From: Ptychomitrium polyphyllum | Taxonomy: Eukaryota | Length of the DNA stretch: 64,000 nt | Direction of reading: 5' to 3' | Assembly: GCA_973851085.1 (NCBI GenBank) | Contig: OZ316776.1 | Span: 12,586,001-12,650,000, forward strand | In this document: positions 1-64,000 of the stretch, piece by piece | How positions within the stretch are numbered: position 1 is the stretch's first letter | Layout of the letters: every line of letters begins with the position of its first letter | Program-made: the position numbers and the translations under genes | The notes under the pieces: generated by a model | Told to the model about the DNA's origin: nothing | Database searches by the model: none | The model's input: the letters and a program-made list of their open reading frames with translations, nothing else

Positions 1-3000
1 TTGAACACTTGTTTATTGTAATTTCTTTTATCAATGTTATGGAATGGAAACTATACATAATTGACAATGGTGTAGAGATTTGAGAATTCATGCAGTAAAA
101 TTTGCATTTATTTGTGGATTTGAAAAGAGGTTCACATTAAAAAATAAATTGAATGGTTTTTTTTAAAATGGTAGTTCCCTCCATTGTTCTAGAATAGACA
201 ATTTCTGAACAATGTACTCTTTTATAACTTCCATTTTCATTTGAATATAATCTTCAACCATTGAGATAACACAATAAATCTGTTATCACCACATATCATT
301 ATACTATTCTTAAAAAAATGATATCCTTTGAATACAAGACAAGGAGCTGCATATAGTAAATTAAACACATTTAAATCCAAATATTGGATACATGTGTAAA
401 GCAATGTCTACAACATGAAAAAAAACTTTAAATTAAAAATTTAGGAAGCTTAATCTGAATCACACACTTAGATGCGGTAGATTGGGCACCAAGAGATGGT
501 TTCTATCACACACGGAGTTGCACTCCCAAATAGAAATTTCTTTGTGAATGTCTTTCATTCTAAGGTGAGAACTGAATTTTAAATAAAATGATCCATATAG
601 AAATTCTCTAGAGAACCTTAGCTATTGAAATCAGTTCACACATTTTTACTTTTTGGACCTCTGTGTTTCTATAAGAAACCCATTTTTGGTCATGATGTGA
701 TTTCTTTGTGATAATACCAGTGAGGCGATTTAACGCATTTCTAGCTACTTCTACAAATATGGAACAAGAGCCATACAATGTACTCACATTCAATGCATCA
801 CCATGAGATAATAACACTTTGTCAACCGTTAAACCATAGACATGCATATTTAAAGACCCAAATTATTTGAGAATTTCTATATAAGTTCTTTGCATCTGAA
901 CAAACTGCATCATTTAAAAATAATTAAAACTCTGTCCATGTATGAAACTACTGAAAATAGACTCGTTCGCCTTGACTGTGCACAGCAAACATTCTCAATT
1001 ATGGATGAAACAAAACTTCCATAGGTTTATCTATTTTTTAATCCACTTCTATGTTTCTTAATGAAGAAGTATACAATACTCTTCAATCCACATCAGCCCT
1101 TCACAGAGACCACAGTTGTTTTTCTGGCCTTTTCCGTCACTACATTTACCCCATCTCCATCAGTTGTCAACTTGTCATACATTGTTTGAATTGCACCAAA
1201 AGGATACTAAGGAATTGGACATTCTGTCGATATCAAGATATGGTGCTTTTAATTAAGTTGAGCTCTGCCATGACATTCTGGAGCAGTGTACAAGGATACC
1301 TTTCAAAACAGCACATATTCAAAATGTACTATCCAAATTCACTTTCTAACTCATCAAAAGGTGATACATACTTTTAGTTACCATATTAAAAAGGGTATGG
1401 CTTCTTCCTCTTCTATATTAGATTTAATCAAGAAGCCAATTTAATTTGTTTATTTAACAAACTTCTTCAAAAAACAAAAATAGAGCAAAAAATGAATCTT
1501 TGCCAAAAATATGGCTACTTTTTAGTTTTTAGTTTTTAATTTTTAATTTATTTTAATAAAGAAAAAACAGGGAGTACAAATTAAAAATTTCATGTTCACC
1601 AAAGACATGAAATGCAAGGAATCACAAATCAATAGGGAATCAAAGTGTAAAAGCCACACTCACAAACTCCAAACACTTGCCAATAGCTCATTATTGTCAA
1701 AAAATTTATCATTGGTTTTGAAAAAGCATAAGCTCAAGTTTGGTGGCTTTTATTACTTATGTATATTGTAAATAGCTTTTGAATCCTTTTTTCAGCATTT
1801 TTCTATCTCAAGTCTACCACCTAAGTTTGAGGTATTTTACTTATATCCTTCTTTTATATCCAATATGACCATCTTCACTTATTACCTCAATATTTTAATA
1901 TAGAAAATTTTCAAAAAAATTGAAACTTTTTGCATTGGCTCACACATTTCATCTACTTCTAAAATATAAGATTATAAATTGATTCTAGTTGTATATCAAA
2001 TCTAGCAAGCATATTCTTTGAGCTATCTCTTACTTATTGCTCCTTTATAATCTTGCAGTTAATTGTTCATTTGTGCATAAATTCCAAACCAAATGTTGCA
2101 CTATCTTGAAACTTTGTGCTTGTATAAAAATATAATCTATAAAATTATACTCCACATTCTATAACCATACCATTCATAAATTCCAATATTTGATCTTCTA
2201 AGTTGCTACCTCTGATTTACATGCTTATAGACTTCTTTCATTTTAGCACTTTGTTTCTCTTTGACTTAGCAAGTTGTATACCTTAGATTTTGCACCAACG
2301 TGTATGAACTTGCCTTAAATGTTGAACCAAAAGATTGATTCAGCTAAAAAACTCAAATCAAGCATAAAAGACCAAAATTCAAGAATCATAAGCAGTTTGT
2401 TTATAAATCATGAAAAATGGTATATCTAACAATATTATTACATTTCCTACAAGTCACCTCAACATTCTTCCAACCTGAAAGTCTTAATAGACACTTATCC
2501 AAATGTTATTTAAATATTGATTCCAAATACTTAACTCCAATGTCTACTAGTTAATGCTTAATTCCAATGATTACTTGTTATTGCCTAAACCACCCAACGA
2601 CTTTGCTTTAAATTGTTTCCCTAATGCCCATTTCGCCAAATACAAAGGCAATGAAGATAAGCCACAAAGAATAAGTAGCCCTAAACCTTAAAACTAAAAA
2701 AATCCATAATTTTGGGATTTTTTCACCAATACATTATGAATTACTGAATTTGGAAAACTTTATGGCATTATAACCACATCTATAACACTCAGAGCTCTTC
2801 TACAAAAATCTAGGATGTGATTTTTGAGGGAGATGCAGTAGATATTAGAATTGCATTCATGTTGATTACACTTCCTTACGCCTGGACAACAAAGGAAGCA
2901 ACGGGAGGGAAGCCAGGAGACCATCTGCCACGAAGAGCTTCTCCAAGCGCCTCAAGAACAGCAGGCTAAAAAACCGCACCACTTATCATTGTTGTTGAGA

Positions 3001-6000
3001 CGTGTAAGGTGGTCCCCAATTTCAATCAGTGCAATGCGTCAGGACTCCGCACAACAGACTTGGCCATCACTGTTACCACAATTCCAATCCAGTTAGTAGG
3101 CTGTAGGGGTGCTTACACTTGAAACTCTTACCATGATATAGCAGTGCTGTTGCACTGTAATGAATCAACCATTTTGATTGCACTTGAACGAGGCTGTATA
3201 ACCGTAATGGTAGGCAACGTGCAAAGTGTCCTTATCGAAAAGAACGTAAGACCAACTCAGCAGCAGCACTGCTGCTGGCCTCGACGGCGTTTTCTAACAC
3301 TACTGTAGTATCAACTCAGTTGGATAAGTAGAAAATTTTCCGACATCTGTCTACTGCAGTAGCCGCACAGTAACAGTGTAATGCCCTGTGTGACCACCCT
3401 CAAACTTGCCTAGCATCTCAAACTGACAGCAACAGTTTTTAATTGCTTGGCATTGCTGTCGACTGCATCGGGCTCACTATTTTGTGCTTCTCACAAGTTT
3501 CCAAGATTTCTCACTGTCGATCCCAGTTTGGTTACATTGCCAGGCGTACACCAAATATCAGCTTCCAGGACAGCTCCAACTTAGAACCCGAATTTGGCAG
3601 ATAAGAATTCTGAGGAGTGACCATACCACCAGTCTCCAGAGGATCATGCTAACCCTATCTGCTTGAATCTCCATAAAATTCTGCTCCCCACGAGTCTATT
3701 GTGTAGTGATGACTAGATTACCCAGATTCCCGTCCGGCATAATTTTAGTACATAAGGAGGACAAGCAAAAAGTTCTTCTTAATACAAAAAGTTTTTTTCA
3801 TTGTGGTTAAAAAAACGCTTTGACAGGTACGCTACCATCCTCGAGAATAACACATGACCTGTCGGGATCAGGAAGTCGGGAACATAAAATGGGCAGCATT
3901 GAGTGGGGAACGCGTTGCGGGGAACGCGCATCATAACGTGGACGGGCGAGGTCAACTGATACTCCTACGTGGAAATACATGAAAAGTCGAGGTCTTAAAT
4001 GAGTCAACCACGTCATGAGATCCTCCAGAGCGAACCCAGCCTTCCATTGACCCAGCCTAATTGATATCTCATTCTTGCCTTTATTAGTGCTACCCTCTGA
4101 TTTTTGTGAGAAATACCTTCTACTAGTGTGACCCTTGGGTGCAGTGTGCAGTGCTACCTTTTGAGTTATCAGTGTTGGTTGGCAAGCTTCCAGCAGGACG
4201 ACTGTGTGAATGCGGCATTGAAAGCAGGGCCTCTTATTGGCCGCTAATACCTCCCTATAAATTCGTATATTGGTAACGTGAGGGGTGAAGATGCTGGAAT
4301 TTCTATGCTATCGATTGCCTTGTCGTTGTGTACAGGACTAGGAAACCTTCACCATAACGTTTAGCATCGAATGATGCTTCATTCACCTTAATTACCATAA
4401 CTCTGTCCTTTGGACATAAATAGAAATCCTTCTCTCATCACAGTGGAGGTAAAGATTAATTGTGAGGGCAGATTCCGCTGCTGTACTGTACAAAAGAATC
4501 CATTTAAGGAGGCTCAGGAGTTTTGATAACCCATTTAAGGAAGCAAACATAAAAATGTAGAAGGGAATCATACTTTTCACATGGAATTAGTATGAGGCAC
4601 ATTTAATGAATCTCTTAAAATAAATATAAGAAACTTTAAGTTTGAACAACCAATGACAAAACTATATCTCTTATAAATATGTTCTCATGGAGCTATGTTA
4701 AATCACTTACAATTGTTGAGTCAACTCAACTCATTTCTAAAAATTTGATGACATTTCTTAAAGTTCATGTGCTAACATAATTTACAAGGAAAGTAGTTTT
4801 TCTCATTTGATATCCAAATTTTAACCTAAAGCTTGTGCACTTATTTTTATTTTAATTCAATGTGCTTATAGTGGTGGTATTTTCTAGTATGAATTCTATG
4901 CAAATAAAAATGTTATTTTTAACATTTTGGTGTGTACGCTGAAGATTCTGTTAGCACTATCACAACTTCAAAGATAAATCTTTAGTTGAGTTATAAGTAC
5001 TAAATTTTTCATACTATACACATCATTCTTTAGGAATGAAAAGCCTCAGCTATCATCAGTGTCATAAACACCAAATGTAGTTTTACATCAGATGAATGAA
5101 GGTGATGAGTTGCCTTTTGCTAAAGAATGTCATGTAATCACTGAGGTACGACAATTATATTTTTCAGTAACAAACAATATGTTCATGGCCCTGTTACATA
5201 ATGGTTGGCAATTACCATACTGCTTCAATTACAGGTTCCATGAGTCCCATACTCATGTATTTGGGACTCATGGAATAACAATTAAATAAACTATAAGCTA
5301 AAATTTGTATGAATTCCTTGCAGTATTCTTTTCAGTGCACTGAAATTTGTATTCATTTGCTTCATGCAAAACAAAGTAAACAAAAAGTCAAAGAAATGTG
5401 AGAAGCAAACTTGGTATCAAGTGCTACACGGCTATAACTCATAGCCAAATTAATTGACTTGTACAAGGTAATATGATTGTATTTAGAATTTAGAAACTTC
5501 ATCTTGTGAGTTCTTGGGATGCCTGCCGTTACAAAAGAGCAGCTCCAGTACTAACTCACTAATCAATTATGATTGAAGAATGATGCCAATCAGAAACCAA
5601 CAAAATGGACACGCGGGGTACCAGGGTCCAGTACAACTTTGAGCAGGCCAAATCAAATTTGAATGGAGTTGCTACACATGCCCAGTCTATGTTCTGGCAC
5701 CACTTTCTGTCATCCTAAATCATGGGCGAGTGAGTGAGTGAGAGAAACTATCCCACTTATGCTCACACTGCAGAAGTTCAGGACACAAATTATTCTTTGT
5801 TCTCATTATGCACATGATTATAACTTGACAGAGATCCAGTCAAGCTTCTCCCGAAAATCAAAAATCATTGCCAAATTAACTCCTCATTGTTTATTGCATT
5901 CCATGGCTCTCCTCAGAAGCTTTATTGCTCTTTTCATTCACTTCTTCAATGTTTACAAAAATACATAGCTGTTGAGTGTTGGTTGCATTGCAAAAAAAAT

Positions 6001-8087
6001 ATTATTACTGTTTATCACATTGCAAAAACTGAATTTACAAAGGATGCCAGTGCTCAGCACATATTTTGATTCTCCTGTTGCTGTACAGCCAGAGTGAGTC
6101 AAGTCTCTTACAAGTCATGAGTGATGTCACAGTAACAACAAAATGTACTCTTTTGACTCCAATAACATTCATTTATTCAGGTTGTATCTACATGTGCATT
6201 GCAATGAGAAAAGTCCATTTCTTTCTTGGTCTCAAACAATGAGCTTAATAACCCTTAGGTGGTGACATGAATCAAGACCAATCAACACATTTCAATGAAG
6301 TCATAGACATTTTGCAAGTCAAAATAATCTCCAGCAATTGATTAATACAGGATGATCTTTTATGCAAATAGGGTTTATTCCTTTTCACCCTTTCATGCTT
6401 ATACCATGTATGATGAGATGTTGCCTGCTTGGCAACAAGACAGCCCAATTCCTAGAACATGCAGTTGGTAAAAGGGAATAGGCAATGTGTCCCAATTCAT
6501 GCCATGTTCTTCCAACCCAACCACCACATGCTATGCATTTCTTAGTTAGAATATTTATTCCTGGTGGAACTCCGCAAACATCAACATCAATTGTCAAGGT
6601 ACTTCACTCCAAAACAATTTCCTTTTGCAATTTTACACTTAATTCTAATACTACAATCAGACTAGAATCCTTGATTGAATACTGTAACTTCGGCATTATG
6701 ACATCATTCTGTAAACCACATCATGGAGCTCAAATTCCCAATAGCAACTGCCAGCAACTAACTTGCATGTCTCACCACTCTCATCATGCCATGCGGGCCA
6801 TACAAAAAGATGAGGCTTACTAGCCATAACTTCACAAAGTGAGGTTCACAGAGGGTGACACAGTGCTCAGAACATGCAAACCTTGCCCAGATGGTGTGAG
6901 TGAATCATGTGAAGTCATTAGCTTGTCATTATTGTTTCATAGACTAGTTAAGTTGGGTAAAGCACTACTGCAAAATTCTCACAAACAAGCATGCACTCAC
7001 GTCACACCCTCGGAAATCATTAGTGTGAATCAACGAGGGGAGTGCTCTACCCTAATACTCTAGCACCACGCTGCTGCCACTTGCTTAGCAAAAATTCCAT
7101 CATCCATGCAAAGTGGATGATCCAGTTTGATCTTCCCAGATTTGAGCATCCAACACAAAAGGGTAAGTCTGCCGCCTTTCACCTTTCCCCACTGCAAAAC
7201 CTTTCACCCTTTTACCCCATCAACTGCAATGACTCACTCCTACATCGCAAGCAGGAAACTCGGAGACTGGAATTCGGAGTCGGTTCCAGGACACCCAACC
7301 ACCACGTGGCCGCCCACGACATGCCAGAGAAGCGTCACATTGCGGACGTGGCGTAGAATACAGCTCAAGACCCAGCTTGGGACGTGGACGAGGTTGCTCC
7401 CTGCCCACGCCATCCCGCAACGCGCTGCACACAGACAAATCCCCACGGACGCCGACGACCGCCCGCAGACAACCGCCGAAGATCGCCAACGCCCGACTGA
7501 CGAGAACCCGTTTGCAGACACTGCCCTCCGATATCCTGACAGAGGACCGACAACGACCGATGACGACCGACGATGACCGCCGACTGAGACGACGGATTGC
7601 GACGAAAGGTTTGTTGCTTCAGAGCCGAGCGATCATTTGACACCCGACGGACGAACGTTGATGTTTCCAAGACGACGAATGTTGTTGCTTCCAAGACGCT
7701 TCATCGCCGCAGACGCAGCCCGGTCGTGCTTCTCGCCCACTTTCCTCGCCGGACTTGCCTTGTGTTGCGTTGCCACTACTAGTATGCCACCCCTGCCTGC
7801 CCCTCGCCAACTATTCCTCCCTGCAGACTTATTTTCCTTTCTGAATTCGCATCCTCCGCAAGAATACAACAATTCCCTCTGACTTAGCTTGCAGTGTTGC
7901 GCACAATCTAGTATCCTAACGGTCGCAGTTTGGAACAGTTTCTGAGAGAATTTTAGAGGAGCTTTCTGTGGTGTTTAAACGGTGCATTGGGAGGAATTGG
8001 GAGGATTCTGGTGGAGTTAAGTGGATTGTAGTTGGGTGTGTGAGTGGAGGTGTGAGTCTAGGTGAAGTGCATTGTGAGAGTTAGACA

Positions 8088-8894
8088 ATGGTAATGGGTG
8101 GGGTGTTTGCGAGCCGCGAGGGGCCGGCCTGGTTGCCGGCGTTGCTAGAATGTGATAGTTTCTTCTCGCATTGTAATTTCCATACTTCGGGAAAGAACGA
8201 GCGAAACCAGTTTTGCTTTGATTGTCCGAAGGCGGGGACGCTGTGTCCGGAGGGGCTGGTGACGTTGCACAGGGGGCACTCGAGTATTCAAATTAGGCGG
8301 GCATCGCACAGGGACGTGGTGCGCGTGGCTGACATTCAGAAGTACGTTGATCTCAGCAACATTCAGCCGTACACGATCAATAGCGCGAAGATTGTGTTTC
8401 TGGTGTCGAAGCCGCAGCCGAAGATCGTGAAAGGCGCGGCGCATTACTGCGAGATGTGTCGCCGCAGCATTGCGGACCCCGTTCGCTTTTGCTCTATCCT
8501 TTGTAAGTTGGCAGGAATTCAGGCGTATCCTCACGATTTCACGCTCACTCTCACGGTGTTCGCCAAGTCCGGGCCAGGATTCTTCAGCAAGGGCAGCACC
8601 GACTCTGTGAATGCAGCCTCCCCTGCCACGAGCGCCCACAGCCACGGCTCGGGAATCACAAACGTCATGCCCGACACGCCCAAGAAGGGCTCGAAACGCA
8701 CCGTCAAGGATGCCGCGTCGCCGTCTTCCAAGAAGTCAAAGTTGGCATTTTCGGCAGTGCCGCTCGTTCACCCTCGCGACGAGGAGACGTCCTCGATGAT
8801 GAGCCCCATGGCTCCCCTCACACCGGCGAACGAGTCTGGCTCCAAGGTTCACCGCAGAAAGCAAGAGCACCCGCTACGGGCGCCTATGCTTTAA
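8088..8894 (+). CDS. PLATZ: PLATZ-family zinc-dependent transcription factor, single exon, 268 aa
   Basis: N-terminal PAWLPALL..FF..C..H..N.FCFDC..LC..H.GH, then IQIRRASHRDVVRV.DIQKYVDLSNIQPYTINSAKIVFL, CEMCRRSIADPVRFCSILCKL, and C-terminal HRRK..P.RAP. All match PLATZ consensus features. Confidence 0.93.
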   Translation: MVMGGVFASREGPAWLPALLECDSFFSHCNFHTSGKNERNQFCFDCPKAGTLCPEGLVTLHRGHSSIQIRRASHRDVVRVADIQKYVDLSNIQPYTINSAKIVFLVSKPQPKIVKGAAHYCEMCRRSIADPVRFCSILCKLAGIQAYPHDFTLTLTVFAKSGPGFFSKGSTDSVNAASPATSAHSHGSGITNVMPDTPKKGSKRTVKDAASPSSKKSKLAFSAVPLVHPRDEETSSMMSPMAPLTPANESGSKVHRRKQEHPLRAPML

Positions 8895-11800
8895 AGAAAT
8901 TGTCGCTTACTTACCTGTGGGCGATGGAGGTGTACTTTAATAGTCGCAGCAGTTGAGGTTACGTAGATTGGACGCAAGTATAAAGGATGGCATTGTTGAC
9001 ACCGCGGTGGTGGAAATTGAAATGCGGTGGTTACCCAAGCAAATGCTCAACGGGACCAGCCTTAGAGCCCTGGAGAGCTACTATGCCCCCTTTCACTCTG
9101 TTAAATAAGGTAACACCTACACTCCATTTTCTTGCACCTAAGATTATGGAGCAACCTCATTTGCTTTTAATTTCTCGCCGTTACCACATTTTCCCGCCGC
9201 ATTCTTCTTGTCTCTGCCTACATTAGTTTTTGGCGGTATTGTTTTGAAAATGTCTTCGTTGTTGCAAGCGTTGAGCGGTTTATTGAATACTTTTGCTTTT
9301 TTCCACAGGGTACTATAAGTTGTAACCTAAACGCTGGAGCTAAGGGCTGTTGTTAGAGATTAATGAAAGGGAAAGTAGAAGCTCGGACGTCGACAAAGAG
9401 CAGGGAATGCAGGGGAGCTTGTATGATGTTACAGAAGTCCAACAAAGGCGTCCAGATGATCGACAGGTAACGAAATAAGCACGCATTGCAAGTGCTCGAA
9501 CTGGAGCTCCTCACTGCTGCCAGCAATCTGTCATAAGACAACTCTAGGAGATCGAACACCGCCTCCGGTGCAACGCACGACGATGCAGTGGCATTATTAT
9601 ATTAGCTGCTGGCCCAATGTATTTGTAGCTCACTGGAAAGCCTTTGCATTTCAAAGCAGATAATGGACCTGCCATCCAATAGTGTACAGTACGGATTGAA
9701 GGTTCGGACTAACGTTACTATAGCCTGAAATACTTTTTAGTTCTGTCACGCACAACGTGCTTAAGTGTATAGTAGACGATGGATTTGTGGTCAGAAAATG
9801 TTAACTCGACCACGCTAGAAACAGGAAGAAAACTCCCTGTTGTGTACAGTGAGAGTATTATACAGTTCATTTGGTTCTCTGTTATACACAACGAAGTCTT
9901 TGCCGATTGTAGATTTCACATTGTTCTTTCTTCTGTGTTCAGTTCCTTTGCTTTTGAGACTTGTGTCGCGTTGCAACATCATGGTGTTGCTTTGTTGATG
10001 AATTCAGACTTCTGAGGGTCACTATGAATGTTGAGTGTTTATGCATTGAAATGCTGATTTTTTGTAGTTCAGTGTGATGTGTTTTGCATTGGTCCTGGGC
10101 GTTTTGGAAGACGTTGACTGTTGATCAATTACATGTTGTATACCCCACTACAGTTTGGTACTTCCATCCTGTGTAGATTGCAGGTGAACAGTATCCGAAT
10201 CTGCACATTGCAGGTCACCAATAACAGTTGGACGTCACCAATCATTGTGCAAGCTCAAGCTCAGACTTTGACCATATCAGCACACACCTTACAGGCTCAT
10301 CAAAGTCATTCAGTCCAGGCTCTCATTGTATTGCATTGCATTGTGTTACTTTGCAGCCCATTCAACGCGGCATATCATGCCTGCACTATGTGCCAACACT
10401 CATTGCCCAACTCATTTTTCATTAAGAGTTATTAGCCATGTACTCACATTGGTGCTAATTTGAGCTCAGCCCTTAAACTCCCAGTAGCAAGCAACGGATT
10501 TTATTTTTATTTCACTTGTTCATTGAGTATCTTCAACTCTCATCCATTTGGTCCTTACCATTGAATTGTACGGGTTGTACAATAGTGATGAAATCATCAA
10601 GTGGCACTGAAAACTTGTCAAATTATTTTGTCTCTATTTTTTTTTAGCTCACTAAAGCTATGCAGTGTATTCAAATATTCCAAAGTCTAGTCTAGGAAAC
10701 AAAATTCTAACTTGTCACAATTAGTTTTTACTCCATGACTATTGAATGATGCTTTTAAAAATCAACATATGCAAACACTGCATACTTTGATATCTTGGAA
10801 GATCACCATGGCAGAAATTTCTTAATCAAATGTAAAGTTTGCTCTAATGGAAACACAGCTGAGACAATTTTGAACAAGAAGTGAAGAAATATACCAAGAA
10901 ATGGATTCAGGAAAAAGTTGCTTTTACAACATTGAACGATTTAGATTCACACTGGAAATCGTTATTTAAAATCACGGAGATTCAAAATACAATTTCTTCT
11001 TTCAACTTAGGCACCAAGTGGTTCACAGAGCACCAACTCTAGTTTTTCGGACTTCCAAGAACTAAAAAACCCAATCCCCTCATTGAGACTATATTTGCAT
11101 GAATCTGGCCTGGAGTTTCCTTAGCCCTTAACAGAGCTGGAAAGCGGCCCCGATAGCCATGGTAGTGGAAAACCCTTCTCCCCATGTCCACGTGGCATCC
11201 AGTTGAGGTTACAGAATCCACCCTTTGGATCAACGTAACTTTTCACTAAAGTTGCTCAAATGATTGATTAAGCAACTCTTCAGCTTGGAAGGCGGCTCCC
11301 ATCCTGGGATGGTAGAGCATCTATCCACTGGGTCAAGCGAGAACTTGGTTGATATATGCACCGTGGGCTCCTACCATGTAAAGTTTCTGTGAGGTGCTAC
11401 ACATGTGGGCTATTGGGGAAGCGCCGCCTGTTCCTTGCGGCCCAAGTTTCCTCCTTTCCTGGTTTCTCCCACTCTTCCGTTTGCCAGGTAAGTACTGGGT
11501 CTCTTCTCCTTTTCACACTCTTTGGTCACATCTTGAGTTCATCCCCCATTTTACCTTCTTTGTTTTAAAGCTTTTAACCTCTCCTTTCCTATTTCTTTTC
11601 TGATCCATTAGAACCTTCTCAAACATTGCATTGAGCTCAAGGCTTGAAGTGTGTGTGTCCAGGACTTTTCCTCCACTTCTGAAGGTTCCATGACGTCTCC
11701 AATAAAATTTGACACAGACGCGGTACGGTAGAATGACAGAAACTACTTATGGAATCAAATATTATCTGGATAATGGCAATCCAATCTGATATAGCGTGTT

Positions 11801-12865
11801 TCTCGCTTGGTGACAGGGATCAAGAGGAGCATACCTTCATACAGTGTGAGTGTATTTTTAAGAATGTAATGCCAGTTAGCCTTCCTAAGTTTTGTAGTAA
11901 ATTTGGCTAGGACTTATCTGCAAAAAGAGAATCAATTTTGGACAAGGTGCATCAGTAAAGGTTGTGATTAACAATGACCATGTTATTTACCTAGATATTG
12001 GGGCTAGTCTGTGACGATCAGGTGTAGCAAGAGGAGATAACCGTTTCACTCTTTTCTTCTCTTTGTTGGAATCCTTGTAAGATCCTTGTTGTGGTTTTTG
12101 CTACAACGAACACAAACTGATTTCCCTGATCACAAACCCAGAGCAGCCCTTCTCTTGGGCACAGCATGAACTCCACCTGGCATGGTGAGTCTGTTTTGGT
12201 ACCAGAGAACCGCACTGTATGTATGGGCTATTCCCTCTATTCACACCTTTTGATGAGTGCCAAACCTATGGCATGGTCAAACTCAAGCAATGAACAGCAT
12301 GATCCTAGTTCCTGTGGGATACACTCAAGCATCAACAACTGCCCAGTTTCAAGCACGACTTAGAAGAATCTTTGCATGACTGAAGAAATACTTGCATAGT
12401 ACAAACTCTTGACCTCCTCTAAGTTCTTCTTCCACTCTGCAAAAGATGTCTTTTGAGAAGACCATGCCTTCCAACATGGTAAAGCATAAAGTCATCTGTA
12501 GCTTCTCATGGCAGAGCCTACTAAAATAACGTGGTTGCAGCTGCCTTAGCATTATAGCATCATTAAAACCAAACTTTCCAACATGCAGGCTGCCAGTGTA
12601 GAATACATGTTCTTCACAGAACAAGTTAACCCATACTGTGTGCTTAGGTCTTGGTCGCACCAAGGAGCCTCCTCCATCCTCACCGTACACAAGTTGCAAC
12701 ATTGTAACAGTGGCCACCATAGCCACCAAAACAGAGCTTCAAGCAATACCCACTTGTATGCGTCTTGCACTTTGAGCTCCTTTTTATCCTCCAGCACATA
12801 GAGACTGCCGGCCAGACTGTGTTACCGTCAATCATGTTCCTTTCACATACATTGCAGGCCACCAA

Positions 12866-13009
12866 ACACCTCCAGCTTGTCCTTGGTGGCTCACAAGTGG
12901 TATACCATCCACACCTCCAGCTTGTCCTTGGTGGCTCACAAGTGGTATACCATCCACACCTCCAGCTTGTCCTTGGTGGCTCACAAGTGGTATACCATCC
13001 ACACCTCCA
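12866..13009. repeat. Perfect 45-bp tandem repeat, 3.2 copies
   Basis: Unit acacctccagcttgtccttggtggctcacaagtggtataccatcc starts at 12866, 12911 and 12956, followed by a partial acacctcca. Confidence 0.97.
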
Positions 13010-13568
13010 TTATTATCTGTAAACATATTTGTCACACTACCGTTAATAATCCAAAATCAAACTAGCAAGTGCATTTCCTGAAGAACTGAAATCCCCTCAT
13101 GGAAACAGAACCAAAAGAAATCACCTCACCACTCCACATACATCCACGTCCTTCCTCAAAAAACACAGTCAATCAATCTCAAATTACAGTAAACCGAATG
13201 AGTCGAACTCACAACTTGCACGATGATCCATTGCTGGAAACATGATATTCTGGTTCAAGCCCTACGGTGTCACTCCAGTGGAAACCCCAGAACTCACAGA
13301 ACGAGAGACAAACCAGGTGCTTCCCTTAATCACCCAACAATAGTAAAAGATTAGTGTCGGCACACCAATAAATCTGAAGGTCTGTGCGCACAGACACCAC
13401 TTCCCTGCAAGTTGCCAGAAAGTTCTAACTCGGCCACGCAGCCAAGTTCGCATGGGCGTGTCCTGTGACGGCAATGGAAAAGCAGCATCTCGGAGGGTCG
13501 CCGTTCACACCAGCATGAGAGTTAAATGCACCTGAAAGCCTAGGCTATCCATAGAAGAAAAAAATTTG

Positions 13569-13586
13569 GATGATGATGATGATGAT
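13569..13586. repeat. (GAT)6 microsatellite
   Basis: Read directly from the sequence. Confidence 0.85.
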
Positions 13587-14888
13587 GCTGGTGGGCAACA
13601 ACCCAGGTCAGTTTTTTGTGCATGCAGGGTGTGGGTGATGGCGAGCTCAATGCCTTGGAGTTATAAAATGGCTTGCTAGCTGCCAGGTTTGTCTGGATAG
13701 TGGCCTGGGTAAGGCACCGTAAAATCTTTCAAGTCTTGCAGTGATTGACTGTGTATTTGTTGGTTTGTTTGTTGGTTGGTTTGTTTGTTGGTTGGTTTAT
13801 TCGCTGTCACTGCTCTGTTGTTGCATTTGGGGGGTTGAGAGTCGCCTTTAGTGGTTTCAAGCAGGCATCTGCAAGAAGGTGGCGAAGCTTGATCTTCTGC
13901 TGTGACTCTGCAAGTGCATTCTTGGGTTTTTTGCTACTTCTTGGTGTTGGCTGCTGTCTTGGAATGATGCTCGAATTGTGGGAGGGTTTAAGTGCCTGAA
14001 TGGTATCACCGATGGCAGATTGCAATGCCGTGCCGTTTTATTATTTGGGTTCCCGGGTCTTGCAGAGTACGCTATGTGTGTTAGAGTTTTGTTTGAGTTG
14101 TACTTTCTTCGAAGAGGAATACTTCTGATTGCTTCATTACAAAGGTTTTTTTTGGAAGTGAAGCAGTTTCTGAAAAAATGCATACATTTTAGGGCTTCAT
14201 TTTATCAGCAAAGTGTACCTCACTTGAAAAAGACTTAGGTCCTTGGGAGCTCTTTTGAAAATATTGGAAGTTAGGTCGGGGTGAAACTTCATTCGTAGCT
14301 GCATTTGGGCAATCGTTCCTCATAACCTGATATGGTACATTTAACTTAGCGTGGAAGAATTTAGTTGTTGTCGGTTATGGGCATCTCGTGAACAATCTGA
14401 CTTGGGTGTCAGTGAGTTTCGATTAAACCTGATTCTGCTTTTGAGCGCGTAATGTAGTTCATCTTGAGTTTTCACGCGAAGTGAGTTTTAAACGCTTTTA
14501 GGTTCCACGTGAGTTGTTTCAGGAGGAGATGAGTATTTTTTCTCTAGTTTCACATCGTCAGATGAAGCGCCGTTTCCATTGTTCGCCCGTTTGTGGAAAA
14601 AAACACAATGCTAAACGTGCAGAGTTCGATTAGATACCAACTCAGCCGGCTCAAGTGTCATTTGCCCGAGAAATAGGTTTGATTCTGTAACTCTCTCTGT
14701 GCAGATCATTGACGCTTCTGCAAGCTTACCTGACGTTTTAGGGAACGGTGTGGCGCTCATAAGGGATTAAGGGTTCTGGCAAGAGAATTCTGCACCCACT
14801 AATCATCAGTGTTGATCTCTTGTACTGTACCTATTCTTTCAAATTCAAGGTAAAGATGCTCGATGCATTTTCTCTTATTTGCTTCCAG

Positions 14889-14914
14889 GGTTTACAAAAT
14901 GCATTTTGTAAACC
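14889..14914. repeat. Perfect 26-bp palindrome in the 5'UTR intron of the BAH-PHD gene
   Basis: ggtttacaaaatg|cattttgtaaacc is its own reverse complement. Confidence 0.9.
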
Positions 14915-14998
14915 ATGCTCGTTTGTCTCATGTGTATCAGAAGCTGGGGATTGAATTGACAATCTGATTTGATTTTTTAAATATTATAAATATGCAGT

Positions 14999-17304
14999 AT
15001 GGCGAAGAAGCGTACCAAGAGCCGACTGGATTTCTACCGCATCACCAACACTCCGAAAATCATTAAACGTAGGTTTGTTCATTATCTCTGAAGTGAGTGG
15101 AAAATCAATTTGCATCACTGCACCGAACCTGTAGTAGTTGCACAATAATGATTAAATGGTAGATGATTAAAACACGAGGGCAGTTTTTAAGTAGCAGGGA
15201 ACTTCAACTCTAGGTTTTCTGAATTTATCCTACAAAGTAATAGAGTAGGGACTAGCTATTAGGTCAGTGCGGAACTTAGTGACCGATGCATACGAGACGG
15301 GTTTTTGTGATTGACCATGAGAAGATCATTACTGCACAATTGTCTTGGTTTAGGTTTTTCTTAAACTCAGACCTGGTTTGGGTGACCACTCGTTTGGATA
15401 ACTTATAACATCCACAACATACGAAAGTTATCCTGGCACTCTCTTGAACTGGGGATGAGCACTCGCAGTTTTGGGGAATTTTAAGAATGGGCTTTAAGGG
15501 AAGAATTGTAGGGGGCCAAATCCTTTCGAGCACCAAATTTGGGTTACCAAAATGGTTCTGTCCTAAGTTTGAGTTTGAGAAGGAAGAGCTTCTTGCTCGA
15601 AAGGAAAGGAGGGTACCTGGATAATGTTCATGGCCGCTTTAGCTCAGTTTCTGTTTGTACTCGCACAAAGAATGAAACAGAAGATTTAGGGCTAAGCTAG
15701 GGTTCAACGAGGTGAACTGTTAGGATAGTTTCATTAAAAGGACGCTACGACCGATTGTAAGGCTCTAGCCCTTAGCTAACCTGTGAAAGGAAAACAAGGC
15801 GGCAGTTTGTGTTGGTCGCTGTGCTCCTGTCACTGACATCAGCAACTTGCCTAATTGTTTACTTTCACAGGGCTGCTGCTCACGGAACTCTGTTCACAAG
15901 GAAAAGCACGACCTGAGGTAACCCAAAAGTCAGAAGTTTTTACTCATGGCCCCATATTGATAGATCCTTGAAAATAGATAGATTTGAAATAATACAAACA
16001 TGCGTCCTTGATTTCTCTACTTACAGTGCTGGCACTGTCATTTTCTGGTTTTAATGCAGCTGGTGATACGGTGACTCTGCGGCCACCAGATCCCTCCACT
16101 CCTCCGTATGTGGCCAGAATTGAACACATCGAGCTGGACATGGCGGAGAAGATCACACTCAAAGTGCGCTGGTACTACCGACCCGAGGAATCTGCGGGTG
16201 GGCGTCGGCAGTTTCATGGCTCGAAAGAGCTCTTTCTTTCCGACCACTACGATGTTTGCAGTCCTGAGGCAGTGGAAAATAAGTGCACTATCCATACCTT
16301 CAAAGATTACACACGCCTGGAGGATGTAGGCGCTGATGATTATTTCTGTCGGTTCGACTACAATGCAAGTACTGGAACATTCTCGCCAGATCGTGTTGCT
16401 GTGTGAGTGCATCTTTCTCCTGTGATTGCATTTTTTGGTTATGCAAGAGCACGGCAACTAACTCAGCCGGCATGACACTGTAACTTCATGAGAAGTACAT
16501 GACCGCGGGGAAATATTAACCTGTTGATTCTGTCAATTGAGTCCTGACTGCTTGGAAATGGACACGACACTCTTTGAACATTGTGACTTTGGACCTTGCA
16601 AGTCTTTATCTGACATGGCAGCAAGGGAATACTATTGCAATATGCAAAAAGTTAGTGCGAGATTAGCTAAGATCAAATCTGTTAATGTATCTTGCAGGTA
16701 TTGCAAGTGTGAGATGCCCTACAATCCTGATGATTTGATGGTCCAATGCGAGAACTGCAAAGATTGGTAAGATTTCTCATGTTCAAGATGTTAACCATTG
16801 AGTGATTTTGTTTTCTGCCGCTCTATTTCTAGCATAACTAGCCAGCGGCACTAGCAATGACTGATAAAAGAAGACGTTGATGGAACTGCAATTGCACTGA
16901 ATCCAGTGGTTATTTTAGTCTAGAATGAATGAGTACTTCTAAGCTAAGCCAATTTTCAAAGACTAAGAGGTCTCTCTCATCTCCTTCCAAGTTGCATCCA
17001 TTGAGATGGGAAGACCCCTCCATCTACCCGCAATCGCCATTTACTACCCAGGATAGGGTTTGCCATCAAATCCGGATTTTGCTGATATTGTGTTTGTTTA
17101 CTTTGAAATGAGACTAAACTTGGCTAGTGTAACAAACCCTCATGTTGAAGGAAAACAAACGCAAGCTTCACTTGATCTGCTTGGAGACTAAATTGGTACA
17201 GTTATTGCTCCGGCAACAGGTTCCATCCGCATTGTGTGAAGCTGTCTTCCGAGGACATTAAAAACGTCAAGAATTTCAACTGCCCTGACTGCATTGATAA
17301 TTGA
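14999..17304 (+). CDS. EBS: BAH-PHD histone reader (EBS/SHL-like), 188 aa; exons 14999-15068, 16060-16402, 16698-16766, 17220-17304
   Basis: GT-AG exons join in frame. BAH motifs [36 protein letters not shown] and DDYFCRFDY are present, as is [31 protein letters not shown]...CPDC. A 5'UTR intron 14850-14997 ends just before the ATG. Confidence 0.95.
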
Positions 17305-19722
17305 AGCCATCTCACCATCAATTTAGTTGTCTCACTTTGCTATGCTGTCAACATCTTTACGGCCAAAAGGAAGTGGAGCTAGGTCTTTTATGATGGAATT
17401 TCATAATTCAAGCAAGGACGAGTCGCCAACGAGGTTCTGTACGGATTGATGTTTTGTGCATCAGTCTACATTTTGAGTAGGCCAAGGTTCTGGAAATTAT
17501 AAATAGTTTCTGGTTAGCTGGATTGCACAGGGACTTTCAAGGAATAACTGCTTTATGCTTTTCCCAGGCTTGGAAGGAAGATGTACCATACTTTGGAAAC
17601 GTCACAGGATGCTGAAGTGGTAGTGAAAATGTATATGATTTTTTGCCCTGTTGTAAGTTTCCGATTATGGTATTGGACTGGGCCATTGAACTGACCAGTG
17701 CAATCATTTTTCCAAGAGAAAGCATGCCACTTAAATTGCCTTAAATTGCGCTCCATACACTTTTTGTTTTTCGGTGTGAGTTTGCTTCTCTGTGAACAGT
17801 GAGCTCCAAGCATGTTCAAGCCAGTTGAACGGGCTTCACCTAAAAAGAAGATATCTTAGCGGCTTCTCAGTATGAGACACTAAGACTTCATCGGAAAAAA
17901 TACATGGTATAAAACTAAACTGAACATGCAAATTTCACTTGAGGCAGCATTCAACACATAACATTCTTCACTGACACCCTCCGAACACCCTCGCCCATTG
18001 CTACTGCAAATGCAGAAAAATGTAGAAGTTTCTACGTTTTCATTGGTCCTTTGACTTCATTCTTCTCGAAAGCATGAAAACAAGTTAAGAATAGTTAAAG
18101 TAGAGGAAAGCACACAAAGAGCGATAACATGAGCAATAAGTAAAAAGAGCTGCAGGAGGCAGTAGAAGCAAACAAAAATTTAGCCCACAACATGGGTATT
18201 TAGGCAACGAACGGTCGACTTGAAAAGATGGGAAGGTATTAAAGTATCAAGATGAAAGAAATCTCCCCCTATATCAATTTTTGAGTTGTCATTTTAAGTG
18301 CATTTCCAAGAATAGTCAACAAGAGAAAACTTTCAATAGTTGCTCCTGTGTAGGTGGCCTACTAATTTTCTCATTCATCTTCAAATTCCTTCTTGTGTGG
18401 GCAACAAGTCAAGCTGTAAAATCTAATATAAAAATTTCAAAATTTTAACTAATCATATTGTTGAAATTCCATAAATATGGCAGAAATCTCTACTCCCATA
18501 GTTGATGAAACAAGGTGTAAGGCAATTCTAATGCTTTTATGATAATGATCTAATTTGAATTTTGTCCATGTTCAAATTTAAACTATTTGGCATATACAAA
18601 AATGAAACCAAGTTATATTAAGGAATCTTAGAAATTCTCAAAAAGCATTTATTTTTAAAATCAGTTTATTTCAGAAGGATATTTAGTCAAATTCAAAAGT
18701 ATTTTTTACATGTAATAAGACTTTTTTAAGTAACATGATAATTTCAAACACACTAATTAAATTATACTCAAACAATTTCCTATAGTTTAAAAGATATCCT
18801 CTCTCAAAAACAATATAATAAATTAGGCATTTCTTTTTTTTAAATTAACTTCCAATTTTTTGCATAGTTATACTTGTTTTTTTAAAACAAAAATTACCAT
18901 TCCCTTCTAAAACATGGTAAAAGTAAATGTATTGCATATTCGTTCTAATTAATACTTTTGTAATGTTTTCTACTTAGATGTAATTTGAAGATTTTGCCTT
19001 CGCTAATATGTAATTTTATTTTCTTAGAAAACAAGTAATTATTAAAAATTGGAAACACATAGCCATTCAAAGTCCTCTAGATGTACAGAATTTATTTATT
19101 TTAAATTCAAAAACAATTTCAGATAATATCTTTAACAATTCTTGTGAGTATTAGACTAAATTTTAGAGTATTAGACTAAATTTCAATACTAATTACAACT
19201 CCTTTGTAGCATAATAAGTACTAAAACTTTCGTTGTACTTCAATATCCAAGGTTTGAAAAACACATAAGCTTAAAAGCATAATATAATAATCAAACAAAA
19301 GAAGCGAATCCTTTGCAAAAAAGTTCTTCTCTGAAAAGGTTACCCTCCAAAAAAGTTCAAATCTCTACTGCTCTGCTTCTAGAAGTATTTCCTTTCAAAC
19401 GATTCGAAACAACTCTGAATTAAAGGCCGACTCGTGCTGCTCAAATTTCTCAACACACCTAGTTGCAAGAACTGCGGTGGTGTACATTGAGCTTGTACCT
19501 CTGTTTCGATAGAAAAATGAAAATCTTCAGGAGCTTTGCGAGCACAAGAAGCTTAAGAAAGGCCCATTCAATTTAGTCCCAAATAAAAATAATGAACAAT
19601 AATTCCTAGAGACTCCTCTCCTCCTGAGATACTCAGTGTGTGCGGTTTCGCAGCTGGGAACTCCAACAGCAATGGTACACAGCTCCTAATCCTAGCCAAC
19701 GTAATGATACACTTCAAAATGT

Positions 19723-20733
19723 TCAGTCGCCATTTGCTCGCTGTCGAAGAACCCTGTTGTCCTCAGGTAAATCGCACATAAAGTTTCCATTCCCATTACT
19801 CCTGCCTAAATGATATCTAGCCAGATTCTTGTTATCACCGAAACTGGAATCCCAGACCCTAACATCCTCATATCTAACTTCATGGCTGGGTGAAGCCAAC
19901 GTAAGAATCTCCTGGGTCCGCTTTAACCAGTCTGAGTTCAATCTGCGTGCAAAATCCTCAACCTCTCTGTCCACAATCTCCTTCAAAACAGGGTCTAAGC
20001 CGTCATCGTCAAAATCTCCCTCTTCAAACACCTTGTCCTGGTCTCTTAGCAACCTGTTATGATGCTCAAGAATTGTGTTGCTTGCCCCTCTCGCTCGTGG
20101 AATACTTCTGCCAAGCTCTTGTACTGCTTTTCCAGTATCCAGTTCGACGTCAACAGCTTCATTGGTGGAGTCAGTCTGGAGCCGAGATGCCACTGCCCCA
20201 CTTGAATCATCACTCTGGCCCTTCTTCCGCCGGTTCTTCTTCTTCTTGGGTCTGCCTACTTTGTTGTTCTTATTTTCACCATCAATAAAGGAAACCAATT
20301 CTTCTACAGAGCGCTCATCCTTAACTTGCTTCTCATTAGGGGAGTCTATAGCGTTGCTTTTGAGAAGCTTCTTTTCCTGAAGCTCCTTCCGCTTTCGAGC
20401 ATAGAGCCGATTCAACAACCTAATTCGAGGGTCATCGGTCATCATTTTGACAGGTTCGAGTTTCTCTTCCTCCGTTAAGTCGTCTGGTAGGTGAAATATT
20501 TCTCGTATTTGCTCAGGGGTTTTGCCTTCAATCATGCGTGCCAGGGCCCGACTTGTTAAGTCACCCAGCGGCTTCATGTCAAGACTATTTGCTGCTGATG
20601 CTAATTCACACAGCCTTCGTGTGTCTAGCCGCACAAACTTCTCATCAAAGAGTTTGCGCTCCTTATCAGACCGCCCAGGAACCCTGTGGAACCGACAATA
20701 CTCCAATACTAGTTTGAGTGCTCCTGGACTAAC
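19723..20733 (-). CDS. SKP1-like (ASK20/ASK21-type) coding sequence; intronless, lacks the N-terminus; terminal exon of the chimeric gene
   Basis: YCRFH.VPGRSDKERK.FDEKFVR.DT.RLCEL, DLTSRALARMIEGKTPEQIREIFHLPDDLTEEEKLEP, DDPRIRLLNRLYARKRKEL and DREVEDFARRLNSDW match the ASK21 type. The segment is preceded by acceptor ggtgcag|GTT. Confidence 0.9.
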   Translation of the reverse strand, partial: VSPGALKLVLEYCRFHRVPGRSDKERKLFDEKFVRLDTRRLCELASAANSLDMKPLGDLTSRALARMIEGKTPEQIREIFHLPDDLTEEEKLEPVKMMTDDPRIRLLNRLYARKRKELQEKKLLKSNAIDSPNEKQVKDERSVEELVSFIDGENKNNKVGRPKKKKNRRKKGQSDDSSGAVASRLQTDSTNEAVDVELDTGKAVQELGRSIPRARGASNTILEHHNRLLRDQDKVFEEGDFDDDGLDPVLKEIVDREVEDFARRLNSDWLKRTQEILTLASPSHEVRYEDVRVWDSSFGDNKNLARYHLGRSNGNGNFMCDLPEDNRVLRQRANGD

Positions 20734-21059
20734 CTGCACCATAGCACAACCCAAGCAACCTGAATTGAAACCACTGCAATCAATTCCTAATTCATCCCCA
20801 AAGAGAGAACTGATCGGTTTGTTTCAAAACTATGCCTGTGCTAGGTTGCTATTTGCAGGAACGATGCAAAAGAGACATACTATTCATCCACAAAAGACGC
20901 CCTCAACGACCACACATTGCTTTAACATAAGTGAATTTTGCCAGAAACCTAATAATTCGTGATAAACTATGAAGACCCTACCAAAAAATCATTAAGAAAT
21001 GGGCCCTATCTTCATCCTGACATACAAAGATTAGACCAAGAGTGATGTCAAGCACTCAC

Positions 21060-23012
21060 AGATTTGAACTTCTTCAGTTCACGTCTGGCAACTTTGCCTC
21101 GCCAAGCACACTGAAACGTGATAGCACCCTTACGCAGTTGTTTATATTGAGACCTGGTCTTCAATCCACGCCACCAAGCCTACAGAAGAAAACAGAAACA
21201 AACCCATCTTAGCCTCTTCGGATCAAAAAGCAGTTAAGTAGAGCGGTTGTAAGTTATCTGCTGATACTAGCAGCAATAAATCACCAACAAAGAACTCCAT
21301 AAATCAGGATGTGATATAACAAGGACTACAAACCTCCTCAAGACATAAACAGCAGCAACTTCATCATAGCATTTAGATCCGAGATGTAGTCGAATACATT
21401 GACTGCAATGTTTGGCAACATTACCTCAACAAAGGCACTGCATTATTTCAAGCAAAATGAAACAAAAAATTATAGACCTCAACTTCCTCAAGCCCGGTTG
21501 CTCATAAAGAAACCAAACACACAGCCCAATACCTGAATAATGGTGGCAGCTCTTGTCCGCTCGCTCAATTCATATTCATTGTGACCTATGTTTGTCTCCA
21601 TATACGTTTTGCAAGTAAGGGTCCCTACACATAAACACATCAGAAGTAGACAAACTGATAAGAACCTAACTACACACCACTTACAAGAAAATCCCAGATC
21701 TAAATTAAATAAATAGAAGGTATATCAACAAAGAATATAAGAACTGCATTTCTTCCTAAACCCATACCTCGCCAATATTTCTGAATTGTAACAGCAGCCA
21801 TTTCCATGGCTAGCAAGTCTTGCCTTTGGATCTTTATTGCTACGTTGCCCAACATCTCAGCTTTCTTTCTATCAAGTTCAGTCATTTCCCCAGATCGTAA
21901 AAAAACCTTCAAGTTTAACTCTCCAAATGGCGCCCCTTCATATTGTTCCATTTTGTGGTTGTTATGAAAAATGCGGTAATTCAACAACAAGATTAATCGC
22001 AATCAAAATACTTCTTGAATCTGTCTGGCATCCACAATCCATAAGCAACGTTAGATACCATAAACGCATACATTTATGCGGCCAAGAAAAACGCCTAATT
22101 TTTATCTTGGTTGACTCCTGTCAATCTGAGTCACTTGACAGCACACTTACCCAGCTCCCATCTACTTGCAAGAATGTACAGTAATGCTGGCTCATGGAGA
22201 TAAGCTAACTTCATCATATCATCCACGCATCCAGGTTGTGCATTTGTATCCTTGGCATAAATAGTGAATCTGTTTGACGACACCTGCATCAGAAGCAACA
22301 ACATGCACACACCTTTGTATCAAAAACAAACATAATCAAAACAACTTTCTGTTTTATAATGCTTGTTAAGAATCGTTTTCCTTATACTAAGAAAATCAAC
22401 AGATAGACTTACTATTACTGTTGAAGGCAATTCTTGGCTTCTATTAAATGAGTAAATGATCCTTGCTTCGGATATAGTACTACATATCACAATAGTGACG
22501 TGATGCCAGATGTTAAAATACAAATTCAGGTAATACTGAAGGGAAAAAGCTGGCTATTTGTGATGTCATGACAGCAAAAGTTGGCATATCCTCAGAGTGA
22601 CAGGTCTCATTCGATGACTTATAATTAGACTAGTCCTCTCAATATTCTTAAAACCTCCAAGAGGATCGAATGATGCAACTCAATAGCATCAGTAAAATCC
22701 CAGTAAAGCTAAGGTTCGAACAGCTAACTAAGTTGAAAGATGACAAGCTCAACGATGAATTTATTATTTCACGGTCCTGAACAGTACAAAAAATACACGT
22801 ACCAACATATTGATTTAAAATCATGCAGATAAGTCCATTTCCGAAGACCAAGGATGCTAGAACTAATGACTGCAAATATTTACCTCATATCCCTTAAAAC
22901 TGCGGATCTTAAATTTCTTGCCATCAATCTCTGTGATCTCTGCTTCTACCCAGGCCAAATCTGCGTCCTCCACCCAGACTTGGACACCGTTAACCACATT
23001 ACCAGCTATCGC
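21060..23012 (-). CDS. Internally deleted myosin XI duplicate forming the 5' part of a myosin XI::SKP1-like chimera; exons 23012-22884, 22283-22151, 22020-21768, 21624-21533, 21179-21060; one 1-nt frameshift at 21967-21971
   Basis: Exon-by-exon homology to exons 2, 3, 4/20, 21 and 22 of the + strand myosin XI (e.g. [64 protein letters not shown]). GT-AG sites are retained. The start codon upstream of the first exon is unresolved. Confidence 0.8.
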
Positions 23013-25449
23013 CTGCTAGAAACCGGCAAAAATATCAACTCTCAAATCATCATTATGCTAGCATTATCAATCAAGCAATGGAACGCACAAGACTAATCAA
23101 TAGAAGAACACGCTAATATAAAAAGTTTAGAGTACAAAAACATATGGTCTACTTACCCTAATTTTAAAACTCAACAACACTGAAGCACCAGGTCGTTGGA
23201 GTCTGGAATTGAGGTGGAATAACGATCACTATTACTGCAAAGCTCCTCAGTGTCCTGCATTAATTGATGTACGATATTGTCGTGGTCAGGAATCCTTAGC
23301 CCCTCGTTGTCACTGGCATGTTCACAGTATCTGATTAAATCAGCACACCAATGGCCCCATTCAACAGTAATTAGAAACCAATTGAATGAAAAGATACATG
23401 ATCCCACACACTACAGACTATTAATACAGGGGTTTCACCAGCAGAAGGCATGGCAAACCAAGATATCTTCCAAATGCTGCCTTTATACTCAAGTGTTGCC
23501 ACAAAAATAGTCGCACTGAAATGCTCCAAAAACTCCCGACTTCGAAGCAATGCAAAACAAGCAACTTTCAAACAATTGGAAGCAAAAGTCCATTCTCAGG
23601 ATCAAGCTTCCCACACCAAAATCATGTTCTTAATGTCCAAATCCGAAACACTATCGCCAAATGCCTCGCTAATACCCACTGAGCTCATTTCCTTAACCTC
23701 TCCTCAAAACCACCAGCTCCTCCAAGCAGAAACGACCGAACAGGGCGAAAACGAAATCAGCTTCCACCACTACCATCACAAACAAATTGCAGCTCCCCAA
23801 CCTCCAGTCCAATTCCAAAACAAAACCAACACCACCACTACACCGCCCAGGACGAACCACTCATAATCACGACAACAGAGACCACCACCACTGCACAAAC
23901 TCAACCAAACCAAAACTCTCAACAGCTCCCGCAACGAAAACCAAAATCACCACCTACCGGCGTGACAACCAAGAATTGGCCGCCACCACAAACGACCGCA
24001 TTGCAATTCCCAAACCCGCCCCCAAAACCGCGACCAAACCCCGTCATCCCTCCCGCCCTCAAACTTCCAAGCAAAATCGAAAAGCCAAAACCACATAACG
24101 CTGTGAAGACAAAACTTCCTACCTCATTATCAGGCTCCAGCACGGTGGCCCTCGTACGGGCCGTGGTGGCGCACTACTGCAGTGCAGCGACGGATCTCGC
24201 GCACGGCCGGAGCGCGGTGTGCGGACTACAGCAGAGTGCCGAGCCGGCCGCGGGAGCGCGAGTGAAGTGCGGACGCGAGGCGAAGCAAGAGGGCGCGCGC
24301 CATGGATCCTCGAAACCCTAGAAAGCTTGAAATGATTCCGCAACGCTGCGAGACAACCAACATCCACACCACTGCCTTCCCTGCGCAGCCCCGACCGCTC
24401 CCCGCGCTCGCTGCGACGCTATCTGCGCAACTTCTAGATTTCAGAACGCCTGGTGTTCGCCTCCCATAGATGATGTAAGGTTCCGGTTGGGAGAAGGGCA
24501 GGGCGGGCGCGACGGGCGGGCGGGCAGTGCGGGGCCGGAGCGTGGGTTGGGAGGAAGGAAGTACGAAACCCGCGCTCCACTCAGTGGCATCGACAGTATC
24601 TACGGATTTTCTAGACTTTGGAGGCATTTGGTAGATGATGTTGGTTTTACGTACGGGGACATCCGCGACGGGCAGGAGGGCAGAGAGGAGAGTAAATCGT
24701 GACTAGGCGGAGGAACCGTCACTTGTCGCAGAAACGTGGAAACTGTCCACGTGGTTTCTAGATTTACGTTGTCAAATCTATACCAGTGGTAGATTCTGGC
24801 GGTATTTCGTGCAACGGCGATTGTAAGTGCTTTCAAGCCCCGTTCCGTTTCAGCGGTGGAGCGCTGTTGCAGTGCATTGCCTCAGAATCACAGGATGTCT
24901 GCTTATTGCAAAGTGTTAAGCCCTGGCCTTTAAGGCCACGGTCGGCCGAGTTGAATGCAGAATCCGCCCTCACTTAATCGGCAACCCAGACCTATTCTGC
25001 GCCTCCCAGCCGTTCCCATGGTGTTCCCATATCATTCCCTGTCCTTAACGCCAGGGATCCAGCTAGGGAGCACCGCTTGTGCCTCCCGCTCGACCTGTGA
25101 GTTCGCGCTCGCAGGCCCGCGCAAAAGCTGTGCAGGGGCTTCAATCGGCCCTCCGCGGTCCGTTCCCTAGAACATGAATTCCCTGGGGAAACAGAGCGGA
25201 ATCGCTCTCGGACACTCCTATGCTGCGTTGAATTGTGCATTGCATCATGTGAGTTGTGCATGGCTGTGCTTCACAGCCAGTTCGTGAGCCTTGAGAACGC
25301 AGGGAACTGCTTTGAGAATTCTGGGAGCGGCTTGGGCTCAGCCCCAAGTTACACGTTCGAGGAATGTAATTTACTCGAGCTGCCACCTCGGGTGTAATCC
25401 GTTGCATTTGCACCCTTGTTTATAGGGTAGGCTACATTGCATTTTAACA

Positions 25450-28400
25450 TTATGGAAGGATTACTCTTACTACCAATGATGGGACGAGCTAAGACCCTTT
25501 TTCAGACATTAAAGTGTTTTTAGGTTTAATCTATATTGTATTTAAGACACTTTAGCTTCTTAAGGCACTTTAGCTTTTTAAGAGAACCTCGTAATTAATT
25601 CTCATTTTATTAATGTTTTTTGAAAATCAAATGAATGAAGACTTTGATGAGATTGAATTTCTTTTAATTTTATGAATAAATGTTGTATTTATTGCATGAA
25701 GTTTCAAAGCATCATATCATTGCCACGCATGTCTAATCATTTTTATTAGTTTTTTAATTTAATAGATTTGTCATATTGTTGTTTAAAATTGGAAAGAAAT
25801 CAAAATGCATGGTATGTAGGATTGAAAAAAATTAATAAATGTAAATAGAGTCTAAGACAAAAATTTGACTTTAAAGAAAAAAGATTTTTAAAAATATGCA
25901 AAACTGTTAAAAAAAAATCTATCTTTTAAGTCTAAGCAACTACAATTATTTTTTGTCATGTTGTTAAATTTTCAACAAAAAAATTAATAAAGATACTATT
26001 CACTTATTTCTATTAGATTTGCTTATGAATTAAGAAATCCATTGCAAATTCTTGTCAATGTATGAAGTCTTAGAAATGTTGACATCCAAAGTTTTTAAAA
26101 TATAAATGTGATGATAATTAAATTAAACTATTATGATAAAAATAAGGCATTTATTGAATTTCAATTTGGATTTTTGAAGTATATTCTTTCTTTGAATGTA
26201 AATCATGCAAAAAAATCAAGTGGAAGATGGAATTTTCAAAAAGATAATTACAACATATTATATGTAAATTATAAAATTAATTTGGAATAAATTATTTCAT
26301 ATTTTACATATAGGCTGGTAAATTTTAGCCAACATATATTATAATGTCATTTCTAATAATATTTGACAAAGTTGGTGCAAAAATATCATAATTTTGTCTA
26401 ATATTATTATCCATTCATTTCTTCAATTTGCCATTTTTGCTAAAAAATTAATTTCCAATTTAACATCTTCTTGTAGAATTCTTGGTTTTGATAAATGTGC
26501 TTTAAAGGATATTGGTATAAAATTTTGTTTCTTTATTTACACATTGTGCACTATAAGATTAACAATTCAATAAAAAAAAAAGTAAAAATTATATATTTTT
26601 ATACAATTGATAATTTATGCATTAAATGGATGAATGTACCATAAAGATGTATTATAAAAAACTTTATGGTCCATTAATATGGAATGTATAGTAATGTCAT
26701 ATAGAAAGTGATGTAAAATTCATATATTCTATCATATCTACCAACAAATTACAATATTTTTAAACATGTTTTTAAATGATTGTTTAGAAGCCATTGTAAA
26801 TCAATGCAAAAAATATAATGATGACATAATAATTGAAATAACCCTTTATTTTCACAAAAAGATTAAGTATTTAATATGATATTATTTAATAAATACAAAA
26901 TGTAAAGAATTCTATTACCTTTGAATTCATATTTTAATATTTCAGCTTTATATAATTCATTATTCATATTTTATTTTATTTTAATGTTGAAAGCCTGGAA
27001 AGAAAAAAATTAAAACATGTAGATTCAATAATGAACCATATGTGATATAATTTAGGATATTAAATTATTTGTATTAAAAAAAAAACAATCAATGATTACT
27101 TTTGGCATCTAAAACAAGATTTTTAAAAATAAACAATTCATTTGGTATATTATATTATAATAGATTCAATATTTTTGCAATTCATTGTACAAAAAATGTA
27201 TATTATTTGATTTATTTGTTATAGAAATAAATGAATATCAATATTTTATATTTTTTTGTTTATTTTTAAAAAAACTAAATTTTTCAAACATAATTGAATT
27301 TTATGCAAGAATTAAAAAATACATAATAGTATCAAAAGTTTAATATTATTAATAGACTGGAAACCATTAAAATTTTATTATAAAAAAACACCAAACATGA
27401 AATTTTGAACAATATTAATATAATTTTTATATGCGCAATATTATAATTTTTATATTTTAAATAAAAATCCAAATTAAAATTAATGTATACAATATAATAA
27501 ATTGCTAGTACTCTTATGAAGTTTTATGCTAAAATGACAAATCAAAATTTTTGACGTTTTATTGTAATTATTTGAACATAATTTCATTAATAAAATTTTA
27601 TAATCAAATGATTAAATTGACTTTTTAATTCTATAACATAGATTTATGGATCAATAAGATACTACTTAAGTTTAAAAAAGTTTGTTAAATGACTTGCTCT
27701 TTACTTGTCAATTGCATGAATAGATATTAAATTTGGTATGAATTTTTTTCTCAAAGAATTATAAAATTAAAATCAAATGAAAATATTGCATACTATTGTA
27801 CATCCTTTTAATTTCAAATTTCCATGATATAAGACTTATTTTCTTTTTAGCATTTGCAAAAAATATTGATAATGAATATAATTTCTAACATAATTTACTA
27901 TATAAAATTATAGATGTATTCACTCATTTTAATATTATAATTCATTGTTATTTTCATAAAAAACTAAAATATAATATATTGTTTGTCTTTCTTCTAATCA
28001 AAATAATAATGAAGACATTATTAAAATTAGACAATAATAGAATTTTGACAAAATCACAAAAACAGCAAAAAAAAATGGTTTAAAAAATTTCACTAGGATA
28101 TTACAAAAATTAAAGTCTCATCACATAAGCTTAATTTATAATAAGTCAAATTATTGTGCATTATAGTAAATGAACAAAAAGCAAAAAAAATAAGAGCAAT
28201 CACTTTTGAATGTTTCTTGTGACAAATGGAAGCAAATAAAACTCTCTTTTTATTGATTGTAATTAAAAGGTAAGCATGAATTTGGAAGTTTGTTACATCT
28301 ATTGGTATAATAATAGCCATAACCAAATTATTGTCAAAATCTTAGCAAGAAGACAACACGAGATATTATTATAAGTATCACTATGAGATCACATAAGTAT

Positions 28401-30250
28401 TATATCAATAAAATATAGGTGAAATTTGAATATTTGATAAGTATGTATTAAGTAGTTGATAAAAATAAAGCTTCTAAATTCCATGTTTTGCTATAAGAAA
28501 TTTAGTCCTACTAATTGAAAGAAATCTAAGAGAAAAAAATATAAGATGTTTTGTTGCTATTCCATGGCAACTCTTCTTGTTGCACTTTTTTAGTGCCCAA
28601 TAAAAAAATACATATTTAATTCTTAGTTGGATGAATTGGTATTTTCATTGTTCAATTTGAAATGAAACATTAAGATACGCATTTCAATTCATAAAAATTC
28701 CTACTTTACAATAGGAACCTATGACAAGCAACACAATATATTTTTAATTTTTGCATTGCATTTTAAATGTTAATAGTTGCCACTATTAAGATCTATTTTT
28801 GAACCATATATGTTTTTGGCTTACAAATTGGCATCTTGCTTTTAAGGCTATAATATAATAGAGTCAAGATGAATAAAGAATGTACAAAAAATAAATTCAT
28901 GGCTATTCATGATTCTAAAATTGTCAAATTTAGAAGTAAATTATATAATTAACCAATCCACTATTTAATATCACAAGTTCCAACTTATAATATTGCTTGA
29001 TATTAAAAAATAAAATGTGATTGTTCAATATTTACTATTTAATAATTCTTGCTCATATGCAATAACCTTCATAATGTTAAGTTATTTCATTTAAAAAGTA
29101 AAAGAGAAGTTTGTGAATTATAACAAATATCATCTTTAGAAGCACACATAGCTTTAAAAACCTAACTCAATTACTAACAAATTCAAGAAAAAAACATATA
29201 TAAAATTATTTCTTCAATTCTCATATATGTGACAAATGATTATAGAAATTATTGTATTATCTTTTAATGAAAAAAAGGTTTATATTTTTGGTTTTAGCAT
29301 GAAAAAAAATGCATGAGAATAAAAATGCCGACAAATGTTTAAAGGGATGAGAAACAACTATGATTGACATTTAATTGATTGGATGCAAAAAAGAACAACA
29401 AGGATGCAATGTTAAAGATGTAATACTTTGTTAAAATGTTTAAATCAAAATCAAAATATATAATCTTCATATATGCTAAATTCATAATGTGAAATTGGTT
29501 TAATTGTATTGGACTTATTACAATGTGAAACCATGTAGTCTTTTAAAAAATGATGTAAGTACAAATGCATGATGTTTTGTTAAACTTAGATTGTTTTATT
29601 AACTATATTTTATTATTATTGATTTTATCAAAACATTTGAAATAAAACTAAAATTTATAGATAAAACATTGAATTTAAAGAAAAAACTAAATATATAATA
29701 GAAGATTAAAAGTTTGGACAACAAAAGATAATTTCTTAATAAGATATGTAGTTGAAGTTGCTTATTTAGAGATACACTCTATAAATATAAATATAAACAT
29801 AAATATATTAGAGTTAAATTAATTTTGAAGTTTTTGAAACTTCATACCATTTAAATACTTATTTATTTATTATTGTGTGTATTGTTATCATGTGGCTTAT
29901 AATTGTATATAATATTGTATAATTACTGGTATAAAATTTTATTAATAAGTTAAGCATTAAAAATTAAAGCTATTCATACTATTTTAAAAAACACACAAAC
30001 TATAAATATTCTTCATCTTTTACAATATATTTTGATACAATTTAACATTATTACTTTGTTTAGTAAATTTTAGTGCAATTTAAAATAAAATAATATAAAA
30101 TAAAAAAACCAAACCCAATCATTTAAATTTGATATTAAAATACGTTAAAGTTTTTGATATCAAAAAATGTTAATATATTTTAGTAGAATAAAGAAAATGA
30201 TACTTTCATGAATACACAATTTTTTTAAATTTTAATATTGAAAAAAAAAG
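25450..30250. other. Extremely AT-rich, CpG-poor intergenic block, probably decayed repeat/TE DNA
   Basis: Visibly very low GC, almost no CpG, no credible ORFs, and sharp boundaries with GC-rich promoter-like regions on both sides. Confidence 0.55.
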
Positions 30251-31014
30251 AAGCAGTCCCACCTTGTAATAGAGCGTGACAGTTTCTCATGCTCAAACCA
30301 TAATTCAATTCTCAATGGTTCACCGACCATCCAATAGCAAAAAGTCCAAGACACGAACCGGACCGACCAACAAACGTCACCAGCACGGCCACCCCACCAC
30401 TCTCACCCCGACCACGCCTCCTACCAATCTTCCCTATTGCCGTCTGCCAATAAGCCGTTCTACATCGTCCAGTAGTTATCACTTTATCGTTCAAAGATTA
30501 TCTCTTTATCGTCCAACATTCGTCCACAAATGGACGATCCTAGCACATGACCGCGACGAGGAACGATGCTCCAGCTGTGGGGCGTCCGTCTCGGTCTTCC
30601 GGAGCCGGTGGTAGGCTTCCTTTCCTTTCTGCCTCCGCTGCCTCGGTCCCTCACTTCGTTCACTGGCCCATTTCACTGCACTGGCCGATGCGGGCGCTGC
30701 GGTGCTACGAGCCATCTTGTCACGGGGCGACGACTCGGCCCCTTCGCTGTGGCCCATTGCTGGCGCAGAGTTACGGCTGTGCTCGTTCTTGCAGGGGGCT
30801 CTAGGAAGCGGGGCGGAGCGCCGGGAGCCAGCGGAGGATTGCGGGGAGGTGGATTGCGGGGCGTCGTGCGGGAAGGGGGAAGGAGCTGCGCGGGGGGTGG
30901 GCGAGGAGCCGGGCTTCGTGGATCGGCCCATCGCCCGGTCGGGATTCCGCTCTGCCGGGGGCGATGCCGGTGTGGATGATTTGATCGCAGGCGGGGAGTT
31001 CGCGTGGCGCCGTC

Positions 31015-34000
31015 ATGGTGAGTGATGGAGGACTGGAGTGGATTTCCGGGGCCGGGCGTGCTTAGGGTTGAATGCTGCGGAGGGCGCGGATCGGGCGCCC
31101 TCTGTTGGACGGAGTCGTTTCGTTTAGGTTGCCGCTGTATTTGGCTGCGTTGTGTGTTGATGCGGACGGGCAGTGGCCGGGTGTTTGGTCGCGTGTGATC
31201 TCTCTCGGTGGCGCTGCCGCGGGGGGCGTTGCGTCGCTCGAGGGGGTGGAATTTGGGGCGTACGAGGTGCTCTAATGCCAGCGTCATGACCTAATGGACG
31301 GGCGCGACTGTGTGCGGTTTGGATTGGAGTTTGTTTGCGGTGGCAGGGATTGGAGATGCGGTCGCTAGTGTGGCAAGTAGCGTAGGTGAATCGCAATGTG
31401 GCTCCGTGCTTTGGAGATTCCTGGTTCTTACGCGAGATGGTTTACTTTTTGGTGCACATTTTTGAAGGAATGAGCTTGGCCGAGTCGATGCAGCTCTTCG
31501 TTGCGTATTCGGTTTGTTTGTGTGATATCGCCTTCAGATTTGAATGGGCGGTGGACTTTAGGATAGAGCGCACGGCCTGATTACGCCGTGCTGCACACAG
31601 CTCTCCCCCTGTTATCTGGCTCTTGGTACCTCGGTGAATTGGTGACAGCTATTCTGTGAACCGAGAGACACAAGCTCGTTGAGCTTTCGCGACGATTGGC
31701 GAGGTCTGTGATTTTCGGATATGGAGCTGGGCATTGGTAACGTGCGGTGAGAATTTTCTTGATCGCCATGCTCAAACCAAAATCAGCTTCTCTGGGAGCT
31801 CGCAATGCAAATGGACTGGATTTTCGAACGCCATCGTTGTAGATCCCTTTGATCAGTAGGAGCTGAGGAGTTATTACGTTGAGGAGCCAGTGGTTCTGTT
31901 ATGCTGATCCCGCACAGTTAGTTGGACACCGGGGCGTTTGTGTGAAGGGTTTTTTTCCTTGAGCCTCTCTGTGCCCTGTTCTAGCCTTGGCTCCTATCAC
32001 GTGTAATAATAGCGGTCGAGTCTCAGATCGGAGACGTGAGGCACGTGAACGCTCCTTGGTTGTCGATATTTTACGTTGTCATATCCCAATACTTCCCCCC
32101 CGTATTTTCCGCTCAGACCGGTGGGGTTCCAGGCCGTGATTACTTATCTGGGCGTAGGACTATCTGCTTGGAGCTCTGTCCATGTATGGCATTTGATGGA
32201 CTCCGCCATCCTCTTCGTTTTATGGTCATAACCTTTGCTACCAATGGGCACGCTCTCGTGTGGGAGTGTTTCTGAACGCGGACCTCTTATGCTGGTTTTG
32301 TGCAGGCGGCAACAGGTAATGTGGCGATTGGGGCCCAGGTCTGGGTGGAGGACCCGGATTTGGCCTGGGCGGAAGGAGAGGCCCTCGAGATCAATGACAA
32401 GAAAGTCACGGTCCGCACCAGCAAGGGAAACGAGGTAAATGCAGTACCGCTTGAAACTGGTGATCATCCAGCTTAGTGGGTGTCAAGATACTCTTTGTTC
32501 GTCTTTTCTTCAGCATGCATGGACATAGGGCTCGACCAAGGCCTCAGCAGGTTTGGATACTTGAGAAGTAGCCGGAGCAATCGTGCGTTGGTTGATGCTT
32601 AGGCAAGTGACAGAGCGCATACTTGCGAAATCCCTCGATCGTTGTGTCCCGTTCGTCAGTGCCTTTGGCGCGTCATAGGCCATATCGATGTCTTTCCTGT
32701 GAGACGACACTCCACATCAGCATCCACGCAGTAGAGTGTTCATAAGTGATGTACATGATGTTCTTACAGGTCTATAAATTTGTGTCACTGTCTCCGATGC
32801 AGGTCACAACGAGCATATCAAGTATTCATGCCAAGGACCCAGATGCACAGCCTGGTGGTGTGGACGACATGACGAAGTTGGCATATCTGCATGAGCCAGG
32901 AGTGTTGTACAACCTTGCAAGTAGATATGAACTGGATGAGATCTACGTGAGTTTTTCAAACGACCCTGACTTGCATCCTGGTTACTCGTTTCTCTTGTGG
33001 CCGTATACTGGAAGAGCTGGCAGACTCGGTGTTGAACAATATTTGCTGGTGGTGGATGGCAGACATACACCGGGAATATCTTGATTGCGATCAATCCCTT
33101 CGTGAAGCTGCCGCACTTGTACAATAGCCATATGATGGAGCAATATAGGGGGGCACCACTTGGAGAGCTCAGCCCTCATGTCTTTGCAGTGGCGGATGCT
33201 TCATACAGGTATATCTACCTTACCTCCAAAACAGAGAAGCGTACAGTGATGCGTGTTTATTGGCACGGGTTTGGTGCACGATAAGCACACGATGTGCGCA
33301 TGCTCACTCTTGGCTGATGATTTTCCCTCGTTTACATACAGTACGGCCACTTCTGTGAGTGCTGGTCACCAGTTATTCGGTCCAGGTGACGAGTTGAAGT
33401 TGCATGCAGATTGAAAGAGCTGTAATGCGCTGTAAAGCGACGAATTGTTGATGAATGGTAGTCTTGTTGTGTAGGACCGTGAAGCTTGCACCTAACTCCG
33501 AGAGCCTGTGTTGTACTGCAGAGCAATGATCAATGAGAAGAGGAGTCAATCTATACTGGTGAGTGGAGAGAGTGGAGCTGGAAAGACAGAGACAACCAAG
33601 TTGATCATGCAGTATTTGGCTTACATGGGTGGCCGAGCCAACACCGATGGGCGAACTGTTGAGCAACAAGTTCTTGAGGTGCGTTCTCTTTCACCTCCTT
33701 CGATGTGCTTCACGAATCTGCAATGCTGAGATGTCGACTTCGAGAATCTCCCCTGATTTGTGATCCTCATTTGTCGAGCATCCTTCGGGGTTTTCATCGT
33801 TTCACCGTGTCTGACATCCAGTACGTCACGGTGATCAGTTGGGATTTGCACCTCTGGCTTTCTTCGTTTCGAACAAGACTACTACTTGCGTCGGTCGAAG
33901 CAATCCAGTCTGAATTGAGAATTATAATGAGTGCAGTCCAGAAGTACAATGAGGACCATGAGTTCATGAATGGGTTGCCGCTTCATGTAAGCGAGCACGA

Positions 34001-37000
34001 TGGTTGCAATCGGGATGTCCATAAACATTTGACGCTCATAATGGAAAGTCACGCATGGCATGTTTGCAGATGTAAGTTAAACTGGGAGATTTAAGTAATG
34101 AAAGCAAATCCGTCACTGGTCACGTCTAGGGAAGATCCTTTTGTTTGTGCTTGAAATGAGCTTGAGAAGGTGCAACCCTTATCTCAGCAGATTCAAGAAA
34201 GGATAGATGAAAGCAAATCCACGAAAGAGAAAAGGCGTAAAAATCTATCAAACTTCTGGAAGAGAGGTGAAAAGATAAGGTCCCTGCAGAAAGGTCCGAA
34301 GGAAAAGGCATTTGTTATCGAGAAAGTACATCAGTTGTACACAGTTGAGGGCCTACCTGCTCCTTTGCATAATGTTGAACGAACATAAGAATAACTATGG
34401 TAACTCCGACACAAGAATCTAGTGTGTAGCACTGTGGTAAGAACACATGAGGCTTAGGCGCAATGGAGGCAGAGGAGGGCGATACTCCTGTACTCACATG
34501 ATGCTCTCTGGTTTGTTCGATGTGCAGTCCAATCCGCTTCTGGAAGCTTTCGGAAATGCCAAGACAGTTCGCAACGACAACTCGAGGTACGTTGAGTTTT
34601 CTGTGTGCACTTGGCAGGCACAGTCCTGCAGCCTCGTACGATTGTCGTGTGCTGGTACCCGGGGATTAGCTGGATATCCGAAGCAGACAGCTACTAATTC
34701 TGCTGTTGTGTGGGCATCAGCCGATTCGGTAAGTTCGTGGAGATCCAGTTCGATAGGAGTGGCCGAATATCTGGCGCTGCTGTGCGTACGTACTTGCTGG
34801 AGAGATCTCGAGTTGTGCAAATTGCAGACCCTGAAAGAAATTACCACTGCTTTTACCAGCTGTGTGCGTCACCAGAGGTACAAGTCATACCCACGTGAAG
34901 ATTGGACATCCTGTTCGGTGTGGTATGTGCGGTGGATCGTTACGTAGTCCGTGCTTGTTCTCAGGCAAGCAGGGACGCGAGCGACGTGATCCAAGCACAC
35001 GAGACCCACGTGCAGTAGGGGGATGGGAGTGACCATGGAAGAGTCGTTAAGTTCGACAGTGCATTGGAGGCACTGTGTCTTTCTTCAATGTTGGACTAGG
35101 TTTTGCTGACCGAATAGTTGTTTTTTCAGGATTGCGAAAGATACAAGCTGGGGGATCCGAAAAGTTTTCATTACTTGAATCAAAGTGACTGTTTTGAGTT
35201 GAGCGGTGTGAGCAACGGTCGGGAATATGTGAAGACTCGCAGGGCTATGGATGTCGTGGGTATCAACCCAGACGAGCAGGTCTGATGATTTTCTGGCAGA
35301 CCTTAGGTGGCATTTTAGATTCTTTGTTGTGGGCAACTGTAACCAAGTGGCCCTAAACATTTGCCAGTGTTCCATAGTCGATCGCAAGTCATGTGCCACA
35401 GTCAGTATGTCTCTCCATCCTGTAAATCTTGCTGTTCTCATTTCACTTCCATCGAGTTCTCGTGCTGATTCGATGTGTTCCGACGTCTTGTGCTCCAGGA
35501 AGCCATTTTTCGGGTAGTAGCATCAGTGCTACATTTGGGAAATATCGACTTTGTCGCAGGGCCAGATTCCGACTCATCGGAGCTCAAAGATGAGAAGTCC
35601 AAGTTCCATCTGGAGGCTGCTGCAGAGCTGCTCCAGTGAGTCCCACGTCACACACACGTTTCTCCCTCCCTCGCAAGCCATGATTTATACCACTTTGTTA
35701 GGAAGATGTCTTGGCGCTAGAACTCCGGATTCCTGTGTAACATTTTTCTGTTGTCGATGGCTTACGCAGGTCTAAATCATGTTAGTATGGTACCTTACTG
35801 GCTGTCTGTTCTCTTTCTGGTAGATGTGAACCGAAGGGGCTGTTGGATTCACTGTGTACCCGAGTCCTCGTTACACGGGATGGGAATATCACAATGACTT
35901 TGAATGTGGATCAAGCCACCGTTAACCGCGACACCTTGGCGAAGACGATCTACTCTCGCCTGTTTGACTGGTAAAGCTCGTGCCGATCTTTTGGTGAATG
36001 GCTGGGGATGATCTTTGAAGGCTGTGGATTTGTGACCGTGTATTTCGTTCTGTTTCCTGCAGAAGTTGAACTTGATGACTCTATGTAGCGTTGTGGTTCG
36101 CTTGTTTCAGGCTCGTAGACAAAGTAAACAGATCCATCGGCCAAGATCCGGATTCACCATTTCTTGTCGGTGTGTTAGATATTTATGGCTTTGAAAGCTT
36201 CAAGTTCAACAGGTAAGGCCCGACTTTCGTCTTAGGGATTAATCGTCTTCCAACGTTCGCGTCTTCTGGACATAGTTTCTGGTATAGGCGCATTTCAACG
36301 CAGTTAACAGCTCTTGGGTGAAAATCCTGGCTGTTTTGAGGGCGTTGTTTTTATTTTAGCGGTCCACCTCAGGCCCCTGCAGCTTAAGTGCCGTTTGTCA
36401 TGCTGCAGTTTTGAACAATTCTGTATAAATTTGGCCAATGAGAAGCTTCAGCAGCATTTTAACCAGGTCAGCTTTTCCCAAATTTCTGTGAACCTCTATG
36501 GTTGGAGGTGTGAATTTCTGCTGTTTAGTGTGTTCCACGAGGAATTCAGGTGTTGCCATCTTGTTCCTTGCGAGTCTGATCAACAGACGAATCTGATCAA
36601 CATCCGCGAGTGTACAGAAGGGATACTAATATAGCGTTTGCGTTGAAAGCACAGCATGTTTTCAAGATGGAGCAGGACGAGTACACCAAGGAGGCCATCA
36701 ACTGGAGCTACATTGAGTTCGTTGACAACCAAGATGTTTTGGATCTCATAGAGAAGGTTTCCTTCTTGTCCTTTGCACTCTAGCTTTTAGGATGTGCTTA
36801 TGCAAGTTGGCAGTTGCAGATGCAGTGAGCGAGTACCTTCTTGACGAAGAGACCCGTTGTTATGCAAATGCAGTGTCTGTCTTTAGCTTGTGAACTTCCG
36901 GTTGGAATCTGAAGGCAGACGTGGATCTGACGTTTTGCCAACGGCTCTTTGTTGTGCAGAAACCTTCTGGCATCATTGCTCTCCTTGACGAAGCTTGGTA

Positions 37001-40000
37001 TGCGTCACAGCATGTTCGACATCACTGTTTTTGCTGAATCACTTTTTGAATATGGAAGCCAAGCACTGCAATGAGGAATGGGTGAGGTCTTCAGGGATCT
37101 GAGGGGTTGTGCTTTTGATCTTGCAGCATGTTTCCTAAGTCTACAAATGAGACGTTTGCGACGAAGCTGTTCCAGCAGTACAGGAACCATAAGCGTTTAA
37201 GCAAGCCAAAGCTTGCTCGCACTGACTTCACGATAAATCATTATGCTGGGGATGTGAGCACCGGACTCTCTTGTCCCTGATTTGCTGATATGGCTGATTG
37301 GTCAATGTCTCCTCAAGGTCGAGTTTGTTTTTCTGCTTCTACCAGTTCCTTCATTGGGATGCAGAGGCGTTTCGGTAGAGCATTCGCTGTCAGTACGTTT
37401 CCGGGCACTGACAACATACTCTTACGACTTGGCAGGTTACGTATCAGACCGAATTGTTTCTGGATAAGAACAAAGATTATGTCGTTGCTGAGCATCAGTC
37501 GTTGTTGGGATCTTCTGCCTGCCCTTTTGTCGCGAGCCTCTTCCCGAAGTCTGCTGATGAAGGCTCGAAGTCTTCATACAAGTTCTCTTCTATCGGTACT
37601 CGTTTCAAGGTTGGCAAAGATAGTCTTCCTGGATGGCTAGCATTTTCTGATCTCACGATTGGGCAGATCCTTAAAGCTGTGGTTTATCGGTGTAATGATG
37701 TATGTAAATGCTCACATACTGTGAGCATGCAGTTGATGTTTGGAATCATGCGTCTCTTCTTGACGGATCACCCCCATGTAGATACCTGGGTCTGCAAGTT
37801 AGGTTCCGTTATACTGACTGCCGAGCGAATGTGCAGCAACAACTGGGAGCGTTGATGGACACCCTGAGCACAACGGAGCCACACTACATTCGTTGTGTGA
37901 AGCCCAATATGCTGAACAAGCCTGGTCGCTTTGAGAACCAGAACGTCATCCAGCAGCTTCGATGTGGAGTGAGTTTGATTTCCTTTTGGCGGGTTCCTTT
38001 GTTTGGCTTTGGCTTCGTTCTGTGCAGATTTCGATTTTCACAGGCGGCGCAGGTCCGTTGATGCAGTCATGATGGATGTGGCTCGACCTTGTGTAGGGAG
38101 TCTTGGAGGCAATCAGGATCAGCTGTGCAGGGTACCCTACCCGGCGCACATTTTACGAGTTTCTCGACCGCTTTGGGATGCTGGCACCGGAGGTTCTGGA
38201 GGGCAAGTAAGTACTTGGATTCTTGAAAGTGTTACGTAGTTGCCAGTTGATGAGCTTTGGATACCAAGCTGACGATACGGTTTTACTTGGCTCTAGGCGA
38301 GGATAGTGTGAGGCCAGCGTTTTGAAGACATGGAGGCCTAATTTGTTCTGATGCGTTGGCGTCTTGTTGTGCTAGTTATGACGAGAAGATGGCAGCAGAG
38401 ACACTTCTGACAAAAATGAACCTGAAGAATTATCAGGTGCATAGCTTCGTCCGTCACCTCTGCTGCTTGTACAATACATGGATGGGAGTTTGATATCGTT
38501 GCTATCATTCTGCAAGGAGTCAAACGCAAGGTGCTCTGGGTAGACTCTGATTTACGATCTATGGCTGTTGGATTGGGTGGATTCAGTTGGGTCAAACAAA
38601 GGTGTTTTTGCGGTCTGGCCAAATGGCTGAACTTGATGCCAAGAGAGCTGAGATGTTGAACAACGCAGCAAGGACGATCCAGAGACAAGTCCGAACCTTC
38701 CTGGCAAGAAGGCATTTGATTGCCATGCGGAGGGCGGTAGTTACGATACAGAAATACTGGCGAGGTATGGGTTGCAGTCACGATGCAGATACACTGGCGA
38801 GGTTCCGAGACGGAGATAGATACTTCGAACTCGGTGAATCTCTGGGATATGGTACTTCCAGGTCTTTGATGCGTGAGTCGTTCCTCAGCTGTTGTGTGTC
38901 TGCCGTGTGTCTGTGCAGGGAGTCTTGCTCGAAAGCGGTATGCACGGCTGCGTCAAGAAGCTGCAGCAATATATATCCAGAAGAATGTTCGGATGTGGCT
39001 CGCTCGGAAGAAGTTCATGGAGATGAAAGACGCTGCTGTGAAGATACAAGCTGGATTCCGAGGAATGGCAGCTCGCAAGGAGTACCGATTAAGAAGACAG
39101 ACCAAGGCTGCCACCCTCATTCAGGTACGGGAGCTGTCTGCTTCAAGAGCAGTCTACAAGATCTTGTTGCATTGTTTTTATTAGGAACGGTGCAGTGACT
39201 GATGATGGCCGCATTCAACTGGTCCTTTAGCGTAGTAGCTGGTTCTGTACAGACTGGACTTGTGGTGTCATGGTTGATCTGGTGCTGCCTTGCACAGGCG
39301 CGGTGGCGTGGATACAAGGCACGATCACAATACAAGAAGTGCCGAAAGAGTGCTATCACGATTCAGTGCGCTTGGCGGGGAAGGGTGGCCAGAAATGAAC
39401 TCAAGAAGCTCAAACATGTAAAGAGCCAGCATCACTGTCATTGACATTGCTTGCAAGAGAACATTATGTTGGTGTACGCTAGTTGCTTTTTTGGCCTGTA
39501 GAGACAGTGGTTTTCAGTTCCCTAGTAGTGCGGTTTTTGTGATTTTGTTGCATATCATGCAACCATCAGGTCCAGCAGAAAGTAGCTGCTTCTCACATCT
39601 CGACGAATGATGTACGTCCCGTTGCTTTTCTCGGTGACGTCCGTGTCGAATGATGCTTTTGGGACGTTTTTCCCGAACTTGTTTTGTGGTTTGTGTAGGC
39701 TGCAAAGGAAACTGGGGCATTGCAAGAAGCGAAAACGAAGCTGGAGAAGAGATGCGAGGAGCTCACGTGGCGTCTGCAACTCGAGAAACGCATGCGGGTA
39801 TGTCTGTGCACATTGTTGGTGGAGGCTCTTTGGTTGGGAGCTCAACTGTGTGTGCGCATTGACAAATCGAGTTCTATGTGTGGACCCTTGGGATTCCTTA
39901 GCTCCTTGTTTGTCTGGTTTTTCTGAGAATTGTGAAGCGGAACACGAAAGTGGTGGGAGGGCAGAAAGTACGTAGCGATGTCAGTGGGCATCCATGCTAA

Positions 40001-43000
40001 CGGAAGTTGCAATATACTGTACTGCGATTGCTGTGCAGACGGACATGGAGGAAGCTAAAAATCAAGAGATCGCGAAGTTGCAAGGAGCATTACAAGAACA
40101 GTTGATGCAAGCGCAGAAAGCCAACTCACAGCTTGCAAAGGAGCTTGAAGATAATAGAGTGGCCCTTGGCCAAGCCGCTCAGGTTATAAAGGAAGTGCCT
40201 CCTGTGGAAGTGTTTGACGCTAAAGTGAAAAAGCTCACGGAAGATAACGAAAAGCTGCAGGTATGCTGCGCAAACCAATTCATCAGTGTTCTTCTTTGGC
40301 TCCGTTGCTCTGTTGTGTGATGATAGTGAATGTTGGATAAGTTCATCTGGGTTACGATCACAAATAGGAGCAATACTCTGGCCTGCGACATTTACCCAAT
40401 GGCGTTCTGCTTTGTGGTTTGTGCAGGCCCTCCTGAAGTCCTTAGAGAAGAGAGCATCAGAAGCCGAAGAGGACTTTGCGAGAGCTAAACATGAAAGTGA
40501 GGAGAGCCTTAAAAGAGCTGAGCAAGCAGAAACCAAGATCACTGAAACACAAGAAGCTCTCCAAAGGTCTGTTTTGCAATCCAGTGCCTGGCTGAGTTTG
40601 GGTGCTCATCTGGGCCGTTTCTGGGCTATCGGGATGTGACTTCTGTTCATTTGTGCAGAGTGTCGATCTTAGTCCGGCTATTGCGCAACATTGTAGGAGT
40701 TGGCTATGAAGTTTTGGTGTGTAGAATAGACATCTGAGTGTTTGCTTCGGCACAGATTGGAAGAAAAGCTGGCCAACATGGAGTCCGAAAATCAAGTTCT
40801 TCGGCAACAGACCCTTGTATCATCACCAACCAAGGGCTTGTCGAACCGATTCAAGAGCACAGTGTTTCAGGTGAGATACCATGTGACATGGTGATCCTGT
40901 CTCATTCTCATGTGAAGTACGCGTATGTACTGGTTTTGGTGTCCTTCGCTAGGTTGAAATCGGCTTAGTTTCTTGAAGTTCTTAACCCTTTTCACGATCG
41001 GTGTATGCTCGGTATCTTTCATTTCTCAGCCCTTCCAGAACTGCATCTACAGCTAAGTCGTGTCTTACATCAGACCATCTCTTCCGCCAGGTTTTGTGTG
41101 TATGTTACTAACATGTGTGCTGTACCCCTTCCGTTACTTTTTTCAGAGGACTCCAGATAATGGCTACCTTGCCAACAATGACCACAGAGAAACTCCTCGT
41201 TCAGTACCGGTGAGGAGTTGATTTCTTCGCTGCTTGTCATGTTATGTGTTGTATAGGTTCCAGCCGGATTTTCTTACGTATCACAATTTATGCTCTTGGC
41301 TTTGCATAAAACTCCCTAGATATTCTGTGGAAGAGGTTGATTTTCGTTGTTGCATCGTAATCAGCGGGTGGAGTTTGTTGTTCAGTTGGAAGGACCAGGT
41401 TGGACTTTGGGTTACTTCATGTTCGAAGAGTAATCTCAAGTTTTTCTCTGTGTTTGCAGGAGTCGCCGAACACAGCCCAAATTGAGAGGGAGCATAGTGA
41501 GGCTGAGCAGAGGCGCCAGAAATTGCTTATTGATAGACAACAGGTAGGCTTTAGTCGGTTGGTCGATCGTTGCCGGATATTTGTTAGACAAGGCTTAGAG
41601 TCGAATGTGAAATCTCATGCCGGCCATCTACGGATGCTAGAGCAGAGTGTCGTTTCCAGTATCTTCGCGTACTGTGCAAACGAGAAGGATCAGACACCGG
41701 ATTGTATGATATCCTTTGTGGTTTTTAATCTGATACTAAGATTGAACCACTTTCCAGACCTGATTTTACTTGTGCAACTGTTCGTGCAGGAGAATCAAGA
41801 TTCGTTACTGCAGTGTGTCATGCAAGACGTTGGCTTCAACAACGATCGTCCAATTGCCGCTTGTATATTATACAAGTCCTTGCTCCAATGGCGTTCTTTC
41901 GAGGCAGAGAGGACTAATGTCTTCGATCGAATCATTCAAACGATTGGCACTGCTATCGAAGTAAGTGGAGTATCTAAAATGCTGCGTGAGTTGTAGTTCC
42001 TAGGATCTCAAGCAGTTCTCGATGAGAGCACTCCTCGACGCATGGTCAACCCTAGATTCATCATTTATTGCAAGTTTGTCGCATCGGCTGAAACCTGGTG
42101 CGGTTCCCTCCCAGTGTCGAACGGCGTGCCTTCATTGCCTCTGATGAACTGCAGGAAAAACATTCTGTGCTCCGAATCTGAGTCAGCTGACCCTTATTTG
42201 GAAACGACTTTATTTAGCAGGTTCTAACTAAAGAACCTGTTCATTTGCAGACTCAAGATAACAATGATGTGCTCGCGTACTGGCTGTCCAACACCTCTAC
42301 TCTGCTATTCCTTCTGCAACGGACTCTTAAAGCCAGCGGAGCTGCAGGGGGTGCTCCTCAAAGGCGACGCTCTAATTCTGTGACACTGTTTGGGAGAATG
42401 ACGCAAGTAAGTGACCGATCTGCTGAGGCTGAGCAACGTAATAATGACGTTTGCTGAATCTCTACACGATTGTACATTTCTAGGATCTGTTTAGTCGGGT
42501 TGACCAGATTTCAGTTAGAACTCTATGTTTCCACTATCATTCGTGTGTAGAATGAAGGTTCTGACCTTTCAGAAGGGCTATCAGGGGTTCCGAGCGTCTC
42601 CTACCCCGGGTGCCGTCTCATTCGCGAATGGAGGCATCATGGGTGGATTAGATATGTCGCGGCAGGTTGAGGCCAAGTATCCTGCCCTGCTATTCAAGCA
42701 GCAACTCACTGCGTACGTAGAGAAGATCTATGGCATGGTCCGGGACAACTTGAAGAAGGAGATTTCACCTCTGCTTGGGCTCTGTATCCAGGTCAGATGG
42801 TGTTTCATCCTGCTTATTCGTGTACCGAGCGTACAAGTTCAAACGATTCAGTGATGTTTGTATCCCATGAGGGATTGCTGTAGTCCTTAAATATGAAGGT
42901 GCAATTTTCAAGGTGTTCCTTCTGTCCGCCTCTTTGGTGTCATGCTGACGGAACCTTCCAAAACTTTCTGGCAGGCCCCGAGGACATCGAGGGCTAGTCT

Positions 43001-44914
43001 AGGCAAGGTGTCAAGGTCGCCGAGTTCGAGCGTAAGTGCACAGCAGACACTCAGCAGCCACTGGCACAGTATCATCTCCAGCCTCAGTTCATTGCTGAGC
43101 ACCATGCGCGCCAACCATGTGAGCCTCCGGATCTGCGTGTTTTTCTGTTCTGTTGAAGCCTTTACTTTTCCCGCAACTTCTCACACATGATTCAGACAAG
43201 CACAAGGTAGTGCTTATATTTATAGCCAGCTCTGAGTTGTGACGTGCTGAATGCAGGTCCCTCCGTTCCTTGTTCGCAAGCTCTTCACCCAAATCTTCTC
43301 GTTCATCAATGTACAGCTATTCAACAGGTCAGGCCTTTCTGTGAATGGTGACTAGATGCCGAAGACGATTCTTTTTCTTCAACTCTATTTCTTCGAAAAC
43401 TCATCATATACTCTGGATCAAGTCTGTGGCGTCCTTGAGTGAGTCCCTGACTTCTGGAGTGAAGTTTGCTGTGCCAATCTAAGCTTTTGTACGGGGATCG
43501 TGCATTGGGTTCATTGCAGTTTACTTCTGCGGCGGGAGTGTTGCTCATTCAGCAATGGAGAATATGTGAAAGCTGGACTCGCAGAACTTGAGCACTGGAT
43601 ATATGAAGCTGGGCAGGAGGTACCGTCCTTAATGTGTCGAGCAATACAGAGTTCATCCATCAGCACTTGCATAGGGTTTTGATTTCGATTCCGGTTTATT
43701 TATAGTCGATGTGTTTGATGGGTTCGTGGGCTGTCCACCTTCATTCGTCGATTCTACAGTTTGTCGAACTGATCCGTGTTGTCCGCAGTATGCTGGAGCA
43801 TCATGGGATGAGCTGAAGTACATTCGACAAGCAGTTGGGTTTTTGGTATGTGCTTTCTGTCGTCCACTTGGGCATTACCTAGAATGGAGTAATACATGTT
43901 GGTTGACAGTGCTCTGGGTTTTGATCCGTGAACGTTCTCCGAGCTAACCTCTCGTAGCATCAGAATCCCGTGTTTGTCATGAATGGGACTGTTGGAGTGT
44001 GGGCCAGTTTGTTAATCTCAATTCCAGAGCTTCCGAGTTACTTCGCTGATCGTACAAAACGTCTCGCTGCTTCTGATGTTCTGGGGCTGGTCGGACAGTA
44101 CTTCTCACTCAAAATGCTCTTTTGCAGGTCATTCATCAAAAACCGAAGAAGTCGCTTGATGAGATCACCCACGATCTCTGCCCGGTAAGTTGACGGAACG
44201 TGCTGAGAACATAATCGGCAGTGGGCCTCGCTTCGAACGTGTTTGGATTGATAATTCGTGATGTAGTCAAGATCGGGAGAAGCGCATGATTACTGACGAT
44301 CATTGCTTTCCGGCAGGTGTTGAGTGTCCAGCAGCTATATCGTATTAGTACCATGTACTGGGATGACAAGTATGGTACCCATAGCGTCTCGCCGGAGGTA
44401 AGCTTCCGTTGTGTGTCATAACTTCTCCAAGAATTACATCATCAGCCGTTGCTTTGTTCCGTGAGGAGTCACTTCATCCTTTGAGCACTGACTCATGTCT
44501 TCCACTTATAGGTGATTGCGAACATGAGAGTTCTAATGACGGAGGATTCTAACAGTGCTGTCAGCAACTCCTTCTTGCTAGACGACGACTCTAGGTATGA
44601 CCAAAACCTCAGGTGATCGACGGTTGATCCATGATGATATGTGCACGTTCTGTTTGTTAAGATCTCATCTTTGCTATCACATGTTTGACCTTGGCGAGCA
44701 ACGTGGACTGCTGTATTATGTACACTAGGAACAATGCTTTTCAACTCAGAATATGGCTACTAACAGTAAGTGTTTTGTGTGCTGCAGTATCCCATTCTCC
44801 GTAGATGACATATCAAAGTCAATGCCCGAGGTTGACATGGCTGAAGTTGAGCCGCCACCTTTGTTGAAGGACAACGCTGCCTTCCACTTTCTAATGCCAC
44901 AACCAGATACATAG
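31015..44914 (+). CDS. myoXI: Class XI myosin (SH3-like N-terminus, motor, 6 IQ motifs, coiled coil, DIL/globular tail), 39 coding exons
   Basis: ATG-only first exon (31015-31017|gtgagt) and exon 2 at 32306-32434. Motor motifs [18 protein letters not shown]-loop [37 protein letters not shown] and [19 protein letters not shown] are present. IQ exons lie at 38587-39417. Tail motifs [10 protein letters not shown] and [13 protein letters not shown] are present. Stop TAG ends at 44914. Confidence 0.97.
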
Positions 44915-46806
44915 TTTACTTGTAGCTGCGGTAGGTCTAGAATTGGTGATTGAACATTGTAGTTAGAAAACGTCGCAGCGAATATGCTGCATGGACCCTT
45001 GATTGTCGATCATCTGTAACTTCTACCCTGGTAGCTCTTTCCCAGTTGCTTTGTAGAGTTGTTTGCTCGACTCTGGGTTTACTCGATAGTTATAGAAGAT
45101 TAATGTGCTGGGTGAGCTGTATCTTGCGTCCCTTTTGCCGAGTTTTCCATATTTTGATTCTTTCAGTGGAGTCTGCAGTAAAATTAATACCAAAATTGGT
45201 CTTTGTAATTGCCACCCATTGGTTACTTTTTTCAAATCAATATGAAACGTTACACTGTAATTTATACTGATCGCTTATTTGCCTCCCACTTTCTCGTTGT
45301 GCAAGTCGTGTTCCTTTTTTGATTGTCCGTGTTTACAAAATATGTGATTAATAATATATATATTGATATTTTGTAGTTATGGATAATATTATAGATTTTT
45401 GTCAAATGGCTTCTGGAATTCAAAGAGATAGAGAATTTTAAGATCATTTTAAAATCAATGAAAGTATGATTTAAATTTATTCCATCTTAATTGTCTACTT
45501 TTTAAATGTTGAATGAAAAATGTTGAGTAAAAAATGTTGAAGTATTACTTTTAATTGATTGCAAATTAAATGCTTTAAAAATTAATGTTAGAGAAAAAGT
45601 AATATTTATAATGGATTTACTATACAAATATGATTTACATGTCTACATCAACAACTTGAAAACTTACAAAAGCCTTTGCTTTTAGTTATTAAGATGAATG
45701 CATGTATTCCATGAAGGCTCCATTTCTATATCTTACTTTAGGTTTATATCATTACAAGAAAATGCAAGCATCTACTTCATAAGTAATATGGTTAATTATG
45801 AAAGTATTCTAAACTCATAGTCTGATGTATACTTGGTATTGAGATTAGATTACATATTCCTGATTATAGGAACACCTAATTTTAGAATTCAACATCTATG
45901 ATCATTTTTAAAAATCAACTTCTATTTGAACTTTATTGATATACACTCTTCATAACATTGCCAATCCAATGATACTATTTTCAATGAAATGTATGCAAGT
46001 ATCCGGTATTAGTCTGAATGTACAAATTGAAGGCTGGCACCGAATTGAAGGTTGACTTAGACACGACAACGCATCAAACATGATAAAAGAAATGTTAAAA
46101 CATTCCAGCAATTGCAAAAATGTCTTGATCAACCCTAAGTTATAGGAGTGGTACAATGTTGATATTCAAGTCTACCTACCTTTGTATTAAAAATGCACCA
46201 TGTTACATTCTTACTGATTTGGAGACATGGAAAAGATGACATGTCATTCAAATTGTAGTATACTGAAATTGTTTTTGAACTACAATACAAGACCACAGTT
46301 CCACCGTGTCTGCAAACAAGCATCTATACACAACACACTGTTTTCCCCTCATAGTTCCACCCATATCAACTTTTTTCTCAAGGTCATAATTCTGTACAGA
46401 AGAAAAAAATACTCTCAACAACGACAGAGATATCAAAAGATACTCATATCACAGGTCATGTATCCACATCGTTAGTAAACATATCCATGTTCCCTGAAAT
46501 GACCTTACATCCTATACGATTACTGTAGTGGCACTGTTAGCGTCAAGCAAAAATGGTGTAGCTAAAACCCACGGAAACGGGTCCCTCCACGGTGTACTGT
46601 GAAGGGCCCCAAGGCTGAAGCGGCAGTAGTTCCGCTCCTCTCCAGCCAGGACCGGCACTGCAAAGCTCCGGCCCCGCCAAACTCGTGCCTTGGCCGTCGC
46701 TTGCCTTGACTTCCCTCTTGCTTGCTGCACTGCAAGCAAGTTGTCGCTCTGTTGCTCCACTTATCTTGTTTCTACAGCTGTTTTTGGTCTCTCTCAAACC
46801 AGTCTC

Positions 46807-46969
46807 TTGCAAGCTCCGCTGCAGCTGCACTCATTTTGTCTGAAACAGGCTCTTGTAAGCTCCGCTGCAGCTGCACTTGTTTTGTCTGAGACAAGCGCTT
46901 GCAAGCTCTGCTGCAGCTGCGCTTGTTCTGTTTCAAAGTGTCTCTTTGCAAGCTCCGCTGCAGCTGCAC
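46807..46969. repeat. Tandem repeat, 46-47 bp period, 4 copies, directly upstream of the RsmD ATG
   Basis: A ~24-bp core ttgcaagctccgctgcagctgcac (with minor variants) starts at 46807, 46853, 46899 and 46946. It contains the palindrome tgcagctgca. Confidence 0.9.
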
Positions 46970-46977
46970 CGACAGCC

Positions 46978-49900
46978 ATGTCGTCCACATTGCTCTCTCC
47001 ATTGCCATCGCCATGCGCGCGTCTTAACTCTGCACACACTCCACTGCCTGCCTGCTTGCACACGCGCCACAGCTGCGGCCATTCTGCTGCCACCTCTGGC
47101 GCTCATCTCGTGCTTTGCGCTGCCTCTCGCCGCCATTCGGCCTCGTCCTGTAAGCATTCTCGTCCAACTGCCTGGGTTCACTTGGTTCAGATTCTGCAGT
47201 GTTCATTTGGCGATGCTCGTTACTTGGTGCTTTACTTTCGAATTGCGCGTGGATGTGATGCTGGTTTCTTGAATCGTTTTTGGATGTGTGTGCATGAGTA
47301 ATTTCAGCTGACAAGAGCCCGAGCAAAGGAAGGAGGAAGCGGGCTGATGTGGTAGTAGAGGAGGAGGTTTTTAATGTTGATGATGGCTGGAAGATTGACT
47401 TGGATTCTACTGAGAAGGCAAGGTGCTTGTTTGTTGTTGCCCTTTTAAGGATTTTGTGAATTGGTGGTTTTAGGGTTCAGGATAGAAGGGATTTTGTGAG
47501 TAGTGGTAGTTGGCAATGTAGAAGGTTGGGTTTCGTGGGATGAGATGTAGAGTTGGCGGTTTTCATTTTGTTGAATATATCGGTGATTACTTTTTTGTCT
47601 TTATAATTAGAAATGATTTTGGGTTCTTTCTGTCTACGCGTAGCTGTGAAAGGAAATCACGGAGTTTTGCAAAAGTTGCTTTAATTTTGAAAGTTGTATT
47701 CTGGAATACTTCGCAGCAGTTGGCAGATAACGTTTGTTGTGTATTAATAAACGCTTCATTCTAAATTGTGAATGTGATGGGAAACAGATGCTGGAAGTAG
47801 CCGGTGTGCAGGTTCCCGTGCGTTTGAGGCAACAATTAGAGCAGGAGAGGCAGGTTGTTGTAGAAAGAACACATCGAAGTGCGGTTGCAAGTAAAGTGGA
47901 GGATGCCCCCAGGCTCACTCACAAGTTGTTAAGAGTACTTTCTATTCACTTTCAGCTTTGGGTTACCAGCCGGTTCCTTAGTCAATTAATCATTAGCCTC
48001 AGTTCGGAGAGAGCCCCTTGAGTAGGTTGTTGAAGTGACCTTGTGAAATCATACTCTGAGCTTTTGAATCTTCCTTAATGTCGTCTTTGATCATAGTAAA
48101 GCATGATTATTTTTTGGATTGAACCCTTGATACTTTGATATGCACGGTCATATTCGTATCACGACGCTCACTGGCTTCTTTGGCACGGAAGCTGTTTTTA
48201 ATGGCCGTGGCAAGCCTCACCTTGTGGCAGACGCGCTGGATCAGCTGATAATGCAAGTTACTCATCTAGTTGAGCGCGACTGTTTTTACCCATGCGGATG
48301 CATTCTGAAATTTTTGGGTTTCATCTGTTAGGTGATGGCAGGTAAAGCGGGTGGTAGAAAACTAGCATCACCAGCAGACCTAAATGTACGACCGATGATG
48401 GAAGTTGTTCGTGGGGCAGTGTTCAACATATTACAGGTAGACCTTACTAACGTATTCATCCATGCGTCACAACAGGGCCACAAGAAGTCAAGTAATTCTT
48501 TTGTGAACTCTAAGCCATTCTGCTGAATTTCATTTTTGTGTTTCAGGCACTAGGTGGATGCTCAGCTCGCCTGCCACCTGGTCGGTGGTTGGACCTTTAC
48601 AGTGGTACAGGATCAGTTGGGATTGAAGCACTTAGCAGGGGTTGTGAAGCGGTATGGATTTTCTACCTGTGCAATTTGGCAATCGAAGCCGCATAAGTAA
48701 CCTGATAAAATAGAGATTTATGTGTCATTACAGTGCTTTTGTTGATTTTTGATAGCAATTGAACTTGTGCCGGGCGTGCAGAAAGTCTACAGATATTCAT
48801 GTCGGAAGGTCCTTTTCAAGTTCAAGTGACGTTACTACTTGTAGTTCAGTGATGATGGTTATGACTTTGGCGCCAAATAAAGGCTCTTGTCTCCTTCGTT
48901 CTTTTGTAGGCTCATTTTGTGGAGATGGATCCTTGGGTTGTAGCTGAAGTGCTGGACCCCAACTTAGCTGTGACTGGCTTTCAAAGCCAAGCAGTTGTGC
49001 ACATCTCTCCCGTGGAAACCTTGTTGGAGCAGGCAGCTCAGAATGGTGGTATGCTAGTCGTCCCCGATGACGTCCCTGATATTCACGTCGCTTGTATTTC
49101 TACTTAGTTATTTTTCGGAGAATCATATGTTGCCACGAAGCTAATGTTTCTGTTTTGTTCAGATTCAAGAATTATTCAAATGGCTGTTGTATGTACCTGT
49201 TTTGATAGTACTTTTGGTTGAGTCATCATCGGTGTGGTGCCCTTTAGATTGACTAAAGTGGAATTTGTGTCTATAAAGCTGGCATTTTTGGGGGCAAATT
49301 CGACTACATAAGTGTAACACCCCCTTATGAAGCGGTCGTCTTTTCAACCCTCATGCAGCAACTCTCTGCGTCTCCACTTCTCAAGGATGACACATGTATT
49401 GTAAGTTGCACAATCGCCTGTGAGCACCTCCACGTCTTTGAGAAATAGTTCTAAAATACACTTATTCTGCCATGTCGTAGCAAGTAGCTATCGTACGATA
49501 TTAAGGAAACTGTTGGTTTGTATTCTGGTATTGATGCTTTGGTTCTGGAGCGTGAATCCTGGCAAGAGGCCTTTCTGAACGAGAAATGTAGGTCTAACTC
49601 CATTTAATGTGTCGTTTAGGTGGTTGAGTATCCAATCAAGTCCAAGCGGGAGATGCCAGAGACATGTGGACCACTTGTGAAGGTATTATATCCTTTTTCT
49701 TTTGTTGTTCAAGTAGTCTGGTATTCTGGAATGGTGTGCTTCTGACTCATAGCTCCTTAGGTTGAAGTTAGTTGTCTTATGCATTATGTCTTATGTGGCC
49801 TTTGGGTATTTAAATATTTAAATGGTTCCAAATTTTCAGAGATAAAATGGCTTGCTCATCTCATCTTATCATAGGGCTAATGCTATCAATTTATTGCCAA

Positions 49901-49980
49901 TCCTTGTGCAGATAAAGGATAGGCGATATGGTCGAACTCATGTAGCCATATATGGACCCTTGTGGGCGAAAGACGATTGA
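46978..49980 (+). CDS. RsmD: RsmD/YhhF-like 16S rRNA methyltransferase, probably plastid-targeted; exons 46978-47149, 47308-47417, 47788-47934, 48332-48436, 48547-48651, 48910-49048, 49279-49400, 49620-49682, 49912-49980
   Basis: GRKLASP..VRPMMEVVRGAVFNILQ, SAM-binding WLDLYSGTGSVGIEALSRG, AHFVEMDP, FDYISVTPPY, VVEYP and DRRYGRTH. The N-terminus is Ser/Ala-rich like a transit peptide. All exon phases are compatible. Confidence 0.92.
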
Positions 49981-51521
49981 AGTGTTGCAGCTTCGATTAT
50001 TCCAGTCGCTGATCCCACGAATCAACATAAGCAGTTCAAAACAACATATTTTATATGCAATTTAATATTAAACACAGAGTTAGATTTTGAGATTTTCGAT
50101 GAAACATTATAGCATCCTTTGGAGTTCAACCTTTGAGCAATTTCCATACTCTCAAGCCCGAACAGGTGAAGGGTTAGGCATACACACGAACATGTTATGA
50201 AACACACTTTGATGTTGGATACAAGCAAAAGTTACAGATGGTGACTATTACATCAATGACGTGTCCTCAATCTCAACACAGCGAAATTGATTTTGCTTTC
50301 TCTAAAATCCTGTAAAGTACATATTGTAAAAGTGATTTTATGAGATATTTGTTAATATTTTGATATATCGTTTTCAATTGTTTCCTACAAATAATTGAAA
50401 ATTTGACGTTTCTAGAATTTATATATTTCAAGTATGTGAAACACGTTTCTTTTTTTGAAGCCCCCGCGACCGCCTCCTTCACCTCGTGAAAACGCCAAGC
50501 AAAGATGAACTCTAAAGAGCAGCAAGGCAGTGACGGCTCACTCGAGGGTTGGAAAAGAACTGATCCGCAAAGTTGGTGCCACGTTAGGCAGCTTATTAAC
50601 GGCTCTACGGTTTGCGCTTCAGCTGCAGCCAGAGCTGGTCATTGCAGAAATTCCTTTGTTCGGTACTATGCGAGTTGATGCTAGTTTGTTCAACTTGTGT
50701 TGCATCAGGTGAAGGTGAGATGTTGATTCATAATGTTCATCGTGAGTATTTCTGTGAGCTGCTTCGGGTTTGGCTGAGTTCGCTCTTGTTGTGGAATTGA
50801 TAACTTTGTGTAGAGGAGACTTGCAGTAAAATTTATGTGTTGTATGGATATGCATTGTGTTAATATGGCGACAATGCTACATTCGTCCAAACTGTGGTTG
50901 CTTGAGCTCATGTTCGTCAAGCCTTTATTTCGTTTTCTTCATTCGCAATGTCAGACGTTCGTGGAACATGCATAGCTGAATACATTTTAGATACACATTG
51001 TGTATACTATGCATTTTATTGGACATACTGGCGGTGCTGACTAGATATTTCTAAACTCTCATTGGTTTGAGCGTGACTCAACTCAATTGACACTGATGTG
51101 CTGGTGAGCGGTTTTACAACATGCATGATGACTAGAATCTGGCACATGCTTCGAGGTGCAAATTTTGGAGTGTGATAAAGCAAAGCATGACAAGTTTCGG
51201 GGAATGAAAGCAAGCCAAACATAACAAAGAGAAGATTCAGGCTAATATGTAGAAATAATAAACCACTGGCTCCAGACCACTGCAATTTTCTGATGACATC
51301 GTTTAATAGCCGAGTGTTGGCTCGATTTTCTTTTCTGTATCCAAACTACCATCTCAAGTAACATCGGAATGAACTCTGGTTGCAGTAGATTGAGTCGTAG
51401 TCTACCTCTGACTTACTCATCCTCCGGAAAACCACAAAGGCTTACTACAAAAAATAGGGGAGGACATGGGTTAATGTCCCACGATTGGGTCAAGAAAGAT
51501 TCGTCTTAAAAAACCTTCCTT

Positions 51522-54073
51522 TCAGTACTTTCCTTTCAAGTAACCAATCACGCTGTTGACATCCTTGTCACCACGGCCACTGCAATTGATGACTACTCGG
51601 GTGCCGTCTGCAAGTGTGGGGCAAAGCTTTTCCAAGAAAGCTAGGGCGTGGGATGTCTCAAGCGCCGGGATGATGCCTTCCAGTTTGGACAACCTCTGGA
51701 ATGCTGCAATATCCACAGAAAGCCAACAAACCGTCAGTGGGATTGCCGAGGACAGAAGAGGAATGCCAAGGATCTCCGAATAGACTGAAAGGAATTTGGG
51801 AGAGATGCTTTCGATGACAGTCGTATAACAGTCATGATTTCGATATTCCATTTTGACTCTCCAGTCAATATTCCTACTCACTAACTTGATCTTCTGTCTT
51901 TGTAAATCACCTCCAGAAAGGCAATCGATAGAAAAGAACGTAATCAAGCCGCAGAGCCTTTCACCATGCAGGTGTGAACAGATTTTGTCAAACTCTCGGT
52001 TCTGTCAGCTACCTTCTGTTAAATACTCTGTAGCTTATTAAACTTTTGACAAACATATTAAGTAACCACAAGCTGAAATCAACCATTAAAACGCGACCAG
52101 ACTCAATATAATTACACGAAGGTTCAGGTGAAATGTCAATGAATGTTTTCTTCTTACCTTCAAGGGCTTCATCGTCAGTCACGCTGAAGTATTCAGCTCG
52201 ACCCAAGTCCTTAAGGAAACTGTGCTCTGGGCCAACACCTGGGTAATCCAACCTGGCAACACAAACTCTCATCAGAATCATATGATACAACGTGTGTTAT
52301 TTGATAGATGCACAGTTCGTCCCGATGAAATAAGAAATAGATGTAACAGAAGTCCAGGCTCCTAGGTACACTAACTAATTCTATCTACAAGGCGGTTGAG
52401 AGGATGAGGGCTCATGAATTTATCCAGCAATCTAAGCAACAAAATCTAAGTAACAAATGCATAAACTCCGCAAAATGTCCAATTCACAAACTTCTGCTAT
52501 AGTGCTTACCCAGCACTTATGGAATGTGGCTCGATAATCTGACCATCAGCATCCTGGAGCAAATAGCTCATTGCACCATGTAAGACACCGATTTCCCCCA
52601 TGGTTAAAGTTGCAGCATGCTTGTCAGTATTGATACCAAACCCAGCTGCTTCCACACCAATTAAACGAATCTTCTCATCTTCAATGAATTCGTGGAACAA
52701 CCCCATTGCATTAGAGCCTCCCCCTACGCAAGCTAGAAGAACGTCAGGCTTGCCACCCCATTTCTCCATTGCCTGACGTCGAACCTCTGTCCCAATCATG
52801 GCGTGAAAATCTCTCACAATCATTGGGTAAGGGTGCGGTCCGGCAACTGAACCAAGAATGTAGTGAGTAGTTTCCACATTCGTGACCCAGTCGCGAATAG
52901 CCTCAGAGGTTGCATCTTTCAACGTAGCGGTTCCAGAATTCACAGGACGAACCTGCAATCCAAGCACAACTCTCATGAGATAATGCACAATCACTGTCTA
53001 GACTCTAGTATCAGACATACAGAGGCATCAACAGGTCACTCAAATCATATCATCTACCAATCAAAACACACTCTCTAAAACACCGAAATTGCGTTCCATG
53101 TAAAATACTTGAGAAGATACTAAATCCTTCTTCCCTAGAGGTTTCATGGGAGCGTCCCTAGAAAATATGCTACTCAAAATGCATGTTTACAGCAGCAAGC
53201 TCAGTTGTCTACATTTCAGGCTCCCTACCTCAGCTCCAAGAAGACGCATCCGGAATACATTGAGGGCTTGCCTCTCCATATCCTGAGCACCCATATACAC
53301 AATACACTCCAAGCCAAAGCGGGCGCACACTGTAGCTGTAGCCACACCGTGTTGGCCTGCCCCTGTCTCAGCTATGATACGTTTCTTCCCAATACGCTTT
53401 GCCAACAAAGCTTGAGCGATAGCATTATTGATCTTATGTGCGCCAGTGTGATTGAGATCCTCCCTCTTTAGATAAATTAGCGGCCCTTTTCCGTCAAGTT
53501 TGTAATGCTCCGTTAGACGTTCGGCAAAGTACAAAGGAGTTTCCCTGCCTACATAGTCCTTAAGTATAGCATTAAGCTCCTTCTGAAAGATCCAAAGACA
53601 TCATCGTAAGCTCCAGCACCTGCATATCAATGCGAGGGAGAGAGACAAGTATAGATAATACAGAAAGCAGAAAGATGACACACCTGGAATTCGGGATCCT
53701 TGATTGTTGCACGATATGCTACCTCCAGATTGGCAAGAGCAGCCATGAGAGTCTCAGGCACGTACTTACCTCCATACACGCCATACCTCCCAAACGAGTC
53801 CGGGCGTTCAAAACCCTTGTAGGTTCGAATATCATCTTGATCCCTGGTATGCACATCCTCCGCAAGGGTGCAGCGCACTTGAATGTGGGAACCTGACGAC
53901 TCCTTCCCGGAAGCTAGGTCACGTGCCAACACGCAAGAAGCTCCGTTCATGGAAGAAGATAGAGCGCTCATCTGTCTCACTCTAGCGTCCTTCAATGCCC
54001 AGGGTTGACGTACCACTTGACATGAAGCAATGGAGCAACTAGCTTGGGCTGGTGCCATTGCCGCCATGGCCAT
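51522..54073 (-). CDS. TSB: Tryptophan synthase beta chain, plastidic; exons 54073-53684, 53582-53229, 52952-52510, 52252-52158, 51703-51522
   Basis: PLP-lysine motif [16 protein letters not shown], plus [40 protein letters not shown] and [19 protein letters not shown]. The start ATG choice is inferred. Confidence 0.97.

Positions 54074-64000: not shown

What the first reader, a model, noticed from the sequence alone, without database searches (positions are those of the whole stretch)
19723..23012. Chimeric gene: motor-less myosin XI (SH3-like + IQ motifs) spliced in frame to a SKP1-like domain
Seen: the last myosin-derived exon (21179-21060, ...ARRELKKFKS|gtgagt, phase 0) can join the acceptor ggtgcag|GTT at 20733 in frame, entering a 336-codon ASK21-type SKP1-like sequence. 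From ATG 21951 (MEQYEGAPF) the spliced frame 21951-21768 + 21624-21533 + 21179-21060 + 20733-19723 is uninterrupted (1407 nt, 468 aa). Known: IQ motifs bind calmodulin/light chains, and SKP1 proteins bridge F-box proteins to CUL1 in SCF ligases. Inference: this may be an IQ-bearing SCF adaptor or F-box decoy that links Ca2+/calmodulin to ubiquitination. I know of no described protein with this architecture.
Basis: partly seen in the sequence, partly recalled or inferred. Interest (0 to 1): 0.92.

Follow-up and report, generated by a model that had tools for sequence, protein, structure and literature searches.

The report
Ancient moss myosin–SKP1 fusion gene
A moss gene, shared with Ceratodon and Physcomitrium, fuses the IQ-motif neck of a duplicated myosin to a SKP1 ubiquitin-ligase adaptor that lacks its front part, so it likely binds calmodulin and F-box proteins but would probably not build a normal ligase.

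Summary
Real, old and conserved. The four-exon 468-aa frame is as described. The same joined protein is annotated in Ceratodon purpureus and stands as one uninterrupted ORF on short Logan contigs, which likely are spliced RNA. Physcomitrium patens has the same junction behind a degenerate myosin head. Both halves place all chimeras in one clade: one origin. The parent myosin XI lies head-to-head in the window. The join uses native exon borders of both parents: the myosin neck replaced exon 1 (the front of the BTB/POZ fold) of the type II SKP1 gene. Corrections: the SH3-like exon is not in this frame; 587 motor residues were deleted inside one exon; this is a truncated SKP1, so a canonical SCF adaptor is less likely than a cullin-poor F-box binder. 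IQ spacing (35, 23) is the same in the four chimeras scanned, and 132 of 140 conserved SKP1/tail columns are kept. No RNA of this species and no binding were tested. Seven searches found no paper on the fusion; three key papers were not read.

The parts
24123..24330 (-). Candidate first exon (5' end unknown; donor after 24123). Its last codons resemble the start of one P. patens chimera isoform, with GTG where that has Met; likely 5' leader here
   Evidence: inference, no RNA
22884..23012 (-). Exon A: myosin N-terminal SH3-like exon, open, phase 0-0; not in the 468-aa frame; likely 5' leader or uORF
   Evidence: Pfam Myosin_N E 2.7e-07; 25 of 43 aa identical to the parent
22151..22283 (-). Exon B: start of the myosin head; a small deletion at its 3' end gives a phase-1 GTAAGT donor
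   Evidence: 29 of 44 aa identical to the parent
21768..22024 (-). Exon C: fused from two myosin exons. 1-nt insertion near 21970 and TGA at 22005-22003 in the coding frame; ATG 21951 (an internal Met of the myosin head); deletion junction near 21915-21910 removing residues 129-715 of myosin XI (P0180 numbering); converter remnant; first IQ
21533..21624 (-). Exon D: shortened neck exon, 30-aa spacer of fixed length and variable sequence, start of second IQ
   Evidence: (15-19 of 30 aa identical among motor-less chimeras)
21060..21179 (-). Exon E: last two IQ motifs of myosin XI, native exon borders; most conserved myosin-derived part
   Evidence: 38 of 40 aa identical to Ceratodon and P0001, 32 of 40 to P. 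patens
20734..21059 (-). Fusion intron, phase 0: myosin donor, SKP1 acceptor
   Evidence: its interior matches neither parent intron above shuffles
19723..20733 (-). Exon F: whole second exon of the moss type II SKP1 gene: SKP1 helices from H3 on, plus the type II tail (long helix, basic cluster, acidic-helix motif)
32306..44908 (+). Full-length myosin XI gene, head-to-head with the chimera; the lineage from which the chimera's 5' part was copied
   Evidence: tblastn and blastn; exon alignments; tree

Best explanation
This is a conserved moss fusion gene in which the neck exons of a duplicated myosin XI replaced the first exon of the type II (ASK21-like) SKP1 gene, and its protein likely binds calmodulin-family light chains through three IQ motifs and F-box proteins through the kept SKP1 helices while likely docking poorly or not at all on CUL1. 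Origin (shown by sequence and trees): one event before Physcomitrium and Ceratodon split; a 5' copy of myosin XI beside the parent was joined through a phase-0 intron to SKP1 exon 2; the motor then decayed separately, keeping a converter-less head in P. patens and losing 587 residues in the lineage of this window, where an internal Met is the predicted start. Function (inferred): a non-ligase F-box holder or scaffold, probably nuclear because the basic cluster is kept, whose fold or availability depends on calmodulin-type chains on a neck of fixed length. Odds: real spliced protein-coding gene about 0.93; IQs bind a light chain about 0.75; F-box binding kept about 0.7; CUL1 docking lost or much weakened about 0.7.
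For: Junction identical in Ceratodon (2 accessions), in P0001/P0123 (5 and 4 Logan contigs, longest 2407 and 2362 nt) and in P. patens (P0161, P0172: 12 and 67 Logan contigs, longest 3851 and 3825 nt, for a 1110-aa ORF). Sphagnum gene = exon of 133 codons + 494-nt phase-0 intron + one large exon that begins at the same residue as exon F. Its model has strands 87-91 and 97-101 and helices 102-105 and 109-118 in that first exon and overlays SKP1 1fs1_B at Z 15.0, rmsd 1.8, 116 aligned; Skp1_POZ is hit (just under cut-off) in Sphagnum and Selaginella but not in the chimeras, and no remnant is in the window. Chimera model: helices 135-211 at pLDDT 80-89, best fold matches are SKP1 chains. Helices 5-8 are the F-box sites (figure legend, PMC13278062). 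132 of 140 columns conserved in at least 90% of 77 other type II proteins are kept in the Ceratodon chimera. IQ starts are 35 and 23 residues apart in 4 of 4 chimeras although exon D is only 15-19 of 30 identical. Trees: 100/99 and 96/94, AU p 4.75e-07 against pairing the chimera with the window's own myosin. Arabidopsis ASK20/21 co-purify with an F-box protein and CUL1 (passage, PMC9035678).
Against: No RNA of this species was laid; the library type of the Logan contigs is not shown. The candidate leader exons hold 13 upstream ATGs, which would hinder translation from 21951. The first IQ has Cys at the second Arg position in this species. The motor-less clade has Asn at position 181 where 73 of 77 other type II proteins have Asp and type I SKP1 has Asn; I recall this as a CUL1 contact, so some CUL1 binding may remain. 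That the lost elements carry most of the CUL1 surface is recalled from Zheng et al. 2002, not read here. The IQ region of the model is low-confidence (pLDDT 29-60, pTM 0.36). IQ motifs of myosins often bind calmodulin without Ca2+ (recalled), so a Ca2+ switch is not implied.
Confidence: 0.5

Rival explanations
1. Promoter and first-exon capture: the myosin part supplies expression, a start codon and at most a helical cap for the truncated fold; selection acts on the SKP1 half and its type II tail, which work without CUL1 and without regulation by calmodulin.
For: The myosin part decays step by step (different motor losses in two lineages); the SKP1 core is 119 of 126 identical to the POZ-bearing Sphagnum protein; the most conserved myosin exon is the one next to the junction.
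Against: All three IQ cores and their spacing are kept in 4 of 4 chimeras; exon E is 38-40 of 40 identical in the motor-less clade, above the SKP1 tail's 190 of 208.
Confidence: 0.24
2. It is still a working SCF adaptor: the kept helices bind CUL1 well enough, and the IQ neck adds calmodulin control or, in P. patens, actin tethering.
For: H3-H8 conserved; Asp-to-Asn change towards type I SKP1; intact type II proteins co-purify with CUL1; no POZ-bearing type II SKP1 named from P. patens or Ceratodon is among the 120 listed of 871 hits, so this may be their only copy.
Against: About 48 residues of the domain (86-133 in the Sphagnum model: the sheet, two helices) are gone.
Confidence: 0.15
3. It is mainly a myosin-side regulator: a light-chain sink or actin tether co-regulated with the neighbouring myosin XI, with the SKP1 half as a new cargo-binding tail.
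For: Next to myosin XI in three genomes (accession and locus numbers); P. patens keeps a head with an intact P-loop.
Against: The window lineage has no head; the P. patens head has changed switch I and II motifs and lacks 59 residues over the SH1 helix and converter (motif names recalled).
Confidence: 0.08
4. Pseudogene, chance adjacency or assembly artefact.
For: Frameshifted upstream exons and many upstream ATGs.
Against: Same junction in at least four lineages, open frames, strong conservation.
Confidence: 0.03

Closest known systems
Type II plant SKP1 (Arabidopsis ASK20/ASK21; Sphagnum CAK9858531)
   Same: Skp1 dimerisation domain, type II tail, exon 2 start, place in the tree. Definition of type II read in a passage of PMC5426791.
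   Different: Skp1_POZ front part replaced by a myosin neck with three IQ motifs.
Myosin XI (window parent; P. patens XIa/XIb; Ceratodon KAG0560508)
   Same: Exon borders and sequence of SH3, head start, converter end and IQ exons.
   Different: No motor, three IQ instead of the parent's longer neck, no coiled coil or DIL domain.
P. patens XP_024385123 / PHYPA_013180 (database name myosin-12); probably PhpMyo11C of Muhlhausen and Kollmar 2013
   Same: Orthologue: same junction, shared deletions and derived residues, beside myosin XI.
   Different: Keeps SH3 and a 589-aa degenerate head. The survey lists PhpMyo11C as a 645-aa 'fragment' (supplement row) and has no 'Skp' in its main text; that PhpMyo11C is this gene is my inference from motor length.
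Headless myosins AtMyo11E2 and Poales Myo11E4
   Same: Partial duplicates of myosin XI without a motor; Myo11E4 has three IQ motifs; AtMyo11E2 lies in tandem with its parent (passages, PMC3850447).
   Different: They keep the myosin tail; here the tail is replaced by an unrelated protein.

Membership tests
Type II SKP1 (ASK20/21-like) | Skp1 dimerisation domain PF01466 | tested here: met
   49.5 bits, cut-off 22.3
Type II SKP1 (ASK20/21-like) | Skp1_POZ N-terminal domain | tested here: not met
   No hit at E 1 in P0001, P0122 or exon F, while Sphagnum and Selaginella hit; native exon 1 absent
Type II SKP1 (ASK20/21-like) | Conserved C-terminal extension | tested here: met
   63 of 65 conserved tail columns kept
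Type II SKP1 (ASK20/21-like) | Descent from the type II clade | tested here: met
   Nested among moss type II proteins, 100/99
SCF adaptor | Binds CUL1 | not testable with these tools
SCF adaptor | Binds F-box motifs | not testable with these tools
   Helices kept; binding not tested
Myosin XI | Motor domain | tested here: not met
   Residues 129-715 deleted; no Myosin_head hit in P0001/P0122
Myosin XI | SH3-like domain in the same protein | tested here: not met
   Stop before ATG 21951 with all 5 donors tried; an exon-C-skipping form would be open but is not on record
Myosin XI | Coiled coil and DIL tail | tested here: not met
   No match to parent residues beyond 878 in the locus; no DIL hit
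IQ-motif calmodulin-binding proteins | IQ motifs PF00612 | tested here: met
   3 stretches, 61-66 bits, cut-off 20.3 in the orthologues
IQ-motif calmodulin-binding proteins | Calmodulin or CML binding | not testable with these tools
Chimeric gene by exon shuffling | Join at native, same-phase exon borders of two parents | tested here: met
   Myosin donor and SKP1 acceptor, both phase 0
Chimeric gene by exon shuffling | Spliced transcript across the join | tested here: inconclusive
   Uninterrupted joined ORFs on short Logan contigs of relatives, library type not shown; none laid for this species
Chimeric gene by exon shuffling | Conservation of both parts across species | tested here: met

The most novel reading that the evidence does not exclude
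In the ancestor of Physcomitrium and Ceratodon the only type II SKP1 gene was turned into the tail of a myosin: a myosin-SKP1 that first carried or tethered F-box proteins on actin and then, as the motor decayed, became a calmodulin-gated, cullin-free F-box trap. It would be a built-in Ca2+ switch on F-box availability, and would show that the function of ASK20/21-type proteins across plants does not need their CUL1-facing half.
Probability: 0.2. Interest if true: 0.9.

Novelty: new variant of a known kind. Interest (0 to 1): 0.74.

Why it matters
It is an old, kept fusion of two unrelated core machines (actin motor neck, ubiquitin-ligase adaptor) with staged motor loss visible in living species. 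It likely identifies the 'fragment' third myosin XI of the model moss P. patens as a full chimeric protein, which can be knocked out and tagged there at once. It is also a natural deletion test of type II SKP1 proteins, whose role is poorly known: their C-terminal half stays highly conserved after the front of the BTB fold is lost.

Tried and rejected
No whole genome is held, so copy number in this species is untested. Run search: no RNA holder listed; X1 and X2 are contigs of one sample, X2 leaves 20606-23400 uncovered, which proves nothing. The metagenome scan gave 30 loci and no chimeric locus, so no orthologue DNA and no orthologue dN/dS; the paralogue comparison (omega 0.10-0.36 on 12-44 codons, dS 0.5-1.7, one block saturated, the exon D row out of register and dropped) does not separate leader exons from coding exons. 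Idea that the 7-nt deletion and 1-nt insertion once compensated: rejected, the blocking TGA is already present out of frame in the parent (alignment). Recent origin from the window's own myosin: rejected. Retrocopy of SKP1: rejected, the large exon is native in Sphagnum. Prior adjacency in Sphagnum: no myosin in 11 loci with at most 8 kb flanks, inconclusive. Further chimeras: of 344 proteins held, 15 match both halves and all belong to the two known clusters; none is new among the 150 listed of 4184 representatives. Atlas search on the whole protein: no usable feature hit; the tail search did not complete. Weak VipE, DotA and RHH_ERCC6L2 Pfam hits are below cut-off and were ignored. No complex was predicted. 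No earlier scan findings. Searches for CUL1 contact residues gave no paper that lists them.

Full report
Observation. Pfam finds IQ motifs in exons C and E, Skp1 in exon F and Myosin_N in exon A. A single contig of run X1 covers the region without a difference, but may be the window's source.

The join exists outside this assembly. A search with exon F gave 871 hits, 120 listed; the best, P0001 (469 aa), is the only listed one with IQ plus Skp1. Its cluster has 7 members: three of 469 aa (P0001 and P0123 on Logan contigs of at most 2407 nt; P0122 = Ceratodon purpureus KAG0560504 and KAG0604567) and four of 340 aa that start at an ATG inside the intron. The short forms show what an unspliced call on DNA gives, so the uninterrupted 469-aa ORFs most likely come from spliced RNA (inference; library type not shown). 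The window protein is 419 and 421 of 468 identical to P0122 and P0001. A search for longer proteins gave 4 hits of 109 candidates, the best being P0161, 1110 aa with SH3, myosin head, IQ and Skp1. Six of the 15 listed members of its cluster are named P. patens proteins; P0161 and P0172 lie on 12 and 67 Logan contigs of at most 3851 nt. The junction residues are the same.

Anatomy and origin. A full myosin XI gene lies at 32306-44908 on the plus strand, head-to-head with the chimera. Accession and locus numbers put the chimera close to myosin XI in P. patens (PNR48703 and PNR48701) and Ceratodon (KC19_10G185100 and 185500) too. Exons A to E match parent exons with their splice sites. Exon C fuses two parent exons and drops residues 129-715; ATG 21951 is an internal Met of the head. 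In Sphagnum the type II SKP1 gene has a first exon of 133 codons, a 494-nt phase-0 intron and one large exon that starts at the same residue as exon F. So the fusion is exon replacement at native borders, not a retrocopy. The SKP1 tree (19 rows) groups the P. patens, Ceratodon, window and three unnamed sequences at 100/99, two of them known only as exon F. The myosin-block tree (10 rows, 213 columns; Ceratodon and P0001 fill only 108) groups the four chimeras at 96/94 and rejects a pairing with the window's own myosin, p-AU 4.75e-07; the P. patens row is a long branch. Shared derived residues and a shared 8-residue neck deletion agree. The event predates the Physcomitrium-Ceratodon split (some 200 million years or more, recalled) and is absent from Sphagnum, liverwort, Selaginella and seed-plant proteins seen here. 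The N-termini of three other moss-like sequences (P0007, P0011, P0012) are unknown.

Motor decay. The P. patens head matches Pfam positions 1-614 of 679; against its neighbour myosin it has changed switch I and II motifs, a 4-residue gap in the relay region and a 59-residue gap over the SH1 helix and converter (element names recalled), so it is probably not motile. The window lineage keeps the converter end that P. patens lost, so the two losses are independent.

The SH3 exon. With each of 5 possible exon-B donors, the frame through exon C meets a stop before ATG 21951. Exons A and B are therefore leader or uORF in that transcript; they hold 11 of 13 upstream ATGs. Yet they are open, keep splice sites and are as close to the parent (dN 0.26, 0.19) as exon E (0.19), and skipping exon C gives an open 494-codon form. 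No such protein appeared. This is unresolved.

What the protein keeps and lacks. The Sphagnum model has its sheet and first two helices in exon 1 and overlays solved SKP1; these are missing in the chimera, whose model keeps helices 135-211 and matches SKP1 chains. Helices 5-8 are the F-box sites (legend of PMC13278062). That the lost part carries much of the CUL1 surface is recalled from Zheng et al. 2002; searches did not give a paper to cite. Of 140 columns conserved in at least 90% of 77 other type II proteins, the Ceratodon chimera keeps 132. Three IQ cores stand 35 and 23 residues apart in 4 of 4 chimeras. Against my reading: one IQ is weakened in this species, an Asp-to-Asn change restores a type I residue that I recall as a CUL1 contact, and the neck is modelled with low confidence.

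Mechanism. Most likely (0.5): a light-chain-bound neck fused to an F-box-binding half-SKP1 that does not form a normal ligase and so holds or positions F-box proteins. Rivals: promoter capture with a passive neck (0.24), working SCF adaptor (0.15), myosin-side regulator (0.08), artefact (0.03). No POZ-bearing type II SKP1 named from P. patens or Ceratodon is among the 120 listed hits, so the fusion may have taken their only copy; 751 hits were not shown, and a table in PMC3576659 lists one P. patens SKP1-like gene with more than one intron and one without introns, which I could not match (supplement).

Literature. Seven searches aimed at the fusion or at moss type II SKP1 and a third moss myosin XI showed no paper that describes it. 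Seen: passages of PMC3850447 plus supplement rows (two picture PDFs not searched; PhpMyo11C listed as a 645-aa fragment); passages of PMC3511428, PMC6650978, PMC3935558, PMC9035678, PMC3576659 (plus two supplement tables), PMC5426791, PMC13278062 and bioRxiv 10.1101/624361. Vidali et al. 2010 is not held; Kong et al. 2007, Elzanati et al. 2017 and Zheng et al. 2002 were seen only as references. Any of them, or their supplements, may mention the P. patens gene.

Verdict. A real, conserved chimeric gene with an architecture that sits unnamed in public annotations; a new variant of a known kind (exon-shuffled gene; neither a member of myosin XI nor a complete type II SKP1). Function is inferred, but directly testable in P. 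patens. Interest 0.74.

Noticed in passing
P0165 (P. patens XP_024385123): Degenerate myosin head: P-loop kept, switch I and II motifs changed, SH1 helix and converter missing; a candidate pseudo-motor in a model organism.
   Followed up: partly
window 23012-22151, minus: Exons A and B stay open with good splice sites though cut off from the main frame; either a 104-codon uORF from GTG 24143 or an exon-C-skipping isoform.
   Followed up: partly
window 24303-24226, minus: Short ATG-initiated ORF of 25 codons, rich in Arg, Leu, Ala and Ser like a transit peptide, in the candidate first exon.
   Followed up: no
window 15993-16770, plus: BAH-domain gene with a PHD-like exon (EBS/SHL type, name recalled), convergent with the chimera.
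   Followed up: no
window 8085-8891, 52509-52997, 59653-60141: PLATZ gene, a PALP-family enzyme (looks like tryptophan synthase beta, recalled) and a PAP fibrillin gene.
   Followed up: no
window 26000-30200: Very AT-rich stretch (17-24% GC) between the two head-to-head promoters.
   Followed up: no
L001-L011: Sphagnum has two type II SKP1 paralogues, both with a single intron, unlike the many-intron seed-plant genes.
   Followed up: partly
run X2, window 19827, 20343, 23400: Loose ends contain GATC, as ligation joints of a proximity library would; not a sign of misassembly (inference).
   Followed up: no
P0122 residues 270-286 and 371-400: Two highly conserved type II tail motifs without a Pfam family; the Atlas search for them did not complete.
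   Followed up: partly

Follow-up and report, generated by a model that had tools for sequence, protein, structure and literature searches.

A 64,000-nucleotide stretch of DNA from Ptychomitrium polyphyllum (contig OZ316776.1), which we call the window, carries on its minus strand a gene in which a front end of 132 codons, derived from the fused exons 4 and 20 and from exons 21 and 22 of a myosin XI gene and containing three IQ motifs, joins in frame the native last exon of a type II SKP1 (ASK21-like) gene. That this fusion gene is real and under selection we regard as nearly certain. Its 468-residue ORF runs from the ATG at 21951 through four exons bounded by GT/AG, with no internal stop (Table 1). 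Within our searches, the pairing of IQ and Skp1 domains was not met elsewhere.

Table 1. Genes and exons in the window, with positions counted from its first nucleotide
Feature	Position	Strand	Remarks
Fusion gene: candidate GC-rich first exon, donor at 24122	24123..24330	-	putative, from a sequence and donor scan
Fusion gene: copy of myosin exon 2 (129 nt) with open frame and Pfam Myosin_N match	22884..23012	-	no clear in-frame start upstream
Fusion gene: myosin exon 3 copy, 133 vs 144 nt, donor shifted, open frame	22151..22283	-	likely leader or upstream ORF
Fusion gene: 5' part of myosin exon 4 copy, likely 5' leader now	21952..22024	-	T run 21971-21967 carries +1 frameshift; stop at 21964-21962
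Coding exon A: begins with ATG at 21951; remnant of myosin exon 4 fused to exon 20; first IQ at end	21768..21951	-	motor deleted, 8 codons of IQ1 deleted
Coding exon B: 92-nt myosin exon 21 remnant, fast-evolving spacer	21533..21624	-	114 nt lost in frame
Coding exon C: complete copy of myosin exon 22	21060..21179	-	second part of IQ motif 2, all of IQ motif 3; strongly conserved
Phase-0 intron with putative breakpoint	20734..21059	-	donor after myosin exon 22; acceptor end like other moss type II SKP1 genes
Coding exon D: native last exon of type II SKP1 (ASK21-like) gene	19723..20733	-	last part of POZ, then Skp1 helices, a basic stretch, an acidic motif in the tail and the stop codon
Full-length myosin XI, head to head with fusion gene	31015..44911	+	ortholog of Ceratodon M758_10G181000/181200
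PLATZ gene (Pfam)	8085-8891	+	
BAH gene (Pfam)	15993-16403	+	
MIC19	46797-47102	-	weak Pfam match
PALP gene (Pfam)	53190-53600	-	tryptophan synthase beta-like by eye
PAP_fibrillin gene (Pfam)	59653-60141	+	

The myosin-derived exons

Copies of myosin exons 2, 3, 4, 20 and 22 are found on the minus strand of the window by blastn at 69-78% identity. The first-pass annotation of this DNA had described a fusion of exon 4 to exon 20 that removed roughly 590 codons, the P-loop and switch motifs included, and our alignments bear this out: 12 codons of exon 4 (21951-21916) are followed by two junction codons (21915-21910) and by exon 20 from 21909, and in the numbering of Ceratodon myosin XI 587 codons (129-715) are replaced by two, a net loss of 585. 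None of the three motor motifs at 156, 211 and 433, which we take to be the P-loop, switch I and switch II, is present. The further loss of eight codons from exon 20 appears as a 24-nucleotide gap in the blastn alignment. Exon 21, with GT/AG ends, measures 92 nucleotides against 206 in the myosin, and here the earlier description stands in part: the net in-frame loss of 114 nucleotides is solid, but its division into 75 and 39 nucleotides (25 and 13 codons) is uncertain. A two-gap alignment with that division gives 59 matches in 90, tied with a division into 33 and 81, and a single gap gives 53; because of the tie, the loss of exactly one IQ repeat is plausible but not fixed. All of the deletions preserve the frame, as had been claimed, and the ORF runs on into the SKP1 exon (20733-19723) without a stop. 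The copy of exon 22 also agrees with what had been seen at first, with 29 of 40 residues identical to myosin, 11 of these encoded by different codons, and no stop.

About three IQ motifs had been said to survive, and they are located at residues 56, 91 and 114, at spacings of 35 and 23 residues. The Pfam IQ family finds three stretches in each of two orthologs (E-values 2e-17 and 8e-19). Motifs 2 and 3 match the full consensus in all three lineages and motif 1 in two of the three; a shorter form of the consensus is given in PMC3646851. The second basic residue of the first motif has been lost in the window, which thus holds two full IQ motifs and one partial. The lever arm is accordingly shorter, with three IQ-type motifs in the fusion against six in the Ceratodon myosin. 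Neither a coiled coil nor a DIL cargo tail was found on the minus strand of the window, where tblastn matches to myosin end at about residue 880. A headless myosin was considered as the identity of the gene and dropped, as its C-terminus is the SKP1 exon and it has no myosin tail. The introns of the fusion gene gave no reliable alignment with those of the myosin (z -0.5 to 2.7).

The SKP1 part

Exon D matches the Pfam family Skp1 (PF01466) with an E-value of 4e-13, above the gathering score, and the extra C-terminal region of type II SKP1 proteins is present and aligns with Sphagnum and seed-plant members. Of 5626 candidates, a search with this exon found 863 proteins, most of which bear the name SKP1-like 21, the top match being a 469-residue protein with IQ motifs and Skp1 (P0001). 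In a tree built on the last exon only, the chimera clade (100/100) falls among moss type II proteins, and six core positions of the chimera differ from other mosses.

The POZ half is largely gone. Skp1_POZ (PF03931), matched by four of four canonical proteins (E-values 1e-5 to 6e-4), finds no match in either of the two chimeras. The match in a Sphagnum protein (P0010) spans residues 76-138 and the point corresponding to the fusion is residue 123, such that 47 of the 63 residues of the match, about three quarters, are missing from the fusion, with the IQ block in their place. The structure model of the Sphagnum protein, with pLDDT mostly above 90 in this region, puts three strands and two helices before the fusion point. 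The retained part of the chimera aligns to SKP1 from residue 49, and its model, though weak (mean pLDDT 42, below 50 in the IQ region and 70-77 in the core), superposes on ASK1 with a Z score of 10.9 and an rmsd of 3.1 over 102 residues. Judging by the alignments and the model, the helices that bind F-box domains are kept in the fusion protein, which likely binds F-box proteins.

No second full-depth copy of the SKP1 exon was found at 80% likeness in the contigs of the run, though such contigs cannot show absence. An in-frame ATG at 20742 (minus strand), just before the acceptor of the SKP1 exon, could start a short isoform. Matches below threshold to the Pfam families VipE and RHH_ERCC6L2 were put down to chance or shared helices.

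Orthologs and distribution

Whether chimeras in relatives share the deletions, a question raised with the first description, can be answered from the protein searches: the same junction and every deletion length recur in P0001, P0122 and P0123, which have the same layout. These three are the full-length members of a cluster of seven around P0001, and the full-length orthologs begin at the same Met as the ORF of the window. P0122, of 469 residues, is annotated as hypothetical in two Ceratodon purpureus assemblies (M758_10G180700, KC19_10G185100), and P0001 and P0123 were found on five and four Logan contigs respectively, each of at most 2407 nucleotides. A fourth lineage (P0323) has the same fused exon, read on into its intron, and the length and junction of exon A are identical in P0001, P0122 and P0323. 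Since other Logan calls (P0323, P0124) read into introns, the continuous 469-residue ORFs of P0001 and P0123 most likely come from spliced transcripts.

Residues 1-140 as a query returned one protein among 271 candidates, and of the 374 proteins gathered in total, 284 have the type II core and just three of these also have IQ motifs, all of them orthologs. Within the reach of these searches, the fusion therefore looks confined to Ceratodon and near relatives. Among the 120 listed of the 863 matches to the last exon, Sphagnum, Marchantia and Selaginella are named, and neither a second type II SKP1 of Ceratodon nor one of Physcomitrium patens is; a loss of type II SKP1 in Funariaceae is possible. 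Scans for ortholog DNA found two distant loci among 272 metagenome stretches, and nothing in 32 genome and five viral stretches. The two metagenome loci (L001, 9809-10552; L002, 3064-3570) hold divergent intronless ORFs resembling type II SKP1 at 48-49% identity, possibly plant retrocopies. A coconut protein (P0006) contains two tandem type II SKP1 units and is probably an annotation merge.

Selection on the fusion gene

Over the 99 alignable coding codons, the fusion gene and the neighbouring myosin differ with a pS of 0.52 and a pN of 0.157, giving a pN/pS of 0.30 (95% bootstrap interval 0.19-0.46). Because the myosin branch is itself constrained, we also simulated a neutral copy. At most 2% of the runs reached a ratio so low in each of six settings of 400 runs, and no run combined so low a pN with the absence of stops. 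With the neutral copy rejected and the deletions common to the orthologs, the original proposal of an old duplicate kept open by selection holds up. The reading frame has been maintained because the myosin exons form the N-terminus of the IQ-SKP1 fusion.

As far as the alignments indicate, constraint is not uniform along the gene and is concentrated in exon 22 among the myosin-derived exons. At the protein level, on which all comparisons among orthologs were made, and across three lineages (the window, P0001 and P0122), variable columns number 15 of 61 in exon 4/20, 17 of 31 in exon 21, 2 of 40 in exon 22 and 1 of 123 in the SKP1 core, the difference between exons 21 and 22 having a Fisher p of 4e-6. 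When the window is compared with Ceratodon, exon 21 is identical at 16 of 31 residues in the chimera against 67 of 69 in the myosin (p=1e-7); the remnant keeps its length and frame while its residues drift. Exon 22 is identical at 38 of 40 residues in the chimera and 36 of 40 in the myosin. Nine of its residues are fixed in all three chimeras and absent from all four myosins, and by this comparison of sequences exon 22 changed on the stem and has since been in stasis.

Upstream exons and leader

All of the defects of the gene, namely the frameshift and stop in exon 4, the shifted donor of exon 3 and the lack of a clear in-frame first ATG, lie upstream of the start that the orthologs share. The copies of exons 2 and 3 form 87 open codons with a pN/pS of 0.39, about as constrained as the coding part. 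Neutrality is rejected for these exons if at least half of the synonymous change is placed on the copy (P 0.000-0.062), and is not rejected if 30% is (P 0.19 and 0.54). They were probably coding for part of their history. The shifted donor and the acceptor can hold the frame into exon 4, where the +1 insertion then brings a stop 10 nucleotides before the main ATG; this upstream part of exon 4, frameshift included, is identical in a contig of run X1, which is possibly the source of the assembly. A longer protein including Myosin_N was unsupported, as only two of the eight candidate donors scanned had an upstream in-frame Met, both weak.

The main ATG has acquired an A-rich context. As a leader, exons 1-4 would contain 13 upstream ATGs, which could suppress translation. 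The Myosin_N exons (22884-23012 and 22151-22283, minus strand) may represent an upstream ORF, of 41 codons from a Met pair in exon 3, or a recent loss. The candidate first exon contains at 24303-24229 (minus strand) a 25-codon ORF rich in Arg, Leu, Ser and Ala that by eye resembles an organelle transit peptide, and it may be the remnant of a third gene.

The neighbouring myosin XI

The myosin XI on the plus strand is covered exon by exon by tblastn, and its exon 21 matches Ceratodon purpureus M758_10G181000 at 67 of 68 residues. Over exons 2-3, 79 of 87 residues are identical between the window and Ceratodon, so that the window comes from a relative with a sequence of its own. The Ceratodon fusion gene (M758_10G180700) is close by locus tag to the myosin XI loci M758_10G181000 and M758_10G181200, so the neighbourhood is conserved. 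These two Ceratodon loci encode near-identical proteins. In run X1, the region 30703-39500 of the myosin XI is on a separate contig with two letter differences and a depth of 93.4, compared to 43.8 for the fusion gene; a collapsed second copy is likely, contig depth not being a true copy number. Intron 20 of the myosin contains at 38772-38807 a degenerate repeat of the end of exon 20 with its donor, a possible alternative donor. The two head-to-head genes are separated by a very AT-rich spacer (25500-30250; GC about 0.19-0.22) with short repeats shared with other contigs, and elsewhere in the window (12866-13009) a 45-nucleotide unit is repeated in three tandem copies.

Origin of the fusion

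Sphagnum genomic read-through ORFs (P0141, P0009) have an intron exactly at the fusion point followed by a single long last exon, and the SKP1 exon of the fusion is for this reason regarded as native; a retrocopy origin was rejected, since the Sphagnum genes share the exon layout. Both the end of myosin exon 22 and the start of the SKP1 exon are in phase 0. As in exon shuffling, the two parts thus meet at an intron junction of matching phase, with the fused ORF present in the Ceratodon annotation and in Logan contigs and the splicing in the window predicted. Two sequencing runs of one sample, neither recorded as RNA, gave no splice joints when compared with the window, a result that carries no information on expression. 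A tree of the IQ region sets the chimeras apart from all of the myosins and puts the duplication before the split of the window and Ceratodon lineages; it gives no order for the duplication and the Physcomitrium split.

In the simplest history, as we infer it, the 5' half of a myosin XI gene was partially duplicated in inverted orientation, the duplicate joined a SKP1 gene inside a phase-0 intron, and the first coding exon of SKP1 was displaced at the joining. Deletions would then have taken the motor together with most of the lever arm, with exon 22 adapting and then freezing, and the SH3-like upstream exons would later have fallen out of frame, an internal Met becoming the start. The constraint on exons 2-3 is accounted for in this model only by their late loss.

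Possible functions

In SKP1, the C-terminal helices are the binding site for F-box domains, and the POZ part has a share in binding CUL1. To our knowledge, the binding partners of type II SKP1 proteins are poorly known. Given the retained helical half and the lost POZ strands, the reading that we favour, tentatively and while a little readier to see it fail than hold, is that the fusion is a calmodulin-binding SKP1 variant that would hold F-box proteins and couple poorly to CUL1. By prediction, the last two IQ motifs likely bind proteins of the calmodulin family, the retained Skp1 helices likely hold F-box proteins and CUL1 coupling is poor after the loss of POZ; together these would make the protein a calcium-sensitive holder of F-box proteins and not an ordinary SCF bridge. 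CUL1 binding may nevertheless persist, because part of the CUL1 surface lies in the retained helices. The contact of the C-terminal helix with the F-box is confirmed in the accessible part of a paper on NLRP14 (PMC13237083), and neither that part nor the accessible part of PMC3511428 contains data on the CUL1 interface or on ASK20/21 binding.

It is unlikely, though it deserves serious weight, that the gene works but the main contribution of the myosin piece was instead a promoter and a start codon, together with a helix to cap the core bared by the loss of the POZ strands, with any calmodulin binding incidental. The model aligns residues 120-131, at the end of exon 22, with ASK1 from about residue 35, three of the nine fixed changes (125, 130 and 132) are within that end, and the drift of exon 21 is also in keeping with such a role. 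However, the pLDDT of residues 120-131 is only about 44-55, and exon 22 is conserved along its whole length of 40 residues, the two IQ patterns far from the junction among them.

We think it rather unlikely that calmodulin gates the only type II SKP1 of the lineage, with Ca2+/calmodulin on the IQ motifs setting the hold and release of F-box proteins and the SH3-like exons working as a regulatory upstream ORF. If true, calcium signals would act directly on the adaptor at the core of SCF ligases.

The near invariance of the SKP1 core might suggest that the SKP1 exon alone matters, possibly as the sole type II SKP1, and that the myosin exons are merely in frame, or that a short protein starts from the ATG at 20742. 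An in-frame ATG (Met) is indeed found one or two codons before this exon in five of the seven genomic read-through ORFs displayed, and the lack of a second Ceratodon type II SKP1 among the 120 matches listed of 863 gives a faint hint in the same direction. We consider this improbable, as exon 22 is as conserved in the chimera as it is in myosin and the complete fusion ORF is present on short Logan contigs.

Decidedly improbable is a role in regulating myosin, where the protein would compete for light chains with the myosin XI next to it, or direct ubiquitination machinery to the light-chain pool, and so tune tip growth. The IQ motifs do come from myosin XI, and the genes are head to head in the window and neighbours in Ceratodon, but local duplication alone explains the neighbourhood, the coiled coil and cargo tail are gone, the IQ residues differ from those of myosin at nine fixed sites and a basic stretch at residues 295-303 suggests a nuclear location. 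A decaying pseudogene or an assembly artefact is hardly credible and largely refuted: though exon 4 has a frameshift and stop, exon 3 a shifted donor and the gene no clear in-frame first ATG, every defect precedes the shared start, the same ORF is found in other lineages, a neutral copy is rejected for the coding part, and one contig of run X1, possibly the source of the assembly, spans 19000-25500 with no differences to the window.

Comparison with known systems

Type II SKP1 proteins (Arabidopsis ASK20 and ASK21, with members in Sphagnum, Marchantia and Selaginella) share with the fusion the Skp1 dimerisation domain and a long extension at the C-terminus that carries basic and acidic motifs; the fusion differs in having three IQ motifs in place of the 47 missing Skp1_POZ residues. 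As far as the accessible parts of the papers describe them, type II proteins consist of Skp1_POZ, Skp1 and an extra C-terminal region (PMC5426791), and the expression of ASK20/21 is low and constant (PMC3511428). The headless derivatives of myosin XI, such as headless XI-K in Arabidopsis and Brachypodium and the short transcript of maize O1, likewise arose by partial duplication of myosin XI with loss of the motor. According to the accessible part of the same source (PMC3935558), however, the short form of O1 has lost the IQ motifs and retained its coiled coil and DIL tail, whereas our fusion keeps IQ motifs, drops the tail and is joined to an unrelated gene. The Sec10-formin fusion For1F is, in the accessible part of its description (PMC5839782), also a fusion of two unrelated genes that is restricted to mosses and has been kept across species, but it is found in most mosses and joins whole domains, while the IQ-SKP1 fusion is found in Ceratodon and close relatives only and is made of trimmed fragments. 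The competition of mammalian FBXL2 and calmodulin for IQ motifs (PMC3646851) similarly ties calmodulin, IQ motifs and SCF ligases together, with the difference that there the F-box protein recognises an IQ motif carried by the substrate, and in the fusion the IQ motifs are on the SKP1 subunit. The myosin XI lever arm itself is the source of the exon boundaries, phases and IQ sequence of the fusion, which lacks the motor and has half as many IQ motifs, three to six.

We found no description of an IQ-SKP1 fusion in the literature, though the gene could figure in gene-family tables published with moss genomes. It offers a traceable case of a new gene made from scraps of a motor protein, in which the deletions, the burst of fixed changes and the later freezing can all still be read. 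Conservation of type II SKP1 genes extends from algae to seed plants, and few studies have dealt with them. As a natural POZ-poor variant in a laboratory moss, the fusion would let the roles of both halves of the protein be tested, and with them whether calcium may directly control an SCF adaptor.
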